Source: Alphaproteobacteria bacterium
GTDB lineage: Bacteria; Pseudomonadota; Alphaproteobacteria; RF32; CAG-239
DNA length: 64,000 nucleotides
Assembly: GCA_045602545.1 (NCBI GenBank)
Contig: JAZSBR010000017.1
Location: 2,675 to 66,674, forward strand
Direction: 5' to 3'
Shown: positions 1 through 64,000 of the stretch, in pieces
How positions within the stretch are numbered: the first letter of the stretch is position 1
Layout: each line of letters begins with the position of its first letter
The notes under the pieces: generated by a model
Database searches by the model: none
What the model was told of the DNA's origin: nothing
Seen by the model: only the letters and a program-made list of their open reading frames with translations
Program-made: the position numbers and the translations under genes

Positions 1-795
1 GGCAAGGCGTGGGTTATCTCAAAGCTTGAAAAACCGAGCGCTATTGCCGAATTGGATGAAATTGTGCAAGAATCCGACGGCATTATGGTTGCGCGCGGTG
101 ATTTGGGTGTTGAATGCCCGATTGAAGATTTGCCGGTTATGCAAAAAGATATTGTGAAAGCTTGTCGTAATTTTGCTAAACCTGTGATTGTTGCAACACA
201 AATGCTTGAATCTATGATTCAAAATCCGACTCCTACGCGTGCCGAGGTTTCAGATGTGGCAACGGCTGTTTATGACGGAGCTGACACGGTTATGCTTTCG
301 GCTGAAACGGCTGCCGGTAATTATCCTGCCGAAACAGTGAAAATGATGCATAATATTATAACCCAAGTTGAACACGATGATGATTATTATGAGCTTGTGC
401 AACGTGACAGAAAAATTATGTGCGTTGATAATATGGCAGATGCTATCACTTATACGGCTTGCGATATGACCTATGTTTTGCCGAAAACGGCTGCCGTTAT
501 GACTTATACAGCCTCAGGCTTTACGACATTTTTGATGGCTCGTGAACGTCCAAATTTGCCGATTTTTGCCGTTACGGCATCAGAAGAAGTTGCACGCAGA
601 TTAGGCATTGTATGGGGTGTGCGTGCGGTTATCAATCCGGAAATATTTAAAGATTTTTCTAAAATTGACCTGGCTTCAAAAGAAATATTGAAAAAATATA
701 ACATCGGTAAAAAGGGTGATTATCTGATAATTACCGCCGGTTATCCGCTTGGGCATAAGGGTATGACAAACATGCTTCATACGATTGAGCTATAA
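1..795 (+). CDS. pyk: pyruvate kinase, C-terminal part (5' end lies left of window)
   Basis: Frame 1 is open from base 1 (GKAWVISKLEKPSAIAELDEI..). PK signatures DGIMVARGDLGVE and MLSAETAAGNYP are present. Confidence 0.9.
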   Translation, partial: GKAWVISKLEKPSAIAELDEIVQESDGIMVARGDLGVECPIEDLPVMQKDIVKACRNFAKPVIVATQMLESMIQNPTPTRAEVSDVATAVYDGADTVMLSAETAAGNYPAETVKMMHNIITQVEHDDDYYELVQRDRKIMCVDNMADAITYTACDMTYVLPKTAAVMTYTASGFTTFLMARERPNLPIFAVTASEEVARRLGIVWGVRAVINPEIFKDFSKIDLASKEILKKYNIGKKGDYLIITAGYPLGHKGMTNMLHTIEL

Positions 796-801
796 AACGA
801 A

Positions 802-830
802 AATAAGCCTCCTAAAATCGGAGGCTTATT
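802..830. terminator. hairpin between convergent pyk and GT2 genes
   Basis: aataagcctcc-taaaatc-ggaggcttatt perfect stem, flanked by A/T runs on both sides. Confidence 0.6.
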
Positions 831-1709
831 TCAAAAGTGTATGGTGGTTTTGCTTTGGGCAATTTTAATTCCGCAAAAAAAGTATTCTTTTTTGTAATTA
901 CAAATTTCTCTGGTACGTACCAATTTGAGCCCCAAAACCCTTAATAGACACTCTTTTTCCCAAGCTAAAGGTACTTTAAGCTTATTTTTGAGTACAAACT
1001 CATTATAAAATTCATGCGCACTGCGAATATTTTTTTGTTTTTCAGGATTTTTTATACTGGTGGCGACAATTGATTTTTCATTATATCGGTAATAATAATC
1101 AGCTTTTGGGACGCAAACGGCTTTTTTTGCTTTATAAGCTACCTGCGGACTCCAGATGATATCTTCAAAAGTAATACCTTCTTTGAAAAATAAGTTATTA
1201 TTGAGGATAAACTCACGACGATAAATGCGATTCCAAACATAGCAAGTTTTAGGTAAATTCAGTAATTTAAATATATCATCGGTTTTATCGGCAACCTGTT
1301 TCTTTTTATAACAAAGCCAAGGTTTTTCGCCGTTTTCAACGCGAATGATGTTTCCAAGCGCGATATCGGCATTTTCTTTTATTGCCGAGTTATAAAGTTC
1401 TTCCAAAAATTGCTCGTTGATATAATCATCAGCATCAACGAAGGAGAGATATTCGCCTTTGGCTATTTTCATTGCGTTATTGCGAGAAGCTGAAAGACCT
1501 TGATTTTTTTGGTTTATGATTTGTATGCGCTTATCTTTTTTGGCATAGCCTTTTAAGATTTTCAGACTGTTATCGGTTGAGCCGTCATTAACGCAAAGTA
1601 TCTCAATATCCTGCAATGTTTGCGCTAAAATGCTGTCCAAACATTGAGATAAAAACTCTTCGCCGTTATATACCGGTACAATAACCGAAATCTTCGGATT
1701 TTTTTGCAT
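831..1709 (-). CDS. family 2 glycosyltransferase
   Basis: ISVIVPVYNGEEFLSQCLDSILAQT..VNDGSTDNS..DADD, the typical GT2 N-terminal fold signature. Confidence 0.85.
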   Translation of the reverse strand: MQKNPKISVIVPVYNGEEFLSQCLDSILAQTLQDIEILCVNDGSTDNSLKILKGYAKKDKRIQIINQKNQGLSASRNNAMKIAKGEYLSFVDADDYINEQFLEELYNSAIKENADIALGNIIRVENGEKPWLCYKKKQVADKTDDIFKLLNLPKTCYVWNRIYRREFILNNNLFFKEGITFEDIIWSPQVAYKAKKAVCVPKADYYYRYNEKSIVATSIKNPEKQKNIRSAHEFYNEFVLKNKLKVPLAWEKECLLRVLGLKLVRTREICNYKKEYFFCGIKIAQSKTTIHF

Positions 1710-1724
1710 GCGTTTTTCCGTTTC

Positions 1725-3020
1725 TTAGTATCCGATAGCCTTATTCATAGCGCGAATAATCTGGTTTTGCTTGTCACGATTTTTCGGAGTTATGATTTTT
1801 GCACAAGTGTTCGCCATATTCTGCATTTCAGCTGTTGAAGCATTGTCATAATACTTAAGCGCTAAATCGGCAATATAATCAAAACGTGATTTATTGATGG
1901 TTGTTGTGCCGGCAAAAAACTCAGATGCAAGAGTTAAATTATGCTGATCCGTTTGCAAGCCGAGATAATATAAGCAATAAACAACTTCTTCGTCACCGGC
2001 ATAAATTGCTTTGTTTATACTTGAAGCCAAGAATCTAGGTGCCGGCTTTGCCGATACCGGCTTAATCAAACGACGCGGAGCAGGTTTAGGAGCAGGTTTT
2101 GCCTCGGCTTTAGGCGCAGGATTCGTTTCTGCTTTTGCCTCAGCCTTTGGCTCTTCTGCTTTTGTTTCTGTTTTCGGCTCAGCCTTAGGCTCTTCAGCCT
2201 TCACTTCGGCCTTTACATCTTCTTTCGGCTCTGCTTTCACATCAGCTTTAGCATTTTCTTGCACAACCGGCGCAACTGCTGTCGCAACAACTTCTTTCGC
2301 TTTGGTTTCAACCTTATTTTCAGCGGATTTTACGTTTTCAGCAGTGGTTGAAATTGCTTTTTCAGCAGATTTTTCGGCCTCGGCAATTTTATTTTGCGCT
2401 ACTTCTTTAGCTGTTTCAACTTTTTGAGCCGTTTCTTGCTTTGCTGACGTAACATTTTCTTTTACTTCAGCAATTTTATCAGCAACATTTTCTTTTACTT
2501 CGGCTGTTTTTGCCTGAACATTATTAACTGTTTCGACTGTTTCTTTCTTAATATTTTCAACTTTTGCGGAAGTATTTTCTTTAAGTTCCTGAGTTTTTGC
2601 CAACGTTTTTTCTTTTATATCGCTAACTTTTTGTTCGGCTGTTTGTGTGCCGGCCGAAGCTTTTGCCACCAAGTCACTCAAGTCTTTATTGTTTTGTGCA
2701 GATTGAAACATATTAACGATATCGCCCAAATTTTTCTTTTCGGCAATAGCAAGAGGGGTCCAGCCTTTATCATTGGCAATATTGGCATCAGCTCCCTTTT
2801 CAAGCAAAAACTTTACCATATCGGAATTTCCGGTTGCGGTTGCATAGTGTAATGCCGTATTTCCGAGTTCGTTTTTGGCATTAACATTTTCGCCGGCATC
2901 CAAAAACGCTTGGATTTTTGCCACATCGCTACCTTTGGCGGCATTAACAAAACTCTCAACATCGGCATAAGCAGGGATAGCAAGAGCCGTCAAAACAGAA
3001 ACTAACAGATATTTGTTCAT
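1725..3020 (-). CDS. secreted ankyrin-repeat protein with long K/E/A/P-rich low-complexity region
   Basis: Signal peptide MNKYLLVSVLTALAIPAYA. Ankyrin repeats (GNTALHYATATGNSDMVKFLLEKGADANIANDKGWTPLAIA). Tandem KAEEPKAE/AEVKENV repeats. Confidence 0.75.
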   Translation of the reverse strand: MNKYLLVSVLTALAIPAYADVESFVNAAKGSDVAKIQAFLDAGENVNAKNELGNTALHYATATGNSDMVKFLLEKGADANIANDKGWTPLAIAEKKNLGDIVNMFQSAQNNKDLSDLVAKASAGTQTAEQKVSDIKEKTLAKTQELKENTSAKVENIKKETVETVNNVQAKTAEVKENVADKIAEVKENVTSAKQETAQKVETAKEVAQNKIAEAEKSAEKAISTTAENVKSAENKVETKAKEVVATAVAPVVQENAKADVKAEPKEDVKAEVKAEEPKAEPKTETKAEEPKAEAKAETNPAPKAEAKPAPKPAPRRLIKPVSAKPAPRFLASSINKAIYAGDEEVVYCLYYLGLQTDQHNLTLASEFFAGTTTINKSRFDYIADLALKYYDNASTAEMQNMANTCAKIITPKNRDKQNQIIRAMNKAIGY

Positions 3021-3085
3021 TTGAAAATCTCCTATTAAAGTAAAGTATTTTGCTTTAAAATAATCATAAATACTTAATATTATGT

Positions 3086-4849
3086 TTATTTCGGTAAGTC
3101 AAGTTTTATATGCAGTTCACTTAACTGTTGCTCGGTGACTGTGTTCGGTGCCTGCATCATCAAGTCTTGAGCTTTGCCGTTCAGCGGGAACAAAATGACA
3201 TCACGAATAATCGGTTCATCAAGTAGCAACATAACCGTGCGGTCAACTCCCGGAGCGCAACCGGCGTGCGGAGGTGCGCCATACTTGAAGGCATTTATCA
3301 TACCGCCGAATTTATTGTCCACAACATCGCGACCATAACCGGCAATTTCAAACGCGCGATACATAATTTCCGGAACATGGTTGCGAACGGCACCCGATGC
3401 CAGTTCAACGCCGTTGCATACCAAATCATATTGGTATGCCAAAATTTCCAATGGATTCTTGTTGTTTAAGGCATCTAATCCGCCCTGAGGCATAGAGAAT
3501 GGGTTGTGAGAAAATTCAACTGCTCCGGTTTCTTCATTTTCTTCGTAAAACGGAAAATCAACAACCCAGCAAAGTTTGAAGGAATTTTTATCAAACAAAT
3601 CAAGTTCTTCACCGAGTTTATTTCTTACTTTTCCGGCAAATTTATCAATGAGTTTTTTATCTCCGCCCATAAAGAACACGGCATCACCTTCGGAAAGGGC
3701 AAATTTTTCTTTTAACTGAGATAATTTTTCTTCACTGAAAAACTTGGCAATACCTTTGGCTCCGTTATCGGATAAGGCAACATAAGCCATACCGCCGAAA
3801 CCTTCTTCTTTGGCATAAGCATCAAATTTATCAAAAAACGAGCGAGGTTTATTGCCGGCATTCGGCGCTTTTATGGCGCGAATTTGCTCGCCGTTTGAAA
3901 CTTTGCCGTCATAAACTCCGAATCCTGAGTTGATAAAGAAGTCCGAGGCATCTTGAATGATGAGCGGATTTCTTAAATCAGGCTTATCACTGCCGTATTT
4001 GAGCATGGCGTCTTTGAAGGCAATGCGTTCAAACGGAGCCTTGGAAACAGTTTTGCCGTTGGCAAATTTGTTGAAAATTCCGCCCATTGTCGTTTCAATA
4101 ACTTTGAACACATCTTCTTGCGTAACGAATGACATTTCCATATCAAGCTGATAAAATTCGCCCGGACTGCGATCGGCGCGCGGATCTTCATCACGAAAAC
4201 AAGGAGCAATCTGAAAATAGCGATCAAAACCGGAAACCATCAAAAGTTGCTTAAACTGTTGCGGAGCTTGCGGAAGGGCATAAAATTTTCCCGGATTGAT
4301 GCGGGACGGAACCAAAAAGTCACGCGCACCCTCCGGAGAAGATGCTGTTAAAATCGGAGTTTGATATTCCGTAAAACCTTGTTCAACCATCAAACGGCGC
4401 ATTTCGGCAATAACTTTTGAGCGCAAAATGATATTGTTATGAATACGTTCACGGCGCAAATCCAAAAAGCGGTATTTCAAGCGCAATTCTTCAGGTTCAT
4501 CGCCTTCACCGAAAACCTGAATCGGCAAAACATCGGCTTCGGAATAAACTTCAACGGCGCTGACCTTAATTTCTATATCACCTGTCGGCATATTTTTATT
4601 GACGCTCTCACGTTCAACAACTTCACCGCAGATGCCGACAACACTTTCAACTCTGATATCTTTGATTTTTTCAAACAATTCGGAATTGCAATCAAAAACA
4701 CATTGAGTTATTCCGTAATGGTCGCGCAAGTCAACAAAGCATAAACCTCCGAGATTGCGTTTTCTGTGTATCCAGCCGGCAAGCTTAACTTCTTTTCCGG
4801 CATCTTCTTTTCTTAAATCAGCGCAGGTATGCGTACGATATTCATTCAT
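3086..4849 (-). CDS. aspS: aspartyl-tRNA synthetase
   Basis: 587 aa. Class IIb aaRS motifs ([33 protein letters not shown]) and an N-terminal OB fold. Confidence 0.95.
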
Positions 4850-4974
4850 AAAAGACCTCTTTATTTTATCAAAACTTCTTATGTTCTAAAGCCAATAAAT
4901 AATAAAATCAACCCTAAATTAAAAAAAAATTAAAGAATAACACATATCATCGCCTTAAATTTGGAGAATTTGTG

Positions 4975-6123
4975 ATGAATTTGATTGATACTGACGAAAA
5001 ACTGAAAGATTTTTGCAAAACCTTAAAAAAGCAAGATTTTATTACCGTAGACTCGGAGTTTTTGCGCGAAAAAAGTTATTACCCTTATTTGTGCCTTTTG
5101 CAAATAGGTTATGACGGCGGTTCGGCAATTGTTGATCCGATTGCCAAGGTCGACTTATCGCCTTTTTTTGATATTTTGCAAGATAAAAAAATTGTAAAAG
5201 TTTTTCATGCCGGTCGTCAGGATGTGGAAATTTTTTATAATTTAACCGGAGAATTACCGCAGAACATATTTGATACGCAGATTGCCGCCATGGTTTGCGG
5301 ATTCGGCGAAAATGTAAGTTATGGTAATCTAGTGAAAGAAATTTGCGGTGTTGAGTTGGATAAATCATGCCGTTTGACTGATTGGAGCCTTCGTCCTTTG
5401 GATGAAGAACAGCTTGAATATGCGCTTCATGATGTTACATATCTGGTGGATTGTTATAAGTTTTTGCTTAAAAATATGCAACAAAACAATCGTCTTGACT
5501 GGATTAAGGAAGAAACCTCAGAAATATATGATTTAAAGCATTATCAAATAAATCCCGAAGATATGTGGCACAAGATAAAGCACAATATCCATAGTTCGCA
5601 GTTTTTATCGGCACTTAAATATCTTTGCATGTGGCGTGAAAAACGTGCGCAAAAATTCAATACTCCTCGCCAAAGTATTATAAAAGATGAAGTGCTGATA
5701 AATCTGGCAAGTTCTCGTCCGTGTGATCAAAAAGAGTTGAAAACGGTTCGTAATATTAAGTGTGATGTTGTGAACGGCCGTTTAGGCGCCGAAATTTTGG
5801 AAGCATTGGAAACCGCGCGTCACAATCCGCTGAAGGAAGAAGAGTGTCGCCAAGATAAACAAAGTGATGTTCATGTCCACCGAAAAGATCAAAGCTTGTT
5901 GGAAATGTTGCGCTTTTTACTGAAATTGCTTTGTTATGAGCAAAATGTCGTAACGCGTTTGGTGGCAACTGAAGACGATTTGCGCTATTTCATATATGGC
6001 GAGCAGACCGGCATTACGCAAGGTTGGCGCTATGAAATTTTCGGGCAATTTGCCGAAAAACTTAAAAACGGCGAATTGAGCATATCTTATAATCCGACCG
6101 ACAGAAAAATTGAAGTTAAATGA
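4975..6123 (+). CDS. rnd: ribonuclease D
   Basis: DEDD 3'-5' exonuclease block (VDSEF..., HDVTYL) followed by an HRDC-like region. ATG at 4975 sits 7 nt after GGAGA; the track's GTG 4972 is less likely. Confidence 0.85.
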   Translation: MNLIDTDEKLKDFCKTLKKQDFITVDSEFLREKSYYPYLCLLQIGYDGGSAIVDPIAKVDLSPFFDILQDKKIVKVFHAGRQDVEIFYNLTGELPQNIFDTQIAAMVCGFGENVSYGNLVKEICGVELDKSCRLTDWSLRPLDEEQLEYALHDVTYLVDCYKFLLKNMQQNNRLDWIKEETSEIYDLKHYQINPEDMWHKIKHNIHSSQFLSALKYLCMWREKRAQKFNTPRQSIIKDEVLINLASSRPCDQKELKTVRNIKCDVVNGRLGAEILEALETARHNPLKEEECRQDKQSDVHVHRKDQSLLEMLRFLLKLLCYEQNVVTRLVATEDDLRYFIYGEQTGITQGWRYEIFGQFAEKLKNGELSISYNPTDRKIEVK

Positions 6124-7000
6124 TATTCTTGACAGCCTTTTGAACGCGAAAATAACCGAGTAAACAAATATAAAGGCACAGTTGTTTGCGCCAAGATTGT
6201 TTTTTGTTGTTGCTCAAACGACGCAACAAAAGATTTATGTAGAACATTTGAAATCCGTATTTCCACTCTTTTGAAGAAAAGTGAAATTGAGAATTTATCA
6301 TATTGTATAATCGGCGCAATCGGTGACAACTTCCGAAAAATCCGCGAAATCCTGAAAGCTCTAAACATAACCCGCACCAGTCTTCGCTATCATAACCGTA
6401 ACGTATTCCTTCCCAGTCCAAAATAATCGGAGCATTATCTTTGGTTATCATCAGATTATTGGCCGTAAAATCTCCGTGAATAATGTTTTTTGTTTTCGGC
6501 AAAGTTACAATATCGGAGGAAAGCGCTTTCCAAAAATTTTTATATAAAAGACGAACAATCAGACCGTTTCTCTTTTGAAGCAAATCGTCTATTTTAGAGC
6601 ATAATTGCTTCATATCAAATTGCGGGGCAATAAATTGAGCGTCTAATCTGCGTTTAAGCAACTCTTGATATTGCAGGCAAAGTTTATCCGTAAAATCAGG
6701 AGTAAAGTCGTTATAATAAACTTTGCGCCCGTCAAAATAAGACATTATCAGCATTTTATATTGCTTAAAATCTTCATATTTCGTCGGGTGAAGAATCTTC
6801 AGCATTTTGCAAAGTGCTTTTGTTTTTTGGAAGCGTCCATTATCAGGCAACAACTTTAAAAAATAGCGCTTATTTTTGGTTTGCACACAAAAGTTATATG
6901 AAGCACCGCCGACTTCAATTTCCTTTATGCTTTCATAGTCGGCAAAAACTTTATTTTTTTTAATAAACTGTTCTAATCCGTGTAAATCAGCAAATTTCAT
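6116..7000 (-). CDS. phosphotransferase, APH/choline-kinase family
   Basis: Brenner-type motif IIHGDFTANNLMI and ILDWEGIRYG. Its 3' end overlaps the convergent rnd by 8 nt. Confidence 0.6.
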   Translation of the reverse strand: MKFADLHGLEQFIKKNKVFADYESIKEIEVGGASYNFCVQTKNKRYFLKLLPDNGRFQKTKALCKMLKILHPTKYEDFKQYKMLIMSYFDGRKVYYNDFTPDFTDKLCLQYQELLKRRLDAQFIAPQFDMKQLCSKIDDLLQKRNGLIVRLLYKNFWKALSSDIVTLPKTKNIIHGDFTANNLMITKDNAPIILDWEGIRYGYDSEDWCGLCLELSGFRGFFGSCHRLRRLYNMINSQFHFSSKEWKYGFQMFYINLLLRRLSNNKKQSWRKQLCLYICLLGYFRVQKAVKNII

Positions 7001-7012
7001 AGCAAAAACCCG

Positions 7013-7843
7013 TTATCTGCGATATTTATGTGCCGGATAGCACCCCAAAATTTGGTAGTTTTCCGAAAAGAATTTTAATTCGGAAAGCGCAAATTGTAAA
7101 GCTTTAGAATTTATGTGTTGTTCAACTTCAATATAAAACTGCGCCGAGAAAAATTTGCCATTCAAAAGATAACTTTCCAATTTTGAAATATTGATGCCGT
7201 TCGTGGCAAAACCGCCCAAAACTTTATAAAGAGCCGCCGGAATATGCTTGGTTGTAAAAACGATGGAAGTAATAAAATTACCGCCCGTATCTTCCGGAAT
7301 GATTTCATCTTTTTGCATAATTAAAAAGCGGGTAGTGTTGTTATCGGCATTTTCAATGTTTGGTGCCAAAATATCCATTGAATAAATTTCAGCCGCCAAT
7401 TTGGAGGCAATAGCCGCCTTGGTTTTATCTTGTTCCAAAACAATTTTTTCGCATGATTTTGCCGTATCAATTCTGGAAACGGCCTTAATGTTGTGCGCTT
7501 TTAAAAATTCGGAACATTGAGCAAGAGCCTGCGGATGAGATGAAGCGCTGACAATATCTTCAAGTTTTGCGCCTTTGATTGCCAACAGCTGATGTTCAAT
7601 GCGCAAAAAATGCTCACCGATAATATGAAGACCTGCTTTCGGCAATAAAAAATGCACGTCTGAAACACGTCCGGCATTGGAATTTTCAACCGGAATAACC
7701 GCCTTATCAACAGTCCCGTTATTTACCAACTCCATTGCTATTTCAAAAGAATCACAAGCAATATATTGTTGATTTGGAAAAAGCTCCATGCAGGCAATAT
7801 GTGAATAAGCTCCGGCAACACCCTGATATGCGATTTTTTGCAT
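7013..7843 (-). CDS. pheA: prephenate dehydratase (monofunctional, PDT+ACT)
   Basis: IAYQGVAGAYSH start, TRFLIM motif, C-terminal ACT-like region. Confidence 0.85.
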   Translation of the reverse strand: MQKIAYQGVAGAYSHIACMELFPNQQYIACDSFEIAMELVNNGTVDKAVIPVENSNAGRVSDVHFLLPKAGLHIIGEHFLRIEHQLLAIKGAKLEDIVSASSHPQALAQCSEFLKAHNIKAVSRIDTAKSCEKIVLEQDKTKAAIASKLAAEIYSMDILAPNIENADNNTTRFLIMQKDEIIPEDTGGNFITSIVFTTKHIPAALYKVLGGFATNGINISKLESYLLNGKFFSAQFYIEVEQHINSKALQFALSELKFFSENYQILGCYPAHKYRR

Positions 7844-7962
7844 TTTACACCCCTAAAAAAGAAAACATAATATGTTTTTTAGCAAAATTTTCGCGCTTGT
7901 CAATGATAAAAGAAAAGTCATGCCCGACGAATATTAGGCATCTGATGCAAAATCCCTTCATT

Positions 7963-8000
7963 GTCATAACGAGGAGGACTTTAGTCCGACGTGGTGATCT
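7963..8000 (+). repeat. 38-nt block shared with 44904-44941 (opposite strand); apparent relic of a family-gene N-terminal segment
   Basis: gtcataacgaggaggacttYagtccgacgtggtKatct occurs at both sites. It translates as VITRRT(L/S)VRRG(D/Y)LP in both. Confidence 0.6.
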
Positions 8001-8102
8001 TCCAGATAAAAACAAGTGTTTATTATAAAATCATAGCACCGCCCTTAAACAGGCGTGAAAGATTGCCTCGTCGAACATTCGTTCTCCTCGCAAAGACAAT
8101 TA

Positions 8103-9122
8103 TCACTTTCTAAACGTCAATATCACAAAGTTGTCGTTACCATCGTGAAGCCACTCGTTTGCCTCTGCCGGAGTCCAACGTTTTTTGGCAAATGGGTATT
8201 CATCCAAGCAAGCATTATCCCAGAAAACCTGTCCTTTGGCATAGCAAGAAGATTCGTTTGGTCTTGATCTGCTAGGCACATAACCTTTTTGCCCGAAATC
8301 AGAATCAAAGACATCGGTCAGGTTAATAGCATCATAAGGAGCTAATAAATAATCTTCTAGCGAGCTGTATTCCGTTGTTTCACAATTTTGTCCTTGCGCA
8401 TCGCAAACTTTGAGTTTCCCGTCAGATGTAAAATCATATGTTTCAATAATATCTTGATTGCCATAATTGTCAACTTTGCTTACTGGTCTGCCTGATTCAT
8501 CATAGATGATGCTATAATCATCCATCGGCATAGAACGTACTGAAGAAATCCTTCCATTTTCGTACTCCAATAATGTATCGGTATATGGTTCCCATATTGT
8601 AGCCCCAAAATTTATTATATTGCCTTCAGCATCAAAGCTCGCATTAACAAAACCTAAAGCATTTCCGTTTTCATCATAGCTTTGCATGAATTTTGAAGTT
8701 TCACCAAAATTAGGATAGTAGGCCGTTGCATATAAAGGATCCCCCTGCATATTTTCAGGACTATTAATAGCATTTCTATAAGTTCTTATATCTGTAGACC
8801 AATCATACTGTCCTGGATTGTCGTTTTTTATAGTTACTATATTACCATCATAAGTATAAGTTTCGGCACGACTACCAGACCTATAATATGACATAAGTCC
8901 ATTATCATAATATTGGTATTCATTCCCATAAGAATCTCTGGTCACATAAAAAGTTCCATCTTTAACATAACCTTCATTGCGACCGTCTGTACATTTATTA
9001 TCAGAATCGCAATTAAGAATAGGATCATTGTCGATAACTGTTTTACCGCTCACTATTCTAGCATAGGCATCTGTGCCATAAATTGCAATCATAGTTATTA
9101 AAATTAAGGTTGTTTTTTTCAT
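8103..9122 (-). CDS. secreted protein, YD-repeat-like passenger, family C-terminal tag
   Basis: Signal peptide MKKTTLILITMIAIYGTDAYA. Repeated YD..G motifs. Ends ..KRWTPAEANEWLHDGNDNFVILTFRK. Preceded by leader copy 1. Confidence 0.8.
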   Translation of the reverse strand: MKKTTLILITMIAIYGTDAYARIVSGKTVIDNDPILNCDSDNKCTDGRNEGYVKDGTFYVTRDSYGNEYQYYDNGLMSYYRSGSRAETYTYDGNIVTIKNDNPGQYDWSTDIRTYRNAINSPENMQGDPLYATAYYPNFGETSKFMQSYDENGNALGFVNASFDAEGNIINFGATIWEPYTDTLLEYENGRISSVRSMPMDDYSIIYDESGRPVSKVDNYGNQDIIETYDFTSDGKLKVCDAQGQNCETTEYSSLEDYLLAPYDAINLTDVFDSDFGQKGYVPSRSRPNESSCYAKGQVFWDNACLDEYPFAKKRWTPAEANEWLHDGNDNFVILTFRK

Positions 9123-9149
9123 TTTAGTTCTCCATTAAAATTAAATTTT

Positions 9150-9365
9150 AAAAACTTTAAGACCGCTATAATAGCGGTCGGAAGCTGAAAACTATTAAAA
9201 GACAAATAGTGCGTTTTATTAAAATCTCAAGGATTTCTATTCACACGCCTTCCGACCAATATAGTCAGAAGTATTTGTATAAAAAAATGTCTTTTACGAG
9301 GTTTTCAGGCCTCCGAGCCTTTTATGCTCATCTTTTATATTAGCTGAAAAAAATTATTTTGTAAA
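9150..9365 (-). promoter_or_regulatory. family promoter + structured leader RNA + terminator, copy 1
   Basis: -35 TTTACA (9360-9365), 17 nt, -10 TAATAT (9337-9342). RNA starts near 9329 with GAGCAUAAAAGGCUCGGAGG. Terminator gaccgctat/atagcggtc at 9161-9179. Confidence 0.75.
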
Positions 9366-9433
9366 GCAAAAAAATAAGAACCAAGGCGGACGCAAACTTA
9401 AATTTTCGGCTTCTTAAATAAAATTTAAGGGCT

Positions 9434-10642
9434 TTGGTGCTAGAAAAAAATTATAATAAAAAGAATCGGTGCTTAAAGATGATGACAACCAATATTAAAT
9501 ACATATTTTCTACCATAAAAAACTCTTTTTTGCCGGCACTTTGCTTTGCGCTCGGGCTGGTGTTTTTTTATGCTTATCAACCATATGAAACCTCAACAAA
9601 TCCGTATTTGCACTGGATTTTTTATTGTTTGTCTTTTGTTTCTTTAAGCGGACTGTTTTTTGTTAATCGCTCAAAGCCGTTTTTGAGCCTGCTTTGCGGA
9701 ACGTTTTGTTACTTGCTTTTGAATAATTTGAAAATTATGAAAGGTGCTGAATTTTCCGGCTCGGCTGAATTTTTATGGCTTTGTTTTTTGTTGCCGTTGA
9801 ACTTGGGAACTTATTATTTTCTGCCTCCTGCCAAATTAAAAAATATGCGCAATTTTTATTTGTTGTTGCTGACTTTTGCCGAGTTGATTTTTGCTCAAAA
9901 TTTCGGCGAATTTATTTTGCAGATTCCTTATATTGATATGACTGTCGGTATGATGCCGCTATGGATAACAATTGTCTGGATTTTGGTCTTGGTGCCGATT
10001 GCACTTGATATAAGTTTTCATAACACTATCGTCAACACCGGCTTGTTTTATGCCGATACGGCATTGTTTTTCGGGCTTATATATGCAGATAACGCTTCGG
10101 CTTGCACCACTTTCTTTCTTACTTTTTCGGTAATTTTAAGCGTGACTGCTGTGTTGGATTTGCGCCATCTCTATCGCTATGACTATCTTGACGGTGTCGG
10201 CAGTTTTCAATCATATATCTCACAAGCCGGAAACAAATTTCCGTTCAAATATACCATAGCCCTTTTGTGCATTGATAATCGCGAAAAACTGTTTAAGGCA
10301 ATCGGCAAGCGAAAAGTAAAAATTTTGGAACAAATGATCGTTAATCGCATTCAAGATTTTCCCTACGAAATAGAAATTTTCCGCCACGAAGCCAATGAAT
10401 TGATTTTGGTTTTTAAAAATGAAACCGCAAAGCATGTTATGGATTATGCCGAGGAAATTCGTCGCACGTTAGCCGGTTCGGAATTTATTTTTCAAGATCA
10501 GGACAGCGTTAAAATAACCGTTTCAATTTGCGTTTCAGAAAAAACACGAAAAGATCTTAATGCCGCCGAAGTTATAAATCGCGCGCACAACACTTTGCAA
10601 AAAGCAAATGCTTTGAATTGCAACATATCCATGAAGGCTTAA
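9434..10642 (+). CDS. multi-pass membrane protein with degenerate GGDEF-like C-terminal domain
   Basis: About 6 hydrophobic segments, then a GGDEF-fold-like pattern (..ALLCIDN..; RHEANELILVF in place of RxGGDEF; ..ITVSICVS..). Start may be the internal ATG at 9479. Confidence 0.55.
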   Translation: MVLEKNYNKKNRCLKMMTTNIKYIFSTIKNSFLPALCFALGLVFFYAYQPYETSTNPYLHWIFYCLSFVSLSGLFFVNRSKPFLSLLCGTFCYLLLNNLKIMKGAEFSGSAEFLWLCFLLPLNLGTYYFLPPAKLKNMRNFYLLLLTFAELIFAQNFGEFILQIPYIDMTVGMMPLWITIVWILVLVPIALDISFHNTIVNTGLFYADTALFFGLIYADNASACTTFFLTFSVILSVTAVLDLRHLYRYDYLDGVGSFQSYISQAGNKFPFKYTIALLCIDNREKLFKAIGKRKVKILEQMIVNRIQDFPYEIEIFRHEANELILVFKNETAKHVMDYAEEIRRTLAGSEFIFQDQDSVKITVSICVSEKTRKDLNAAEVINRAHNTLQKANALNCNISMKA

Positions 10643-10644
10643 AA

Positions 10645-11436
10645 TTACTTTTTTACAAAAGCTCTATAAATGAGAAAAACACCTAAAATAAGTGCCGGAG
10701 CTGATAAAATTTGCCCCATTGTTGTGTTAAACCACAAAAAGCCGATTTGCGCATCAGGTTCGCGGAATTGTTCGCAAAAAGCTCTGAAACCGGCATAACA
10801 AAGCAAAAACAAAGCTGAAATAAAGCCTTGTCTTTCACGCATAAACTTAAAGCGCCAAGCAATGTTTAAGATAATAAACATCAATAAACCTTCCAAAAGC
10901 GCTTCATAAATCTGTGACGGATGTCGCGGAATATAGCCTCCGCGCGGAAAGCGTATTGCCCATGGCAAGTCGCTGGCTCGACCCCAAAGTTCGTCATTGG
11001 CAAAATTGGCCAAGCGACCTAAAAATATGCCGATTGGCACAACCGGAGAGATTGTATCCGTTAAGCGCAAAAAGCCGTATTTTATTTTGCGTGACACAAG
11101 CCATAAGGCAACTATCACTCCGATAATTCCACCATGAAAAGACATTCCCCCGTGCCAAATTTCAAATATTTCCAGAGGATTTTGCAAAAAATGTTCGCGT
11201 CCGTAAAACAAAATATATCCGATGCGACCGCCCAAAATTATGCCCAAGGTCATATAAAAGGCGATATCTTCCATATTTTGTTTTGTAAGCCCCAAATTGT
11301 ATTTTTTATTGCGCAGAGCCACCAGCCACCAACCGGCCAAAATGCCGATTAAATATGCCATGGAATACCATCTTAAGGCAAAAGGTCCGATTTCAAAAAT
11401 TATCGGTGAGATATCAGGATAAGCCAATCCGGTCAT
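10645..11436 (-). CDS. lgt: prolipoprotein diacylglyceryl transferase
   Basis: 263 aa. Motifs RWYSMAYLIGIL, HGGMSFHGG and GRLANFANDELWGR. Confidence 0.9.
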   Translation of the reverse strand: MTGLAYPDISPIIFEIGPFALRWYSMAYLIGILAGWWLVALRNKKYNLGLTKQNMEDIAFYMTLGIILGGRIGYILFYGREHFLQNPLEIFEIWHGGMSFHGGIIGVIVALWLVSRKIKYGFLRLTDTISPVVPIGIFLGRLANFANDELWGRASDLPWAIRFPRGGYIPRHPSQIYEALLEGLLMFIILNIAWRFKFMRERQGFISALFLLCYAGFRAFCEQFREPDAQIGFLWFNTTMGQILSAPALILGVFLIYRAFVKK

Positions 11437-11458
11437 TATTATTTCCTCACTTTATAAC

Positions 11459-13588
11459 TCAGATAATTTCAATCAGCGCGCGCTTCAGTTCATCAGCTTC
11501 AACAAGCTTATAATAAGCCTTGTTGGAAACATTTTGCGGAAAATATTCCATAATGTTCAGGGCATATATGTTTGCCTGTTGATTGATAAAATCTCGGCTT
11601 AAGTTTATGGCATCGGAATTTGATATCAAATATTCTTTATAATTTGAAATCGTATTTTTGGCATCGTTCACAAAACTGTTTTGCTGACCGAAAATTTTAG
11701 TAAATTCAAAAATTATAAAGACGGCGCCAATCAGTAAAATTGCGGTAATGTTTCCGATATAAATACTGCTGAACAACCAAATAAAAATCAGCGCAACAAT
11801 GGAAAAAACTTTCAAAATAAGACTGATTAAAAAGCGCTTAAATTTGTGTCTTAATATCCATACATAAAAACAAGCGAAGGTTGTTGTGAGCAACAAAATA
11901 ATGAAGCTTTGGGCAAAGTTCACGCTTATAACGGAGATTGAAATAATGGTTACCAGCAACATGGCAAGGCTGAAAATCAAATATCCGATATTATGACGCA
12001 ATTTATACTTATTTATCTGCTTTTTTGAGTGCTTTTCAAACACTTTTAAGGCTTTTTTTATTCTGACATTAAATGCTTGATTTATTTCAATGGCAGAAAG
12101 TTTGCCGAAGAGTCTTTTTAAGCCTCTTTTTTCTACTTTTGATAATTTTGCGCTTTTGATGTTTTTCTTTTCCAAAAAGACTCTGCCGTTGTCAGTTCTT
12201 ATGTTCAAGGCATCTTTGCGATATAACTCCAAGATTTGTGCAACAAAGGCAACACGGTCATATTTTCCGACCAGAATACTGCGCATAATTGAGCCGTTAT
12301 ATGATGGGTTATATTTGTTGTTACGCTGATTTCGCTTTAAGGTTAAAAGTGAAATAACAAAAGACAGGAAAATTACCGAAAGTCCGAGACCGGCATATAA
12401 GATTTTTCCCCAATCGGTAATAAAATGCGAGAAGTTTTTATCAAAATCTTTAATAAACAAATTTGAGTTCATAACTGCCAGAATATTCATATTTTCCATA
12501 TTCAAAACAGGGGTAACCGAGGAAACGGCCAGAACATTTTTTGCCATTAAAAATTGATTAACTCTCTCAGAGCTGTATTTACCGGCGCGACCGATAAAAG
12601 TTTTGGCATCTGAAAAAGTATGTCCCTCCGGAAGAGAAATTATGGCATTGGCTGAGGTAATAAAGGCATTAAGCGCACTGCCGGTTATGTTCCAATCAAG
12701 AAGCGTGAAATCGCCGTCCGGATGAAGTTTGTTATTCATCATATAGTTGAATTTATAGGTATAAACTCCCGGCTCAAGCTCCTGATTATACTGCGGTTTC
12801 ATAATAAGATCATTACCGATTTCTTCCAAAATGTATGGAACATTGGTGCCATTGACAGTTACCGAATTCAAAATCAATTCAACTTGATGACGTTTGCCTT
12901 TTGCATCATAAGCATATTTTGGGAAATAGCGCGGAAAACCGTATTTGAATTTCTTGCCGTCAGCCACAATGATAATGGTTTCTTCAATGGTTAAATAGCC
13001 GTTTGATTGAATATCAATATAGCTCAACAGATAAGGAATATGCTCATCAGTCGGTGCCAAAATTTTTCTACCGCTCGGTAACTGAACGGAAACGCTCGGA
13101 ATGCTTTCCTGTTGTGGCATTTGACGAGGGGCAAGGGTAAAGAATCTGGTTGCCGTCTCAGCTGTTTGGCTTTGCTCTTTTACCTCGCTTGACGGTTCAT
13201 TTGTTGCGTTTGATGATGTTTTGTCTTTGTGCAGTGCAGCAATTGCTTCATCATAAATTTTTTGAAAAGTTGTCTTTTTAGCTTCTTTTTGCTTTTCATA
13301 ATATTCAGGAGTATGCAATACCCCGATTGAAGAAGGTTTGGTAATATCAAAATTTTCGTCTTTTTCACTTCTGGCGGCATTTTCAAATCTTTGTTTGAAA
13401 AAGGCTTTTACTTCTTCCTGATTAGACGGATTAGGCAGACTTTCAGTCACAATAACATCAGCAGGCGATTTCATATCAGGCGCTTGTTTTACTTGCCCCG
13501 GATCCGCCAAAGAAACAACATCGGCATGCGCATTTTCAATAGTTAAAAAACCTAAAATGAAACATATTGTAAAAAAAAGTTTTTGCAT
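11459..13588 (-). CDS. large membrane protein, DUF2207-like
   Basis: Signal peptide; extracytoplasmic domain with YIDIQSNGYLTIEETIIIVADG..GFPRYFP pattern; several C-terminal TM helices. The family call is from memory only. Confidence 0.5.
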   Translation of the reverse strand: MQKLFFTICFILGFLTIENAHADVVSLADPGQVKQAPDMKSPADVIVTESLPNPSNQEEVKAFFKQRFENAARSEKDENFDITKPSSIGVLHTPEYYEKQKEAKKTTFQKIYDEAIAALHKDKTSSNATNEPSSEVKEQSQTAETATRFFTLAPRQMPQQESIPSVSVQLPSGRKILAPTDEHIPYLLSYIDIQSNGYLTIEETIIIVADGKKFKYGFPRYFPKYAYDAKGKRHQVELILNSVTVNGTNVPYILEEIGNDLIMKPQYNQELEPGVYTYKFNYMMNNKLHPDGDFTLLDWNITGSALNAFITSANAIISLPEGHTFSDAKTFIGRAGKYSSERVNQFLMAKNVLAVSSVTPVLNMENMNILAVMNSNLFIKDFDKNFSHFITDWGKILYAGLGLSVIFLSFVISLLTLKRNQRNNKYNPSYNGSIMRSILVGKYDRVAFVAQILELYRKDALNIRTDNGRVFLEKKNIKSAKLSKVEKRGLKRLFGKLSAIEINQAFNVRIKKALKVFEKHSKKQINKYKLRHNIGYLIFSLAMLLVTIISISVISVNFAQSFIILLLTTTFACFYVWILRHKFKRFLISLILKVFSIVALIFIWLFSSIYIGNITAILLIGAVFIIFEFTKIFGQQNSFVNDAKNTISNYKEYLISNSDAINLSRDFINQQANIYALNIMEYFPQNVSNKAYYKLVEADELKRALIEII

Positions 13589-13675
13589 AAAAAGCCCCTA
13601 AGTCTTTACTAATAAATTACAATCTGATTATATATAACAACAAAAACTAAAAATTTCGTAAAGGGAGATAATAAA

Positions 13676-14404
13676 ATGGAAAACAAAATCGCCGCAATTA
13701 TTTTGGGTGCCGGTAAAGGTACCAGAATGAAATCCGACAAGCCGAAAGTTTTGATGCCGGTTTGCGGAAAGCCTATGATAAATCACATTATTGACACTTT
13801 GAAAACAATTCCGGTTGATGATATTGTCACGGTTATTTCTCCCGAAGGTGAAGATGTTAAAAAGGCTGTTGCACCATATAGAACATGTGTGCAGGAAGCT
13901 CAACTCGGCACAGGGCATGCCGTTAATTGTGCGCGCGATTTGTTAAAAGATTTCAAAGGAACAGTCTTGGTTGTCTTCGGAGATACTCCGCTCATCAGTA
14001 AAAAAACTTTTCTTAATTCCGTTAATAAGGTTAAAGATGGCTTTGCCGTTGTAGTTTTGGGTTTTCGTCCCGATGATCCGGCGCGTTACGGTCGTCTTGT
14101 TATGAAAGGCGGAGAGCTTGACCGCATTGTGGAATTTAAAGATGCAACCGAGGAAGAAAAGAAAATTAACTTCTGTAATTCGGGCTTTATGGCGTTTGAC
14201 GGCAGATATCTTTTTGAAATTTTAAGCCATATCGGCAATAAAAATGCTGCCGGAGAATTTTATTTGACCGATGCGGTTGAAGAGGCGCAAAAAATGGGTT
14301 TGAAATGCACTGCGGTTGAGGGAAAAACCGAAGAAGTTGCCAGCGCAAACACCTTAGAAGAGCTGGCGGAGTTGGATAAATATTATGAAAATTCACACAA
14401 TTGA
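13676..14404 (+). CDS. GlmU-like sugar-1-phosphate nucleotidyltransferase (N-terminal domain only)
   Basis: AAIILGAGKGTRMKSDKPKVL..GTGHAV..FGDTPLI..FYLTD. The ORF stops after the linker helix, with no LbH acetyltransferase repeats. Confidence 0.7.
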   Translation: MENKIAAIILGAGKGTRMKSDKPKVLMPVCGKPMINHIIDTLKTIPVDDIVTVISPEGEDVKKAVAPYRTCVQEAQLGTGHAVNCARDLLKDFKGTVLVVFGDTPLISKKTFLNSVNKVKDGFAVVVLGFRPDDPARYGRLVMKGGELDRIVEFKDATEEEKKINFCNSGFMAFDGRYLFEILSHIGNKNAAGEFYLTDAVEEAQKMGLKCTAVEGKTEEVASANTLEELAELDKYYENSHN

Positions 14405-15086
14405 TAAAATTTTCAAATTTGTTTATGTTTTTTCTTTAGTGCTTATTGTCAGCTTTGTGCTTTATATGATGACAGTGCTGATAATTTCGCCGAAAAATGA
14501 CTTAAAACAACGCGGATTTATTGCCTGCACACGTGAACTTGTTTTGAAACTCGGCGAGTGTGAAAGCGGGCAGATAGGTTGCGTTTTCACATCGTTTTAT
14601 AAAGATGTTGCATGCAATTCCGGTATAATTTCAAAAGGTTTTACCGATTGGCTGAAAGGAAAGCAATCAACGCCATGGGCAAATTATATTTTTGAGCCTG
14701 AGTGGCAGGAAGAAAGCGAAAATCCGTATCTCGGAAATCCTGAAACAGATATGGAAAATATGGCTTTTGATCGTGAGTTTATGCGCCAAAAAGAACAAGA
14801 ACTTGAAAATATCAAAAATCGCGCTCTTAAAGCAGATGAAACAGTGATTATATCTGATCCGGAAACGGAAATTGAGCCTGACGGCGAAGAAAAAACCGAG
14901 CCGGAAACGATTGAAAAAACAGAGCAAAATATTGATGATGAAGCCTTAATCGGTGAAATAAACATCGGTGATGTTTCACAAGAAAAAATTGAAAAATTGC
15001 CACCGCAAAAAATCAAAAATGACAGTGATAAAATTGCTCAAAAGGCGAAAAATGAGGTTTTGAAAAAGGAGAATAAAAATGAATAA
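14385..15086 (+). CDS. membrane-anchored acidic protein, unknown function
   Basis: Single N-terminal TM (VYVFSLVLIVSFVLYMMTVLII) and an E/D/K-rich tail. Overlaps both neighbours, suggesting translational coupling. Confidence 0.5.
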   Translation: MKIHTIDKIFKFVYVFSLVLIVSFVLYMMTVLIISPKNDLKQRGFIACTRELVLKLGECESGQIGCVFTSFYKDVACNSGIISKGFTDWLKGKQSTPWANYIFEPEWQEESENPYLGNPETDMENMAFDREFMRQKEQELENIKNRALKADETVIISDPETEIEPDGEEKTEPETIEKTEQNIDDEALIGEINIGDVSQEKIEKLPPQKIKNDSDKIAQKAKNEVLKKENKNE

Positions 15087-16866
15087 AATGCCGGCCTGGG
15101 ATTTATCTGATTTTTATAAAAGTATTGAAGATGAACAAATTCAAAAGGATTTGGATTTTTATCAAAAATCGGCGCAAAATTTTGCCGATAAATATAAAGG
15201 AAAGCTAGCCGTTCTTTCGGCTGAAGAATTCTTGGAAGCGATAAAAGACATTGAACAACGCTCAAAAACGGCTTCAAAACTCGGCGGATTTGCCTATTTG
15301 AATATGGTCACGCAGATGAAAAATGTTGAGGCGGTAGCGTTTTATCAGGGCATAGAAGAAAAATTGACTGAATATGCCAAACCGCTTGTGTTTTTCAGCA
15401 TTGAGTTCAATCAGTTGCCGAAAGAAAAAATTGATGAGTGGCTCAAAAATAAGGACGTTAATTTTTATCGTTATTGGATTAAGCGTTTGCGCAAACTCAA
15501 AGATTATGAACTATCCGAGCCGGTGGAAGAAGTGCTTTTGGAAAAATCGCTTACTTCCGGTGATGCTTGGGTTCGCTTGTATGAAGAAACATCTTCGCGC
15601 CTTGTTTATGAAGTTGACGGCAAAAAATATAATGACGCTGAAATCTCAAAATTGTTATTGGATAAAAATCCTGAAGTTCGCGCCAAAGCAGGTGCCGAAA
15701 CAAATCGTGTATTAAAAGAAAACGCCCACCTTATCACATTTATTTATAATATGGTGATGAAAGATAAGGCTATTGAAGACGAGAAGCGCGGGTTTAAAAC
15801 ACCGGTTTCTTCGCGAAATCTGAGTGAAGATGTGAGTGATGAGGCGGTGGAAGTTTTGGCGCAAACGGTGAAAAAGCACTATAAAGATATTGCACATCGT
15901 TTTTATAAGCTAAAAGCTAAGTGGCTCGGGGTTGATAAAATCAGTTATTGGGACAGAAACGCTCCGTTGCCGTTTTCAAAAGATGTGAACTACACTTGGG
16001 ACGAGGCGGTTAAAATTGTTTTGGACGCCTATAAGGAATTTTCGCCGAAACTTTATAATATAGCCAAAGACTTTTTTGATAATAATTGGATTGATGTCCC
16101 TCCGCGTGACGGCAAGAGAAGCGGTGCTTTTTGCAGTGGTCCTTTGGCAACCATGCATCCGTATTTAATGCTGAACTTTGTCGGCAAGCAAAATGATGTT
16201 TTGACTCTTGCGCATGAGCTTGGTCACGGCTGTCATCATCAGTTAAGAATTAAAAACGGCGAACTCAATGAGCATTCACGCATGACCTCGGAAGAAGTTG
16301 CTTCTGTTTTCGGTGAGATGATGGTGTTTCAATCAATGCTGAAAAATACGAGCGATGACAAGGCAAAACTTTGTTTAATTGCCTCAAAAGTCGGCGATAT
16401 GATAAACACGGCGATTCGTCAAATTGCCTTTCACTTTTTTGAGCTTCGCGCGCATAATGAGCGCAAAAACGGCGAAGTTTCCGAAGAGCGCTTGTGTCAG
16501 ATTTGGCTTGAAGAAATGCGCGACAGTTTGGGCGAATATGTTGAAGTATCCGATAAAGATTGTGACCACGTGTGGGAAATGGTCGGTCACTTTTTCTTTT
16601 TGCCGTTTTATGTTTATGCATATTCGTTTGCCGATTGCTTTGTTAACTCGCTTTATAAGGTAAGTCAAAACGGAAAGGTGGAAAATTTTGCCGATAAATA
16701 TTTGGATATGCTCTCTTTGACGGCTTTGGAAGATTATGACAAGATTTTGGCTCCGTTCGGCTTAAATCCGAACACAGCAGATTTTTGGGAATACGGGCTT
16801 GATTTGATTTCTTCCTATATTGATATTTTGGAAGAGTTGGATAAAAAAGTCAGCACAAAAAGCTAA
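15079..16866 (+). CDS. pepF: oligoendopeptidase F (M3B metallopeptidase)
   Basis: 595 aa. HELGHGCHH zinc motif and a typical PepF N-terminus (WDLSDFY). Confidence 0.85.
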   Translation: MNKMPAWDLSDFYKSIEDEQIQKDLDFYQKSAQNFADKYKGKLAVLSAEEFLEAIKDIEQRSKTASKLGGFAYLNMVTQMKNVEAVAFYQGIEEKLTEYAKPLVFFSIEFNQLPKEKIDEWLKNKDVNFYRYWIKRLRKLKDYELSEPVEEVLLEKSLTSGDAWVRLYEETSSRLVYEVDGKKYNDAEISKLLLDKNPEVRAKAGAETNRVLKENAHLITFIYNMVMKDKAIEDEKRGFKTPVSSRNLSEDVSDEAVEVLAQTVKKHYKDIAHRFYKLKAKWLGVDKISYWDRNAPLPFSKDVNYTWDEAVKIVLDAYKEFSPKLYNIAKDFFDNNWIDVPPRDGKRSGAFCSGPLATMHPYLMLNFVGKQNDVLTLAHELGHGCHHQLRIKNGELNEHSRMTSEEVASVFGEMMVFQSMLKNTSDDKAKLCLIASKVGDMINTAIRQIAFHFFELRAHNERKNGEVSEERLCQIWLEEMRDSLGEYVEVSDKDCDHVWEMVGHFFFLPFYVYAYSFADCFVNSLYKVSQNGKVENFADKYLDMLSLTALEDYDKILAPFGLNPNTADFWEYGLDLISSYIDILEELDKKVSTKS

Positions 16867-16871
16867 AGTAC

Positions 16872-16932
16872 TGTCATTATGCGGAAGAGCATTCTTTAGA
16901 ATGTTATGTGGTAATTTCATAAAACAAGTGAC
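16872..16932 (-). pseudogene. relic of a family-gene 5' end (signal-peptide region)
   Basis: About 60 nt at roughly 80% identity to 44802-44857, same strand. Both read ..VTCFMKL.. on the minus strand. This copy has no downstream gene body. Confidence 0.5.
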
Positions 16933-17094
16933 TCGGCGAAGCCACAAAAAAAGAAAAGTCATCCCTAAAAATTTTCTTGAAAATTTTTTCAAGGGATCTT
17001 CAAATTAAATTTTACTTATATATCAAATAATGTTTTGTACCTAAACTTCATTAATATCTGTTACAAGTAACATATGCAATAAATTAATCCAACA

Positions 17095-17190
17095 TTAAAG
17101 GACTTTGCTATTGCAAAGTCCTTTAATGCCCGCCTTAAGGCGGAGGCATCGTAAGCTTTTGATACACTCAAAAGCTTACGATGTACGATG
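17095..17190. repeat. three consecutive perfect hairpins downstream of the 680-aa gene
   Basis: Stems: attaaaggactttgc/gcaaagtcctttaat; ccgcc/ggcgg; catcgtaagctttt/aaaagcttacgatg. None is followed by a clear U-run. Confidence 0.6.
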
Positions 17191-17204
17191 ATTTATTAGT
17201 GCAA

Positions 17205-19247
17205 TCACTTTTTGAATGTCAATATAACAAAGTTGTTATCATCATTCAATAAAGGCGCCGCCTCGGCGGGAGTATATTGAATGCGGTTGCAAAATCCACC
17301 CATATCCTTATAGCCGGCACCGCAACCATTGGCAGAACTTATGCAAACTCCGTCTTTGCCTAAATAGCCATCTCCGCAACCCTTGGATTCACTAACACAA
17401 AGATTATCTTTTAAGTAGAAGCCTACATCACAGCCTTCGCCGTCTTCTCTGGCAACACATTCATCTCCGACTTGTTTTTCCCCATAACCGCAACCAAGAT
17501 CTGCAGGGAAACAGGAAGGATAACCTTTGTTATTGGTTCCAATTAAATACCCATCATCACATTCGGAAACACATTTTCCTTGTTGTACATAAAAACCTTT
17601 TTGACATCTGTAACATTCACCATAATTATTCAATAAACAATTTTTTGGCACACACATTCCTTTTTCATAGACAATTTTTTTTGTTTCACCTTCTTCACAT
17701 TCCTCAACACACTTACCTTCCCTCATGTAGGTATTATTTTTACAACCAAAACAAACACCATATGATGCATTACAATTTTTTGGGCGACACATCGAGTTAC
17801 CTATGTCGTCATCATATCCTTCAGGACATGGTTGATCAGAAGGAATACATTCATAACCTGTATTCTTATACCCTTTTTCACATCTTTGACAAACCGTATC
17901 TTGTCCATATAACGTATTCATTCTATAGCAATGCTCTATTTCAATTGGTTGACAGGTACCATTATCATTAGGAGCATAACCATCTTTGCATTCTATGCAA
18001 CGATTACCATTATTTGCACAATGAGCACAATTATCATCATCACAAACAAAACAATTTCCTGAACCACTTCCACCATATCCCTCTTGGCAATTTTCGCATC
18101 TGGCATAATTACTATAGCAAGTCAGACATCCATCGATGGCACATTTGATACACTCTCCATTTTCATTTTTTCCATAACCGGTTTGACAAGATGAACAAAT
18201 ATTTACGTCTGATGTACAATTCGAACAGTTTTCAATAGCACAAGCCTGACAAGAACCATTAACTAATCTAAAACCTGTCTTACAGGTACGACAGGATGTG
18301 TAATTAGATCCACCGCAATCTGAACAATTAGAGTCGGCACAAGCTATGCATTCTTTATTCCCTTCAGAATTTTTTATTCCTAAACCTGTTTTACATTGTG
18401 TGCATGATTTATAATTTGCAGTGCAAAAATTACACCCATCAATAGCACATTTAACACACTCTCCATTTTCATTTTTTCCATATCCAGGGTACTGACATTG
18501 ATTACATATCCGATAATTTGTATTACAATCACTACAATTTTTATTAGAACATTTTTTACAATTATTATTTTCATCTAATCCATAGCCCTCAACACATTTT
18601 GCACATTTACCATTTATTCCACAACTTGTACAATTATCCTGACATTTATCTCTATCTAATTCCAATGAACATTCTCCGTTAATTAAAATATACCCACTCG
18701 TACAGCCTGTACATTTACCTGTTGTTGCATTATACCATGAGCAACCTTCAGGATTTTGTTTACAATTTCCATTTTCCACATAATACCCGCTATTACAACC
18801 CCCGCATTTGCCTTCATTCACATTGTACCATGAACAATTTTCCGGATTTTGTTTACAAACTCCATTTTCCATATAATATCCGCTGTCGCACCACGCACAA
18901 TTACCGCTAACACCGCAAGCACTGCAATTTTCCGGACAAGTATCAGAATCAGCCTCTTCCTCACATCTTCCATTAACTGTTATCATATCATCATAGCAAC
19001 CATCACATTGCTTATAATTATCTTCACAGTCTTCGCAATTTGAATCTTCACACCGCACACAAACACCATTTTCATTGTGCCCATATCCATTGTCGGCACA
19101 ATCGTCACAATATCCGGTTTCTTGGTCACACGAATCTTCACTATAACACATTGAATTTCCGCCGCATAAATATTCATTATACTCCCAAGCATAACTTTGT
19201 TTGAACCCTAAAATTATCATAACTAAACTAAAAACAATCTTTTTCAT
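17205..19247 (-). CDS. secreted cysteine-rich (CXXC / furin- or VSP-like repeat) protein with family C-terminal tag
   Basis: Signal peptide MKKIVFSLVMIILGFKQSYA. Dozens of C-x2-C modules with internal duplicates (GYGKNENGEC(V/I)KCAIDGC twice). Ends ..CNRIQYTPAEAAPLLNDDNNFVILTFKK. Preceded by leader copy 2. Confidence 0.85.
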   Translation of the reverse strand: MKKIVFSLVMIILGFKQSYAWEYNEYLCGGNSMCYSEDSCDQETGYCDDCADNGYGHNENGVCVRCEDSNCEDCEDNYKQCDGCYDDMITVNGRCEEEADSDTCPENCSACGVSGNCAWCDSGYYMENGVCKQNPENCSWYNVNEGKCGGCNSGYYVENGNCKQNPEGCSWYNATTGKCTGCTSGYILINGECSLELDRDKCQDNCTSCGINGKCAKCVEGYGLDENNNCKKCSNKNCSDCNTNYRICNQCQYPGYGKNENGECVKCAIDGCNFCTANYKSCTQCKTGLGIKNSEGNKECIACADSNCSDCGGSNYTSCRTCKTGFRLVNGSCQACAIENCSNCTSDVNICSSCQTGYGKNENGECIKCAIDGCLTCYSNYARCENCQEGYGGSGSGNCFVCDDDNCAHCANNGNRCIECKDGYAPNDNGTCQPIEIEHCYRMNTLYGQDTVCQRCEKGYKNTGYECIPSDQPCPEGYDDDIGNSMCRPKNCNASYGVCFGCKNNTYMREGKCVEECEEGETKKIVYEKGMCVPKNCLLNNYGECYRCQKGFYVQQGKCVSECDDGYLIGTNNKGYPSCFPADLGCGYGEKQVGDECVAREDGEGCDVGFYLKDNLCVSESKGCGDGYLGKDGVCISSANGCGAGYKDMGGFCNRIQYTPAEAAPLLNDDNNFVILTFKK

Positions 19248-19284
19248 CTTTTACTTCCTTTTCTAAAATTATTCCCATTTGCAT

Positions 19285-19515
19285 AAAAGAAAATCGCCAC
19301 ATAAAGGGGCGACTGGAAGCTCGAAACTATTACTTGGTCAGATAGTATGATTTATTCGTAAAGCCATGCTTTCTTATCTCATCACCTTCCAGCCATACAT
19401 GTATGACTGAAAACAAACTATCCTTTTATGAAAGGACAACCAAGTAAGAGGTTTCGATACCTCCGAGCCTTTTATGCTCACTCTTTATACTAGCGGAAAA
19501 AATAAAATTTGTAAA
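19285..19515 (-). promoter_or_regulatory. family promoter + structured leader RNA + terminator, copy 2
   Basis: -35 TTTACA (19510-19515), 17 nt, -10 TAGTAT (19487-19492). RNA 5' end near 19479. Terminator agtcgcc/ggcgatt plus U-run at 19285-19313. Confidence 0.75.
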
Positions 19516-19524
19516 GCAAAAAAT

Positions 19525-20106
19525 CTAAAAAGAGGTTTCTTCGTCCTCAATTTCATATTTCAACACATCGCAAGCTACGTCATAATCAAATCCGGCGCGA
19601 ACCAAAGCTCCCATATCTTTTTGATAAAACTCACGGCGGGCTTCCTTTTGGCGATATGGTCCGATTTTTTTCTTTTTTGCCAACTTCAAAGCCATTTGAA
19701 AAACATCATATTCCTGCTCTTGCAAAATTTCTTCAATAATCTGCTCGGATATGCCTTTTTGCTTTAATTTCGGCTTGATATAGCGCTCCGGCTTTCCGGC
19801 ACTTAAATAGGCGCGGATTTTTATCTCGGCAAATCGGCGGTCGTCCAAATAGTGCAGGCGCTCAAAATCAGCTAAAATCTGCTCTGTCCATTCATAGGCC
19901 TGATGCTTATCAAAATCAGGATTCTCTTTTGCATAGGCATTGATACGTTTTTGCAAAACTTGGCGCAAATTTTCAACCGATGATTCAAAGCGCTTCAGAT
20001 AATAAAGTGCGATGTTTTTCAAACGTTGCGGTGTGATTTTTTTCTGCGGTTTTCGCTTGTATGCGCCGGTTTTTTCCTCATTTTGATGATTTAATTCATT
20101 AAACAC
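19525..20106 (-). CDS. recX: RecX family regulator
   Basis: 193 aa with a three-fold helical repeat pattern (ALYYLKRFESSVENLRQ..., RFAEIKIRAYLSAGK.., KLKQKGIS). Confidence 0.7.
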   Translation of the reverse strand: MFNELNHQNEEKTGAYKRKPQKKITPQRLKNIALYYLKRFESSVENLRQVLQKRINAYAKENPDFDKHQAYEWTEQILADFERLHYLDDRRFAEIKIRAYLSAGKPERYIKPKLKQKGISEQIIEEILQEQEYDVFQMALKLAKKKKIGPYRQKEARREFYQKDMGALVRAGFDYDVACDVLKYEIEDEETSF

Positions 20107-20170
20107 TTGAAAATTCCTTCAAATCAGCCTAAGTTCTGTTTTATATTTACAGAAAAGAGGTTTTTAAATT

Positions 20171-21079
20171 ATGAACAAAAAGCTTGATAAATGCATTTAT
20201 TTTAATTTGGATAACAACGCTTTTCGCGGGCGCATTGTGCGCTTGAAAAATACTTTGGGTGATATTTTTAAGCGCAGGGAATATCCGGAAAATGTTTCAA
20301 TGGCGGTGGCTGAAACTTCGGTTTTAGGGACAATGTTTGCTTCTCTTTTGAAATTTAACGGCCTGTTCACGTTGCAAATTCAAGGTGACGGACCGATTTC
20401 GGTTTTGGTTTGTGATGTTACTTCCGCCGGCAAAGTTCGCGCTTGTGCAAAATATGATTTAGAAGCCATGCAAAAAGCTCAAGAGCTCCGCAAAACCCAA
20501 GGAGAACTGGAAGAAGCTCCGTTTTGGCTCGGGAAAGGTGTGCTGATTTTCACGGTTGATCAGGGAGAAGGAACTGAACTTTATCAAGGTGTTGTTGACC
20601 TCCAAGGCAAAACTTTGGCTGATTGCGCCATGCGTTATTTCAAAAATTCAGAGCAAATTGACACATATCTTAAGCTTTTTAAGCGCAAAACAAAAAACGG
20701 TTGGGAAACGGCAGGCGTTTTGTTGCAAAAAATGCCGACAAACGGCGGAAATAATGCGGCTGATGATGAAAAAATCAATGAGCTGTGGAATGAAGATAAA
20801 ATTTTGTTAAACAGCCTTAAAGATGAAGAAATTTTTTCCGACAGCTTAAGTGAAGAAGAAATTTTGTTCCGTCTTTTTCATGAGCATGAAGTGCGTGTTA
20901 TCAAAGAAAGCGAATATTTTTTCGGTTGCCGATGCAATCGCGAAAAACTGCTTAACACCTTAAGCGCGATGAGTGAAGATGACATAAACGAAATGGTTGA
21001 AAACGGCAAAATCACGGCAACATGCGGTTTTTGCGGTGAGAAATACTACTTTGAAAAAGGCGAACTGATAAAGCACTGA
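20171..21079 (+). CDS. hslO: Hsp33 redox-regulated chaperone
   Basis: C-terminal zinc centre CRC..(x27)..CGFC and typical Hsp33 length. Confidence 0.85.
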   Translation: MNKKLDKCIYFNLDNNAFRGRIVRLKNTLGDIFKRREYPENVSMAVAETSVLGTMFASLLKFNGLFTLQIQGDGPISVLVCDVTSAGKVRACAKYDLEAMQKAQELRKTQGELEEAPFWLGKGVLIFTVDQGEGTELYQGVVDLQGKTLADCAMRYFKNSEQIDTYLKLFKRKTKNGWETAGVLLQKMPTNGGNNAADDEKINELWNEDKILLNSLKDEEIFSDSLSEEEILFRLFHEHEVRVIKESEYFFGCRCNREKLLNTLSAMSEDDINEMVENGKITATCGFCGEKYYFEKGELIKH

Positions 21080-21118
21080 GATTGATATAAGTGCATGGCA
21101 ATAAGTACGGCTTAACAA

Positions 21119-21150
21119 AACGGCAACGACGCAGATTCGTTGCCGTTTTG
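21119..21150 (+). terminator. intrinsic terminator of hslO
   Basis: aacggcaacga-cgcagat-tcgttgccgtt followed by ttg/ctt. Confidence 0.6.
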
Positions 21151-21452
21151 CTTAAGTGTTACTGATAAGGTTAACTATCATCTTATAAATTATATTTTCG
21201 GATGTTCTCCATTGTCTTGATTAAATAAAGCTTTTGTTTCGGAGTTAAACGGCTGAAATTATATAACAATTTCCACATAAGCATTGGCGAAAATCTGGTT
21301 ATTTTTTGGCTCTGTTCTTTTGTTTTAAGTTTCTTGATATTCTTGATTTGCTTCATATTTTTATCCTTCACATGTATTTTGTTGTTAATTTTGTTTTATT
21401 TTATGAAATATCGTTCATGGATAAACAATATATTTCAAGGTATAACGATAAC

Positions 21453-21800
21453 ATGAAAAATGATGTAAGAAAATATTTGGGCTTAAAAGTTCGCGCCATG
21501 AGGGAGTCCGCCAACATGACACAAGAGGAATTGGCTGTGATTTGTGATGTCAGTTGGCGAACTATTTCCAATTTGGAAAGAGGAACGGTGGTTCCCGATT
21601 TGTTTATGGTTTATCGCATAGCTCAAAAGTTTAATGTCAGAATAGATGAGTTGCTTGACCATCAAATCACTAACCAAAAAAGTTTATCTCGATTAAAAAA
21701 AGAAAATATGATTATTGAAAAAATCAAACAAATTGATGATAATGTTCTTGATTATGTTGATGAACAACTTTGTCTGCTTCTTAAGCATTTTAATCATTGA
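21453..21800 (+). CDS. XRE-family HTH transcriptional regulator
   Basis: LGLKVRAMRESANMTQEELAVICDVSWRTISNLERG is a Cro/C1-type HTH. Start placed at the internal ATG 21453; the upstream part of the track ORF is F/L-rich junk. Confidence 0.75.
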   Translation: MKNDVRKYLGLKVRAMRESANMTQEELAVICDVSWRTISNLERGTVVPDLFMVYRIAQKFNVRIDELLDHQITNQKSLSRLKKENMIIEKIKQIDDNVLDYVDEQLCLLLKHFNH

Positions 21801-22098
21801 TGAGTGTGTAATCCTTTTGCTATTTCATTTTCAAAACATTTTTGCGCGAGCTGTATAAAGTAAAGGCTGTCATTAAACGAACAATGCTTCATTGTTTTTT
21901 CCAAGCTCTTTAATTGAAAATGTATTTGATTAACCAATTGGCAATATTCTTCCGAATTGTTATTGTTGGATTTAGTTGTTTTGGTAGTTCTCATTTAGTT
22001 ATCCTCATAAATTTAGGTTGAACATATTATTTTCTTGTGTAATATTTATTTCATATATATAAGTTTGAGAAGAAACTAATTTCATATAGGTATCTAAA

Positions 22099-22977
22099 AT
22101 GGGGATTAAGAATAATTTTATCTGGGCAAGAGAGATTTTAAGCTTTTTGGAAACCGCCAGAAACGGAACAATTAACGGCACGGCCGAAACCAACGGTATG
22201 AAACAATCTAATCTTTCAAAAACGCTGAAAAGTTTGGAAGACAAGCTTCAATGCCAATTATTGGAAAGAAATTATAACGGCGTTAAACTTACGGAAAACG
22301 GTAAGGAAATTTTCAAAGTAGCTTGCGATATTGATAAAGTTTTATACAAAGTTCAAAATTTTACCGCTTCGGATGCAAATGTTTCCGGCAAGATAAGATT
22401 GTGGACCAGTGACGGTTTGGCAACAGGTTATCTTTCAAGCTGTTTAGCCGGTTTTTTTGCTAAATATCCTGACATAGAAACAGATATTGAGTGTTCGCTT
22501 GAGCGTCCCGGTTTTTCTGCCGTAGATATGGCTGTTGTTTATGATGAGCCGGAGTATAATGACAGTGAAATTGTTTCACGCTATGAGTTAAAGTTCGGAT
22601 TATTTGCCTCGTTAGGATATCTTTCCAAATATGGGGCGCCCAAAGATATCAAAGACTTACAAAAAAATCATCGCCTTTGCAACAGAAATAACTTTTCGGA
22701 CGTATGGCCGGAATGGAAACAAATTATTGACGGTGCCGAACATGTTGTGGCAACAACCAACTCTTCAGCAATGCTCTTAAGAATGACGTGTGACGGAATC
22801 GGTATTGCTCTTCATCCTATTGCAATTGGGAAAAAAGAAAAAGATTTGATGCATTTATCTGATGTTGGTATTAAGCTCAGTCATCCGTTTTGGATTGTTT
22901 CACATAAAACCGGGCAAAATGATCCTAAAATCAAGGCTCTTGTTGAGCATATAAAGGAAGTAACTTTGCAACTGTAA
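22099..22977 (+). CDS. LysR-family transcriptional regulator
   Basis: N-terminal wHTH (FLETARNGTINGTAETNGMKQSNLSKTLKSLEDKL) plus a full-length effector domain. Confidence 0.8.
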   Translation: MGIKNNFIWAREILSFLETARNGTINGTAETNGMKQSNLSKTLKSLEDKLQCQLLERNYNGVKLTENGKEIFKVACDIDKVLYKVQNFTASDANVSGKIRLWTSDGLATGYLSSCLAGFFAKYPDIETDIECSLERPGFSAVDMAVVYDEPEYNDSEIVSRYELKFGLFASLGYLSKYGAPKDIKDLQKNHRLCNRNNFSDVWPEWKQIIDGAEHVVATTNSSAMLLRMTCDGIGIALHPIAIGKKEKDLMHLSDVGIKLSHPFWIVSHKTGQNDPKIKALVEHIKEVTLQL

Positions 22978-23512
22978 AATCAAAAAAATCAAGTGCTTTG
23001 GGATTGTTTTCATTGCAAGATATCCATATTTTTTGTTTTAAGGTATTTCCGATATAAAATTCCGCATATTTTTCCAAAGGGTCTAGCGGAGGATCATTGC
23101 TGATTTTGATATCCGCCATAATATCTTTCTCAACAAAGTTCAATTTAATGTTCGGGTGGCTTTGTTCAAATTCCGAGCAATCGCTAAATTCCATGTTAGG
23201 GCTGATATATATGTTCAGCACCTTGTTATTAGAATTTGCATTTGTCTGCCGATTGCTTATTTTTTGTATATGCTCCTTTAATTCTGAGGCGAGTTCGGCA
23301 ATTTTAAGCCCATCATCAGTAGGTATACATCCTTGCGAAGAGCGCTTAAAAAGTTTGGTCCCGATTTCTTTTTCAAAATTATTGATAATAAGGCTTAAAT
23401 TCGAGGCTTTTATACTATTTTCTTCTGCGGCTTTGTTAATTGATTTACAGCGGATAATTTCCTGAACATAAAGGATAGCCCTAATCAATAAGGTATAGTT
23501 TTTTATATTCAT
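22931..23512 (-). CDS. short LysR-like regulator (truncated effector domain)
   Basis: wHTH (IIRCKSINKAAEENSIKASNLSLIINNFEKEIGTKLFKR) but only 193 aa. Its 3' end overlaps the convergent LysR gene by 47 nt. Confidence 0.6.
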   Translation of the reverse strand: MNIKNYTLLIRAILYVQEIIRCKSINKAAEENSIKASNLSLIINNFEKEIGTKLFKRSSQGCIPTDDGLKIAELASELKEHIQKISNRQTNANSNNKVLNIYISPNMEFSDCSEFEQSHPNIKLNFVEKDIMADIKISNDPPLDPLEKYAEFYIGNTLKQKIWISCNENNPKALDFFDFTVAKLLPLYAQQEP

Positions 23513-23607
23513 TTTAAAAAATCTCCTTTAGTTATGCCCCAAAATATATAACCAATTTATTAAAGTAGTATATTCAAAAGTTTATTTTGTCAACCCTATA
23601 ATATGTT

Positions 23608-24219
23608 ATGCTTACCGATTATGACATAAAGGTTGATTTAGTAACCTCCGAAGAATTGTTTAAGGCAGCCATGGCTGTCAGAAGACAGGTTTTTGTAAAA
23701 GAGCAAAGTATTCCGAAAAGAAAAGAGTTTGACGGAAATGATTTTTGCTCTGCTCATGTCGTGGCATATATTCAAAAACGTCATCGTAAGTTGCCGATTG
23801 GCACAATGCGTATTCGTTTCTTTGGAGATTGTGTGAAATTTGAACGAATAGCTGTTACCAAAAATTTCCGTAAGACAAAGGTTGCCGAAGATATTATGCA
23901 ATATGGATTTAATTATTCAGCTTTAAAAGGCTTTAGTGCTGTTTGCGGAATGTGTAAGAAAGAGTTATTGCCTCGTTGGAAAAGATGTGGCTATTATGAA
24001 ATTAAAGGTGCAAAGCACGCGCATATTAATGGAATGGAATTAATCCCTATTTGCCGAGATTTAAAGCCAGACCCTAGAGCTTTATCAATGATATCTGATT
24101 TTCATCTGCTATCAGCAAAAGAAGGGCATTGGTATGATGCCCCTCAAAAAGAATATAATTTATCTAAAATTGACAAATTGATGATGAAACTCAGACAATT
24201 CAAAAGAGAATATTTTTGA
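23608..24219 (+). CDS. GNAT-family N-acetyltransferase-like protein
   Basis: AVRRQVFVKEQSIP..E.D pattern typical of the YjcF-like GNAT N-terminus. Confidence 0.55.
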   Translation: MLTDYDIKVDLVTSEELFKAAMAVRRQVFVKEQSIPKRKEFDGNDFCSAHVVAYIQKRHRKLPIGTMRIRFFGDCVKFERIAVTKNFRKTKVAEDIMQYGFNYSALKGFSAVCGMCKKELLPRWKRCGYYEIKGAKHAHINGMELIPICRDLKPDPRALSMISDFHLLSAKEGHWYDAPQKEYNLSKIDKLMMKLRQFKREYF

Positions 24220-24235
24220 TTACTGAAATTTTAGG

Positions 24236-25090
24236 TTATTTCAAAGTCAGTTTCTTTTTATCTTCTTTTTTATGTAAAATTTCCAAATCGCGGTCAATGC
24301 CGATTTTTATCAAAACCGTTTTGATTACGGCATCAAGCTCTTTTCCTTCACGATAATCGGCCGGAAGCGCAAAATTAACGCGCTTATCTTTCAAAAGCTT
24401 AACGGCTTTTTCTTTCATATGCGAATGCGGTTTATAAACAGCAATCGCCGTTCCGTTATGACTTCTGACCATTTTCATTGAAGGAATATCTGTCAGACCG
24501 TCGCCGAAATATACAATGCGGGAATAAGGAATGCGCCTTTTATCATCGGGAATATATTCATTAACCGCCTTGTCTTCAAATTTGCCCAATCCCTTGTTGA
24601 TTTTTGATAAGTATTGTACCTTGCCGGAATAATTCACCACGCGCGCCGGCCATACGGGAAGTCCGTCTTTACCATAAGCAAAGGCACAGCCGTAGACATC
24701 CTTAAAATGTTTTCTGATTGAGCAACCTTCAATAATTTCTTCATAGCCGGAGGAAATGATATAGTGTTCAATATCCAAGTCCAAATATTGTCCGAATTTT
24801 TTAATGCGTTCAAACCACTCTTCAACGCCCTTGAAAAAGACCACAAACTCACCGCAATAACGCAAGTTTTCTTTTGTTAATTTAATGTGCTTTTTTTCAG
24901 CCATCATTTTGAAATAATACATGCTTCCGGTGACCTGATCAACACCGTTTTTAACCGACCATTCATTAGCTTCTTTCCAAAAATCGGCAGGTTTCATCCC
25001 GAGTTCCGGAATGAGAAAATAGTCCTGCATATAGGTCGTACTCAAAGTTTCATCAAAATCATAAACAAAAGCAACTTTAGTTCTGCTCAT
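24236..25090 (-). CDS. HAD-superfamily hydrolase
   Basis: Motif I FVYDFDETL and motif IV-like YFGDGLTDIP. Confidence 0.7.
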   Translation of the reverse strand: MSRTKVAFVYDFDETLSTTYMQDYFLIPELGMKPADFWKEANEWSVKNGVDQVTGSMYYFKMMAEKKHIKLTKENLRYCGEFVVFFKGVEEWFERIKKFGQYLDLDIEHYIISSGYEEIIEGCSIRKHFKDVYGCAFAYGKDGLPVWPARVVNYSGKVQYLSKINKGLGKFEDKAVNEYIPDDKRRIPYSRIVYFGDGLTDIPSMKMVRSHNGTAIAVYKPHSHMKEKAVKLLKDKRVNFALPADYREGKELDAVIKTVLIKIGIDRDLEILHKKEDKKKLTLK

Positions 25091-25179
25091 TTTTTAATTC
25101 CCTCTTGCATTTTAAGAAGTTGTAGTATAAAACCGAAGTTATTAAAATTTAATCAATATTTTTAAATAAGGAATAAAAT

Positions 25180-26538
25180 ATGTCAGCAACTTCTATGGAA
25201 CAATTGGTTTCTTTATGCAAACGCAGGGGATTCATCTTTCAAAACGCCGATATTTACGGCGGTATGCAAGGTGTTTATGATTATGGTCCGCTCGGAGTGG
25301 AATTGAAAAACAACCTCAAGGCCGCTTGGTGGCGCGCCATGGTATATGAACGTGATGATGTTGAAGGGCTTGATTCTGCTATTTTAACAAACCGCAAAGT
25401 TTTGAAATATTCCGGCCATGAAGACACCTTTTCTGATCCGATGGTTGATTGCAAAAAGTGCAAAGGTCGTTTCAGAGCCGACCAAATCGGCGGAAAATGC
25501 CCGAATTGCGGTTCAACTGATTTAACCGAACCGCGACCATTTAATTTGATGTTTAAAACGCAAGTCGGACCGGTTGAAAATGATGAAAATATTGCATATT
25601 TGCGTCCGGAAACGGCTCAGGCTATTTTTACGCAATTTAAGAATGTTGTTGATTCCACCTCGCGCAAGTTGCCGTTCGGTATTGCGCAAATCGGAAAATC
25701 TTTCCGAAATGAAATCACTCCGCGCAACTTTATTTTCCGCGTGCGTGAGTTTGAACAGGCTGAACTTGAGTATTTTGTTGCTCCCGGAAGTGATGTTGAG
25801 TGGCATGAAAAATGGAAAAATGCTCGTGTTGAATGGTGGTTGCAACAAGGCTTGAAAATGGAAAACATCAATATATATAAAACACCGGACGATGATTTGG
25901 CGCACTATGCGAAGGCTTGCTATGATATTGAATATAAGTTTCCGCATGGCATGGAAGAATTGGAAGGAATTGCCAATCGCCGTGATTATGACTTGGGTAA
26001 CCACACAAAAAATCAAAGCGAGTTTGAGTTGGAAGCGCATTGTCATGAAAATCCGGATTCTACTACAAAATTGGCGATTCAAAACGAAAACGGCAAGTGG
26101 ATTATTCCGTTTGTGGTTGAGCCTTCAATGGGCGTTGATCGAGGAGTTTTGGCAGTTTTGACCGAAGCTTATACCGAGGAAGATTTAGGCGAAGGCAATT
26201 CGCGTATTGTTTTGAAATTAAAGAAACATCTGGCGCCGATTAAGGTGGCGATTATTCCGCTTAAAAAGAACAATGAGCAGATTATGAATAAGTGCCATGA
26301 ATTGAAGGCAAAATTGATGAAGCTCGGTATCGGTCGTGTGGCTTTGGAAAACACCGGCAACATCGGTAAAGCTTATCGTCGTCATGATGAAGTCGGCACT
26401 CCGCTTTGTTTGACCGTGGATTTTGAAACCATTGAACAACAACCTGAAAGCGTGACCTTGCGTGATCGTGATACTATGGAGCAAATCCGCGTGAATACTG
26501 CAGATTTAGCCGAATATTTGAGAAATTACTTTTTATAA
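25180..26538 (+). CDS. glyQS: glycyl-tRNA synthetase (alpha2 homodimeric type)
   Basis: 452 aa. [26 protein letters not shown] and class II motifs. Confidence 0.9.
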
Positions 26539-26550
26539 AAAGGAAGAAGA

Positions 26551-27756
26551 ATGTATAACGTTCGCAAAATTACCGAGGACTTATTTTGGATAGGTGCCAG
26601 CGATCGCCGATTGGCTTTGTTTGAAAATGTTTATCCGATTCCGATGGGTGTTTCGTATAACTCCTATGTTTTGAAAGATGAACAAACTGTGTTGCTTGAT
26701 ACGGTTGACAGCGCCGTTGCCGAACAGTTTTTTGCCAATCTGAAACATATTTTGGGCGATAAGAAGCTGGATTATCTGGTGGTTAATCATATGGAGCCGG
26801 ATCATTGCTCGCAAATTGCGCGCGTTATGGATATGTATCCTAGTGCGAAAATTGTTTGCACGGCTAAAACCAAACAGATGATTGCCCAGTTTTTCGGCAT
26901 TTCTGCCGGCGATGAGCAATTTGTTTTGGTTAAAGACGGCGATGTTTTGAAAACCGGAAAACACGAGTTTGCCTTTGTTTCGGCGCCGATGGTGCATTGG
27001 CCGGAAGTTATGGTGACCTTTGATAAAACCGACGGAATTTTGTTTTCTGCCGATGCTTTCGGAACTTTCGGTGCGATAAACGGCAATATTTTCGCTGATG
27101 AAGTTGATTTTGAGCGCGATTATTTGAACGAGGCGCGTCGCTATTATGCCAACATTGTCGGAAAATACGGCCCGCAGGTGCTTTCTCTTTTGAAAAAAGC
27201 TTCCGCGCTTGAAATAAAGATGATTTGCCCGCTTCACGGGTTTATTTGGCGCAAAAATATCGCTTATTTGGTGGAAAAATATGCCAAATGGGCTGAGTAT
27301 GTTCCGGAAGAAAAGGGCGTTGTTATTGCTTATGGTTCAATTTACGGCAACACGGAAAATGCTTGTGAAATTTTGGCGGCAAAGTTGGCTGAAAAAGGCG
27401 TGAAAAATATCAAAATGTATGATGTCTCGGTTACGCACGGCTCATATATCATCGGCGAGGCTTTTCGCGCTTCGCATCTCGTTTTTGCCGCACCGACCTA
27501 TAATGCCGGAATTTTCATCAATATGGAAAATTTGCTTCGTGATATAACGGCGCACAATTTGCAAAACCGCACGATTGCGCTGATGGATAACGGCTCGTGG
27601 GCAGCCACTTGCAACAAGCAGATGAAAGAGGAATTGCAAAAGCTGAAAAATATTGAGTTTTTGGAGCCGGAAATTTCCTTGAAATCAGCATTGAGCGAAG
27701 GACAATTGTTACAAATTGATGAGTTGGCAACAAAAATCGCCGATTCTTTGCGCTAA
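26551..27756 (+). CDS. fprA: flavodiiron protein (metallo-beta-lactamase + flavodoxin domains)
   Basis: HMEPDH di-iron motif and C-terminal flavodoxin-like (VVIAYGSIYGNTE). Confidence 0.85.
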   Translation: MYNVRKITEDLFWIGASDRRLALFENVYPIPMGVSYNSYVLKDEQTVLLDTVDSAVAEQFFANLKHILGDKKLDYLVVNHMEPDHCSQIARVMDMYPSAKIVCTAKTKQMIAQFFGISAGDEQFVLVKDGDVLKTGKHEFAFVSAPMVHWPEVMVTFDKTDGILFSADAFGTFGAINGNIFADEVDFERDYLNEARRYYANIVGKYGPQVLSLLKKASALEIKMICPLHGFIWRKNIAYLVEKYAKWAEYVPEEKGVVIAYGSIYGNTENACEILAAKLAEKGVKNIKMYDVSVTHGSYIIGEAFRASHLVFAAPTYNAGIFINMENLLRDITAHNLQNRTIALMDNGSWAATCNKQMKEELQKLKNIEFLEPEISLKSALSEGQLLQIDELATKIADSLR

Positions 27757-27783
27757 GCCTATAAATCAGAGAAAAATATTTGC

Positions 27784-27818
27784 ATATCCGCCTTTTGAAT
27801 GAGACGGATATTTTTTTC
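27784..27818 (+). terminator. intrinsic terminator of fprA
   Basis: atatccg..cggatat stem followed by a T7 run. Confidence 0.7.
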
Positions 27819-28014
27819 TTTACAAAACGGAAATTTTCTGCTAGCATTTTGATTGGGCATAAAAGGCTCGGAGGTCGATAAGCCTCAGGTACAGTATTAT
27901 ACTTCTGACTAATATGGTCGGAAGGTGGCAGAATAAAAACACTAGTGTTGTAATATGTCACACTATTTACTGTATCATAGTTTATCGCTTCCGACCGCTC
28001 GTTGAGCGGTTTTA
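27819..28014 (+). promoter_or_regulatory. family promoter + structured leader RNA + terminator, copy 3 (short subtype)
   Basis: -35 TTTACA (27819-27824), 17 nt, -10 TAGCAT (27842-27847). RNA from about 27855 (GGGCAUAAAAGGCUCGGAGG). Terminator ccgctc/gagcgg plus U-run at 27995-28014. Confidence 0.75.
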
Positions 28015-28048
28015 AATTTTAAAAATTAAAATTTAACGGAGGACTAAA

Positions 28049-28738
28049 ATGATAAAAAATGAAAAAGGACGCTCTATGGTGGAAATGCTGGGAGTATTGG
28101 CAATAATTGGTGTTTTAAGCGTTGGTGGAATCGCCGGTTATTCAAAGGCGATGATGCAATTTAAAATCAATAAAACCATCAACCAAATTATGTACACGGC
28201 TGCGGAAATCAGAACATTATTTGCCGGACAGCCGTATTGTGATGAAAAGGGGAACAATTATTGGGACAATCAACATATATCAAGTATAACAAGTAATATT
28301 TTTAAATGCGATGATGATCGTTGGCATAATTGCTATAATGAATGGGGTGAAACGGTTTATATATATTCTGAGTGTGTAAGATCAAGATATGAACAATTTG
28401 GCTATTATAACAAATCAGAATTATTCAGAATTTATACAAATATTCCATATGAGGCTTGTGTAAAATTTTATTCAACAGATTGGGGAACACGTGCAACAAC
28501 CGGAGTTTTTGCTATTAATATGGATGATTCATGTTCAGTATATGAATTTGGTTGCGCATATCAGAGTGATTATAAAGAAATGCATGAAACAGAAGCTTCA
28601 ACTTGGGCAAAAGATGTAGCGCAAGAAATGGGTATTCCAGCGGAATATACTATTCCGATGTCTGTTGCTGATGCAGTACAATTTTGTAAACAATATGAAG
28701 GTGATGACTTTGTGGGTTTTGCCATCTTTTTTGAATAA
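28049..28738 (+). CDS. prepilin-type (class III signal) N-terminal domain protein
   Basis: MIKNEKG|RSMVEMLGVLAIIGVLSVGGIAGY: Gly, Glu at +5, and a hydrophobic helix of about 20 aa. SD GGAGG lies 7 nt before the ATG. Preceded by leader copy 3. Confidence 0.75.
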   Translation: MIKNEKGRSMVEMLGVLAIIGVLSVGGIAGYSKAMMQFKINKTINQIMYTAAEIRTLFAGQPYCDEKGNNYWDNQHISSITSNIFKCDDDRWHNCYNEWGETVYIYSECVRSRYEQFGYYNKSELFRIYTNIPYEACVKFYSTDWGTRATTGVFAINMDDSCSVYEFGCAYQSDYKEMHETEASTWAKDVAQEMGIPAEYTIPMSVADAVQFCKQYEGDDFVGFAIFFE

Positions 28739-28793
28739 AATGAGTTATTATTTTAAAATAACATTATAGCATTAAAAACGTGGTAGTTAAATC

Positions 28794-28910
28794 ACAAATC
28801 CTTATTCCGGCGCAGGAGAATATATAAGGCGCCGGTGCCGCCGAGTTTGGCACTAGGGTTCTTATAAATCAAAATAGCCGCGCGCAGGTGTGGCAAATTC
28901 AGCCATTGCG
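28794..28910 (-). pseudogene. duplicated 3' fragment of smr
   Basis: About 97% identical to 29641-29757 (3 mismatches seen). Ends abruptly at the junction with the fprA fragment. Confidence 0.85.
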
Positions 28911-29084
28911 CTGATGGATAACGGCTCGTGGGCAGCCACTTGCAACAAGCAGATGAAAGAGGAATTGTAAAAGCTGAAAAATATTGAATTTCTAGAGCCG
29001 GAAATTTCCTTAAAATCAGCGTTGAACGAAGGACAAATATCTCAATTGGAAGAATTGGCTGAAAAAATAGCAAGAAATATATAA
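28905..29084 (+). pseudogene. duplicated 3' fragment of fprA with in-frame stop
   Basis: The first ~100 nt are almost identical to 27574 onward. CAA>TAA at 28968-28970. The 3' tail is diverged but still protein-like (..LKSALNEGQISQLEELAEKIARNI*). Confidence 0.85.
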
Positions 29085-29156
29085 AAACTTAAAAGACAAA
29101 AACTCCGCCGGCTTTTACACCGATGGAGTCAATGGATTAACAATTAAAAACTGTTA

Positions 29157-29567
29157 TTATCTTCCGGAATTAAGAATTCCTTTGCATTGAGCAACAGTCT
29201 TTACAGGAGTGTCACCACTTTCGGAGATAGCCATATCATCTTTACCTGTAAATTTCTGTTCTTTCCAAGTGAAGTTGTGCTCATCAGGAGCCTTCTTCTG
29301 AACATTATTAACTGTTTCCTCAACTTTAGCTGCTTCCGGAGTCGGAGTATGTTTTTCAAAAAATTCGGCTTCTGTACGGTTATTAGCAACAATCTTTTTA
29401 GGAGTTTCACCACTATCGGAAGCAACAGAATTATCCTTACCTGTAAATTTCTGTTCTTTCCAAATAAATTCGGCTTCTGTACGGTTAGTATCAACTCTCT
29501 CTTGTGCTTTTAAAATCCTTTTTACTGCTATATTAATCATTACTGGTTTATCATTTTTTTCAGTCAT
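29157..29567 (-). CDS. small protein with internal tandem duplication, unknown function
   Basis: SD GAGAGGAG lies 8 nt before ATG 29567. Repeated NRTEAEF and WKEQKFTGKD..S(D/E)SG(E/D)TP(K/V)K units, with about 75 nt of DNA repeated. Confidence 0.6.
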   Translation of the reverse strand: MTEKNDKPVMINIAVKRILKAQERVDTNRTEAEFIWKEQKFTGKDNSVASDSGETPKKIVANNRTEAEFFEKHTPTPEAAKVEETVNNVQKKAPDEHNFTWKEQKFTGKDDMAISESGDTPVKTVAQCKGILNSGR

Positions 29568-29604
29568 GGACTTTTCTCCTCTCAAGTTTTTCATTATACC
29601 ATTC

Positions 29605-29633
29605 ATTTTAACAAAGATATTTTAATTTGTCAA
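29605..29633 (-). promoter_or_regulatory. sigma70-type promoter for the 136-aa repeat protein
   Basis: TTGACA (29628-29633), 17 nt, TAAAAT (29605-29610), read on the minus strand. Confidence 0.55.
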
Positions 29634-29638
29634 GTTTT

Positions 29639-30184
29639 TTACAAATCCTTATTCCGGCGCAGGAGAATATATAAGGCGCCGGTGCCGCCGAGTTTGGCAC
29701 TCGGGTTTTTATAAATCAAAATTGCCGCGCGCAGGTGTGGCAAATTCAGCCATTGCGGAACACTTTTTTTCAAAATTCCTTTAACGGCAAAAATATCGTC
29801 ATCATCGTTATGCGGCAAGCCTTTTCCGGTAACGATTATAATACAGCGAAGCCCGCGGTTATAACTTTTTGCCACAAAATTTTCCACCGCTTCAAAAGCC
29901 TGATTTTCCGTCATGCCGTGCAAATCCAAAATTGCCTCGGGGCGAAATTCCTCGCGTTTAAATTTCGTCAAAGTAGAATTGTCTATTCCGCCGAACTCGT
30001 GGTCATCCAAAAACTTGGAATTAAGCGAAAAATCCTGTTTGCTTAAATATTCTTTTTTCGGCTCGGTCGATTCGCTTCTTTTATGCTTAACGGCAACGCT
30101 TTCCGGCAAAACTTCCGGACGCTTTATCGGCGTAACATTTTCCAATGTTTCAAGCCAGAATTTTGTGTCTTCGTCGTTTGTCAT
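29639..30184 (-). CDS. Smr-domain protein
   Basis: ILDLHGMTENQA..IIIVTGKG Smr motif. Confidence 0.8.
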   Translation of the reverse strand: MTNDEDTKFWLETLENVTPIKRPEVLPESVAVKHKRSESTEPKKEYLSKQDFSLNSKFLDDHEFGGIDNSTLTKFKREEFRPEAILDLHGMTENQAFEAVENFVAKSYNRGLRCIIIVTGKGLPHNDDDDIFAVKGILKKSVPQWLNLPHLRAAILIYKNPSAKLGGTGALYILLRRNKDL

Positions 30185-31386
30185 CAGTCAACTTTCGGGG
30201 CTGAATTTTTAGGCAATAACAGATAATATTTTCCGGCGGAATTCATCCTTCCGGCAAAGTGAAGAGCGTCATCGCCGTGTCCCCAAAAATAATCACCGCG
30301 CACCGCGCCTTTGATTGCCGCACCGATGTCTTGAGCGAACATCAGTTTTTGCAACGGCTCTTTGTCAGGGCTGACCGTATCAAGCCACAAAACCGCGCCT
30401 AAAGGAATGAGAGAATTGTCAACAGCCATGCTTCTGCCGGCAGTTAAAGAAACGCCGAATGCCCCCATCGGACCGTCAGCATCGGACAAACGTTGAAAAA
30501 TAAAGCGCTCGTTTTCCTGCATCAGCTTTTTGGCTTCTTCGGGGTGCGTCCTCAGCCATTTTCTGATGTTTTCCATTGAAACTTCACCGGCTTTCAAAAG
30601 CTTCTTTTCCAGCATAATGGAGCCGATTCCCTTAAACTTGTGCCCGTTGTTGTCGGCATAACCGATTCTTAATTCCGAGCCGTCATCCATTTTGGCGATT
30701 GCCGAGCCTTGAATCTGCATAAAGTGAATATCCACCAAGTCATCAGCCCACATCAAAACCGGTGCATTAACCCCGTTATTTTCAATATCCGCACGCTTGT
30801 AATACGGCACAAATTTGCCGTTTTTCACATGTCCGACCAAACGAGTATTCGGTAAATCGGCGCCGAAATCACGCAAATTTATTTCAACCAAATCCTTAGG
30901 CTTGCCGTATATCGGATATTTGTAGCGGTCGCTTTTTTCCAAAGAGGCATGCACGGTTGCCTCATAATATGAGGTGAATTTGCCTATCGGGTTATTGCCG
31001 GCGGAAACAATATAAGGCGTGAATTTGTCTTCTAAAAACTTTTTCATTTTGGCGGAAGAATTTATGTTTTGCGCCGAAAAACTTTTGCACACGTTTTGAT
31101 AGTCCGCCGTTTTTATTTTGACGGCTGAATCAGCCAAATAGGCTTTTTTATTCAGCATAATTTTGGCGCAATTTTTTGCAAAAACCGGTATTGCTTTGGA
31201 AAAATCATCATTATTCCAGCCCTCAAGAACGGAAAACGAAGTTTTGCTCAACTTGAGCGGAGCCGAGATATGAGATTTTTCATCTTCATGCGAGCAGGCA
31301 AAAATAAAGCAAATAAGAGCCAGTGCCGAAAGGGTTTTAAGCGCTTTTTTTGGTTGAAACCAAAGTCCAAATATTGTTTTTTGCAT
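30184..31386 (-). CDS. mltA: membrane-bound lytic murein transglycosylase A (lipoprotein)
   Basis: Lipobox LICFIFAC after MQKTIFG.. and an MltA-type C-terminal block AQDIGAAIKGAVRGDYFWG. Start set at ATG 31386, which overlaps the upstream gene by 50 nt. Confidence 0.8.
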   Translation of the reverse strand: MQKTIFGLWFQPKKALKTLSALALICFIFACSHEDEKSHISAPLKLSKTSFSVLEGWNNDDFSKAIPVFAKNCAKIMLNKKAYLADSAVKIKTADYQNVCKSFSAQNINSSAKMKKFLEDKFTPYIVSAGNNPIGKFTSYYEATVHASLEKSDRYKYPIYGKPKDLVEINLRDFGADLPNTRLVGHVKNGKFVPYYKRADIENNGVNAPVLMWADDLVDIHFMQIQGSAIAKMDDGSELRIGYADNNGHKFKGIGSIMLEKKLLKAGEVSMENIRKWLRTHPEEAKKLMQENERFIFQRLSDADGPMGAFGVSLTAGRSMAVDNSLIPLGAVLWLDTVSPDKEPLQKLMFAQDIGAAIKGAVRGDYFWGHGDDALHFAGRMNSAGKYYLLLPKNSAPKVD

Positions 31387-32053
31387 TTTTCGGTCTTTCA
31401 AAAGTCCACATATCCGTAATTTTTTGCACGAAGTTTTCATCGCCTTCAATAACTTCGCCGTCTTTATTTTTCAAAATGCTGACCTGTTCACTGACGAACT
31501 CAACCACAACTTTTATGGTGTTTTTAAGGTTTTTAACATCCTTAATTTCGCTTTTATCAAAGCAGATGAAATCAACTTCGGAAGTTATGTTATCAGCACG
31601 GCGATTTTCAATAACCTGATTAAAGGCATCAAAAACTTTTTTACTCATCAGCTCGCGAACGGGCGTTAAATCTCCCTGATTGAAGGCCGATAAAATAAGT
31701 TCAAAAACTTTTTTTGCGCCGTTTAAGAAGATTTCTTTATTTAATTTTTCCTGCTCCTGATTTTCTTGTTCTTTCAAAGAATCTGTTGATAAAATGCTCA
31801 AATTATTGTCTTTTGGGTCAATAATCTGCGAAATATTTTGCAAAATTTGCTTTTCCTCAGTTTTATCAACAGGTTTAAGAATAATTTTGATACCGCTTTC
31901 TTTGTTATCAGTGCCGAACACTCTGTAAAGCCTGAAAAGCACGCCCAGCGCAAGAATAAGAAGAATTATAAACTCTAATGCAGACAACTTTATCACTCCG
32001 ATTTTAATTATGAACTCCCATAAATATATAACAAATAAAAATTTTATCAACAT
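31337..32053 (-). CDS. Tim44-like domain membrane protein
   Basis: N-terminal TM, then a C-terminal Tim44-like fold pattern (..DFICFDKSEIKDV..WTFERP). Divergent from secB, as is typical in Alphaproteobacteria. Confidence 0.7.
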   Translation of the reverse strand: MLIKFLFVIYLWEFIIKIGVIKLSALEFIILLILALGVLFRLYRVFGTDNKESGIKIILKPVDKTEEKQILQNISQIIDPKDNNLSILSTDSLKEQENQEQEKLNKEIFLNGAKKVFELILSAFNQGDLTPVRELMSKKVFDAFNQVIENRRADNITSEVDFICFDKSEIKDVKNLKNTIKVVVEFVSEQVSILKNKDGEVIEGDENFVQKITDMWTFERPKNAKNNIWTLVSTKKSA

Positions 32054-32122
32054 AAATATTTGACGATTGTGATTTTTTGTATTATGTTGAGCGAAAATTA
32101 AAAAAATTTAAGGAGATTTAAA

Positions 32123-32596
32123 ATGGCTAATGAAGCAAATAATCAAGCACAACCTGCGATTATGATTCGCAATCAATACATCAAAGATATGTCGCTCGAA
32201 ATTCCTTTTGCACCGGCAATTTTTAAGGAAGTTAACAATAATCAGCCGGAAATTCATGTTGATATGGGTATGAAAAGCGATGTTCAGGAAGACGGCTCGT
32301 ATGTTGTTTCGCTCGAAACAAAAATGGACGCTGATGTCAACGGCAAAAAGCTGTTTATTCTTGAGTTGACTTATTGTTCTAATTTGACTTTGAACATTCC
32401 GGAAGAACATAAAGAGCCGATTTTGATGATTGAATTACCGCGCTTGATGTTCCCGTTTGTACGCAGCATTGTTGCCACAAGTTTGGCAAATGCCGGCTTG
32501 CCTCCGTTGATGCTTAATCCGATTGATTTTGCCGCTATGTATCAGGATAAAAAAGCAAAAGAAGCGGCAGAGGCTGAAAAAGGCGAAAAGAAATAA
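32123..32596 (+). CDS. secB: protein-export chaperone SecB
   Basis: 157 aa. IRNQYIKDMSLEIP..LFPFVRSIVA and an acidic tail. Confidence 0.9.
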   Translation: MANEANNQAQPAIMIRNQYIKDMSLEIPFAPAIFKEVNNNQPEIHVDMGMKSDVQEDGSYVVSLETKMDADVNGKKLFILELTYCSNLTLNIPEEHKEPILMIELPRLMFPFVRSIVATSLANAGLPPLMLNPIDFAAMYQDKKAKEAAEAEKGEKK

Positions 32597-32597
32597 A

Positions 32598-33068
32598 ATG
32601 CGTCTTGCTTTATATCAACCTGATATTGCCCAAAACACAGGCACTTTGCTTCGGCTTGGTGCCTGTTTGGATTTGGAAATTGATATTATTGAACCGTGCG
32701 GGTTTATGTTTAATGAAAAAAATATGCGTCGCGCCGGCATGGATTATTTGGATTTTGCAAAATATCGCCGTCATGATTCGTGGGCTGATTTTTTGGCATA
32801 TCGCGATGCTCATCGGCAAGAATACGGGCGTTTGGTCTTGATGACGACCAAGGGCAAGACTTCATTTATAGATTTTGAGTTTTTGAAAAACGATATAATT
32901 TTAATGGGCAGAGAAAGTGCCGGAGTTCCGCAAAGCGTGCATGATATGGTTGATGCCAGACTATTGATTCCGATGAATAAAAACGCGCGCTCGGTGAATA
33001 TGGCAATTTCGGCGGCGATGGCGGTGACCGAAGGCTTGCGTCAAACAGACGGCTTCCCGAAGCTGTGA
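32598..33068 (+). CDS. trmL: tRNA (cytidine/uridine-2'-O)-methyltransferase, SpoU/TrmL type
   Basis: MRLALYQPDIAQNTGTLLRLGACL..LMGRESAGVP..IPM....RSVNMAISAAM. Start moved to ATG 32598; the track's upstream extension overlaps secB. Confidence 0.85.
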   Translation: MRLALYQPDIAQNTGTLLRLGACLDLEIDIIEPCGFMFNEKNMRRAGMDYLDFAKYRRHDSWADFLAYRDAHRQEYGRLVLMTTKGKTSFIDFEFLKNDIILMGRESAGVPQSVHDMVDARLLIPMNKNARSVNMAISAAMAVTEGLRQTDGFPKL

Positions 33069-33096
33069 TTACCTTATTTAATTTTCCAATTTTTAC

Positions 33097-33328
33097 TTTA
33101 CAAAGCAAAAATTTTTTGCTAACATCTTTTATAGAGCATAAAAGGCTCGGAGGTCAAGAAGCCTCTTGTAGATATAGTCCTTGCATAAAAGGATAGTTTT
33201 GTTTTCAGTCATATTCGTATGGCTGGAAGGTAGTGAAATAAGAGACCTTCTGGTTTGCGAATAAACTACACTATCTTATCTACAATAGTTTCTTGCTTCC
33301 AGTCGCCTTTTTTGGCGATTTTTCTTTT
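33097..33328 (+). promoter_or_regulatory. family promoter + structured leader RNA + terminator, copy 4
   Basis: -35 TTTACA (33097-33102), 17 nt, -10 TAACAT (33120-33125). RNA from about 33134. Terminator agtcgcc/ggcgatt plus U-run at 33301-33328. Confidence 0.75.
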
Positions 33329-33369
33329 ATGCTTAATTGGCATAATTTTTTGAAAAAAGGAAAATTAAG

Positions 33370-34152
33370 ATGAATAAAATTGTTTTATTAACAAGTGCGG
33401 CAGTAATGTGTTTTACCACAATCAGTAAATCAATAGCTGAAACCTGGGACTGCGGAGACCAAGGAAATAATGTCCAATGTACACTTGATGAGGATGGAAC
33501 TTTTACTGTTTCCGGCAGTGGTAAAATGGCGGATTATGAGTATGATACTTACGATGGGGTAGGAAATGGACCATCCTCAGGCGCGCCATGGGGAGGTAGT
33601 AGAGCGGCAATGAATAGAATCAAAAGTATAATAGTAAAAGATGGTGTAACAAAAATTGGCAAAGGATCTTTTACCGGAGCAGCAGCGCTTGTGAGTGTTT
33701 CCATGTCCGGAGTTGAAGTTGTGGGGGAACAAGCATTTCGTGATGCTTATTTATTGAAGGAAGCATATATGCCTAAGGTGGAAATAATTGAAACTGGTGG
33801 TTTTGATTGGAATAAGAGTCTTGAAAATGTGTATGCTCCAAGTGTCAGAATAATTGATTCTTTAGCATTTGAAAATGCAGTTTCGCTTAAATATATAGAA
33901 ATGGGTAATAATGTCTCTATAGGTTCTTCTGCATTTCATAATACTAAAATTCAAAACTGTGGAAATGGCGGAACCTGTATTAACTGTGGTGATAAATATG
34001 CGTTGTTAGGGAAAGGGTGTGTAAATAAATGCCCTGACAATTTTAAAATTAATGACGGTTATTGTGACCGCATTCGTTATACTCCTGCCGAAGCGGCTCA
34101 AGTTTTGCGCGATGATAATACAAACGAGGTGACAATTACGTTTAAAAAATAA
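33370..34152 (+). CDS. secreted BspA-type leucine-rich-repeat protein with family C-terminal tag
   Basis: Signal peptide. ETWDCGD..GTFTVSGSG N-terminus. LRR units (..IGKGSFTG.., ..VGEQAFRD.., ..IDSLAFEN.., ..IGSSAFHN..). Cys-rich module. Ends CDRIRYTPAEAAQVLRDDNTNEVTITFKK. Confidence 0.85.
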   Translation: MNKIVLLTSAAVMCFTTISKSIAETWDCGDQGNNVQCTLDEDGTFTVSGSGKMADYEYDTYDGVGNGPSSGAPWGGSRAAMNRIKSIIVKDGVTKIGKGSFTGAAALVSVSMSGVEVVGEQAFRDAYLLKEAYMPKVEIIETGGFDWNKSLENVYAPSVRIIDSLAFENAVSLKYIEMGNNVSIGSSAFHNTKIQNCGNGGTCINCGDKYALLGKGCVNKCPDNFKINDGYCDRIRYTPAEAAQVLRDDNTNEVTITFKK

Positions 34153-34205
34153 GCAAAAGGGAGGAAAGTTCCTCCCCTTAAAATTATTCTTCCTTGAGGG
34201 CTTAA

Positions 34206-35024
34206 TTATTCCGCCTCATAGGCTTTTTTGTCTTTCATAAAGCGCCAAACCGTGAACGGAATGGTTAAAATATAAACAAGTGTAACCAATCCGAGTGTCA
34301 GCCACGGCTGTGTCAACAAACAACTTATCAGCAGGGCAAACAAAATCATCAAAGGCAAAAACAAATCTGCCTTAACTTTGGTCTTTTTCAAAGATAACGT
34401 CGGAATTCGGCTAACCATTAAAAAGGCCACCAACAACATTAAAGCACTGCAAAAAAACTTGTTGCGCAAAATAAATTCCAACTCCGGATTATCAAACGAA
34501 ATCAACAACGGCATAACGGCAATCGCCGCAGCCATCGGAGCAGGTACGCCTACAAAATAATGCGACCAATATTCCGGCACATTTACATCTTCAAGCATTG
34601 TGTTGAAGCGCGCCAAACGCATTGCCATGCCGGCCGAAAACATCAGGGTGAAAATCCAGCCCCAATGCGGAAGAGCGTTTAAGCTCCATTCATACATTAA
34701 AATTGCCGGAGCAACTCCGAAACTCACAAAATCGGAAAGAGAATCAAGCTCTGCTCCGAATTTTGATGAAGCCTTTAATTTTCGGGCGACTCGTCCGTCA
34801 AGTCCATCAAAAATTCCGGCCAAAAATATGCAACCGATGGCAAAAGTCCATTTGCCTAGAATAGCATATTTTATGGTAGAAATTCCGGCACACAAAGCCA
34901 TTAAAGTTACGATATTCGGAGCCATTTTGCGAAAAGGAACTTCGCTCAACTTTCCGATTGCTTTTTGTTTTATTACACGGCGCGCGGCCTTGGCGCCGGC
35001 TGAAGTATATATTCTTCTGTTCAT
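34206..35024 (-). CDS. pssA: CDP-diacylglycerol--serine O-phosphatidyltransferase
   Basis: CDP-alcohol phosphatidyltransferase motif DGLDGRVAR..SKFGAELDSLSD and multiple TM helices. Confidence 0.85.
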   Translation of the reverse strand: MNRRIYTSAGAKAARRVIKQKAIGKLSEVPFRKMAPNIVTLMALCAGISTIKYAILGKWTFAIGCIFLAGIFDGLDGRVARKLKASSKFGAELDSLSDFVSFGVAPAILMYEWSLNALPHWGWIFTLMFSAGMAMRLARFNTMLEDVNVPEYWSHYFVGVPAPMAAAIAVMPLLISFDNPELEFILRNKFFCSALMLLVAFLMVSRIPTLSLKKTKVKADLFLPLMILFALLISCLLTQPWLTLGLVTLVYILTIPFTVWRFMKDKKAYEAE

Positions 35025-35731
35025 TATCTTATTTCTCCGTTTATGCTGGGAGCATCTGAATTAAAATCGGCAACAATGGTTTCTCCGCCGATAAGCGTCT
35101 GCCCCAAACAAACAAGCGGAGATGTTTTTTCCGGCAAATATAAGTCGGTATATCCGCCGAAACGGATAATTCCGAGGCGTTGCCCCGTTAAAAATTCATC
35201 GCCTTTTTTAAGGTTGCTTTTAATGCGCGGGGCGAAAAATGTTGCGGTTTGCACAACTGCAACATCACGGTTGCCTGAAGATTTAAGAGCAATCAGCATT
35301 CGTTCATTGCCAATATTGTTTTTATCAAGCGAATGCGAAAATTTTACTTCATCATCGTGATAAACATTGACAACGCGCGATTTTGTGGGAATTCGAGCAA
35401 TGTTCACATCAAAAATGTTTGAATAAATACTGATCTTGTTAAAAGTTTTGTTGCTCAAGCCCAAAACATCAGGACCTTTTTCTTTTGTGAGCGCCACAAC
35501 TTTTCCGTCTGCCGGAGCCACGATGATATCGTTGATATCAGGGGTTATGCGGTCAGGGTCACGAAAAGAATAAAAAATCCAAACGCTTATGCCTATTGCC
35601 ACACATCCGAGCGGAAGCCACAGTATTAAGAAAACAAGCGAAAGAATCGCCGAAATGCTGATAAATTTCCAGCCGTCTTCATTTATGTTGGGGAAAAGAA
35701 GAGTTTTTACGGATGTGTCAACCGATTTCAT
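35024..35731 (-). CDS. psd: phosphatidylserine decarboxylase-like protein (short form)
   Basis: 235 aa. N-terminal TMs, FRDPDR, PADG, and a C-terminal GQRLGIIRFGGYTDLYLP block. Coupled to pssA: the stop and start share base 35024. Confidence 0.75.
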   Translation of the reverse strand: MKSVDTSVKTLLFPNINEDGWKFISISAILSLVFLILWLPLGCVAIGISVWIFYSFRDPDRITPDINDIIVAPADGKVVALTKEKGPDVLGLSNKTFNKISIYSNIFDVNIARIPTKSRVVNVYHDDEVKFSHSLDKNNIGNERMLIALKSSGNRDVAVVQTATFFAPRIKSNLKKGDEFLTGQRLGIIRFGGYTDLYLPEKTSPLVCLGQTLIGGETIVADFNSDAPSINGEIR

Positions 35732-35855
35732 TTTAACTCCCTTTAAGAATACCGAAACGCTGTTTCTGCCATATTCTTAACAATGTTAAACCAAGCAAAA
35801 TCAAGTTTTGCGACAATTAATTAAACACATTTTGAAAAAAAATACAAGATTTATA

Positions 35856-35883
35856 TTGCATTTTTATTTTTTTGGGGTATAAA
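35856..35883 (+). promoter_or_regulatory. candidate promoter of tRNA-Leu
   Basis: TTGCAT (35856-35861), 16 nt, TATAAA (35878-35883), about 15 nt before the tRNA 5' end. Confidence 0.45.
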
Positions 35884-35898
35884 ACAATCTTGCATGAT

Positions 35899-35985
35899 GC
35901 GCTTGTGGCGGAATCGGTAGACGCTGCAGACTTAAAATCTGTTGCCCGCAAGGGCGTGCCAGTTCAAGTCTGGCCTAGCGCACCA
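35899..35985 (+). tRNA. tRNA-Leu, anticodon UAA (class II, long variable arm), CCA encoded
   Basis: Manual fold. Acceptor GCGCUUG/CUAGCGC has one U-U mismatch. D-arm GCGG-AAUCGGUAGA-CGC. Anticodon loop CUUAAAA. Variable arm UGCCCGCAAGGGCG. T-arm GCCAG-UUCAAGU-CUGGC. Ends ACCA. Confidence 0.9.
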
Positions 35986-35999
35986 AATTTTTTGATTAA

Positions 36000-36024
36000 A
36001 GCACCTTTCAAAGGTGCTTTTTTC
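36000..36024 (+). terminator. terminator after tRNA-Leu
   Basis: gcacc-tttcaaa-ggtgc followed by a T6 run. Confidence 0.65.
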
Positions 36025-36350
36025 GCTTTTATGCGGTGAAAGTTCAAATAGCGAAACATTTAATAAAACCGGCATAAAATAAGAGTATTTTTTTATAAAA
36101 GTAAATAAAATCAAAAAGTTAAGCGTAAAACAGCTGGTCAATTTAAACCAACGTTTGTTGTCAACACTTTTTTTCATTTTTTTAATTTTTCGTCAAAAAG
36201 GATTTTAAGCCTTATAATTATTGCTTTTTAGGCATATCATTCTAACCTGACTCGTTCTGAAATTTTTCATTTTTTCATTGGTGGAAATAAACGTTCGTTT
36301 TGTTACAATTAGACAAATGACAAAATAAATTGATAGTAAAGGATACGAAA

Positions 36351-38759
36351 ATGAGTGATAATACCTTGAAAATCGAAGTAATTCCTAATGGTTTCTTATA
36401 TTTTGAGCCAATGGGTTCTGTTAGCGATGGAATGCAATTTATTGCAACGGCAAAAAGAAATTCTTCTCAAGATGCTAAAGTTGCAGATTGGTTTGAAGGA
36501 ACAAAAAAACAAGGACAATCACGTGATTTTAAATCAGTAATGCATACAGCATTAGCGGCATGTGATGCGGTCAACGGCGGGAAGGATAAATGGAAGGTAT
36601 TCAGAGCTATTGAAAATTATCAAAAATCACATAATTTGACGATTACTGTTCAACCTAAAGGTCAAAATAAGGGCAATACAGGTAATAATCAAAACAGCGG
36701 AAGACGTGATAGTCTTGTGGCTTTAAGCAAATTACCTCAAGGTGAGATTGTTGGAAAATTCCAAACAAAATTTGGTATCCAAAAAAGTGATTGGGAACAA
36801 AAAGTTACTCCTGTTGGTGGATCTTCAATAATTTCAGTAATATTGAAATATAAAGGTAAACAATATTCTGGAAAAGGAAGTGATAAACGTGCAGCACAGC
36901 AATCTGCTATTCTTGATTTTTTAGAAAAAGAATATGGTATTACAACAAAATCTGAAAGAGAAGCACAAAAAGCTGAAGCTGAAAGACGTGCGGCACAAGA
37001 AAGACAAGAGGAATTACTAGATGAGACAAAATATTTAAGAGTTTTAAGCGAGCGTTCAGATGTCGAAGTAAAACCTACATCTTGGATTAACCCACAAAGA
37101 CCAGCCAAAGGCTCTCGTATTCCGGCAAATAGTTTTCTTATTGATACACCTTATGGTAAACAAAAATTAACAGATAGTGATATTTCATTAACGATGATTA
37201 AAGGCGTAAAAGTTTCTGAAGAAGAACGTGAAGCATATAATCAAAGAATAGAAGATGATAAAAAATCATTAATAGATGAGATTGAACAAAGAATTGCACA
37301 TGAAAAAGAAATTGAGCGATTAGAAATTGAAATGAAAGAAAAGGAGTCACGAGAAAAGTTAGCTAGAGAAGAAAGGAGACAAGAAAATGGAGGTTTGAAT
37401 GCTAAATTAGAAAATGCTGTTAAATCTGATAATTTGGAAGAGGTCAAATCTTTGATTAAAGAAGGAGCTCAAATTTCAAATGCATGGGATAAAAAAGAAG
37501 ATTTTGAAAATACATTATTAATAGCTTTAGATGCTGTACCTATTAATCAAGATATGGTAAATTATTTGATAGATCATGGTGCTAAAACAGAATTTGAAAC
37601 CTATGATTACGATGGGGAATTATCATCTACACAATCGTTGCTTTGTTCACGTATAGAAGATTTAGATGTAGATGCTGTTAGAGCCTTGGTTGTAGGTGGT
37701 GCTGATATTTGGTTTGAGTCACAAGGATATAGTGGAGGTACTAGTATTGATAATGCAATTGCAGAAATTGAAGAGCGTTATGACGATGAATATTACTATG
37801 GATATAAAGAAACCCAAGAAATCATGCAAATAATAAAAGATGCACGGGAAGGAAATCTTGAAATTCATAAAAAAGAAAATGTTGCTGAAACAGACGCCAA
37901 AGACAATGCAATTATAGAAAATAGTGTGTCGGTGATGACTGATGCTTCTAACGAGCAACAAGTTCAGAAATCATCAACAATTGAATTCGTCGGAGCGATG
38001 GACAATCCACACTTTATGGAGCGGCATTTCAATAAGGAATCTTTAACAATAGGCTCAAAACCATTACCATTAGCACCGGAAGAAAAAATGGTAGCTGCTA
38101 TGACAGAACTTGACGCACATGCCCAAGAAATCATGCGCACACAAGAAGAGCCAAATAAAATTTATTTAGCGATGGAATTTGATCAGCATATGTCCACCAA
38201 TCCTATTGCACCGAAGGATTGCGTTGAACAAGGTAAAATATTCTCGGTTATTCGTGATGCTGGAACACCATATGAAAAAGAAGTTCAAATTGCATTGATT
38301 TCGAAAGAAGACATGCCTAAAACCAATGTGGTTCATGCAATTTACGGACCATATGATGAAAAACAGTTTGGTAATTATACAGCATTTTTCGGGGCTATGA
38401 GCGAAGCATTTCCTCGCGAATTACCGGAAAATGCAACGCCGGAGCAAATTGCTCAGAACGAGAAGAATAAAGAGTATTGGGATAAACATATTTTCTTGGC
38501 TACACCGGAAGAAGTCGGCAAGATTGTTAAAGATTTGCAACAAGCAGCTCAAAATCCTGAACTAAGTGCAGAAAAGAAGCAACAATTCACAACGGTAGCT
38601 TCTGCAGCAAATATGCGTATTAATCTTTTTAAGAATATGGGGAAAAAATCACCACTAACGGCTGCTACATATCAAGCAAATATCGAGCCATATGAGATAA
38701 AAGTACCTCAGCCGAAAGGTAATGGTAATACTAGAGGCGGAAAAGGTATAGGTGAATAA
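36351..38759 (+). CDS. large multidomain protein: dsRBD-like segment, E/K coiled coil, ankyrin repeats, unknown C-terminal domain
   Basis: ATG 36351 follows AAGGA (the track's TTG 36330 is less likely). ..ILKYKGKQYSGKGSDKRAAQQSAILDFLEKE resembles the dsRBD C-terminal signature. ANK-like LENAVKSDNLEEVKSLIKEGAQ.., MVNYLIDHGAKT.., VRALVVGGADI. Confidence 0.7.
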   Translation: MSDNTLKIEVIPNGFLYFEPMGSVSDGMQFIATAKRNSSQDAKVADWFEGTKKQGQSRDFKSVMHTALAACDAVNGGKDKWKVFRAIENYQKSHNLTITVQPKGQNKGNTGNNQNSGRRDSLVALSKLPQGEIVGKFQTKFGIQKSDWEQKVTPVGGSSIISVILKYKGKQYSGKGSDKRAAQQSAILDFLEKEYGITTKSEREAQKAEAERRAAQERQEELLDETKYLRVLSERSDVEVKPTSWINPQRPAKGSRIPANSFLIDTPYGKQKLTDSDISLTMIKGVKVSEEEREAYNQRIEDDKKSLIDEIEQRIAHEKEIERLEIEMKEKESREKLAREERRQENGGLNAKLENAVKSDNLEEVKSLIKEGAQISNAWDKKEDFENTLLIALDAVPINQDMVNYLIDHGAKTEFETYDYDGELSSTQSLLCSRIEDLDVDAVRALVVGGADIWFESQGYSGGTSIDNAIAEIEERYDDEYYYGYKETQEIMQIIKDAREGNLEIHKKENVAETDAKDNAIIENSVSVMTDASNEQQVQKSSTIEFVGAMDNPHFMERHFNKESLTIGSKPLPLAPEEKMVAAMTELDAHAQEIMRTQEEPNKIYLAMEFDQHMSTNPIAPKDCVEQGKIFSVIRDAGTPYEKEVQIALISKEDMPKTNVVHAIYGPYDEKQFGNYTAFFGAMSEAFPRELPENATPEQIAQNEKNKEYWDKHIFLATPEEVGKIVKDLQQAAQNPELSAEKKQQFTTVASAANMRINLFKNMGKKSPLTAATYQANIEPYEIKVPQPKGNGNTRGGKGIGE

Positions 38760-38780
38760 TTTATAATTAGGAGAAAAGAA

Positions 38781-40130
38781 ATGAGTAATGAAGATATTTT
38801 AGCAAAAGTCCGTCATAAAGTGGCTGGTGACAGGTTATTGGTTGTTGCTGATAACTTTGATGCAGAGCATCCGCTTGATACTGTTGTTAAGACAACTTCC
38901 GGCAAAACAGCTTATGGATATATTCCAGAAGAAATTGCTGATAAAACAGGCGGAAAACCGGCTCCGGTTATTGTTACCGAAGAGTTGTTCGACCATTTAG
39001 ATGTTAAAGGTACGCGTATTCAAACCGTTGCTCAGCGTGGTTTTGATGATATACGTGATGCTGTGGAATATGCTTTGCAAAAACCTGAGGCTGTGGCTTT
39101 AGGCGGTGGTGATGGTTCTTTTAATATCTTCTTTAAAAAAGAAGGTTTTGAAAAAGGTTTAATGTATGCAAATTTGATGTATTCAAACGAGCCGACACCG
39201 GCTTATATTGTTCGCTCAATTTCTCCAACAGGTAAGGTTAAAGGTGATTTATTATTTGAAGGTGATTCTGTCCCGTCAATGTCTATTCCGTCAGGGTTTA
39301 ATGACAAAGAGTTTGAAGAAAAAATTAAATCGTCATCAGGGGATCGTGTTTCCGGTAAAACTTGGAATAAAGGCAATGTAATGAAAGCTTTGCGTATGCA
39401 TGCGCAAGAAGGAAAATACCCGACAACAGAAGAATTTGCCGAAATTAAGCAATGGGTGGCTGATGGTAAAACTGACCATTTGACATCAGGCAGTGTGGGA
39501 ATGTATATTAAACAAGCATTAGAGCAGAAAAACAGTGCAATGTTCTTTAAAGCCGGTCAAGAGGCAGATGTCTGGGGAAAAGTTTCTCCAGCTATTAAGT
39601 ATGTTACAAGTCAACAATTTTTAGAAACAATGGAACGTGCTGATAATGCTTCTGTTGACATTAAATCAGCAATTATATTAGCAGGAATGGCTGTTGCGGC
39701 ACCGGAAGATAAACGTGCAGAAGAAGTTAAAAAATGCAGTGTTACCTTCAATTTAGGCGGAAAAGATTTAGCTACGGCACTGGTACAAAGTGAAAAAGGT
39801 TTATTGGAATTTGATTTGAGCAATGCCGAAAAAGCCTATAAGACAGTGGAAAGCATCATGGGTAGTAAGTTTGAAAATGAACAAATGTTGTCTGACGTGT
39901 TGAAAGTATGTAAGCTTAAACATCCGGATTTTGAAGTTGGTCAAGTTGGAAAATATTGTCATCTTGTTGCAGATGCCGTCAAGACAGCTCGATCAGGTGT
40001 TGATATAAAATCTATGTCTCCGGAAGAAAAGAAGGCATATTTCAGCAACAAAGCAGCGTTTGATATTGCTGCGGTTAAATCAGCCTTTACTGCAGAAATG
40101 ACCAAAGATAATTTTATCGGACCAAGATAG
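38781..40130 (+). CDS. hypothetical protein (449 aa), probably co-transcribed with the preceding gene
   Basis: SD AGGAG lies 6 nt before the ATG, 21 nt after the upstream stop. Same CpG-poor composition as the preceding gene. No family recognised. Confidence 0.65.
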   Translation: MSNEDILAKVRHKVAGDRLLVVADNFDAEHPLDTVVKTTSGKTAYGYIPEEIADKTGGKPAPVIVTEELFDHLDVKGTRIQTVAQRGFDDIRDAVEYALQKPEAVALGGGDGSFNIFFKKEGFEKGLMYANLMYSNEPTPAYIVRSISPTGKVKGDLLFEGDSVPSMSIPSGFNDKEFEEKIKSSSGDRVSGKTWNKGNVMKALRMHAQEGKYPTTEEFAEIKQWVADGKTDHLTSGSVGMYIKQALEQKNSAMFFKAGQEADVWGKVSPAIKYVTSQQFLETMERADNASVDIKSAIILAGMAVAAPEDKRAEEVKKCSVTFNLGGKDLATALVQSEKGLLEFDLSNAEKAYKTVESIMGSKFENEQMLSDVLKVCKLKHPDFEVGQVGKYCHLVADAVKTARSGVDIKSMSPEEKKAYFSNKAAFDIAAVKSAFTAEMTKDNFIGPR

Positions 40131-40157
40131 TTTTACAAATAAGCTTTTTATTTTAAG

Positions 40158-40184
40158 CCGTCACAGAAAATTGTGGCGGTTTTT
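40158..40184 (+). terminator. intrinsic terminator ending the two-gene islet
   Basis: ccgtcaca-gaaaat-tgtggcgg followed by a T5 run. Confidence 0.65.
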
Positions 40185-40278
40185 GCTTTTCAAAGGTGGA
40201 TAAATGGCAAAAAAAACTTTTGATTTTATGCACCGCTTGCTATATTAAACCAGTTTTAAAAAATCTATATATAGAGGT

Positions 40279-43083
40279 GTGATTGTGACAGAAGAAATAG
40301 AAGAAAACGGCGTTCAAAAAACTGATAATATTTCTCCGACCATGATTTCGGAAGAAATGCGTCGTTCGTATTTGGATTATGCCATGAGCGTGATTGTTTC
40401 GCGTGCGTTGCCTGATGCTCGTGACGGTATGAAGCCTGTTCATCGCCGTATTATTTACGGTATGTATGAAAACGGCTATGACAGCACGAAACCATATCGT
40501 AAATCGGCGCGTATTGTCGGCGATGTTATGGGTAAATATCACCCGCACGGCGACAGCTCGATTTATGAGGCAATGGTGCGTATGGCTCAGCCTTTTTCAA
40601 TGCGCTTAACGTTGATTGACGGACAAGGAAACTTCGGCTCAATGGACGGTGACGGTGCCGCCGCTATGCGTTATACCGAAGCACGTTTGGCAAAAGTTTC
40701 AACCTATTTGACTGACAATTTGGATGAAGATACGGTTGATTTTATGCCGAACTATGATGAATCGCTTCAAGAACCGACTGTTTTGCCGGCACGTTTTCCG
40801 AATTTGCTCGTTAACGGCGGTAACGGTATTGCCGTAGGTATGGCCACAAACATTCCTCCGCATAATTTGGGCGAGGTTATTGACGCATGTTGCGCTTATA
40901 TTGATAATCCTGAAATTTCTATTGAAGATTTGATTAAAATCGTTCCGGGACCTGATTTCCCGACCGGAGGTTTGATTTTGGGTTATGGCGGTGCGCGTCA
41001 GGCATATTTGACCGGTCGCGGCTCAGTTATGATGAGGGCAAAATGCTCAATTGAAGAAATCAGAAAAGACAAAGAAGCAATCATTGTGCATGAAGTTCCG
41101 TATCAGGTTAATAAAGCGGCTCTGGTTTCTCATATCGCCGAGCTCGTTAAAGATAAGCGCGTTGAGGGAATTTCGGATATCCGCGATGAATCAGACCGTC
41201 AGGGTGTTAGAATCGTAATTGAAATTAAGCGCGATTTCCAAGCCGATGTTGTCTTAAACCAGCTCTATAAATATACCGCATTGCAAACAAGTTTTGGTAT
41301 GAATATGCTTGCCATCAACGGCGGGCGTCCGATGATGATGAACTTGAAAGACATTATCTCAACCTTCATTGAGTTCCGTGAGGAAGTAATTCGCCGTCGC
41401 ACGATTTTCCGCCTCAACAAGGCTCGTGACAGAGCGCATGTTTTGGTTGGTCTTGCAATTGCCGTTGAAAACTTGGATCCGGTTATTGAACTGATTAAAA
41501 CCGCCCCGACACCTCAGGAAGCTAAAGATCGCTTGATGTCAACCCAATGGAAAGCCGGCACGGTTGAAGATTGGGTGAACTTGATTGATGAGCCTGATCA
41601 TAAGGTTGAAAACGGAATTTATATGCTTTCCGAAGACCAAGCAAAAGCAATTTTGGATTTGAAACTCCAACGCTTGACCGGCTTGGAAAGAGATAAAATT
41701 CATGATGAATTGGTAGGACTTGGCGAATCTATCAAAGAATTTTTATCAATTCTAGCCAGCCGTGAAAAACTTTATGGCATTATGCGCGATGAGCTTGTTG
41801 CCGTTAAAGACGAATACGCCACTCCGCGCCTGACTGCAATTGAGGATATTGAATATAATCAGGATATTGAATCCTTAATTCAGCGTGAAGAAATGGTGGT
41901 TACGGTTACCGAAGCCGGCTATATTAAGCGCGTTCCGCTGAATGCTTATAAGGCGCAAAAACGCGGTGGCAAGGGTAAGTCCGGCATGACCACTAAGGAA
42001 GAAGATTTTGTTACCCGCTTGTTTGTTGCCAGCACACATACGCCGGTTTTGTTCTTCTCAAGTCGCGGTATTGTATATAAGATGAAGGTTTATAAACTTC
42101 CTCTCGGTTCGCCAACCTCAAAAGGCAAGCCGTTCATCAACTTGTTGCCGTTGACCGAGGGTGAAAATATTACCGCTATTATGAAATTGCCGGAAAATGA
42201 GGCAGAGTGCGAGAATATGTCTATTGCATTCGCCACAAAGAGCGGTAACATCCGTCGCAACAGCCTGATGGACTTTGTGAACGTTCAATCAAACGGCAAA
42301 ATTGCGATGAAACTTGATGAAGGCGATAAATTGATTAACGTTGCGCTTTGTGATGAAAGCAACGATATTATGCTTGCCGCCAAGAGCGGAAAGTGCATTC
42401 GTTTCCCTGTGGCTGATTTGCGCGTGTTTGTCGGACGTAATTCAACCGGTGTGCGCGGAATAAAGCTTGGCGGTGATGATGAAGTTATTTCAATGTCTAT
42501 CTTAAAGCACAGCGATGCAACTGCCGAACAACGTGACGAATATTTGCGCGTGTCTTCGGCAATTAAACGCATGGAAGCAGAAAACGGCGGAAATGCCTGC
42601 ATCAGCGCTGATCAAACCGGCTTGTTGAATTTGCTCTCGACGGAAGAATACGCTAAGATGGCTGAGAACGAAGAGTTTATCTTAACCGTTACGGTAACCG
42701 GATACGGCAAGCGCTCGTCTTCTTATGAATATCGTGTCACCGGCCGTGGCGGTATCGGTATTGCCAATATGGAAATGTCTCCGCGCAATAAGGAAGTTAT
42801 CAGCTCGTTCCCGATTGAGGAAGATAACGAAGTGATGATGGTAACTGATGGCGGAAAGCTTATCCGTATGCCGGTTGATGATATCAGAATAGCCGGTCGT
42901 AAGACGCAAGGTGTGATTTTGTTCCGTACGGCGGAAAATGAAAACGTTGTTTCGGTAACAAAACTTGATGCCGATGCGGATTCCGATGATGAGTTGAATG
43001 ATGAGAGCAATGAGGAAATTGATGATTCCGAAAATATTGCTCCGGAAATCAACGAACCGTTGACCGAAGATATTGAAAACTAA
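40279..43083 (+). CDS. gyrA: DNA gyrase subunit A
   Basis: 934 aa. [12 protein letters not shown], active-site [10 protein letters not shown], a C-terminal beta-pinwheel, and an acidic D/E tail. GTG start after AGAGG. Confidence 0.95.
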
Positions 43084-43102
43084 GATATTTTCAAACTACT
43101 TT

Positions 43103-43139
43103 AGACTCCGCCGTTTGCTCGGCGGAGTCTTTTGCTTTT
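43103..43139 (+). terminator. intrinsic terminator of gyrA
   Basis: agactccgcc-gtttgctc-ggcggagtct followed by ttttgctttt. Confidence 0.75.
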
Positions 43140-43287
43140 GAAAAGGAATTATTTTTTGAAAACTGGCGTTAAGTATTCCACTATTTAAAAAATTTAAAAA
43201 ACTCTTGACAAATTCGTTAAATTATTTTAATACTGACAGTATCAAAGCGATTATTCTTTTAATTATTAATACTAAAAAACATAAAAT

Positions 43288-43872
43288 ATGAAAAAGATTA
43301 CAAGATTCTTCCTGAGGATGATTATCATTCTGATGGTGGTCGTTCCTCTTCTGTTGCTTGGCGGTGGAATTTACCTTTCAACCGGTCCATTCTGGGATGC
43401 TCTGATGCTTGTTGGTATAGCTGGATTGCTAGTGTATGATTTCAAGCAGTACTCGGCTGTTCGCGACGAGCGAACTCCTGTAGAACAGGCCCTCTATAGG
43501 GTTGTTGCTATGGGAACGGTGACGGCATTATTTGCTCTGTGTGCACAGGCTAATTTTTGCCATTTGCATGGGGCAGAGCGTTTGCTGGTAGAAGCTTCTA
43601 TGGGCTGGCTGCTTATCTTGATGGGTATCAATTTTATCAGTGTGTTAACAATTGGTAATAAAAGTGTTGTTTTCACATGGGCAGTTATCTTGGGCATCTG
43701 TTGGATTTCAATAGGTGTCATTGCTATAATGCTTGATTTCTATGAGTACTTCAGCGGTCAGGAAATTCCTCAGCGAGTAGGTAACATACTCGGAATGCTT
43801 GCCATATTTAGCGCAATCGGATTCATTGTACTGATGATTGCTGAAGTTATCCGGGGAAGTTTCCGTCGGTAA
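43288..43872 (+). CDS. small polytopic membrane protein, unknown function
   Basis: Five to six hydrophobic helices. Codon choice is visibly different from its neighbours (CTG, CAG, AGC, GGC-rich). Confidence 0.6.
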   Translation: MKKITRFFLRMIIILMVVVPLLLLGGGIYLSTGPFWDALMLVGIAGLLVYDFKQYSAVRDERTPVEQALYRVVAMGTVTALFALCAQANFCHLHGAERLLVEASMGWLLILMGINFISVLTIGNKSVVFTWAVILGICWISIGVIAIMLDFYEYFSGQEIPQRVGNILGMLAIFSAIGFIVLMIAEVIRGSFRR

Positions 43873-43886
43873 AATCTATTTCAAAT

Positions 43887-43928
43887 ACACCTCTGTTTCT
43901 TAAAATAAGAACAGAGGTGTATTTTTTT
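43887..43928 (+). terminator. intrinsic terminator
   Basis: acacctctgtt..aacagaggtgt stem followed by a T7 run. Confidence 0.7.
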
Positions 43929-43933
43929 GCGAT

Positions 43934-45085
43934 TTATTTTTTGAAAGTAATCGTTACTGAATTATTATTATCATCGGTCAGAACTTCAGCCGCTTCGGCA
44001 GGGGTGTAACGTAAGCGGTCGCATTCACCGTCATTGAGCTTAAAATTTTCGTTTTTGCATTTTGTGCAACCCGAGGCGCCCATTTTTGTGCAACCGTCGG
44101 GATAGGCAAGTAATTTTCCGGATAAAAGATCGTTTAAATGGTCTTTACAATCGCTTATCCAAGACGGATAGCGCTCTTCCAATTTTTTCCCAGCCTTATC
44201 ACAATCAACATTACTGAACAATTCTTCGCATTTTTCGGCTCCGCAATAAACCTTGGCATCTGCCCCTAAAGCTAAGTTACGAAGAAACCAGCCTTCAATT
44301 GAAGTTATGCTCGGTGGAAGTATGAGTGTTCCGTTAAACCCTGTCGAAAGGTTAGCCCAAGGACCATCTCCTAATGTGGTTTGTCCGTCATTAACAATAA
44401 CCGTTCCGGTCACAATAGCTTGGTCAAATGAATTAGAATCTGTCTTATTAACCTTTAGAACCCCATCCTTACCGTGTATATTTGCTCCGAAAATATAAAA
44501 AGCGTGCTGTCCTATTGAGCTAAACTCTCCATCAATTTCAACATCGCTAACAGTTGGGAAATTTCCGCTTTCGTAATATCGAGGTGAAAACATTCCCTTT
44601 GAAACAACGGCATCAGGCTTGGTCGCGGTTACGGTCAACTTGCCATTATTATAGTTATAAGTGCAACCCTCGCCGCAATTATTGGGAACTCCGGGATTCC
44701 ATTCATGGCAGGTATCAATCCAATTTTTTTCGGTCGCCATACATTCTGCCCGTGATTCGGTGATAGTGATGAGGGTTAAAACAATGGCAAGCACCGGAAT
44801 CGTCATTATGAGGAGCATTCTTTGAATGCGACGTGATAATTTCATAAAACAAGTGACGCTTGCAAATAAGTATTCTTTATTTGCATGAGTACCTTGCTCA
44901 GGGAGATAACCACGTCGGACTGAAGTCCTCCTCGTTATGACGCCCTCTATTTCAAGCGCTTCGCCACATTCACTGCCGATTGTCGCCGTCCCGCCGACGA
45001 GGTTTTTATACAAAAACCTCTTGGAATATTTATTGCATTCTTCGCCTGATTTAAGCATTTGAACACTATTAAAATTCTTCCTCAT
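43934..45085 (-). CDS. secreted/anchored LRR-like protein with family C-terminal tag and an 80-aa pre-signal extension
   Basis: The ATG at 45085 sits at the same position after the leader and SD (AAGGAAGTAAAAGATG) as in copy 2. An alternative start at 44845 (MKLSRRIQRMLLIMTIPVLAIV..) gives a classical signal peptide. Ends CDRLRYTPAEAAEVLTDDNNNSVTITFKK. Confidence 0.75.
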   Translation of the reverse strand: MRKNFNSVQMLKSGEECNKYSKRFLYKNLVGGTATIGSECGEALEIEGVITRRTSVRRGYLPEQGTHANKEYLFASVTCFMKLSRRIQRMLLIMTIPVLAIVLTLITITESRAECMATEKNWIDTCHEWNPGVPNNCGEGCTYNYNNGKLTVTATKPDAVVSKGMFSPRYYESGNFPTVSDVEIDGEFSSIGQHAFYIFGANIHGKDGVLKVNKTDSNSFDQAIVTGTVIVNDGQTTLGDGPWANLSTGFNGTLILPPSITSIEGWFLRNLALGADAKVYCGAEKCEELFSNVDCDKAGKKLEERYPSWISDCKDHLNDLLSGKLLAYPDGCTKMGASGCTKCKNENFKLNDGECDRLRYTPAEAAEVLTDDNNNSVTITFKK

Positions 45086-45123
45086 CTTTTACTTCCTTTT
45101 CTAAAAAAAATACCACTCAGCAT

Positions 45124-45354
45124 AAAAGAAAATCGCCTCATAAAGGGCGACTGGAAGTTGCGAACTATTGTACATCAGATAGTGTGATTTATTCGCAAAG
45201 CTAAAGCTTTCTTATTTCATCACCTTCCAGCCATATAAATATGACTGAAAATAAAACTATCCCTATTTATAAGGACAAATGTACAAGAGGTACGCACACC
45301 TCCGAGCCTTTTATGCTCTAGAGGTATGCTAACAGAAAAAATTTAAAAAGTCAA
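45124..45354 (-). promoter_or_regulatory. family promoter + structured leader RNA + terminator, copy 5
   Basis: -35 TTGACT (45349-45354), 17 nt, -10 TAGCAT (45326-45331). RNA 5' end near 45318. Terminator agtcgcc/ggcgatt plus U-run at 45124-45150. Confidence 0.75.
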
Positions 45355-45367
45355 ACGGAAATGAATT

Positions 45368-46393
45368 TTAACGGAATTTTTTAACGGCGCCCGAAATGCG
45401 CAAAATGCAATATTCGGCAACATTTTCTGCCGGTATGGAAGTTGTTTTGCAATCGCGCTCGCAATCATAAAGCATGAAAAGTGCGCTCAAAATCCGCTCT
45501 TTGTTCCATATTCTTAATTGACGCAAAAAGTCATCTTTGCGATAAAACATCAGTTGCGGACGAAGAGTTTTTAATGCTTCTTCGGTTGTTTTGCCTTGCG
45601 TGACAAGGGCTGAAATATTCAACAGCTTCAAAAAGTGATAGCTGATTTGGCGCATAATGCTTGCCGGTTCTGCCCCTTCTTTGATGAATCTTTCAAACAT
45701 GGCGCACGCTTTTAAGGTGTTGCCGTTCGCCACAAAATAGCACAAATCATCATAATCGGCGCCGGCAATATCGCTCACAACCGCGCGAACATCGTCTATT
45801 GAAACATTTTTGTTATCGCCCAAATACAAAGCCAATTTATCAATTTCTGCAACATTCAACTTGTGATCGGGAGAAAGTTTTGACGCCAAAAACTGCACCG
45901 TGTCGGGAGAGGCACGCAGACCGCGCTCACTCAGCATTTGTGCGGCGCTTTGCGCCAAATTGTCATCACGTTCCTCATAGCAGGCGACAACATAAATATC
46001 ATCGCGCTCTTTTGCCCAACTTATCAGAGAAGAGCGAGTGTTTAAGCTTGTTGATGAAATAATCAGCAAATTTTCCGATTTTGTTTCCGGCAACATGCTC
46101 TTGACAATCGGATAAATGTTGTTGTCGGCGTTCTTTATCACAACAACACGGCGTCCGCCCATCAGCGATTGAGCGTGATATTCGCCGTATATTTCACCGC
46201 CGTCAGACGAAATTTGTCCCATTTCAAACGACTGATAACGAAAGGCATCATTTATGTCTTCACAAACCGCCAGCGCGCACTTGTTTTGCCACTCGTTTAT
46301 CAGTCCTTCATTTGTGCCGAATAAAATTATGCATTTTATATCGGTATTCGGATTACGGCAAAACGATGCCAATTGCGCCGGTTTAATATTCAT
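45368..46393 (-). CDS. holA: DNA polymerase III delta subunit
   Basis: 341 aa, clamp-loader delta-like N-terminus. Supported by conserved leuS-lptE-holA synteny. Confidence 0.75.
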   Translation of the reverse strand: MNIKPAQLASFCRNPNTDIKCIILFGTNEGLINEWQNKCALAVCEDINDAFRYQSFEMGQISSDGGEIYGEYHAQSLMGGRRVVVIKNADNNIYPIVKSMLPETKSENLLIISSTSLNTRSSLISWAKERDDIYVVACYEERDDNLAQSAAQMLSERGLRASPDTVQFLASKLSPDHKLNVAEIDKLALYLGDNKNVSIDDVRAVVSDIAGADYDDLCYFVANGNTLKACAMFERFIKEGAEPASIMRQISYHFLKLLNISALVTQGKTTEEALKTLRPQLMFYRKDDFLRQLRIWNKERILSALFMLYDCERDCKTTSIPAENVAEYCILRISGAVKKFR

Positions 46394-46949
46394 CAGGGTT
46401 TCCGCGTTTTGTTTTAACCGAGTGGAAATAAGAGGCGATTCTCAAAGAAATGTCGTTGGCAATAATTTTTGCGCCGTCTTTTTCAACTTTTTTCTTATCC
46501 ATGGTTGTGGAATAAGGATTATCAAGCAAGTCATAACTCAAGAATACCCAGCTTTTGCCCGAAACAAGATGACCGTCTTTTTCGCTCCAGAGCTCATAAC
46601 TGACGGTGTATTTCACCTTTTCACGCGTGGCGGTAATATCATCACGCAAAGCCTGCTCGGTTGTTTCTTTGGCAACCGGCTCGATTTTCAAAAAATATTT
46701 GGCATTTTTCGGAGTTCCGTGCGGATTAAAAGTGTCCATCAATTCATTTTTGATAAGCTGACCGATTCGGTCGGTAACTCCCTGAATGCGGATTTGCGCC
46801 ATTTCACGCACGATGTCGGTATCATATTTATTGTTATAATACCACAAGTCATTACCGCCGGTTTTTTCCACATAAAGCGGTTCAAACCCGCAGGCAGATA
46901 TAAGGCAAATCAGCGCCAATACGGCTATGTTATTCTTTTTATGCAACAA
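46383..46949 (-). CDS. lptE: LPS-assembly lipoprotein LptE
   Basis: Lipobox LISAC followed by GFEPLY, the right size, and its position between leuS and holA. Overlaps each neighbour by 11 nt. Confidence 0.7.
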   Translation of the reverse strand: MLHKKNNIAVLALICLISACGFEPLYVEKTGGNDLWYYNNKYDTDIVREMAQIRIQGVTDRIGQLIKNELMDTFNPHGTPKNAKYFLKIEPVAKETTEQALRDDITATREKVKYTVSYELWSEKDGHLVSGKSWVFLSYDLLDNPYSTTMDKKKVEKDGAKIIANDISLRIASYFHSVKTKRGNPDEY

Positions 46950-49416
46950 TGTTCACAATCCTATTCGGCACAACGATTACTTTCTTTATGGTTTTTCCCT
47001 CAAGCTGGCGTGCCACATTTTCCAGCTTTAAGGCTGCATCTTCGGCGGTTTTGTTGTCGGCATCTTTGGCGATGGTGATGGTGCCGCGCATTTTGCCGTT
47101 TAATTGAACGCCGATGGTCACAACATTATCTGCCGCCAATTTGGCATCGCCTTTCGGCCAACTTTCTGCCACGATGAATGAATTATAGCCCATGCGCGCC
47201 CACATTTCTTCCGCCAAGTGCGGAGTGAACGGCGACAAGAGCTTCAACAGCGTTGCATAAAGCTCTGCCGGAACTTTTTGAAGTTCAGACATATAATTAA
47301 CATATACCATCAGCGAAGAAACGGCAGTGTTGAACTTCATCTGGTCAATACGTTCGGTAACTTCCAAAATGCACTTATGCATGGCGCGCAAGTCAGCCTC
47401 GCTCGGCTCAATTTTATAAACTTTTTTGAACAAAGAATAAACTTTTGCCACAAAACGATAAACGCCGTTCAAGCTTTCTTCCGACCACATTGCTACTTGG
47501 TCAAACGGTCCGATGAACATCTCATATAAACGGAAGGTGTCGGCGCCGTAGTTGTTTACAATATCATCAGGGTTCACAACGTTACCGCGCGATTTACTCA
47601 TCTTTTCACCGTCTGACGCCAGAATCATACCATGCGAAGTGCGCTTTTGATACGGCTCAGGTTGCGGAACAAGACCGCAATCATACAAGAATTTGTGCCA
47701 GAAACGAGAATACAACAAGTGAAGAGTGGTATGCTCCATTCCGCCGTTGTACCAGTCAACGTTCATCCAATAATCAAGCGCTTCTTTTGAGGCGAATTCC
47801 TTATCATTGTGCGGGTCGCAATAACGCAAAAAATACCACGAAGAACCCGCCCAGTTTGGCATAACGTCGGTTTCACGGCGTGCATGGCCTCCGCACTTAG
47901 GGCAGGTGGTATTAACCCACTCTTTGGCATTTGCCAGAGGAGATTCGCCGTTATCATTCGGGCGATAATCCGGAACTTCCGGCAATTTCAGCGGTAACTG
48001 GTCTTCCGGAATCGGTTGCCAGCCACAATGTTCGCAATATACCATCGGAATCGGCTCACCCCAATAACGTTGGCGCGAAAATACCCAGTCACGCAGTTTG
48101 AAATTAACCTTTGCATGACCGAAACCTTTGTCCTCGGCATATTTGATGGCGGCATCCATAGCTTCTTTTTTATCCATGCCGTTCATAAAGCCGGAGTTGA
48201 TATGCAAGCCGTCTTCTTCCCAGGCCTCTTTAGAAATATCACCGCCCTCCAAAACTTGAATAATCGGCAAATTAAAGAGTTTGGCAAAATCATAGTCGCG
48301 CTGGTCGTGCGCCGGAACCGCCATAATTGCACCGGTGCCGTAGCCGGTTAAAACATAATCGGAGATAAATACCGGAATCAAGTCGCCGGTATAAGGATTC
48401 TTGGCCTTTATGCCTTTTAATTCAACACCCGTTTTGGTGGTATCAGCCGTGCGTTGAAGTTCAGACTTTTTCGCCGTTTCATTAACATAATTTTGCACCG
48501 CATCGGCATTTTCAAAGTTATTCATCAATTCGGAAACAAACTTATGTTCAGGCGCCATAACGCAATATGTAACACCGAAAGTTGTATCCGGACGAGTGGT
48601 ATAAACCACCATTTTCTTGCCTAAGCTATTGCCGGAATTGTCGGTCAATTCAAATTCCAATTCCGCACCTTCAGAACGCCCGATCCAGTTGATTTGAGTG
48701 GACTTAACACGGTCAATAAAATCAACCTTTTCAATGTCATCAATCAAGCGGTCGGCATACTTGGTGATGGCGAGCATCCATTGTTCTTTGTCTTTGCGGA
48801 CAACTTCGGCACCGCAACGCTCGCAATGACCGTTAACCACTTCTTCGTTTGCCAGACCAACCTTACAGGACGGACACCAGTTGATTGCCATTTTGTCCTT
48901 ATAAGCCAAGCCGTGCTTGAAAAATTGGATAAACATCCACTGGGTCCATTTATAATATTCCGGATCGCAGGTATTGAAGCATCTGTCCCAATCAAAAGAA
49001 AAGCCAATTGATTTAAGCTGACGAGTGAAGTTTGCAATATTTTCCTTTGTGGAAACAGCCGGATGCACACCGGTTTTGATGGCATAATTTTCTGCCGGCA
49101 GACCGAAGGCATCAAAGCCCATCGGATATAAAACATTAAACCCTTGCATACGTTTTTTACGGCTGATAACATCAAGCGCGGTATATGAACGCGGATGTCC
49201 GACATGCAAGCCGGCACCGGACGGATAAGGAAACTCAACAAGAGCATAAAACTTTTCTTTATTGTGGTCTATTTCAACCTTATAAACCTTTTCATCTTCC
49301 CAAATTTTTTGCCATTTATGCTCAATGGTGCGGAAATTGTAACGATCTTCAATTTCCCACTCTTTTTGCCATTGTTCAAATGTTTCTTTACCGTTATAAC
49401 GCGCATTAGCGGACAT
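46939..49416 (-). CDS. leuS: leucyl-tRNA synthetase
   Basis: HVGH (HIGH) and KMSKS motifs and a CP1 editing domain. Start moved to ATG 49416, which follows AAGGAG. Confidence 0.95.
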   Translation of the reverse strand: MSANARYNGKETFEQWQKEWEIEDRYNFRTIEHKWQKIWEDEKVYKVEIDHNKEKFYALVEFPYPSGAGLHVGHPRSYTALDVISRKKRMQGFNVLYPMGFDAFGLPAENYAIKTGVHPAVSTKENIANFTRQLKSIGFSFDWDRCFNTCDPEYYKWTQWMFIQFFKHGLAYKDKMAINWCPSCKVGLANEEVVNGHCERCGAEVVRKDKEQWMLAITKYADRLIDDIEKVDFIDRVKSTQINWIGRSEGAELEFELTDNSGNSLGKKMVVYTTRPDTTFGVTYCVMAPEHKFVSELMNNFENADAVQNYVNETAKKSELQRTADTTKTGVELKGIKAKNPYTGDLIPVFISDYVLTGYGTGAIMAVPAHDQRDYDFAKLFNLPIIQVLEGGDISKEAWEEDGLHINSGFMNGMDKKEAMDAAIKYAEDKGFGHAKVNFKLRDWVFSRQRYWGEPIPMVYCEHCGWQPIPEDQLPLKLPEVPDYRPNDNGESPLANAKEWVNTTCPKCGGHARRETDVMPNWAGSSWYFLRYCDPHNDKEFASKEALDYWMNVDWYNGGMEHTTLHLLYSRFWHKFLYDCGLVPQPEPYQKRTSHGMILASDGEKMSKSRGNVVNPDDIVNNYGADTFRLYEMFIGPFDQVAMWSEESLNGVYRFVAKVYSLFKKVYKIEPSEADLRAMHKCILEVTERIDQMKFNTAVSSLMVYVNYMSELQKVPAELYATLLKLLSPFTPHLAEEMWARMGYNSFIVAESWPKGDAKLAADNVVTIGVQLNGKMRGTITIAKDADNKTAEDAALKLENVARQLEGKTIKKVIVVPNRIVNIVA

Positions 49417-49525
49417 TTTTTTAATTCTCCTTGAAATCAAACTCAAAAATATGGCTCAAATTAACACGCTTTTTCTTAAATTTCAAAGATTTTTTCCACC
49501 TTATGCGCAAGCAATGGATATTAAA

Positions 49526-50272
49526 TTATTTCTTGAATGTAATAGTTACCTCATTCGTATTATCATCACGCAATACCTTAGCCGCATCCGCCGGAGTCCA
49601 ATGTACATGGTTACAGAAATTTTCAAACTGACGATATCCGGCACCGCAACCTAAAGATGCATCTATACATTTTCCCTCTTTTCCTAAATATCCAACTCCG
49701 CAATCTTTCACGCACCCCAATCCGCTTTTAACATAATCATTACAAATACCACATGACGTATGTTTATTAGAACAAGAAGGAATTTTAGTACCATCAAAAA
49801 CATGACTTCCGACCATGGCATTATCCTTAAATTGTGCAAATTCAAGATTTGTTGAGCCAGCAAATACTGAGGCTGCAATTACTGCGTTTGGTATAGATAT
49901 GCTCTTTAATTTTCCGGCAGATTGGAAAGCCCAATTACCGAGAGATTCAACGCTGTCTGGGATATAAATACTTTCTAAGTTTTGTAAATTTTTGAATGCT
50001 CCTGCTCCGACTCTGGTAACTCCTTCACTAATTATAATTTTTTTTATTTGATCTGTTTTATCTTCCCAAGGACGCTCAACCTCTAAACCTGTATCATTGT
50101 TCGTGTAATAATCTTTTATATTTCCTGTTCCGGATACAATCAAGGTGCCATCGTTTTGAAGTGTGCAAATAACACTACTCTTTTCATCGCCACAGTCCCA
50201 CATTTCCGCTTTTAAATTACCGATAAATGCTATATTTATCGCTACGCTTGTTAATAAAAACAGTTTTTTCAT
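49526..50272 (-). CDS. secreted BspA-type LRR protein with family C-terminal tag
   Basis: Signal peptide. EMWDCGD..GTLIVSGTG. LRR units (VGAGAFKN, LGNWAFQS..). Ends CNHVHWTPADAAKVLRDDNTNEVTITFKK. Preceded by leader copy 6. Confidence 0.85.
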   Translation of the reverse strand: MKKLFLLTSVAINIAFIGNLKAEMWDCGDEKSSVICTLQNDGTLIVSGTGNIKDYYTNNDTGLEVERPWEDKTDQIKKIIISEGVTRVGAGAFKNLQNLESIYIPDSVESLGNWAFQSAGKLKSISIPNAVIAASVFAGSTNLEFAQFKDNAMVGSHVFDGTKIPSCSNKHTSCGICNDYVKSGLGCVKDCGVGYLGKEGKCIDASLGCGAGYRQFENFCNHVHWTPADAAKVLRDDNTNEVTITFKK

Positions 50273-50310
50273 ATTTATTTCCTTTCCTTAAAAATTATTT
50301 TCATTTAGCA

Positions 50311-50540
50311 TAAAAGAAAAATCGCCCCAAAAAGGCGACTGGAAGTTAGTAACTATTATGTATTAGATAGTGTGATTTATTCGTAAAGGTTACCCCTTCT
50401 TATTTCATCACCTTCCAGTCATACGCATATGACTGAAAACGAAACTATCCCATCAAAAGGATTAATACATACGAGGTTACTACACCTCCGAGCCTTTTAT
50501 GCTCAATTTTTATGCTAGCAGAAAAAAATTGCTTTGTAAA
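50311..50540 (-). promoter_or_regulatory. family promoter + structured leader RNA + terminator, copy 6
   Basis: -35 TTTACA (50535-50540), 17 nt, -10 TAGCAT (50512-50517). RNA 5' end near 50504. Terminator agtcgcc/ggcgat plus U-run at 50311-50338. Confidence 0.75.
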
Positions 50541-50682
50541 GAAGAAAAATGATGTTTGATTACAGAAAGCTATTGTTGCATGGCAATTATTGCTATTGTT
50601 TACTTTTTTCTTATTTTCCTGCATATTTTGCAACAAAAGTCTTACAATAATCTTTTTTTGTTTTATTACAAGCTTTGCTGAA

Positions 50683-50704
50683 AACCCCCATTTTAATGGG
50701 GGTT
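50683..50704 (-). terminator. intrinsic terminator of the 50733 gene
   Basis: aacccccat-ttta-atgggggtt. On the minus strand it is followed by uuuucagc. Confidence 0.65.
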
Positions 50705-50732
50705 GAAAGTTCCCGACGACGATGTTATTAAA

Positions 50733-51656
50733 TTACTTTCTGAAAGTAATTGTCACTTCATTGCTGTTATCATCAAACAAAACTTCGGCGGCTTCAGCAG
50801 GTGTCCAGCGAATGCGATTGCACCAATTTTCAATCCTTTTATAATTGTCACCGCAACCGGTCGCGGCGGCAATACATTCACCGTCTTTTTCCAAATATCC
50901 GCTTTTGCAAGTCTGGCAATGTATATCATCGCGCATTTCTTCGCAATTTGCCGTAACGGTGCGGCATTTTCCGCTCTTTTTATCACCATATTGACCAATC
51001 GGACATGTTTCAGCACAAGTTCCGGCTAAGGTCAGATATTTGCCTTTTTCGCATGTCTGATCTTGATTGCCGATACATAAACCATTTGTCAAACTTCCGG
51101 CAGTACAATTGTTGCAAGCAAAACCTTCTCCGGATATACTGCATCTATTGCATCCGGCAATTAAATTACTGCATGTATAACATGTGCCATCCTTTTTTAT
51201 CTGGTTTTGTCCTCGGCAATCAATACATTGGCTTTTATCTGCGTTCCAGCCGGCGTAATCAGCGCATACGAGTGTAGTGCGCCCCTCATCATCAACATTA
51301 CATCCTGCCGTATGCTGAGATGACGGACAAGTATAGCATGTCCCGTTTTTAATTTTTTGATTTATGCCTCGGCAATCAATACATTTGCTTTTATCCGCGT
51401 TCCAGCCGGCGTAACCGGCGCATACGAGTGTAGTGTGCCCCTCATCATCAACATTACATCCTGCTACATGGTTTAGTGTTGGTGTTGAACAAGTATAGCA
51501 TATACCATTTTTTAATCTTTGATTTATACTGCGACAATCGATACACACTCCGTTTTCATTCAATCCATAAGGAGAAAAGCAAGCAGCAAAAGAATTATTC
51601 AAAGAAAACATAAATATTGCTATGGTCGATATTACTAGCAAAAATATTTTTTTCAT
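50733..51656 (-). CDS. secreted cysteine-rich repeat protein with family C-terminal tag
   Basis: Start at MKKIFLLVISTIAIFMF.. (51656), after AAGGAAAAAG. Three tandem units of about 52 aa (CIDCRxxNQxxKxGxCYTC...GCN...). Ends CNRIRWTPAEAAEVLFDDNSNEVTITFRK. Preceded by leader copy 7. Confidence 0.85.
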   Translation of the reverse strand: MKKIFLLVISTIAIFMFSLNNSFAACFSPYGLNENGVCIDCRSINQRLKNGICYTCSTPTLNHVAGCNVDDEGHTTLVCAGYAGWNADKSKCIDCRGINQKIKNGTCYTCPSSQHTAGCNVDDEGRTTLVCADYAGWNADKSQCIDCRGQNQIKKDGTCYTCSNLIAGCNRCSISGEGFACNNCTAGSLTNGLCIGNQDQTCEKGKYLTLAGTCAETCPIGQYGDKKSGKCRTVTANCEEMRDDIHCQTCKSGYLEKDGECIAAATGCGDNYKRIENWCNRIRWTPAEAAEVLFDDNSNEVTITFRK

Positions 51657-51699
51657 TTTCTTTTTCCTTTCTTTTTTATAAATTAAACCACGCATAAAA

Positions 51700-51911
51700 A
51701 CCAAAAACCTCCGAAACGGAGGCCGGAAGAGACAAACTATTTCGTATGATATAGTGTAACATATTCGAACTTGACAATTCTTATTCTGTTACCTTCCAGC
51801 CGAAAAGGATGGAAATATTGCTATTTTTAGCTTTCATACGAATGAGGTTTGTCTACCTCCGAGCCTTTTATGCTCAATTTTTATGCTAGCAGAAAAAAAT
51901 AGCTTTGTAAA
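51700..51911 (-). promoter_or_regulatory. family promoter + structured leader RNA + terminator, copy 7 (internally most divergent)
   Basis: -35 TTTACA (51906-51911), 17 nt, -10 TAGCAT (51883-51888). RNA 5' end near 51875. Terminator cctccg/cggagg plus U-run at 51701-51724. Confidence 0.75.
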
Positions 51912-52079
51912 GAAGAAAAATGATGTTTGAGTACTGAAAGCTATTGTTGCATGGCAATTATTGATGTTGTTGGTCTTTTTTCTTATTTTCCTGCATATTT
52001 TATAATAAAAGTCTTGCAATAATCTTTTTTTGTTTTATGCTTAAGGTCAGTTTTAAAGAAAGTTTTTTAAGAGGAAAAA

Positions 52080-53516
52080 ATGGAAACAAGAACCAGATTT
52101 GCGCCAAGCCCGACCGGCTATATGCATATCGGCAATTTGCGCACAGCTTTGTATGAATATTTGATTGCCAAATCACAAGGCGGAAAATTTATCTTGCGTA
52201 TTGAAGATACCGACCAAAAGCGCTATGTTGAAGGCGCTACCGATATTATCTATAAAACGCTCAAACGCGTTGGTATGAATTGGGACGAAGGACCGGATAT
52301 CGGCGGAAATTTCGGACCGTATGTGCAATCGGAACGCAAACCTATTTATGCCGAGTATGCTCATAAATTGGTGGAGTTGGGCGGTGCGCACTATTGTTTT
52401 TGTAAGCAAAAAGAAGAAACTGATGATGAAGAAGGCGAGGGCGCTGAAACTCATACAAAGCTCAAGGACCCGTGCTTAAAACTTTCATTGGAAGAAGCAA
52501 AAGCGCGTATTGCCGCAGGCGAGCCGTATGTTGTGCGTCAAACCATTAACAAAAAAGGAACATCCGTTTTTCATGATGTGGTATATGGCGAAATTGATAT
52601 TGATTATGATGAGCTTGACGAAGGCGTTTTGCTTAAATCTGACGGCTTTCCGACCTATAATTTTGCCAATGTGATTGATGACCACTTAATGCAGATTACG
52701 CATGTTGTGCGCGGTAATGAATATATTTCCTCAACCCCGAAATATAATTTGATTTATGAAGCTTTCGGTTGGACACCGCCGATTTATGTTCACGTTCCGC
52801 AAGTTATGAAAGATGCTCAGCACAAGCTCAGCAAGCGCAACGGTGATGCCTCGTTCCAAGATTTGGTGGCAAAGGGATATCTGCCGGAAGCGGTGCTCAA
52901 TTATATTGCGCTTCTCGGTTGGAATCCGGGGACAGAGCAGGAAATTTTTTCGCTTGAAGAGTTGGAGAAAGTCTTTACTTGCGAGCGTCTTAATAAATCG
53001 CCGGCAATTTTTGATTCAACAAAACTAACTTGGATGAACGGCTGTTATATCCGCAATTTGAGCGCCGAAAAGTTTCACGAGATGGCTATGCCTTATTATG
53101 ACAAGCTTGAAGGCAAAAGGTATAATCTTAAAATGCTGAGCTCGGTTTTGCAACCGCGTATTGAAGTTTTGAACGATATCAGAACACAAACCGAATTTTT
53201 GGCAGAACTTCCGGAATATGATGTTGCGCTTTTTGAAAATAAAAAGATGAAAACTAATCCTGAAATGGCAAAAAAATCGCTTGAACTTGTTCTGCCGGTT
53301 TTGGAAAATGCCTCAAATTGGAGTAATGAAGCTTTGTTTGAAGCCTTAAAAGAAGTTGCCGGCGCAAATGAGCTTAAAAACGGACAAGTTTTATATCCGC
53401 TCAGAATTGCGCTTTCGGGGTTGGAAACAACACCGGGCGGAGCAACCGAATTAGCGGTGGTTTTGGGTAAAGCCGAAACTCTGGCACGAGTAAAGAAAGC
53501 TTTGCAAAAGTTATAA
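52080..53516 (+). CDS. gltX: glutamyl-tRNA synthetase
   Basis: RFAPSPTGYMHIGNLRTAL (HIGH) and KLSKR (KMSKS). Confidence 0.95.
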   Translation: METRTRFAPSPTGYMHIGNLRTALYEYLIAKSQGGKFILRIEDTDQKRYVEGATDIIYKTLKRVGMNWDEGPDIGGNFGPYVQSERKPIYAEYAHKLVELGGAHYCFCKQKEETDDEEGEGAETHTKLKDPCLKLSLEEAKARIAAGEPYVVRQTINKKGTSVFHDVVYGEIDIDYDELDEGVLLKSDGFPTYNFANVIDDHLMQITHVVRGNEYISSTPKYNLIYEAFGWTPPIYVHVPQVMKDAQHKLSKRNGDASFQDLVAKGYLPEAVLNYIALLGWNPGTEQEIFSLEELEKVFTCERLNKSPAIFDSTKLTWMNGCYIRNLSAEKFHEMAMPYYDKLEGKRYNLKMLSSVLQPRIEVLNDIRTQTEFLAELPEYDVALFENKKMKTNPEMAKKSLELVLPVLENASNWSNEALFEALKEVAGANELKNGQVLYPLRIALSGLETTPGGATELAVVLGKAETLARVKKALQKL

Positions 53517-53528
53517 GGAATAATAAAA

Positions 53529-54245
53529 ATGCGCCGGCGAACGAGAGATTGTATAGCAAAAATTATAAAGCTTGCCGTTGCCGGTGCAATTTTGTTTTTA
53601 TACATGTATCCCGAATACATTAAAAGGCCGATTTATCAGCATTTGTACGGTAAACCGTATGAAAAACGGTTGAATGTGTGGGAGCATGATGTTTTCGGTG
53701 ATTTGAATGCGGAACAAAAAAAATCTTTTTCGCGCAAATATAAAGGCACAAAAATAACATTTTTCCCGCAAAAATCGTATGAAGTGGTGGCGCGTATCGG
53801 TGTTTTGGAACGCTATGACACTTTTTGGGAAAAGTTTTATCACGGATATGATGAAAACCGGCGGATATATAATTTGTTTTCGCCGATTGATTTGGCGCTT
53901 GTGCAAGGGCAGGGCGCATACAGCAAAAAGTTTAACCGGTGCTTTAAGCATGAATATCGCTTGCTTTGGTCTTGTCCGGATATTGACAGGAAGTATTTTA
54001 ATAACAATCATATGATTCCGGCAAACAGAACCATTAAAAAGGGGCTTGAAACTCTGCATAAAGGGGATATAGTTTATATTAAAGGACTGCTTGTCAATGT
54101 TAAAGTTCCTGATTGGGATATGATGCTGACCGGAACTTCGCACGATATGACGCACAAAAATCAGTTTGCCGGCGGGCTTTATACCGGAATGTGTTTTTTG
54201 GTTTATTTGCAAAAATTAGCGGTTAACGGCTATGTTTATGAATAG
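53529..54245 (+). CDS. hypothetical membrane-anchored protein
   Basis: N-terminal TM and globular-looking composition. The antisense 204-aa ORF looks like R/I/F-rich junk. Confidence 0.6.
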   Translation: MRRRTRDCIAKIIKLAVAGAILFLYMYPEYIKRPIYQHLYGKPYEKRLNVWEHDVFGDLNAEQKKSFSRKYKGTKITFFPQKSYEVVARIGVLERYDTFWEKFYHGYDENRRIYNLFSPIDLALVQGQGAYSKKFNRCFKHEYRLLWSCPDIDRKYFNNNHMIPANRTIKKGLETLHKGDIVYIKGLLVNVKVPDWDMMLTGTSHDMTHKNQFAGGLYTGMCFLVYLQKLAVNGYVYE

Positions 54246-54253
54246 GAGGATAA

Positions 54254-54790
54254 ATGAACAAGTTGATAGTTTTGCTTTTTGCCGTGGTGCTTTGCTCATC
54301 TGCAAACGCGCAGGATTTTGATTTGAGCGACATAATGCAGGGAGGTTTTTCCGGCGTATCAAGTGCCGAATATGATGAGGCCTTTAATGAACTTGACAGC
54401 AATAAAAACGGTTATTTAAGCGAAAATGAGTTATTGAAGTTTCAGCAAAATGGCTTGGGGCAGGCTGAAGATTTAACCTATAAGGTTTTTGACGCTGATG
54501 AAGACGGAAATGTGAGCAAAGATGAGTATTTGGCTTTTTTCAAAAAACAACCGGCACAAAATGTTTCCGAAGCCGATTTGGCGCGAATTTTTGAAGATAT
54601 GGATGCTGATAAAGACGGCAATTTATCGCCTGAAGAGCTTAAAGAATATCGCCTTAAACATCTGGAAGCGCAGAATCGTGAAATTTTTAAGCTGATGGAT
54701 TTTAATCACGACCGAAAATTAACCAAAGAAGAATTCGGCAGTTTTATGGCATTTACAAAAAGCATTTTGGGAAATATACAAGGTTTTTAA
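54254..54790 (+). CDS. secreted EF-hand calcium-binding protein
   Basis: Signal peptide. Four EF loops: DSNKNGYLSENE, DADEDGNVSKDE, DADKDGNLSPEE, DFNHDRKLTKEE. Confidence 0.8.
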   Translation: MNKLIVLLFAVVLCSSANAQDFDLSDIMQGGFSGVSSAEYDEAFNELDSNKNGYLSENELLKFQQNGLGQAEDLTYKVFDADEDGNVSKDEYLAFFKKQPAQNVSEADLARIFEDMDADKDGNLSPEELKEYRLKHLEAQNREIFKLMDFNHDRKLTKEEFGSFMAFTKSILGNIQGF

Positions 54791-54808
54791 GATATTAAAC
54801 AAAAAACA

Positions 54809-54830
54809 ACGCCCGCGGATTTGCGGGCGT
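54809..54830. terminator. hairpin between convergent genes
   Basis: acgcccgc-ggattt-gcgggcgt, with T/A runs on both sides. Confidence 0.65.
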
Positions 54831-54854
54831 CAGTTTTATAAAAAAGCATCAAAA

Positions 54855-55484
54855 CTATTTTTTAGCCTTGCCTTTAGGGGCAGATTTTTTCGGAGCTTTT
54901 TTAACCGTTTTTTTAGCCGGCTCAGCTTTAGTCTTTGCCTTTGATGCTGTCTTAGGTGCAGATTTTGCTGCCTGCTTAACAATCGGCTTTTTAGAAGCCT
55001 TGGCAGATTTAATACCTACTTTTTTATCAATGATTTTAGTGATTTTTTCTTCATCTTCCTTGGAAATTATGCCATAAAGCGGAATTGAAAATGCCGGAAA
55101 CGGATTGTGTTTCTGTAACCAATTATATTTATAATCAATGCCGTCATGAGCAACCAGAGAAAGAACCTTGCGGTTTTTGCCGCAGCACTTAACCATTGTT
55201 TCTTCCGCATAAGCAATATCTTTCCATGCAAGCGGGGCATTATGGTCAATTGTGATGTCTTTATCTGTTATCACTGCCATTTCATTATCAGCGCAAAACT
55301 TATACAGCCAAACGCCCAAATGTGCGGATATGATAACCAGTAAAGCCGTGAATTGCCATATATAAAGACTGGCAGAATAACAAACCAGACACTTGAACAA
55401 AACAGCCAATGCCGCAATATCAAATATCAACCAAGTCCAAGCCCAAAAGCCTTTTTTGAAACGATAATAAATAACTTCTTTCAT
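54855..55484 (-). CDS. membrane protein with K/A/P-rich histone-H1-like C-terminal tail
   Basis: Two N-terminal TM helices. Tail AKASKKPIVKQAAKSAPKTASKAKTKAEPAKKTVKKAPKKSAPKGKAKK. Confidence 0.6.
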   Translation of the reverse strand: MKEVIYYRFKKGFWAWTWLIFDIAALAVLFKCLVCYSASLYIWQFTALLVIISAHLGVWLYKFCADNEMAVITDKDITIDHNAPLAWKDIAYAEETMVKCCGKNRKVLSLVAHDGIDYKYNWLQKHNPFPAFSIPLYGIISKEDEEKITKIIDKKVGIKSAKASKKPIVKQAAKSAPKTASKAKTKAEPAKKTVKKAPKKSAPKGKAKK

Positions 55485-55565
55485 ATTTTAATCTCCTAAA
55501 ATTTGTTATTTTTCCTTATAAATAGATTTTAATGCTTAAAATTTATTTAATCAAGCACTAATTGC

Positions 55566-58500
55566 CTAAAAATGATAATTTAAGCTCAAGCCGGTATCCG
55601 TGCGATATTCGCGGTCAATATTTGTGCGAAGTATCGCCGAAATATCAAGATTTTCTTTGATGTTATAACCGGCACCGAAGCGAAGAACAGTGCGTTTGTC
55701 GCCGTGTTTTTCATCTTTGAGCTTATAATTACCATTCATCTCATTCATGCCGACTTTCAAATCATAAGGGTCGGCAAACTCTTTATAAAAAGACATGCCT
55801 CCGCTGATTTTAAGCACAGAATCTTTGTTCGGCGTAAATTCTTTTTCCAAATTAAAGCCGACGCCGGATTCAACCGAATAATGATTTTGCGAGTCAATAT
55901 TTAGGCTGTATTGTTTTGTATCTTCACGGCCCTTAACATTGAACCCAATCATATTAAATTCGGCATTCGGCACGATTTTTACACCATTAAACTTGAACGG
56001 ATAGCGAGCCTCGTTCATCAAAGCAAAGGTTTTGCGCTCAACCGTTCCGTCATAGTTTTCACCGTTCAAACCTTCACGCTCGTATGAACCGCGGGCATAG
56101 CCGAGTTTAGGCGAGGTGATAAGCTCAAAACCATGTGTTTTGTGTGAAACAGGCATGCTGAGCATGATGTTTTTATCCAGTTTGTTGGAATTCTTGCTCT
56201 TGTTGTCTGCTCTGACATCTGCAACAGCCAAGCCGACGGCAACCGACGTTTTTCCGTCACTGTATCCGTTTAAGGCATAGTGACTGCTTGAGCCGAATTT
56301 TTGCCCCTTTACGATTTCAACACCGTCAGCCAAAGAAAATGTGCCTTTCTTTTGCTCGGTCAAGTTGTCATTCATGGCAAAATTCATCTCACGCAAAGTG
56401 TTCAAATCTTCAAAGGTTAAATTGCTCATCAGATTATTGCCGAACAAATCATTAAGGTTTTGGTTGAACTGTGCGGAATTTTCGGCTGATTTAAGCGAAT
56501 TAAACAGATTTTCGTTATTTTTCTCGGCATAGTTATTTTCCAAGAAATCAGCCAACGATGAGTTTTCAACCACACTCGCAAAGTCTTTTTTGCTCATGAT
56601 GACATCGGTATTGCCGTTGTCGTTAAGCGCTTTGTCAGCATTGAACAAATATGAACCCGAAGTGATGTTTAAGCCCATATCCTCGCCGACGAACGAATTT
56701 TTGTTGGTGTATTCGTTTTCAAATCCGCCGAGAGTTATATCGGAATCGGCAACAACATTACCGCTGAAAGACAAAGCCTTAAAACTTCCGCCGTTTGCAA
56801 TATTTACGGAACTTGTGTCATCGGTTGAAGCACTGAAATCAAGCGCCGAATTTGTGGTTATGAGACCGCTGTTGATGATTTTTCCGGAGTTGGAAGCCAT
56901 CATCATTGTTGTTTTTGGCGCTGATAAAGCTAATGATGACGGTTTTACTTCAGCTGCTTTTCCGGTTGCAGTAGCGCCATTTTTACCAACTAACCCATTT
57001 GACAAGGACTCTTCTGTCGGCATATATATGTGTGTTGCATTATTATTGGTGTTAGTTGCTGTTGAACCACTACCGCTTGCAAACATACCATAAGACGATG
57101 CATCATTTATGATAATAGTTCCGTTATTAGTTATTCTACCACCGTTTACGGCGTACATACCATAGGAAGCCGAAGCATTCACAATTATGGTTGCACCGCT
57201 TGCATTGGTTGCCGTTGCGCCGGCACCATCTGCCGTCATGCCTGATGAACCTGCTGCACCTGCTAAAACGTTAATTGTTCCTTTATTTATAGCACTAGAT
57301 CCATTTCGGGCATACATACCGGATGAGCCGGTTGAGCTTACATTTATGACTCCGGCGCCGTTTCCGTCACCGTTTGTAACAGTGGCTCCCTCATCGGCAA
57401 CCATACCGTTTGATGCAGAAAAGGCAACGTTGATTGTTCCTTTATTGGTTGCGGTTGCCTGCGTTGTTGTATCACCATTATGGGCATATATACCAATTAC
57501 ATTGGTTGCCGAACTGCTTGAAGACGAACTCTCAGGAGCAATATCTATTGTACCTTCATTTACAACATTTCCACCATTATATGAGCGCATACCAAAAGTG
57601 TTGCTTCCGGTCAACTTTATGCTTGCACTGTTTGCATTTGTTGCAGACGAACCGCTGCCTTGGGCATAAATACCGAATGAATCGGAGCCGGAGACAATAA
57701 TTGTTCCGGAAGTGTTTGTCGCTGTGCCTCCGTCTTTGGCGCCAAGGCCGCGAGCTTTTTCTCCGCTTACACGAATGGTACCCAAATTACGAACTGATGA
57801 ACTTTGGTTATTGTTTGATATCATGCCGTAAGCACCATTTGCTGAGGCATTGATTTCACCTGACGCAAGATTTTCGGCAATGGTGGAAATGCCATTACTG
57901 CTGTTAGATATTATACCATAAGAGTTTATGTCATAAATATTGATAATGGCACTGTTTTCGGCTTTTGCTCCGTCTTCTATGACAATGCCTGCTGATCTGT
58001 ATTTATCGGAACCTTCCGAGCCGACATTTATAACACCATTTGCACCATTGACTGCCTTTGCTCCCAGACCTGTTGCATAAATGGCTTGCGAGCCGTCTTG
58101 TTCATCGTTATTTGCGCCAGATGCGTTCATTGTACCGTTGTTGGTAACGTTAATTTTATTGCCGGATGATGTGCTGTTTGCATATATGCCGGCACTCTCT
58201 GTTTGAGTAGAATTTATAACCCCTCCTTCGGCATTTGTGATGTTTGTAGTTCCGGCTTGAAGTTGATCTGTATGAATACCGCTTGTTTTATAGCCGGAAG
58301 CATTGATTGTTCCAGAGTTTGTTACAGTTGCACCACTGTTGGTATAAATACCGATAGCGCCGTGATTATCTGTTGTACCTGCTCCGCTTGCACTGATAGT
58401 GCCGGTATTATTAACTATTGCGCCATTTTCGGCGAAAATACCGACAGAGCCGTTTTGCCCCGCTGTTGCACCGGTGGAAGCCAGAATTGTGCCTTTGTTT

Positions 58501-61500
58501 TCAGCTTTTGCCGAACCGACAGCATGCATACCGCTGGCTGAAGAATTTTGAACATCGATTACACCGGTTGAACTTCCGCTACCGGAACCGTTTGTAATGG
58601 TAGCTCCGTTTGAGGCAAACATACCGTTTGCATTTTCACCGCTGACGCTGATATTTTTGGCATTGGTGGCGTTGGCAGACGAACCGGTAATTGAAATACC
58701 GATGGCATCTTTATGTTGAATACCTAAATTTGCATTGTTTACGGTTGTTGAGCCGGAAAGCCCTTTGAAAAGGACTTGTCCGTCTTTGCCGGTTGCAAAA
58801 TCGGAGTTAATCGTAAGCGTTCCGCCGTTAACGGTGTGGGCAAAAGTAGATGTTCCTGTTGTGGTTGCGCCTCCGCTGAAGTCCATTATTACGTTTCCGC
58901 CGATTTCGTAATAGATAAAGTCTTCAGGAATATCATCGCCGACATCCAAAAGCTCGGTTAAAGTCATATCCTTATCAATGCGCATACCGATTGTGTCTTT
59001 TTTGCCCTCCGTAACCTTAACTGTTCCGTATTCGGCGATTACAGATGTTGAATCTTTGCCGATATAAAAGGCAACAGCCTCATCATCGCTTAACAAAATG
59101 GTGTTGTAGTTATAAATTTTTCCGGAACCGTTTGAAATTATGGCATAACTGTTCTTTTTCTTTACTTCAATCACACCATAGTTCTTGATATCCGCTGTTG
59201 AGTCTTTGGCAGTGAACATGCCGACACTTTCTTCATTATTGACAACGATTTTACCGTTTTCAGTGTTGATGATTGCAACGCTATCTGCTGCTGAGGCACT
59301 TATCATACCGGCAGATTTTTTGGTATTGATATTTATGGTGCCGTTGTTCACGGTTGAAGAGCCGTTAACGGTTGAAGATGTGGCATAGATACCGACAGAT
59401 TGTACGGTTGTACCGTCACCGCGATCATTAAGGTTAATCGTGTTGTTGTTTCTTACTTCTCCCAAAGCACTGTTATTGGCAATTGCAGCCGTGTAAGATG
59501 AGCCTGTAAGAGAAACAATACCGTTATTGATTACCTTGTAGGTGGTTGAAGCAGACGTTCCGCCGGAAGCTTGATTTAGGCTATTGCTTCCATCTGTATT
59601 TACAACAGCATCTTGTATATTGAAAGCTAAAGTATCAGGAAATTCGGATGTTGATGCCGAGCTTGAACCTGAACCTGAACCTGAGCCAGAACCGGAACCG
59701 GAACTCGGATTAGTATTAGGAGTTGTTTTGTAATCTACTGTTCCGTTATTGATTATGTTACTGTATTTTCCGGCAAACGGGTGTGAACCTGTGGCACTTT
59801 TTTCAATTGTTATAGTACCTGTATTTGTAATTGTTGTTGCGCCGGAATAATCATTTTTTATACCGGTGGAATTATTTGAATAAATATGAATATTGCCGAC
59901 ATTGGTCATATCTGTTCTTATTTCACCGATACCATACATGCCGACATTATTGGTATAATCAGTATCGCCTTCGGCACCTAATATAATAGTGTTATTATTC
60001 TTTAATGTTCCGCCTTGATAAGCTGCCATACCATACGCATTGCTGATAGCAAGAGTAATTTTTCCGTTATTGGTAACAACCGGAGAGATATTGCCCAAGC
60101 CTGATACCGTGCCGTTACCTTTAACCGCAACCATGCCGTATGTAACACGGCTGTCTGTTGCACCTGAAGTTAAATTGATTTCTCCGGTTGCCGAATTGGT
60201 AATAGTACCGCCGTGTACTGATTGCATGCCGGCGGCAACGGATTGAGAACCGGTATCCGTTGTTGACATATTTATGTTAATTTTACCATTGTTGACGGCC
60301 ACGGTGTTGGCGTCGGATTTTATGCCGACAATACCACCGGTTCCGTTTTGTATGTAATCATATTCGGCAGCATATTTCCCAAAATAAGAAAGATTTATGG
60401 TGTTCTCATTGGTTATTTCGGCTTTTTCACCGCGCTTGATGTTTTTACTGCCGTTTAAAAAACCATTATCAAGATAAGAACCCATGCCGATAAGGCTGAC
60501 CTCAACACTATCAACCGGAGTAATGCTTGAATGCTGACCGGCAACCAAGTCTATAGTACCTGAATTTATAGCTTTTGAAACAATGGAAGATGAATCGGTG
60601 TTGGCATTTATTATCATCAACTCCATACCGACCATGGAACCCTTTGTTGCTGAAGCAGTACCGCTTTCTTCCGAGGTAAGCGAGGCAGTTCCGTCAATTA
60701 AACCATTATTGACAATACTTGAGCCGGCATCGCCATACATACCGATTATGGCGTTAGTTTTTTCATAACCTTTAAAGGTTAAGTGTATGCCGTTTGCCTC
60801 TGTTCCGTTATTATAAGCGCTTGAATGATCGCCTGCAAGCATACCGATTGCGGCATTATTACCCGAAACGTTTACGGCACCGCTGTTGGCGGCTGAACTG
60901 CCGTCATATGCCGACATAGCCACAACTCCGCTTGAAGCATTTAAATCCGTGTTTTTGTTGTTGGTATATGTTCCGCCATTGGTGGCTTTTAAGATGACAT
61001 TCAAGTCTTTAGAGTTGTTTGTAACATCTTCATTGAAATTAACCGTTTTTACGGATTCTTTATCATTGCTCATGGTTAAAACGGAAGAATTTGTTTTTGT
61101 TTCTCCGCTTCCGGCAGTGCGCATTACCGAACCATTCTGTGCCAAGAACTTGCCGGCGCTGTCAATTTTTTCTTTTGACGGACCGGAAGAGCCTTTCCCT
61201 CCGCCACCACCTCCGCCCAAGGCAAGAGCAATACCACCGCCGACGAGTGCGGCGCCTGCTGCCCACCAAACCCAAGGGGCAACTTTATATTCTTCTTTGC
61301 CCATCATGCCATATGCGGCGCGAGATGTACCCGATATCGGAGCAGTGCCGGCAGAGTTAACAAAATCCTCATATCCGTAAATCGTTTGTGTGCAAGGGTG
61401 ACGCGGGTTCGCACCGGCAGCGCGAAAGGCGTTATATGTATAAGTATCTCTTCTTCTGGCGGCAATGCAAAGACCGGTATCGCCGTTTTGATTCATAACA

Positions 61501-61691
61501 TCAATGTTCATACCGCGACGCACTGAACCGCGTAAGGCTTCAACCTGACCGTTTTGCGCCAGATAATACATCTGCGAAAACGAAATAGGAACAAGCATCT
61601 GACTTTGTGCTTTTTTGGGCGCCAAAGTTGCGGCAAAAGCTCCCATAACTGTTAAACTTACGGCTCTTGTAAACAAATTATTCTTAAACAT
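55566..61691 (-). CDS. giant autotransporter (type Va) adhesin-like protein
   Basis: 2041 aa. The long G/S/T/N/A-rich passenger has degenerate repeats of about 20 aa (..GxxNxGTIxxxGxxxxGM..). The C-terminal ~280 aa has alternating beta-barrel character and ends ..GLSLNYHF. Confidence 0.85.
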   Translation of the reverse strand: MFKNNLFTRAVSLTVMGAFAATLAPKKAQSQMLVPISFSQMYYLAQNGQVEALRGSVRRGMNIDVMNQNGDTGLCIAARRRDTYTYNAFRAAGANPRHPCTQTIYGYEDFVNSAGTAPISGTSRAAYGMMGKEEYKVAPWVWWAAGAALVGGGIALALGGGGGGGKGSSGPSKEKIDSAGKFLAQNGSVMRTAGSGETKTNSSVLTMSNDKESVKTVNFNEDVTNNSKDLNVILKATNGGTYTNNKNTDLNASSGVVAMSAYDGSSAANSGAVNVSGNNAAIGMLAGDHSSAYNNGTEANGIHLTFKGYEKTNAIIGMYGDAGSSIVNNGLIDGTASLTSEESGTASATKGSMVGMELMIINANTDSSSIVSKAINSGTIDLVAGQHSSITPVDSVEVSLIGMGSYLDNGFLNGSKNIKRGEKAEITNENTINLSYFGKYAAEYDYIQNGTGGIVGIKSDANTVAVNNGKININMSTTDTGSQSVAAGMQSVHGGTITNSATGEINLTSGATDSRVTYGMVAVKGNGTVSGLGNISPVVTNNGKITLAISNAYGMAAYQGGTLKNNNTIILGAEGDTDYTNNVGMYGIGEIRTDMTNVGNIHIYSNNSTGIKNDYSGATTITNTGTITIEKSATGSHPFAGKYSNIINNGTVDYKTTPNTNPSSGSGSGSGSGSGSSSASTSEFPDTLAFNIQDAVVNTDGSNSLNQASGGTSASTTYKVINNGIVSLTGSSYTAAIANNSALGEVRNNNTINLNDRGDGTTVQSVGIYATSSTVNGSSTVNNGTININTKKSAGMISASAADSVAIINTENGKIVVNNEESVGMFTAKDSTADIKNYGVIEVKKKNSYAIISNGSGKIYNYNTILLSDDEAVAFYIGKDSTSVIAEYGTVKVTEGKKDTIGMRIDKDMTLTELLDVGDDIPEDFIYYEIGGNVIMDFSGGATTTGTSTFAHTVNGGTLTINSDFATGKDGQVLFKGLSGSTTVNNANLGIQHKDAIGISITGSSANATNAKNISVSGENANGMFASNGATITNGSGSGSSTGVIDVQNSSASGMHAVGSAKAENKGTILASTGATAGQNGSVGIFAENGAIVNNTGTISASGAGTTDNHGAIGIYTNSGATVTNSGTINASGYKTSGIHTDQLQAGTTNITNAEGGVINSTQTESAGIYANSTSSGNKINVTNNGTMNASGANNDEQDGSQAIYATGLGAKAVNGANGVINVGSEGSDKYRSAGIVIEDGAKAENSAIINIYDINSYGIISNSSNGISTIAENLASGEINASANGAYGMISNNNQSSSVRNLGTIRVSGEKARGLGAKDGGTATNTSGTIIVSGSDSFGIYAQGSGSSATNANSASIKLTGSNTFGMRSYNGGNVVNEGTIDIAPESSSSSSSATNVIGIYAHNGDTTTQATATNKGTINVAFSASNGMVADEGATVTNGDGNGAGVINVSSTGSSGMYARNGSSAINKGTINVLAGAAGSSGMTADGAGATATNASGATIIVNASASYGMYAVNGGRITNNGTIIINDASSYGMFASGSGSTATNTNNNATHIYMPTEESLSNGLVGKNGATATGKAAEVKPSSLALSAPKTTMMMASNSGKIINSGLITTNSALDFSASTDDTSSVNIANGGSFKALSFSGNVVADSDITLGGFENEYTNKNSFVGEDMGLNITSGSYLFNADKALNDNGNTDVIMSKKDFASVVENSSLADFLENNYAEKNNENLFNSLKSAENSAQFNQNLNDLFGNNLMSNLTFEDLNTLREMNFAMNDNLTEQKKGTFSLADGVEIVKGQKFGSSSHYALNGYSDGKTSVAVGLAVADVRADNKSKNSNKLDKNIMLSMPVSHKTHGFELITSPKLGYARGSYEREGLNGENYDGTVERKTFALMNEARYPFKFNGVKIVPNAEFNMIGFNVKGREDTKQYSLNIDSQNHYSVESGVGFNLEKEFTPNKDSVLKISGGMSFYKEFADPYDLKVGMNEMNGNYKLKDEKHGDKRTVLRFGAGYNIKENLDISAILRTNIDREYRTDTGLSLNYHF

Positions 61692-61822
61692 TTCAAACCC
61701 TTTCCGGACACAAATATTGTTGCCAGTCTATACCATAATTTTTAAGGTTTGGTTAAAAAATACTTCAAAAATTGCTTTACTTTTATGTTTAAAGCTTTAT
61801 TTTAAGGCTTAAAGGAAAAAAT

Positions 61823-62542
61823 ATGATAACACAGTTTAATCGTGAAGAAATTCTGCTCGGAACAGAAGCTATGAATATTTTGAAAAATTCGCGCGTGGCG
61901 ATTTTCGGCGTTGGCGGAGTCGGCGGATATGTGGCGGAAGCGTTGGTGCGAGCCGGTATCGGAGAACTGGACTTTACAGATAATGATGTCGTCAGTCTTA
62001 CCAACTTAAATCGTCAGATTATCGCTTTGCATTCAACTTTAGGTAAAGCAAAGGTTGAAGTGATGAAAGAACGGGCAATAGATATAAACCCTGAAGTTAA
62101 AATAATTACGCATAATTGCTTTTATCTTCCCGAAAATGCAGGGCAGTTTGATTTTAAGCAATATGATTATGTTGTTGACGCTGTTGATACCGTAAGCGCA
62201 AAAATTGCTTTGACGGAACAAGCACATAGAGCCGGCACGCCGATTATCTCGGCAATGGGTGCCGGCAACAAGCTTAATCCGGCGGAATTTGAAATCACCG
62301 ATATTTCAAAAACAACGGTTTGTCCGCTGGCAAAAGTGATGCGTAAAGAACTCAAAAAGCGCGGAATAAGTCATCTGAAAGTTGTTTATTCCAAGGAAAC
62401 TCCGCTTAAACCTTTGGCAACCGATGAACAAAGCAACAAGCGCCAGACAGCCGGAAGTGTTTCTTTTGTGCCGCCGGTGGTCGGACTTTTGATGGCGTCG
62501 GAAGTTATTAAAGATTTGCTTAAAAACAGGGGCGCTTTATAG
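61823..62542 (+). CDS. tcdA: tRNA threonylcarbamoyladenosine dehydratase (ThiF/E1-like)
   Basis: RVAIFGVGGVGGYVAEALVRAGIGELDFTDNDVVSLTNLNRQ. Confidence 0.8.
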   Translation: MITQFNREEILLGTEAMNILKNSRVAIFGVGGVGGYVAEALVRAGIGELDFTDNDVVSLTNLNRQIIALHSTLGKAKVEVMKERAIDINPEVKIITHNCFYLPENAGQFDFKQYDYVVDAVDTVSAKIALTEQAHRAGTPIISAMGAGNKLNPAEFEITDISKTTVCPLAKVMRKELKKRGISHLKVVYSKETPLKPLATDEQSNKRQTAGSVSFVPPVVGLLMASEVIKDLLKNRGAL

Positions 62543-63088
62543 ATGAATAAAATTTCCCTTAGTGAATTGTTTGCGATTTTTTTCAAAATGGGACTTTTTA
62601 CCTTCGGCGGCGGTTATGCCATGCTGCCGATTTTGAAAACAGAAGTCGTTGATAAGAAAAAATGGATAACGGAAGAAGAACTCTTGAACTATTATTCCAT
62701 CGGGCAATGCACGCCGGGAATTATTGCCGTTAATGCCGCTTCATTTATCGGCTATAAGTTGCGCGGAATTTCAGGAATGCTCAGCACAACATTGGCGGTT
62801 ATTTCGCCCTCGCTTATAATCATAATTTTGGTGGCGGCATTGCTGAGGCAATATATGGACAATCAATATCTGCAATGGGCATTCGGCGGAATCCGCGTCA
62901 GCGTTGTGGCGCTGATTATTATGACAGTTGCGGATTTGTGGCGCAAAGGCGTGAAAAACAAGCGCGATTATCTGGTGTTTTTTATAGCATCAGGACTGCT
63001 GTGGTTTTTCAATTTATCGGCAGTGGCGGTGGTTATTTTGGCAGCCGGCGGAGCATTTGTTCCTAATCTTAAAAGGAGCAAAAAATGA
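62543..63088 (+). CDS. chromate-transporter (CHR) family protein, half-size, first of pair
   Basis: FFKMGLFTFGGGYAMLPIL CHR signature. ATG abuts the upstream stop. Confidence 0.75.
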   Translation: MNKISLSELFAIFFKMGLFTFGGGYAMLPILKTEVVDKKKWITEEELLNYYSIGQCTPGIIAVNAASFIGYKLRGISGMLSTTLAVISPSLIIIILVAALLRQYMDNQYLQWAFGGIRVSVVALIIMTVADLWRKGVKNKRDYLVFFIASGLLWFFNLSAVAVVILAAGGAFVPNLKRSKK

Positions 63089-63603
63089 TATACTTTTTGC
63101 TCTTTATTGAATTTTTCAAAATCGGACTTTTTGCGGTTGGCGGAGGTTTGGTAACCATTCCGTTTTTGTTTGATTTATCTTCCGAATATCACTGGTTCAC
63201 AACTTCCGAATTGACCGATATGATAGCGATTTCACAATCCACTCCGGGGCCGATAGGCGTTAATATGGCAACTTATGCCGGATTTAAGACTGCTGGTATC
63301 AGTGGGGCGATATTGGCGACGTTAAGCCTGATTTTGCCGGCGCTTATCGTGGTTTATTTCGTGCAAAAAGCCTTGGATAAGTGGAAAAACAGTCCTTATG
63401 TTGCAAATGTTTTAAAAGGCATTCGTCCGGCAGTGATGGCGCTGATTTTGTTTGCCGGGTTGGATGTGGCAAAAACGGCAATTTTTGATTATAAAACCGC
63501 AGGACTGTTGGCATTTTTATTGGTTTGTATGAGTTTTTATCGCAAAAATGTTTTTATTTATATTGTGATTTCCGCGGTTATCGGCATTGTGCTGAAAATA
63601 TAA
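63085..63603 (+). CDS. chromate-transporter (CHR) family protein, half-size, second of pair
   Basis: FFKIGLFAVGGGLVTIPFL. Overlaps the first half by 4 nt. Confidence 0.75.
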   Translation: MIYFLLFIEFFKIGLFAVGGGLVTIPFLFDLSSEYHWFTTSELTDMIAISQSTPGPIGVNMATYAGFKTAGISGAILATLSLILPALIVVYFVQKALDKWKNSPYVANVLKGIRPAVMALILFAGLDVAKTAIFDYKTAGLLAFLLVCMSFYRKNVFIYIVISAVIGIVLKI

Positions 63604-63606
63604 AAA

Positions 63607-63639
63607 AAGCCCAGAGAACCGATTTGGTTCAATGGGCTT
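63607..63639 (-). terminator. intrinsic terminator of the 63645-63998 gene
   Basis: aagccca..gaacc-gattt-ggttc..tgggctt. The U-run lies on the minus strand (63601-63608). Confidence 0.6.
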
Positions 63640-63644
63640 GGAAT

Positions 63645-63998
63645 TTACTTGTAACGAGAAAGACTCTTTACAACATCGTTCAGCCAGTCGCTGGCATCGC
63701 GCCCCAAAGTCGGTTCACACTCTATGTCCGTTAAGAACCAAACACCCTTGGGACCTCTTTGCGCAGAAATCAAAACCCAATCGCCGACAGCAACCGAATT
63801 AAGAACTTCCATACGGCTCAGCTCTTTGACCTCAGAATAACTTATCTTAAAAGTTATCTTTTCGCCAAGCTGATAAGCCTGACCGTTTACAGAAGTTTCG
63901 CGCGCACCAACGGTGAGCATTACTAATTGTTTTGTCGGCAGGTTAACCACACGCTCGACAACACCTTTGATTAAGGCCTTTCTTTCTTCGTTGTTCAT
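63645..63998 (-). CDS. hypothetical protein (117 aa)
   Basis: Complete ORF with protein-like composition. No family recognised. Confidence 0.5.
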   Translation of the reverse strand: MNNEERKALIKGVVERVVNLPTKQLVMLTVGARETSVNGQAYQLGEKITFKISYSEVKELSRMEVLNSVAVGDWVLISAQRGPKGVWFLTDIECEPTLGRDASDWLNDVVKSLSRYK

Positions 63999-64000
63999 AG

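Follow-up and report, generated by a model that had tools for sequence, protein, structure and literature searches.

A multicopy structured leader RNA upstream of surface-protein genes in an uncultured gut alphaproteobacterium, with the layout of a possible transcription attenuator

We describe a genuine, uncatalogued structured 5' leader RNA that recurs before genes for surface or secreted proteins in an uncultured gut Alphaproteobacteria bacterium (GTDB: RF32; CAG-239). Read from its sequence, its layout is that of an anti-antiterminator, an antiterminator and a terminator, with an extra clamp at the 5' end; the likeliest explanation, which we put at even odds, is that each leader works as a default-off transcription attenuator of the single gene below it. 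The analysed stretch, here called the window, comprises 64,000 nt of contig JAZSBR010000017.1 (GCA_045602545.1), positions 2,675 to 66,674 of the forward strand.

Results

Seven copies of one cassette

A preliminary description of this DNA had placed a common cassette at seven loci, and all seven were recovered by searches with the invariant block and with a covariance model. The block, GCATAAAAGGCTCGGAGG, occurs with up to four mismatches at exactly seven sites in the window; the model built from these copies scores them at 131-183 bits, and the next window match at 18 bits. Each cassette runs from a promoter through a structured core of 142-171 nt to a GC-rich hairpin with a U-run, followed by the SD and the ATG. 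Copy 1 occupies 9161..9365 on the minus strand (promoter 9337-9365, core 9176-9329, GC hairpin 9161-9179); copy 2, 19281..19515, minus (promoter 19487-19515, core 19311-19479, terminator about 19296-19313, P0 3' strand 19281-19288); copy 3, 27819..28011, plus (promoter 27819-27847, core 27855-27996, terminator 27993-28011); copy 4, 33097..33332, plus (promoter 33097-33125, core 33134-33304, terminator and P0 3' strand to 33332); copy 5, 45120..45354, minus (promoter 45326-45354, core 45149-45318, terminator 45131-45152, P0 3' strand 45120-45127); copy 6, 50308..50540, minus (promoter 50512-50540, core 50337-50504, terminator 50320-50340, P0 3' strand 50308-50315); and copy 7, 51692..51911, minus (promoter 51883-51911, core 51721-51875, terminator 51706-51724, P0 3' strand 51692-51699). 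Copies 1 and 3, both of subtype A2, lack the P0 helix described below. Three further copies from other metagenome samples (L030, L031 and the partial L026) bring the total to 10. Alignment combined anchor-based extraction with model-based alignment, keeping the P4 hairpin in register in the short copies. The leaders are about 75% identical, and the proteins encoded downstream are 30-35% identical or have only a tail in common.

The expectation that this RNA would fit no Rfam family was upheld. With Rfam 15, only one tRNA reaches its gathering threshold in the whole window, and copy 4 searched at E<=10 gives four chance-level snoRNA/CRISPR matches of 13-20 bits against thresholds of 38-88. Exact 18-mer matches were found in GTDB representative genomes (8) and JGI metagenomes (10); as these are single occurrences in unrelated phyla that score no more than 27 bits with the model, we rejected them as chance. 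The same exact 18-mer scan of viral contigs gave zero matches. Our literature search found no paper containing the invariant block or the protein tail motif given below, and neither was matched in the first 200 of the 408 supplementary files of Fremin & Bhatt 2021 (PMC8040213).

Promoter, putative terminator and the helix joining the leader ends

An independent scanner matched the promoter at all seven window copies in the form first described: TTTACA, or TTGACT in copy 5, then 17 nt and TA[AG][CT]AT. Five of the seven have an extended -10 (TG), among them copy 4 (33097..33125, plus strand; TTTACA, 17 nt, TAACAT, with TG 5' of the -10). The proposed GC hairpin with U-run was confirmed less uniformly, the terminator scan being positive in six copies and negative in copy 1, where the hairpin (9161-9179) is present with a poor U-run. 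What an attenuator calls for, a GC-rich hairpin and then a U-run between promoter and start codon, is thus found at 6 of the 7 window copies. The copy 4 terminator, a scanner match at 33301..33332 (plus strand), consists of the hairpin AGUCGCC-U6-GGCGAUU, the U-run and CUUUUAUGC.

This last block (33325-33332, plus strand) is the 3' strand of P0, a helix of 10 Watson-Crick pairs between nt 2-11 of the 5' end and the block that follows the terminator; only 1 of 1000 shuffles was as good. P0, which pairs the 5' end with the U-run and AUGC, is present in 7 of 9 copies, where it appears as an inverted repeat of 9-11 bp, AGCATAAAAG / CTTTTATGCT, bracketing the leader; it is absent from the other two. 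Since the U-run is also one strand of P0 in seven copies, its conservation need not reflect termination.

As the preliminary description had it, no separate promoter lies between terminator and gene: the scanner found no usable sense promoter there, the sole 9/12 match 3' of the terminator (33337-33365) ending 5 nt 5' of the ATG. This bears on whether the leader is instead a stand-alone sRNA, a terminated transcript of about 190 nt that acts in trans while the downstream genes are expressed from elsewhere. Each copy does have its own promoter, terminator and stable fold. However, the 10 copies all point the same way, each 25-60 nt 5' of an SD and ATG and not separated from them by any usable promoter; their copy-specific segments are taken up in helices and match nothing else in the window. 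We consider an sRNA very improbable.

Fold and covariation

A structured RNA with real covariation, as originally claimed, is upheld by the ten copies. When the fold is fitted to them 95.3% of cells pair, against only 37-48% in a slid-partner control; compensatory changes occur in 22 of the 45 pairs, and none of 500 shuffles reached the observed covariation score. G.U and U.G wobbles number 45 and A.C and C.A mismatches 1, so the structure belongs to the RNA of the sense strand.

That bias is not expected of a DNA repeat, and it argues against a DNA-level element, whether a segment invertible between AGCATAAAAG and CTTTTATGCT or a miniature mobile repeat like Correia or ERIC. The bracketing inverted repeat in seven copies speaks for such an element, and the leaders do share with Correia, ERIC and REP/BIME sequences a multicopy intergenic distribution and inverted repeats that fold when transcribed. 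They differ in their single orientation at a fixed distance from the gene start in all 10 copies, their strand-specific wobbles and their hypervariable arms, which change from copy to copy in a way that recombinase or transposase sites do not; moreover the bracket is missing in two copies. We give this explanation hardly any credence.

The nearly invariant 5' end noted earlier is present at every window copy. In copy 4 (all plus strand) it holds P1 (33134..33148), a 5'-terminal hairpin GAGC-AUAAAAG-GCUC that is invariant in all nine full copies. Then come the 5' half of P2 (33149..33165: box 1 GGAGG, the copy-specific 5' strand of P2b, and CCUC) and the 5' strand of P3, UUGUAGAU (33166..33173), which differs in every copy. 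The P4 hairpin (33202..33229), a candidate anti-antiterminator, is made of a 5' element, UUUUCAGUC(A), a loop and the box, GGCUGGAAG (33221-33229). The P5/P5a arm (33230..33269) has an internal loop whose AUA and AAUA tracts are the main invariant bases left unpaired in every proposed fold. The segment 33270..33295 carries ACUAU, the P3 3' strand, AAUAGUU and the P2b 3' strand, and it is followed by the 3' element, CUUCCAGUC (33296..33304), in which CUUCC forms P2a with box 1, AGUC supplies the base of the terminator stem, and all nine nucleotides complement the box, giving the candidate antiterminator. The long variable helix of the preliminary description is P3, with compensatory changes in 7 of its 8 pairs, and its second covarying hairpin is P5; the box GG(C/U)(U/C)GGAAGG and the ACUAUYU and AAUAGUU elements are likewise present. 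The sequence GUGAUGA in P5 explains the weak snoRNA matches. We rejected a kink-turn or C-box reading of it because the GA that tandem sheared G.A pairs require on the 3' strand is missing in copies 1, 3 and L031.

One of the original helices had to be revised. GGAGG-N7-CCUC is not the final hairpin, as in every copy the N7 'loop' pairs, with compensatory changes, with the bases just 5' of CUUCC. The final fold has instead a long-range helix, P2, between GGAGG+N7 and N7'+CUUCC, and the local GAGG:CCUC hairpin is a predicted co-transcriptional intermediate in nascent chains from about nt 31 to nt 132-163. P2 and P3 together make about 21 near-perfect bp, predicted to form without a ligand, and whatever the chain length, the structure of minimum energy is the terminator fold.

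An alternative pairing of the box

The box, GGNNGGAAG, complements two sites, an upstream mimic and the downstream element CUUCCNNNN, and its helix with the latter overlaps 3-4 bp of the terminator at its base. The complementarity of box and 3' element, already proposed from the sequence, holds throughout: 100% of cells pair, and two pairs are compensatory. Box, 5' partner and 3' partner change jointly, between GGUCGGAAG / CUUCUGACU / CUUCCGACC and GGCUGGAAG / UUUUCAGUC / CUUCCAGUC, so that the terminator base changes together with the box and both its partners; copy 7 adds the variant CUUCCGGCC. The alternative fold as a whole pairs in 100% of cells, against 27-53% when slid. Its covariation amounts to two pairs, which probably record one evolutionary event plus the wobble changes of copy 7, and its remaining 16 pairs show no variation. 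Of the columns that have two alternative partners 76% are invariant, compared with 24-34% of the others; this dual pairing constraint accounts for invariant boxes beside hypervariable helices. The duplex of box and 3' element is 3.9-7.6 kcal/mol stronger than that of 5' element and box in 9 of 9 full copies, an asymmetry that matters only if the two partners compete for the box.

By energy calculation the terminator fold leads the antiterminator fold by 9-21 kcal/mol, and the latter never appears among the minimum-energy folds of the growing chain. When one competitor is masked, only copy 7 flips, or, with the nascent chain, copy 6; when the first 32 nt and the 5' element are masked together, 5 of 9 copies flip. 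With the antiterminator disfavoured unless two competing segments are removed, a self-contained switch is not predicted by the sequence, and read-through would need an outside effector. Of the earlier proposal of a dedicated cis-regulatory RNA, then, a structured sense-strand 5' leader with a hairpin like an intrinsic terminator stands; switching by the RNA on its own is not energetically predicted.

These energies are what a constitutive structured 5' UTR would give, in which nothing switches and a leaky terminator damps transcription, or the structure sets mRNA stability or processing, or both. In its favour, the terminator fold prevails at all chain lengths and no single perturbation flips it outside copy 7 and nascent copy 6, P0 ties the 5' end to the U-run and AUGC in 7 of 9 copies, and no effector was found in the window. 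A base-paired 5' end would also suit such a UTR, as would the P2/P3 duplex of about 21 bp if it served as an RNase III site. Such a UTR leaves unexplained, however, why the complementarity of box and CUUCCNNNN stays complete through three sequence variants, why the weaker of the two partners is in every case the upstream one, and why an unrelated leader type, described next, has the same three-box layout. We regard it as improbable.

Downstream genes and other leader types

The copy 4 gene (33370..34152, plus strand) encodes 260 aa with a signal peptide, a BspA-type LRR, a Cys-rich region and a conserved tail. The genes of copies 1 (8103-9122), 2 (17205-19247; 680 aa with Cys-rich repeats), 5 (43934-45085), 6 (49526-50272; LRR and tail) and 7 (ending at 50733, with an ATG at about 51656 that has an upstream ribosome-binding site) are on the minus strand. 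The preliminary description had assigned all seven genes to one secreted-protein family, and six do share the C-terminal tail (R/W)TPAEA..L.D.N.N.V.[IL]TF[KR]K; the seventh, that of copy 3 (28049-28738, plus strand), is pilin-like and has no tail. AlphaFold2 modelled the LRR part of a 248-aa family member with confidence and gave the tail, from residue 210 on, a pLDDT of about 56 or lower. A profile search of PDB with the tail returned nothing below E=0.18.

That the leader precedes every family member is true inside the window and fails in relatives, where tail-family genes have no leader or another one. Our protein search with the tail profile found genes without the leader on four contigs among L009-L014, the gap 5' of the L009 gene being only about 145 nt. 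On L025 and L027-L029, tail-family genes stand behind a second leader type, unrelated in sequence and alike in architecture: after a 5' hairpin, a G-rich box 1 closes on a C-rich 3' element, and box 2, held by a mimic, matches the 3' element over 7-10 bp running into the terminator. Three of the four have a unique 9-11 bp helix. This type also precedes an orthologue 73% identical to the gene of copy 5. In all, three sequence-unrelated leader types (A, B and C) are found before one gene family.

The variety of leaders weighs on the possibility of a small-molecule riboswitch, whose multi-helix junction or alternative three-way junction would bind a metabolite or second messenger and so decide between terminator and antiterminator. 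For genes of pilins and adhesins, cyclic di-GMP would be a fitting signal. Clostridioides difficile has two unrelated classes of c-di-GMP riboswitch in front of such genes, so there is precedent for one gene set being served by several leader classes. Our leaders resemble c-di-GMP-I and -II riboswitches in being multicopy, terminator-bearing and placed before surface-protein genes, with more than one unrelated RNA class per gene set; a terminator-type expression platform, a complex fold and the few invariant, always unpaired bases of the P5 internal loop also fit. Against this, three unrelated leader types would need three aptamers, alternative pairing rather than a binding pocket explains most of the conserved 'unpaired' bases, the P2 and P3 helices have stability enough to do without a ligand, and copy 4 matches no Rfam riboswitch even at E<=10, RF01051 and RF01786 included. 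We think a riboswitch unlikely.

Discussion

If the leader is an attenuator, the box layout suggests how it would work. Transcription would start about 8 nt 3' of the -10, and the first structures of the nascent RNA would be P1, the local GAGG:CCUC hairpin, P4 (in which an upstream mimic of the 3' element holds the box) and P5. As the 3' half emerges, the copy-specific strands would zip up P3 and then P2b, CUUCC would displace CCUC from GGAGG, and the last four bases of CUUCCNNNN would join the GC hairpin, so that RNA polymerase terminates at the U-run. In the read-through state the box would leave its weaker partner to pair with CUUCCNNNN over 9 bp, stripping 3-4 bp from the terminator, while GGAGG would return to CCUC and ACUAU would pair with AUAGU. 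That the hairpin terminates transcription and that the alternative fold arises in vivo are inferences, as are the nature of the signal and its sign.

Since the alternative fold lags so far in stability, something outside the RNA would have to promote it, most likely an RNA-binding protein that acts on the 32 invariant nt at the 5' end, on the P4-P5 region or on both. The window encodes no RNA-binding regulator, NusG paralogue or second-messenger enzyme; Pfam and NCBIfam searches with about 45 of its ORFs gave only housekeeping genes, two LysR-type proteins and an HTH_3 protein, with no RNA-binding antiterminator among them. A long shot is that P2b and P3, some 15 bp that are specific to each copy, also between relatives, are addresses for matching trans-acting RNAs. 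Each such RNA would open one clamp at a time, giving selective or mutually exclusive expression of surface proteins, and this would amount to RNA-addressed antigenic variation of a large surface-protein family behind one promoter. The copy-specific strands (21-22 nt, up to four mismatches) have no other match in the 64-kb window.

The closest likenesses are to the pyr operon leaders of Bacillus subtilis controlled by PyrR and to S-box (SAM-I) leaders. These have three mutually exclusive helices in the same order; an upstream hairpin keeps the antiterminator's 5' strand sequestered, and antiterminator and terminator stem have bases in common. There is no sequence or Rfam similarity to them, and the present leader differs in its additional 5' clamp (GGAGG and about 15 copy-specific bp), which competes for the 3' strand of the antiterminator, and in that its terminator state is the predicted default. 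The topology also recalls the trp and his attenuators, where segments 1:2 and 3:4 (terminator) oppose 2:3 (antiterminator); here the 5' element with the box, and the 3' element with the terminator strand, oppose the box with the 3' element. Unlike those attenuators, the nine leaders have no conserved frame or leader ORF and share no positionally conserved start codon 3' of the SD-like GGAGG, so ribosome stalling cannot be the sensor, and we rejected a trp-type leader peptide.

T-box leaders are similar in size (about 200 nt), in their several copies, conserved boxes and copy-specific segments, and in the choice between terminator and antiterminator. Here, though, the copy-specific segments pair with each other rather than being displayed in a specifier loop, no gene below the leader is aminoacyl-tRNA-related, and RF00230 has no match in the window scan or in copy 4 at E<=10. 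With the RAT targets of BglG/SacY and with ANTAR targets the leader shares, by prediction, an antiterminator that is intrinsically weaker and requires a bound factor. It is much larger than either, we recognised no RAT-like or two-hexaloop ANTAR motif on reading the leader sequences, and the window encodes no CAT/PRD or ANTAR protein.

The invariant boxes beside hypervariable helices offer a natural illustration of how dual pairing constraints freeze a sequence, and the combination of a default-off terminator, a 5' clamp of freely evolvable bp and a weakened decoy for the antiterminator strand is of interest for RNA engineering. To our knowledge, almost nothing is known of this uncultured, host-associated alphaproteobacterial lineage. 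If the switch is real, it would represent an uncatalogued class of cis-regulatory RNA, together with one or more similarly designed sister classes, in control of a whole family of secreted LRR, Cys-rich and pilin-like proteins. It would then point to an effector, whether protein or ligand, and provide a handle on how gut bacteria choose the surface proteins that they display.

Seven cassettes in an ordinary chromosome

The window has a GC content of 39% and carries the genes of an ordinary chromosome (aspS, gyrA, leuS, dimeric-type glyS, gltX, lgt, secB and others). At 90% identity its GlyRS clusters with proteins that, where named, read 'MAG: ... [Alphaproteobacteria bacterium]'. Related contigs come from metagenomes of animal guts, and one of them carries an explicit pig-gut label. 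Ankyrin-repeat, multi-EF-hand and Tim44-like proteins, with domains more typical of eukaryotes, are encoded at 1725-3020(-), 54254-54790(+) and 31337-32053(-), which is consistent with a host-associated alphaproteobacterium. Three very large ORFs of 2041, 809 and 449 aa (55566-61691(-), 36330-38759(+) and 38781-40130(+)) have no Pfam or NCBIfam domain. The sole Rfam match above gathering threshold in the window is a tRNA gene (35899-35982(+), 54.5 bits), whose variable arm is long.

Placed singly amid the housekeeping genes are seven type A cassettes of common layout, with leader cores at 9176-9329(-), 19311-19479(-), 27855-27996(+), 33134-33304(+), 45149-45318(-), 50337-50504(-) and 51721-51875(-) (copies 1 to 7). 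The promoter of every copy is TTTACA or TTGACT, 17 nt, then TA[AG][CT]AT; about 8 nt after it comes an invariant 5' end, G(A/G)GCAUAAAAGGCUCGGAGG; the core, of 142-171 nt, terminates in CUUCCNNNN; and a GC hairpin with a U-run follows, the SD and ATG lying 25-60 nt further on. The preliminary description had listed seven loci sharing one layout, and exactly seven are there: a search of the window for the invariant 18-mer with up to 4 mismatches gave no further site, and a covariance model scored the seven copies at 131-183 bits and everything else at 18 bits or less. An independent consensus scanner found the proposed promoter at 7/7 copies and the proposed terminator at 6/7; the exception is copy 1, whose GC hairpin is present but whose U-run is poor, so that the scanner missed it.

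The 30-nt promoter pattern does not occur in the window outside the cassettes. In four of the seven promoters (e.g. 50512-50540, 51883-51911, 27819-27847) the -10 region reads TGCTAGCA, which is palindromic over 8 bp without a mismatch, and the palindrome recurs in promoters of the related metagenome contigs L025 (ahead of its type C leader), L027, L030 and L031; an operator that overlaps the -10 is one possible reading of it.

The 18-mer gave chance single matches only, whether searched in 185,579 representative genomes, in the JGI metagenomes or in IMG/VR. Relatives were reached instead by way of ENA assemblies that encode homologues of the downstream proteins, and three of these contigs have a type A leader before a family member: L030 (5526-5692, 172 bits), L031 (997-1146, 127 bits) and L026 (1-70, 5'-truncated, 41 bits). 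All three retain the invariant blocks, and their helices P2b and P3 are wholly new yet complementary.

Fold and covariation of the type A leader

RNAalifold and a hand-built structure agree on the fold, whose columns are those of alignments A4 and A6. A 5'-terminal hairpin, P1 (1-4/12-15), is followed by P2 (16-29/156-168; seven copy-specific pairs next to GGAGG:CUUCC), P3 (33-40/146-153; eight pairs, again specific to each copy), P4 (69-78/87-96; a Y-rich upstream strand paired with the box GGNNGGAAG), P5 (97-101/132-136) and P5a (110-114/119-123), with an additional hairpin between P3 and P4 in four window copies and L030. Over ten copies, standard pairs fill 95.3% of cells, versus 37-48% after the partners are shifted by 1-3 columns; compensatory double changes occur in 22 of the 45 pairs, and the covariation score, which we also computed on the seven window copies alone, was matched by 0 of 500 shuffles. 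Because the wobble pairs are strand-specific (45 G.U+U.G versus 1 A.C+C.A), the leader is an RNA with the same reading direction as the gene and not a DNA palindrome. The unconstrained minimum-energy structure is this same fold in all nine full leaders (-62 to -77 kcal/mol). The covarying leader RNA of the preliminary description is confirmed as a genuine structured leader.

One helix had been drawn differently there. In the proposed GGAGG-N7-CCUC hairpin the GAGG:CCUC complementarity is real, but the N7 'loop' is a strand of P2b, which pairs just 5' of CUUCC in every copy (e.g. CUGAAAA/UUUUCAG, UCGAAA/UUUCGA, CGAUAA/UUAUCG, CAAGAA/UUCUUG, AGACAAA/UUUGUCU). When the growing chain is folded, the local hairpin is predicted to last from about nt 31 to nt 132-163, after which P2 displaces it; it is best seen, on these models, as a folding intermediate whose loop would be where the 3' strand lands as it arrives.

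The 5' strand of P5 reads GUGAUGA and is C-box-like (33230-33240 and equivalents in other copies), which accounts for weak chance matches to C/D-box snoRNA families in a permissive Rfam scan. The opposite-strand GA is missing in three copies, so the string is not a conserved kink-turn; tests of type A for membership among kink-turn or C/D motifs, invertible switches and mobile repeats came out negative.

A candidate competing fold

The box is complementary upstream to its mimic partner (the 5' element) and downstream to the 3' element, and both partners follow its three sequence variants. Box GGUCGGAAG goes with 5' element CUUCUGACU and 3' element CUUCCGACC in copies 1 and 3; box GGCUGGAAG with UUUUCAGUC and CUUCCAGUC in copies 2, 4, 5 and L030; box GACUGGAAG with those same two elements in copy 6; and box GGCUGGAAG with UUUCCAUCC and either CUUCCGGCC or CUUCCAGUC in copies 7 and L031. 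The 3' element's four final bases double as the foot of the terminator stem, and the 3' strand of that stem changes in step. This alternative helix set (box:3' element, GAGG:CCUC and ACUAU:AUAGU) pairs in 100% of cells, versus 27-53% when slid, in keeping with the complementarity of box and downstream element in the preliminary description, but covariation is seen in only 2 of its 18 pairs, the rest being invariant.

As isolated duplexes, box:3' element is stronger than 5' element:box by 3.9-7.6 kcal/mol in all nine copies, and by this calculation a decoy so consistently weakened would make sense only if the two duplexes compete. Columns with two partners are 76% invariant (mean identity 0.94), versus 24-34% for those with one or none. 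That constraint explains why frozen boxes lie beside hypervariable helices: P2b and P3 occur in one fold only and are free to drift while complementary.

In seven of nine full copies (not 1 and 3), nt 2-11 (AGCAUAAAAG) pair with (U)CUUUUAUGC(U) directly after the terminator hairpin, forming a helix, P0, of 8-10 Watson-Crick pairs that is reached by 0-28 of 1000 shuffles and also appears in energy folds. Since AUGC lies beyond the likely release point, P0 could be complete only in read-through transcripts; by these folds it would enclose the entire leader in a single domain. Both strands are invariant, which precludes a covariation test, and as the U-run is also a P0 strand, its conservation alone is no proof of termination.

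Predicted default termination and the search for an effector

A structured UTR that does not switch is one of two main rivals to conditional attenuation; we consider it quite improbable. Forcing the antiterminator costs 9-21 kcal/mol, and it is absent from minimum-energy folds of the growing chain at every length. A single mask, whether over the 5' 32 nt, over just GGAGG, over the 5' element or over the variable strands, gave no antiterminator, even before the 3' strand of the terminator is made. Copy 7 is an exception, as is copy 6 in the nascent chain; masking the 5' domain and 5' element together gave it in five of nine copies. The sequence therefore predicts termination by default, and read-through would need an active effector.

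The search brought up no candidate effector: the leaders have no conserved leader ORF, the 64-kb window encodes no RNA-binding regulator, and no copy-specific strand has a second copy within the window. The main invariant bases unpaired in every fold are AUA and AAUA, both in the internal loop of P5, together with three single bases elsewhere, and these are our best guess for a candidate contact site. A small-molecule riboswitch, the other main rival, is unlikely; Rfam scans place type A in no Rfam family, T-box or c-di-GMP class.

Other leader types in relatives

Four other relatives have a type B leader of about 250 nt, behind the same kind of promoter and before homologous LRR/tail genes (L025 9733-9983, L027 547-796, L028 3986-4239, L029 662-913). 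They share the blocks GAAUGAUG..AACCUUCGGGUUCGGGGCUGU..CGGGGAG..CUAAAGGCUAUAAUAGUCAU..AACUCCCCG and a terminator. Type B has no Rfam match and no similarity to type A by covariance model, yet it folds to the same three-box architecture. A hairpin stands at the 5' end, and box 1, rich in G, closes on a C-rich 3' element directly beside the terminator; 3/4 also have a long-range helix of 9-11 bp with a sequence of its own. Box 2 sits in a local hairpin with a mimic of the 3' element, and its complementarity to the 3' element itself spans 7-10 bp and runs into the terminator stem. The L027 gene behind such a leader (813-2048) has 73% protein identity to 43934-45085, which follows type A copy 5. 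With orthologous genes carrying one leader or the other, the types are interchangeable modules, evidently exchanged between lineages as judged from these contigs.

A type C leader of about 230 nt, different from both and without an Rfam match, lies at L025 6535-7007(-) with its own terminator CCGCCCGCCCUAAAGCGGGUUUUUG; its promoter is near-identical to that of the window (GCTTTACAAATTTTATTTTTTCTGCTAGCAT).

Downstream proteins and their tail

The leader had been placed upstream of every member of a secreted-protein family, which holds within the window. Six downstream genes (C-termini of 8103-9122, 17205-19247, 33370-34152, 43934-45085, 49526-50272 and 50733-51704) share a C-terminal tail, (R/W)TPAEA..L.D.N.N.V.[IL]TF[KR]K-stop; the protein of the seventh is type-IV-pilin-like and lacks it. 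N-termini are signal-peptide-like in six of the seven downstream proteins, and the middles of those six are highly dissimilar (BspA-type LRR, long Cys-rich repeats or no recognisable domain). The longer form of the tail is C.R[IL].[YW]TPAEA..L.DDN.N.VTITFKK-stop, some relatives ending MTFKVNR. It has no match in Pfam, NCBIfam or PDB; its 39 matches are all unnamed metagenome proteins, and AlphaFold2 does not model it confidently (pLDDT no higher than about 56 from residue 210 on). The tail may serve in secretion or anchoring. Leaders are about 75% identical while the proteins diverge to 30-35% identity or the tail alone, so the leader is under strong constraint of its own.

The 43934-45085(-) protein has an N-terminal extension of about 90 residues (MRKNFNSVQMLKSGEECNKYSK...) ahead of its hydrophobic signal-like segment, kept in the homologues P0065, P0091 and P0043 and reminiscent of extended signal-peptide regions. 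In L009, another related contig, a tail-family gene (~9221-10306) is split by one in-frame stop (...GEVVS*CEEGY...) and called as two genes, which points to a pseudogene, to read-through or to an error in sequencing. Neither a type A nor a type B leader precedes it, and its upstream space is only about 145 nt.

Likely function and significance

Type A most likely attenuates transcription conditionally, a reading in which we place about even confidence: expression would be off by default until an outside factor switches it on. Its layout matches the anti-antiterminator/antiterminator/terminator leaders of the pyr/PyrR and S-box systems. Its topology, 1:2, 3:4 versus 2:3, is shared with trp-type attenuators, but it lacks their leader peptide and adds a 5' clamp of copy-specific base pairs. 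c-di-GMP riboswitch classes, which precede pilin and adhesin genes, would be the nearest functional parallel. The leader is absent from Rfam 15 and from the literature searched. New bacterial RNA motifs turn up regularly; type A stands out for its unusually clean covariation, its whole surface-protein regulon and a sister class, type B, of identical design.

Follow-up and report, generated by a model that had tools for sequence, protein, structure and literature searches.

Does the 5' untranslated region of a gene for a secreted protein decide, by adopting one of two incompatible folds, whether transcription reaches that gene? The segment that raises this question, positions 33206-33328 of the window (the whole 64-kb stretch of DNA analysed here), lies within the 5' UTR of an ORF at 33370-34152 (+), whose product is a BspA-type leucine-rich-repeat (LRR) protein with a signal peptide. 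An initial annotation of the segment had proposed that a box (GGCUGGAAG, 33221-33229) pairs either with an upstream sequence (CAGUCAUA, 33206-33213) or with a downstream one (CUUCCAGUC, 33296-33304; the 3' element below), that the second pairing shortens a terminator (AGUCGCC/GGCGAUU, 33301-33320), and that this competition is the logic of transcription attenuation by a ligand, protein or RNA. All of these elements were found where the annotation had placed them. The window is ordinary chromosome (aspS, glyS, gyrA, leuS and pepF are present), and the host bacterium occurs in gut metagenomes of cattle, pigs and sheep.

A family of leaders and its genes

An invariant 20-mer, GAGCATAAAAGGCTCGGAGG, had seven matches with at most one mismatch in the 64-kb window, where 0 were expected, and an nhmmer profile recovered exactly seven leaders there. 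The box pattern GGYYGGAAG and its complement occurred 13 times versus 0.87 expected. The leader that contains the segment, copy 4 (33134-33335, + strand, by nhmmer), extends from 33134 to about 33332-33335, a length of ~190 nt, and precedes the LRR gene. Copy 3, of a short subtype, is also on the + strand (27855-28020) and precedes a type IV pilin-like gene (28049-28738). The others are on the - strand: copy 1, likewise of the short subtype (9150-9329), precedes a gene at 8103-9122, copy 2 (19280-19479) a gene for a Cys-rich repeat protein (17205-19247), copy 5 (45118-45318) a gene at 43934-45085, copy 6 (50305-50504) an LRR gene (49526-50272), and copy 7 (51690-51875) a Cys-rich gene (50733-51656/51704). 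The orientation of leader to gene was identical in 7/7 window copies, with the start codon 40-50 nt downstream, and the same orientation and 40-50 nt spacing were seen in every other leader from the fetched loci described below. Six of the seven downstream genes encode secreted proteins, otherwise diverse (Cys-rich repeats, LRR), which have in common the C-terminal motif R-I/L-R-Y/W-TPAEAA-x-VL-x-DDN-x-N-x-VTITFKK; the window holds six ORFs with this C-terminal TPAEAA..TFKK domain, and a leader stands before 6/6 of them. The seventh leader's gene encodes the type IV pilin-like protein. At copy 4, the ribosome-binding site AAAAAGGAAAA (33354-33364) and the secreted LRR protein gene it serves, with its C-terminal RYTPAEAA...VTITFKK domain, occupy 33354-34152 (+).

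Upstream of copy 4, a pattern scan placed a sigma-70-like promoter site (TTTACA-17 nt-TAACAT, with TG upstream) at 33097-33125 (+), from which the transcript is predicted to start near 33132-33134. The alignment showed this promoter to be conserved in all seven copies as CTTTACAAAG...TGCTAGCAT.

Relatives of the leader were obtained by way of protein homologues of the downstream gene, which led to ENA metagenome contigs. Four further leaders of the same kind, here called type A, were recovered (L013:228-428(-), L020, L021 and L022), together with leaders of an entirely different sequence (type B; L009, L013, L015, L016 and L019) and of a third family (type C; L017, identical to L018, L011 and L023). 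The sample is small, 10 + 5 + 3 leaders of types A, B and C, and many of these are paralogues. Types B and C precede homologous genes and are built like type A, with one or more 5' hairpins, helices H1 and H2 that covary, a hairpin in which the box faces a wobble-rich decoy, a hairpin P2, an inverted repeat on either side of the H2 3' strand, and a terminator directly next to H1 (these elements are defined below for type A). Searches of Rfam 15 at gathering score gave tRNA-Leu as the sole match in the window and thus no leader family; a permissive search (E<=10) of 32900-33500 gave nothing relevant, and the loci with type B and C leaders gave only a tRNA. An exact 18-mer had eight matches in 185,579 species genomes (apparently without the source genome), which we attribute to chance, as nhmmer aligned the seed only; it had no match in viral contigs, and a 28-nt pattern had none in JGI metagenomes. 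Scanning metagenomes with the C-terminal domain as a protein guide yielded only two loci. The literature yielded nothing on the leader RNA, on similar leaders or on the C-terminal motif.

The dominant fold

Minimum-free-energy folds had one architecture in all seven copies (State T; coordinates below are those of copy 4, + strand). Behind an invariant 5' hairpin (GAGC-AUAAAAG-GCUC, 33134-33148), a pair of long-range helices, H1 (33149-33162 with 33288-33300) and H2 (33166-33174 with 33277-33285), closes the domain. The 5' strand of H1 (33149-33162) consists of invariant GGAGG (33149-33153), a bulged U and eight variable nucleotides, and its 3' strand (33288-33300) of variable GUUUCUUG followed by invariant CUUCC. 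H2 is 9 bp long and wholly variable between copies; its 5' strand (33166-33174), UUGUAGAUA in copy 4, has a different sequence in each copy, and 8/9 of its pairs show compensatory changes. The interior holds an optional hairpin (UCCUUG/AAGGA, 33177-33194), which is confined to the long subtype and weakly supported (64% of cells paired), then the box/decoy hairpin and P2. In the box/decoy hairpin (10-12 bp, 3-4 of them G-U pairs) the decoy or "mimic" strand UUUUCAGUCAUA (33202-33213; 97% paired, three pairs with double changes) is paired with the box arm UAUGGCUGGAAG (33218-33229). The 8-bp pairing of the initial annotation is contained in this hairpin, with CAGUCAUA in the decoy strand opposite UAUGGCUG (33218-33225); the hairpin itself is longer than had been described. 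In P2 (33230-33269), an internal loop of conserved sequence (AAAUAAGA // CGAAUAAA) lies between a stem and a distal hairpin, both of which covary. P2 is followed, within 33270-33289, by invariant ACUAU (33270-33274) and AUAGU (33285-33289), which flank the H2 3' strand (33277-33285).

Directly 3' of H1, the pattern scan identified an intrinsic terminator at 33301-33330, AGUCGCC-UUUUUU-GGCGAUU, the stem of which (33301-33320) is followed by TTTCTTTTAT, with the U-tract UUUCUUUUAU. The terminator hairpin was present with covarying arms in all type-A copies, so that a G+C-rich hairpin with a U-tract lies between promoter and start codon on the sense strand. In State T the terminator is intact, the 3' CUUCC is held by the invariant 5' GGAGG and the box by the decoy. 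The three overlapping pairings of the initial annotation exist and covary, but a further partner of CUUCC, the 5' GGAGG, had been missed, and the platform extends beyond the 123-nt segment, since the dominant fold uses H1 and H2 strands outside it.

Folding energy and covariation both support this structure. The copy 4 leader has a folding energy of -70.2 kcal/mol (z-score -7.25), and RNAalifold found compensatory double changes in 22/47 pairs among the seven paralogues. With eight sequences, the whole fold contained 24 pairs with double changes, a number reached in 0/500 shuffles. For H1 and H2 together, ten sequences gave 93% of cells paired (slid controls, 34-46%) and compensatory changes in 14/22 pairs (0/500 shuffles), making these two the best-supported helices of the leader. 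Among the covarying helices of type A, the unpaired CCUC, AAUAAGA, CGAAUAAA, CACUAU and AUAGUU are invariant; types B and C have other sequences.

The helices retain G-U pairs, and their orientation to the genes is fixed; the structure therefore belongs to the sense RNA and not to the DNA. For this reason we consider it very improbable that the repeats are a DNA-level element, such as a recombination or inversion site with inverted repeats or a miniature mobile element, as their multiple copies and internal inverted repeats might suggest. On the opposite strand, or in DNA, G-U pairs would count as mismatches; the arms vary from copy to copy and yet compensate within each copy; and neither terminal repeats nor target duplications appeared in a general repeat search and the alignment of the copies.

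Evidence of transcription came from a bovine-gut metatranscriptome, in which a 213-nt contig (depth 7.8) spans the equivalent of 33152-33333 in a sister copy and a further 32 nt past the terminator, to the ribosome-binding site; the distal hairpin of its P2 shows compensatory changes. This shows that the leader is transcribed, including the H1 5' strand; data as sparse as these do not measure termination. The extension past the terminator points to a degree of read-through or to DNA carried over into the RNA library. Among the coding regions, that of copy 2 had trace coverage (mean depth ~2, one bin) and the other six had none, the organism's contigs being sparse in this run altogether. Since the contig covers the leader and the coding regions are nearly uncovered, one may ask whether the leader is an independent small RNA gene of ~190 nt, acting in trans or sequestering a protein, whose position upstream of genes is incidental or stems from a shared mobile cassette. 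Such a gene would have its own promoter and terminator, and GCAUAAAAG in the 5' hairpin, which is complementary to CUUUUAUGC directly after the terminator, could pair with CUUUU of the terminated 3' end to give a closed, stable RNA. We nevertheless hold this explanation to be quite improbable. The fixed orientation and the 40-50 nt distance from the start codon, in 7/7 window copies and all others, would be unexpected of it, and a gap of only ~40-50 nt between terminator and ATG leaves no room for a second promoter; the H1 and H2 sequences are copy-specific, so that a common face for pairing in trans is lacking, and the RNA contig continues beyond the terminator into the ribosome-binding site.

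The alternative pairing and its energetic cost

The pairing of the box with the 3' element, which would form the 5' and 3' strands of a latent antiterminator helix (P1), was found in 90/90 cells in the ten type-A leaders, with compensatory changes and far from chance (0/500 shuffles; slid controls 23-52% paired). Five P1 haplotypes occur: GGUC/GACC, GGCU/AGUC, GACU/AGUC, GGCU/GGCC and GGCC/GGUC. Variation is confined to the four positions that extend into the terminator, and the corresponding 5' GGCU is invariant, so the covariation of P1 is not a by-product of H1. The 3' element is common to three structures, contributing CUUCC to H1, all nine nucleotides to P1 and AGUC to the terminator. P1 thus sequesters part of the terminator 5' arm, 4/7 of its stem positions, and the terminator, worth -8.9 to -12.4 kcal/mol when complete, retains only -2.6 to -5.9 kcal/mol once its first four nucleotides are missing, in agreement with the shortening that the annotation had predicted. 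The sequences it had quoted for the same three-way overlap in the short subtype and in copy 7 were also correct. As an isolated duplex, P1 is more stable than the box/decoy hairpin (-15.7 to -17.8 versus -7.2 to -12.7 kcal/mol); the decoy is a version of the 3' element weakened by wobble pairs (UUUUCAGUC versus CUUCCAGUC).

P1 is part of a second global fold, State A, in which every strand has a partner. ACUAU and AUAGU could pair as an alternative hairpin, P3, with the H2 3' strand as its loop; the H1 5' strand can fold back on invariant CCUC (33162-33165) into a local hairpin; and P2 forms in both states, so that State A consists of a local 5' hairpin and a P1/P2/P3 three-way junction. P3 and GGAGG:CUUCC are invariant, hence neither yields covariation; P3 analogues are present in the sequences and folds of types B and C. 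A simple P1/P2/P3 three-way junction had been considered as the main fold and was dropped when the energy folds and the covariation revealed H1 and H2.

An unbiased scan for upstream partners, queried with the H1/terminator junction (the final 6 nt of H1 and the initial 4 nt of the terminator), extended the competition beyond type A. In 17/17 leaders of the three types, no upstream sequence paired better with this junction than the box (-13 to -19 kcal/mol), which outscored even the 5' H1 strand, the junction's partner in the ground state; shuffles reached this in 0-5% of trials. The claim that the competition is conserved although the sequences differ therefore stands, and it holds across types A-C. 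In type B, P1 overlaps the terminator by only 0-3 nt, and competition there is therefore mainly with H1.

We asked what the second fold would cost. Forcing P1 required 9.2-20.6 kcal/mol in the full type-A leaders and 9.4-17.6 kcal/mol at the decision point, before the terminator 3' arm emerges; forcing the box:junction pairing was uphill by 12-24 kcal/mol in type B and 1-19 kcal/mol in type C. When the H1 and H2 5' strands were left out, P1 cost only 0-6.1 kcal/mol. The local three-element switch is thus nearly balanced in isolation, and the 5' part of the leader locks the terminator-permitting state. The comparison of alternative folds that the initial annotation had called for consequently went against it: for naked RNA at equilibrium the antiterminator, 9-20 kcal/mol uphill, is never competitive, and the energetic competitiveness expected of an attenuator's alternative pairing was lacking both in the full leader and at the decision point. 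As the antiterminator competes only if the 5' strands are withheld, these models make a simple equilibrium switch unlikely, and by the same calculations an ordinary ligand would be unable to pay the energy cost of State A at equilibrium. Transcription order offers little relief. By the time the 3' element is synthesised, both the decoy hairpin and H2 can already have formed, which leaves State A without an obvious kinetic route.

These costs bear directly on the annotation's reading of three local elements near equilibrium, on which a ligand, protein or RNA would act directly to tip the balance, the remainder of the leader playing no part. Although the 3' portion of the leader alone has both folds within 0-6 kcal/mol and both local pairings covary, we judge this reading improbable, because the 5' strands are transcribed (promoter at 33097-33125, RNA contig from 33152), H1 and H2 are the best supported of all helices, and the antiterminator lies 9-20 kcal/mol uphill once they are present. 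The attenuation logic as such is probably right; what does not survive is a ligand-tipped equilibrium among three local elements.

The same costs suggest a fixed structure without any switch, always in State T, the complementarity of box and 3' element being a by-product of a helix that is present twice. The helix at the foot of H1 (GGAGG:CUUCC) and the one in the box hairpin (GGAAG:UUUUC) might then be twin sites for one protein or for an RNA-processing enzyme, RNase III for instance, and the terminator might simply be leaky or hold expression at a constant low level. Such a reading would fit the strong preference of every leader for State T, the resemblance of the 5' segment GGCUCGGAGG to the box GGCUGGAAGG, and the fact that types B and C also have two G-rich and two C-rich segments. 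Three observations argue the other way. The complementarity extends 4 nt past CUUCC into the terminator and covaries there through the five haplotypes, with the 5' GGCU invariant. In all three types the decoy is systematically a weaker, G-U version of the 3' element, which suits strand displacement better than a pair of binding sites. And an inverted repeat that would be purposeless in State T flanks the H2 3' strand in all three types. We therefore consider a fixed structure unlikely, while giving it appreciable weight as the main rival. That the second fold is used is suggested by its conservation and covariation in three unrelated sequence families.

Regulatory model and relation to known systems

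The reading that we favour, by a modest degree of confidence, is that the leader is a default-terminating transcription attenuator, comprising a terminator, an antiterminator and two anti-antiterminators, opened by a factor and controlling a family of secreted and surface proteins. In State T, H1 and H2 would clamp the domain with the box on the decoy and the terminator at full length, and transcription would stop ~45 nt before the start codon. In State A the box would pair with CUUCCAGUC (P1) and ACUAU with AUAGU (P3), while the 5' strand would self-fold as GGAGGU/(A or G)CCUC; P1 would take the four basal terminator nucleotides and so permit read-through. The antiterminator would be masked twice in State T, its 3' strand by H1, whose 5' strand would serve as anti-antiterminator 1, and its 5' strand by the decoy, anti-antiterminator 2; because of this double masking the leader would terminate by default. 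The analysis shows the structure, the terminator, the overlap of the pairings, covariation in both states and the link to one gene family; we infer that termination does take place at these leaders and that State A forms in vivo. Given the energetic cost of the second fold, a trans-acting factor would be needed during transcription, and its signal would either block engagement of both the 5' strands and the decoy or stabilise the P1/P2/P3 junction. Candidate recognition surfaces are the invariant 5' 20-mer, the P2 internal loop (AAAUAAGA // CGAAUAAA) and the junction bases, and our guess is that the invariant 5' segment and the conserved loops are read by an RNA-binding protein or a small ligand. 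The downstream genes give no metabolic clue to a riboswitch ligand.

Other modes of control were considered and set aside. A leader peptide was rejected, no ORF being present in all copies; the one recurrent start (alignment A5, column 87; AUG GCU GGA AGG stop, that is MAGR-stop) lies over the box and not the decoy, has no Shine-Dalgarno sequence and is absent from copies 1 and 7. An RNA thermometer of the fourU or ROSE kind was likewise rejected, as the UUUUC that pairs with GGAAG of the box is ~130 nt upstream of the true ribosome-binding site (33354-33364), which lies outside the structure. Ribosome binding at the 5' GGAGGU is unlikely, as types B and C have no Shine-Dalgarno sequence there. 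A separate observation concerns GGA, a trinucleotide present in the box of types A, B and C alike and missing from the 5' strands of types B and C. The type C box GCGGAUGU resembles the CsrA consensus, and CsrA-like binding to GGA is put forward here as an idea only.

More broadly, and tentatively, the leaders may represent a new class of multi-state regulatory RNA, with at least three sequence-unrelated versions of one architecture, that governs a whole regulon of secreted or surface proteins and pili in uncultured animal-gut bacteria; in it, a wobble-weakened decoy and a copy-specific clamp would lock the antiterminator until a co-transcriptional cellular signal arrives, possibly a dedicated RNA-binding protein or a second messenger. 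If the attenuator model holds, one RNA device would coordinate a large, fast-evolving family of secreted proteins (Cys-rich, LRR) and pilins in hosts known only from gut metagenomes. It would be unusual among attenuators in its double-locked antiterminator, in the weakened copy of the 3' strand that acts as decoy and in clamp helices specific to each gene copy, and would offer a natural example of strand-displacement logic. The invariant 5' segment would provide a handle for fishing out the regulator. Even without switching, the leaders are an uncatalogued, strongly covarying RNA family suited to RNA databases.

The RNA families appear to be undescribed; the regulatory principle is a familiar one. 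As in trp and his attenuators, with their alternative pairings 1:2, 2:3 and 3:4, four segments can be assigned (decoy, 1; box, 2; 3' element, 3; terminator 3' strand, 4), and 2:3 excludes 3:4; unlike those attenuators, the leader has no conserved leader peptide over segment 1 and possesses an additional long-range H1/H2 clamp. The T-box (tRNA), the RAT targets of BglG and LicT and the ANTAR targets resemble it in that, by inference, termination is the default and the antiterminator, less stable than the terminator, needs a bound factor to form co-transcriptionally. None of their sequence or structure features was recognised in the leader, however, and its energy deficit is much larger, with two masking helices to be opened. 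With cspA-type 5' UTRs, in which a kinetically trapped local fold opposes a stable long-range one, it shares the opposition of mostly local hairpins (HP and P3 in State A) to a more stable long-range fold (H1/H2, State T); the output here would be termination and not ribosome access, and P1 is itself long-range.

By analogy, the regulatory logic would be closest to that of the S-box, L-box and Bacillus subtilis rplJL leaders. In the Gram-positive S-box (SAM-I) and L-box riboswitches, the antiterminator draws on the 3' strand of the closing helix, and that helix acts as an anti-antiterminator that permits termination. The B. subtilis rplJL leader is a further example with a terminator, an antiterminator and an anti-antiterminator (PMC4538822). 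Like these, the present leader has a multi-helix domain with a long-range closing helix, an intrinsic terminator immediately after it, and a 3' strand of the closing helix that is shared with the antiterminator. It differs from them in matching no Rfam family in sequence or structure and no known aptamer, in lacking a leader peptide, in its copy-specific clamp helices and in carrying the other antiterminator strand inside the domain, masked by a decoy hairpin. Its closed state, moreover, is favoured by 9-20 kcal/mol, so that, unlike in those leaders, the default would be termination and not read-through.

A common C-terminus of proteins encoded behind the leader

Six otherwise diverse secreted proteins encoded in the window share a C-terminus of ~30 aa, R(I/L)R(Y/W)TPAEAAxVLxDDNxNxVTITFKK-stop. 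The motif-bearing C-termini lie at 8103-8200, 17205-17300, 34060-34149 (ORF 33370-34152), 43934-44030, 49526-49620 and 50733-50830; these are the only such ORFs in the window, and the leader is present at all of them (6/6). No match to the motif was found in Pfam or NCBIfam. Homologues are present in gut metagenomes of ENA and JGI. The motif may be a new C-terminal sorting or secretion signal.

Two pairs of direct repeats (27574-27740 / 28905-29071, 89% identity; 28794-28910 / 29641-29757, 97% identity) were observed flanking and after the pilin-like gene (28049-28738, + strand), on the strand opposite to several small ORFs. Separately, a 2041-aa ORF (55566-61691, - strand) contains 35-nt repeat families and presumably encodes a giant surface protein; a search of the window with the nhmmer leader profile detected no type-A leader upstream of it.

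End-to-end pairing and a tiny ORF in the type-A leader

In the long subtype (the form with an extra hairpin) and in copy 7, the 5' sequence GCAUAAAAG (33138-33146 in copy 4) is the exact complement of CUUUUAUGC (33324-33332), a stretch that takes in the last bases of the terminator U-tract; in full-length folds this pairing closes the entire leader. The predicted pairing might protect the terminated RNA, or might play a role in read-through transcripts only.

A tiny ORF, AUG GCU GGA AGG UAG (MAGR-stop, 33219-33236), overlaps the box (33221-33229). In 8 of 10 type-A leaders a start codon falls in this column of the alignment, but no Shine-Dalgarno sequence accompanies it and the stop codon of the ORF is not conserved. 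Probably the UAUG:CAUA stem gives rise to this ORF incidentally.

Variation among leader copies

In the DNA metagenome contigs X1 and X2, positions 33155/33156 are joined directly to 33284, and 33165 to 33342, junctions that omit 127-176 nt of leader interior. These contigs could carry natural short leader variants, or could be assembly artefacts among the repeated copies. Two further type-A leaders, L020 and L021, are identical except for two bases, both in the 5' strand (L020:2730-2745, L021:686-701) of H1, one of the two long-range helices closing the leader. This strand pairs perfectly in L021, whereas L020, which resembles copy 5, has two mismatches. The difference possibly reflects recombination between paralogous leaders, or else a chimeric assembly.

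At copy 5 (44800-45090, - strand), about 270 nt separate the leader terminator from the signal peptide. Translated (…ITRRTSVRRGYLPEQGTHANKE…), this stretch is conserved in the JGI homologues P0049, P0065 and P0076; as RNA, it has a folding z-score of -4.97. It could be a genuine N-terminal domain or a second structured RNA element.

Leader families B and C in relatives

On other gut metagenome contigs, homologous genes are preceded by leaders of type B (L009:9726-9985, L013:4858-5110, L015:3984-4235, L016:660-910 and L019:2560-2810) or type C (L017:3551-3765, L011:2845-3070 and L023:2605-2830). Neither family is represented in Rfam. Both have the same architecture as type A, but their sequences are unrelated to it. 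Neighbouring genes match MipZ/ParA (L013 13642-14643, L019 4653-5420) and a short DnaA-like (Hda-type) protein (L013 6783-7517), a hint that the clade may be alphaproteobacterial.

Follow-up and report, generated by a model that had tools for sequence, protein, structure and literature searches.

Six proteins encoded in the 64-kb stretch of DNA that was analysed (the window) end in the same tail, and according to the family of sequences it belongs to and to its predicted structure this tail may well be a lineage-specific C-terminal sorting or anchoring signal that has no transmembrane (TM) segment. Translation and a six-frame regular expression scan of the window found exactly six open reading frames (ORFs) with the common tail and no seventh copy. 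Their consensus of about 28 residues is R-[YW]-TPAEA[AN]-x-[VWL]-L-x-D-[DG]-N-x-N-x-V-x-[IL]-T-F-[KR]-K-stop, and an alignment of the last 36 residues contains 12 invariant columns. In the 33370 gene, positions 34066-34152 hold the D...K-stop part, that is, the last 28 codons and the stop (see Table 1 for all copies). The called starts of two ORFs, 43934-45085(-) and 50733-51704(-), are too long; the signal-peptide Met lies at 44845 and 51656, respectively, and the former ORF reaches its called start via about 240 nt of inserted sequence.

Codon differences between the window tags were counted in all 15 pairs. pS is 0.52-1.05, which means saturation, and pN is 0.12-0.38. Because pS is saturated and pN is low, the copies are old paralogues kept by selection at the protein level, and the saturated synonymous sites led us to reject recent gene conversion as the source of their identity. 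Strong purifying selection acts on the tag in proteins with widely differing passengers. An earlier note on this DNA had described six proteins with the same C-terminus and had ascribed the conservation to the protein level rather than to recent gene conversion. All tails quoted there are reproduced by translation, and both statements agree with our results.

Table 1. Tags, tag genes and leader RNAs in the window
Feature	Position	Strand	Remarks
Tag of 33370 gene, CDRIRYTPAEAAQVLRDDNTNEVTITFKK + stop	34063..34152	+	subtype a
Tag of 8103 gene, CLDEYPFAKKRWTPAEANEWLHDGNDNFVILTFRK + stop	8103..8210	-	subtype b
Tag of 17205 gene, CNRIQYTPAEAAPLLNDDNNFVILTFKK + stop	17205..17291	-	one residue shorter
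Tag of 43934 gene, CDRLRYTPAEAAEVLTDDNNNSVTITFKK + stop	43934..44023	-	
Tag of 49526 gene, CNHVHWTPADAAKVLRDDNTNEVTITFKK + stop	49526..49615	-	
Tag of 50733 gene, CNRIRWTPAEAAEVLFDDNSNEVTITFRK + stop	50733..50822	-	
33370 gene, whole	33370..34152	+	Sec signal peptide, BspA-type LRR (LRR_5), Cys hairpins, tag
8103 gene, whole	8103..9122	-	signal peptide, YD/RHS-like repeats (weak match), Cys hairpin, tag
17205 gene, whole	17205..19247	-	signal peptide, long Cys-rich furin-like repeats, tag
43934 gene, from signal-peptide Met	43934..44845	-	passenger without Pfam match
49526 gene, whole	49526..50272	-	signal peptide, LRR_5, Cys hairpins, tag; AlphaFold-modelled
50733 gene, from signal-peptide Met	50733..51656	-	Cys-rich repeats, tag
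Leader RNA with terminator, upstream of 33370 gene	33131..33330	+	
Leader RNA, upstream of 8103 gene	9150..9332	-	
Leader RNA, upstream of 17205 gene	19282..19482	-	
Leader RNA, upstream of 43934 gene	45121..45321	-	
Leader RNA, upstream of 49526 gene	50310..50507	-	
Leader RNA, upstream of 50733 gene	51695..51878	-	
Seventh leader RNA	27852..28022	+	upstream of untagged type IV pilin-like gene 28049-28738

The tag is not confined to the window. A 36-residue tag profile searched against 1.84 billion representative proteins gave 295 cluster representatives with E<=1e-3, of which 214 reach E<=1e-10; the E-values of 1e-13 to 1e-20 are far from what chance would give. Judged by this profile, the tag family comprises roughly 300 clusters. 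A word-indexed protein search for the tag gave 10 and 17 matches, short fragments only. Family statistics are based on 158 sequences. The T of TPAEA is found 22-24 residues from the C-terminus in all of them, Phe occupies position -3 in 156, and the residues T, P, A, E, A, N, N, T and F of the tag are each at least 98% conserved in proteins whose passengers share little else. The final four residues are TFKK in 108 members, TFRK in 39, TFKM in 5 and others in 6. Accordingly, the T-F-[KR]-K end is present in 147 of 158 sequences, and 11 (about 7%) deviate, ending in M, H, I, L, Q or S (FKM in 5, FKH, FKI, FKL, TKS and others); a final Lys is likewise missing in loci L002 and L003. More distant variants end ...NTIFLYYK or ...TVTLTFK.

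Between the last cysteine and the T of TPAEA there are 6 residues in 127 sequences, 12-13 in 30 and 5 in one. Conservation sets in at this cysteine, upstream of TPAEA. The tag of about 27 residues described in the earlier note is correct as regards the tail itself; the true module begins upstream, at the last cysteine. Subtype a can be written as C-[ND]-R-[IVL]-[RQ]-[YW]-TPAEAA-x-[VL]-L-x-DDN-x-N-x-VTITF[KR]K and subtype b, to which the 8103 gene belongs, as EYPFAKKRW-TPAEANEWLHDGNDNFV[IV][IL]TFKK. The highest 15-residue Kyte-Doolittle mean within the last 30 residues is 0.75 and the median is -0.05 (n=158). By this measure none of the 158 members has a hydrophobic or TM segment in the tag, as had been stated for the window copies.

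The window is chromosomal, with genes for AspRS, a ProRS-type protein, LeuRS, GluRS, GyrA, MltA and Lgt. It also encodes a Tim44-like protein typical of Alphaproteobacteria as well as flavodiiron, ankyrin and EF-hand proteins. In a scan of one genome per species the tag was found in three places. Two of them are alphaproteobacterial metagenome-assembled genomes (MAGs) from the ruminant gut, namely RUG410 ('uncultured Rhodospirillaceae') and RGIG7040 (Alphaproteobacteria). A contig of 3.4 kb that was binned to Selenomonas ruminantium is the third; its GC content is 50.8% as compared to 36-43% in all other tag loci, and it has been either horizontally transferred or mis-binned. Further tag loci were obtained from ENA and Logan metagenome assemblies. 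In the window as well as in loci L005, L007 and L012 each tag gene stands alone, inserted between housekeeping genes: six solitary copies are spread over the 64 kb of the window, and two are present in the 19 kb of L012. No partner gene (LDT, Omp85, sortase-like, PDZ-protease or pilus machinery) was found within the window, and no candidate partner gene was found in the related tag loci. The window does contain a classical autotransporter of 2041 residues (C-terminus ...LSLNYHF). An ordinary route for surface proteins is therefore present, which counts against a dedicated tag signal.

A Sec type I signal peptide is present on all six tag proteins of the window. In the family, a Sec leader is recognisable on 102 of 158 sequences, at the called start in 73 and behind an over-long called start in 29; the remaining 56 are mostly short fragments or have uncertain starts. 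Members that look full-length carry Sec signal peptides, and the link between the tag and signal-peptide-bearing proteins, on which the earlier note had made its proposal depend, holds for the family. Passengers were surveyed with Pfam in the 128 members of at least 150 residues. BspA-type LRR_5 repeats were found in 80 and LRR_8 in 8, whilst RHS, furin-like, FNIP, MORN and ephrin-receptor-like Cys repeats are each limited to one or two members; Pfam identified no enzyme or solute-binding protein among these 128. An additional FN3-like passenger occurs in L004. The usual architecture is signal peptide, LRR_5, Cys hairpins and tail. Judging from these assignments, the passengers are diverse yet all of repeat or adhesin type, with a Cys-rich stalk before the tag. 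They had been called 'otherwise unrelated', which is right with respect to their diversity and too strong in that the leader type and the Cys-rich stalk are common to them and LRR_5 recurs in most of the surveyed members. BspA-type proteins of other phyla have a T9SS CTD, a cell-wall anchor or a TM tail at this position.

It is important to note that a disulfide hairpin at fixed spacing always accompanies the tag. Since the tag always comes with a Cys-rich stalk, it could be a structural end-piece rather than a signal. The tail would then have no role in sorting; it would be the cap or oligomerisation element of the stalk in one expanded paralogous family and would be conserved through stabilising or multimerising that stalk. 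The fact that most members share one architecture is consistent with this, and the low model confidence of the tail (see below) is equally expected for an oligomerisation strand in a model of the monomer. However, near-invariant positions are concentrated in the tail, and the stalk repeats that it would cap are much less conserved. In addition, the same tail follows YD/RHS, furin-like, LRR and (in L004) FN3-like passengers, and a strictly free terminus with a basic end is atypical of a cap. We consider a purely structural role decidedly unlikely.

Two structure predictions were made. The 49526 protein was modelled with AlphaFold2 from an alignment of 78 sequences. Its LRR domain and Cys hairpins are confident (mean pLDDT 84.7), and in the tag the sole helix is at residues 227-231 (PADAA), with pLDDT of 68, 68 and 51 by block and below 50 for the last four residues. 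The last 75 residues of the 8103 protein, which represents subtype b, were modelled with AlphaFold from 31 sequences; here the disulfide hairpin is confident (pLDDT 79-90), a helix covers PAEANEWL with pLDDT of about 61-64 and the tail is a coil with pLDDT of about 68. In both models the tag is a helix of 5-8 residues followed by a coil tail, with pLDDT of 51-68. As modelled, the tag is not an autonomous domain. Its parts are a short helix R-[YW]-TPAEA[AN]-x-[VW]-L, a turn D-[DG]-N-x-N, an amphipathic stretch V-x-[IL]-T-F and the terminal [KR]-K-COOH. The helix, turn and single beta strand that had been expected from the sequence are thus modelled as far as the helix is concerned; in place of the strand the tail is a low-confidence coil. 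Low pLDDT of the tail beside a confident passenger and stalk is typical of a segment that requires a partner, and the low model confidence leads us to infer that the tag behaves like a peptide of this kind.

Taken together, Sec export, the terminal position, the near-invariance and the lack of a TM segment suggest that the tail is read by one trans-acting component of the envelope. We propose the following course of events. Once the protein has been exported by Sec and its disulfides have formed, one envelope component common to all these proteins would bind the exposed tail as a peptide. This component would fix or deliver all the adhesin-like passengers to the same place in the envelope, be it the cell surface or the peptidoglycan. 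The free C-terminal end, consisting of an aromatic residue, a basic residue and Lys, would be the part that is recognised or that serves for attachment.

One particular form of anchoring would be covalent attachment of the Lpp-box type, in which a periplasmic YkuD L,D-transpeptidase would link the side chain of the C-terminal Lys to the meso-DAP of peptidoglycan, as happens with Braun's lipoprotein (Lpp) and Dickeya OutB, and the passengers would be tethered to the sacculus in the periplasm. Lpp is gammaproteobacterial and the known alphaproteobacterial links to peptidoglycan are made via the N-termini of outer membrane proteins (OMPs), which counts against this explanation. The 6-residue Lpp box has been shown to be necessary and sufficient for attaching a periplasmic reporter to peptidoglycan; it tolerates substitutions and requires a C-terminal Lys (PMC12274547). 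The C-terminus is VRTYKK in Dickeya Lpp, VRTTKK in OutB and an Arg-Lys pair in E. coli Lpp, and attachment of other Lys-ending periplasmic proteins has been predicted by the same authors (PMC12274547). The box resembles the tag in being located at the extreme C-terminus (TYKK/TTKK/YRK as compared to TFKK/TFRK), in being portable from one protein to another, unrelated one and in acting after Sec export (PMC12274547). A Lys that follows basic and aromatic/Thr residues on an exported protein is what characterises the box in sequence, and the TF[KR]K end of 147 of 158 members, together with their Sec leader, has this form. The divergent ends LYYK and LTFK keep the aromatic residue and the terminal Lys, and the strictly terminal position of the tag fits as well. 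On the other hand, the Lpp box needs the final Lys, whereas the 11 deviating members and the tags of L002 and L003 do without it. The box has 4-6 residues and the tag about 28 with a conserved helix and turn, which leaves about 20 near-invariant upstream residues unexplained. Moreover, Lpp-box carriers are envelope-tethering proteins, whereas the carriers of the tag are alphaproteobacterial and adhesin-like, and so many diversified LRR, YD and Cys-rich passengers would be unexpected for residents of the periplasm. There is no YkuD gene within the window. Attachment of the Lpp-box type is therefore, in our opinion, unlikely.

Regarding the control of the tag genes, a conserved block was found upstream of all six. 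It has a promoter-like TTTACA-N17-TATAAA and then about 190 nt that end in a hairpin with a U-run, after which come about 40 nt, the RBS and ATG. The cassette of promoter, leader, passenger and tag described in the earlier note is therefore real in the sense that the block precedes 6/6 tag genes. A further copy is located before an untagged gene (28049-28738) whose product has a prepilin-type N-terminus (KG followed by RSMVEMLGVLAIIGVL) with Glu at +5 and a weak match to Bundlin. Nine leader copies, the seven from the window and those from L005 and L006, were aligned. RNAalifold folds them into 44 pairs; 95.2% of cells pair as compared to 36-48% when the partners are slid, compensatory changes are present in 23 pairs, and none of 500 shuffles matches the observed pairing values. 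Two long-range helices are hypervariable in sequence with complementarity always kept. The search of Rfam with the leader gave no family, either at the gathering threshold or at E<=10. On this comparative evidence the structured nature of the leader RNA is well supported, and Rfam has no family for it. An alternative pairing recognised by inspection covaries as well, namely the invariant GGYYGGAAGG with CUUCCRRYC, and it overlaps the 5' half of the terminator. Such covariation over a terminator suggests that the leader is an attenuator or riboswitch-like switch.

Independent copies of the leader were detected with a covariance model of these nine, in L001 (128 bits) before another prepilin-like ORF and in RUG410 (29 bits) and L012 (27 bits) upstream of tagged genes. 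A metagenome scan with the leader-RNA pattern gave a single locus, L006, where the leader precedes a non-secreted ORF of 78 residues. Because of this copy the leader is not exclusive to envelope genes, and co-regulation is weak evidence. Still, a leader that is common to the tag genes and a pilin-like gene points to a regulon of surface structures. A GGDEF gene lies nearby, and in view of the pilin and adhesin genes c-di-GMP would be the first candidate ligand of the leader. Going one step further, the tag could be the address label of an unknown post-Sec display system of gut Alphaproteobacteria in which adhesin heads are brought to one envelope receptor and are switched together with the pilin by the leader RNA; we regard this extension as possible but rather doubtful. 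If this is true, each genome would possess dozens of interchangeable adhesin heads, the receptor would be either the tip of a type IV filament or a dedicated transpeptidase, and the leader RNA, as an undescribed attenuator or riboswitch-like element, would switch the pilin and the entire set of heads.

The pilin-like gene also brings in the possibility that the tag is a peptide for docking on, or secretion by, a type IV filament machine (T4bP- or T2SS-like). The tail would hook a minor pilin or pseudopilin, and the passenger would be pushed through a secretin or shown at the pilus tip, making the passengers exchangeable adhesin heads of one fibre. The pair CofJ-CofB is reportedly a case related to TcpF-TcpB. 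In the latter, TcpF has its T4bP secretion signal in the form of a flexible N-terminus, which hooks onto the trimer of TcpB (PMC9565799). The signal of the colonisation factors TcpF/CofJ is like the tag in being a short flexible terminal peptide on a Sec-exported protein, which in the case of TcpF docks on a pilin (PMC9565799). The tail is an unfolded peptide in AlphaFold, and the tag genes have their leader RNA in common with a prepilin-type gene in the window and again in L001, both of which would fit. Nevertheless, the known signals are N-terminal, have no sequence similarity to the tag and belong to cargo encoded in the pilus operon, whereas the tag is C-terminal and its genes are scattered. 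No pilus machinery gene was seen in the window, the pilin assignment consists of an N-terminal motif and sub-threshold HMM scores, and in L006 the leader stands before an ORF that is not an envelope gene. A docking role in a type IV machine seems very improbable to us.

Comparison of the tag with databases gave the following results. Pfam did not match the tag in the six window proteins or in the 128 family members, and NCBIfam did not match it in the six window proteins at E<=1. The tag profile produced chance matches only among PDB sequences (best E 0.14), and Foldseek found 0 matches to the C-terminal model among PDB folds. IMG/VR viral contigs contained no copy. The tag motif strings had no match in the full text of about 8 million papers, literature on rumen Alphaproteobacteria with BspA or LRR yielded nothing relevant, and members of the tag clusters are given no names in their source databases. 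As far as the databases and literature searched go, the tag is undescribed. A match to a characterised domain or sorting signal, which had been named earlier as the outcome that would speak against novelty, was not found in Pfam, NCBIfam or PDB. To read the tag as a new signal for sorting or anchoring is plausible, and none of our results contradicts it.

More than once a common C-terminal tag has pointed the way to a sorting machine; sortases, exosortases, rhombosortase and T9SS are examples. As the present tag has no TM helix and does not come near a T9SS CTD in size, its partner is probably new to protein sorting, or else L,D-transpeptidases would be used in a new way. The adhesin-like repertoire marked by the tag in this uncultured host-associated lineage is large and diversified, and the 36-residue profile is a clean handle for listing this repertoire in MAGs and for phylogenetic profiling of the partner. 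The leader RNA offers a second entry point, into the control of the surface repertoire.

Several known C-terminal signals resemble the tag in part. The T9SS CTD, for example that of Tannerella BspA, is also C-terminal and TM-less, is carried by Sec-exported and often LRR_5-type proteins, and is recognised in the periplasm by machinery of its own. It is a folded beta-sandwich of 70-100 residues with NCBIfam/TIGRFAM models of its own and is restricted to Bacteroidota. The tag has about 28-36 residues, no autonomous fold in the models, no match in Pfam or NCBIfam and an alphaproteobacterial host, and a T9SS CTD was rejected. LPXTG, PEP-CTERM, GlyGly-CTERM and MYXO-CTERM are likewise short C-terminal signatures on many different secreted proteins of a genome; unlike the tag they have a TM helix and a basic cluster after the motif. 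A signal of the sortase, exosortase or rhombosortase type was rejected due to the lack of a TM helix (n=158) and of an NCBIfam match in the six window proteins. An autotransporter (T5SS) was rejected as well: there is no barrel, and the proteins end in KK, as compared to ...LSLNYHF in the autotransporter of the window. In these respects our results agree with the earlier note, which had set the tag apart from LPXTG, PEP-CTERM and GlyGly-CTERM by its lack of a hydrophobic helix and had found it far shorter than a T9SS CTD or an autotransporter barrel.

The OMP beta-signal, which is read by BamA/BamD, has the same alternation of hydrophobic and polar residues up to a Phe (V-T-I-T-F in the tag). 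In a true beta-signal the aromatic residue is the last one, as in the autotransporter of the window. In the tag, Phe is at -3 with basic residues after it and no barrel precedes it, and this candidate was rejected. Substrates of T1SS with a C-terminal signal are made without the Sec peptide that is found on the window proteins and on most family members, which excludes this type. A dockerin or EF-hand loop was rejected as there is no Pfam match and D-D-N-x-N-x-V, by eye, fails at loop positions 6 and 8 and at the acidic position 12. An N-glycosylation sequon in D-D-N-x-N was rejected by inspection, no N-x-S/T being in register. Compared with all of these, the tag is best filed among the C-terminal protein-sorting and anchoring tags, presumably as a new variant.

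The leader RNA shared by the tagged genes is a structured element of ~190 nt that has a promoter-like site of its own and an intrinsic terminator, and an alternative anti-terminator pairing can be discerned in it. Compensatory changes are found in 23 of the 44 predicted pairs, and pairing holds in 95% of cells as compared to 36-48% for slid controls. In two long-range helices the sequence is hypervariable while complementarity is kept in every copy. The leader is without a matching family in Rfam. It resembles an attenuator or a riboswitch. A gene with a weak GGDEF-domain match is divergent from the tagged gene 8103 and its leader; this neighbour may be relevant if the leader RNA senses a cyclic dinucleotide.

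Coordinates of leader RNA copies and of genes discussed in the text (L-numbers, related loci in ruminant-gut MAGs or metagenome contigs)
Feature	Locus	Position	Strand	Remark
Leader RNA	window	9150-9332	-	
Leader RNA	window	19282-19482	-	
Leader RNA	window	27852-28022	+	
Leader RNA	window	33131-33330	+	
Leader RNA	window	45121-45321	-	
Leader RNA	window	50310-50507	-	
Leader RNA	window	51695-51878	-	
Leader RNA	L001	7771-7957		
Leader RNA	L005	2470-2655		
Leader RNA	L006	4302-4477		
Leader RNA	L002	4277-4534		
Leader RNA	L012	6600-6818		
Type IV pilin-like gene	window	28049-28738	+	prepilin signal, weak HMM scores
Pilin-like gene	L001	7993-8109		second leader/pilin-like pairing; contig unrelated to window
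GGDEF-domain protein	window	9434-10642	+	weak match
Ankyrin-repeat protein	window	1725-3020	-	eukaryote-like
Four-EF-hand protein	window	54254-54790	+	eukaryote-like
ORF, 809 aa	window	36330-38759	+	orphan
ORF, 449 aa (adjacent)	window	38781-40130	+	orphan
Autotransporter, 2041 residues	window	55566-61691	-	classical
Subtype-b tagged gene	L004	2305-3360		contig CADAAS010000214.1, binned to Selenomonas ruminantium RUG13114

The same leader also precedes a pilin-like gene in the window. Its product carries the prepilin signal KG|RSMVEMLGVLAIIGVL with Glu at +5, and its scores to the Bundlin and prepilin HMMs are weak. No pilus machinery genes lie near the leader-linked pilin-like genes.

In the tagged gene 43934, ~240 nt (44846-45085, minus strand) separate the ATG at 45085, whose spacing to the leader RNA is the canonical one, from the signal-peptide Met at 44845. 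Many family members in other assemblies begin, as called, with translated versions of this stretch (NSVQMLKSSEDCDKYSKSVSYETLVGG...), and a second stretch (NKSAVILNPERSEWVSRSHVTSVE...) recurs in the same way. Insertion of repeat elements between leader and ORF probably accounts for both and for the mis-called starts.

Regarding tagged genes in other contigs, the L004 product has 351 residues with a signal peptide, a non-LRR passenger and a subtype-b tag. GC content of its contig is 50.8%, as compared to 36-43% for all other tag loci; either horizontal transfer into a Negativicute has occurred or the contig is mis-binned. In the Logan contig L001, a tagged LRR gene (6900-7702) is broken by a frameshift into overlapping frames 6900-7466 and 7451-7702; either the gene is a pseudogene or the contig is misassembled.

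The two orphan ORFs have no matches in Pfam or NCBIfam. Together with the ankyrin-repeat, EF-hand and flavodiiron proteins they suggest an anaerobic host-associated lifestyle. The autotransporter has a signal peptide and a long passenger of Ser/Gly/Asn-rich repeats, and its C-terminal barrel ends in ...LSLNYHF. This protein illustrates what a genuine beta-signal looks like in the organism, as well as a conventional route for surface proteins.
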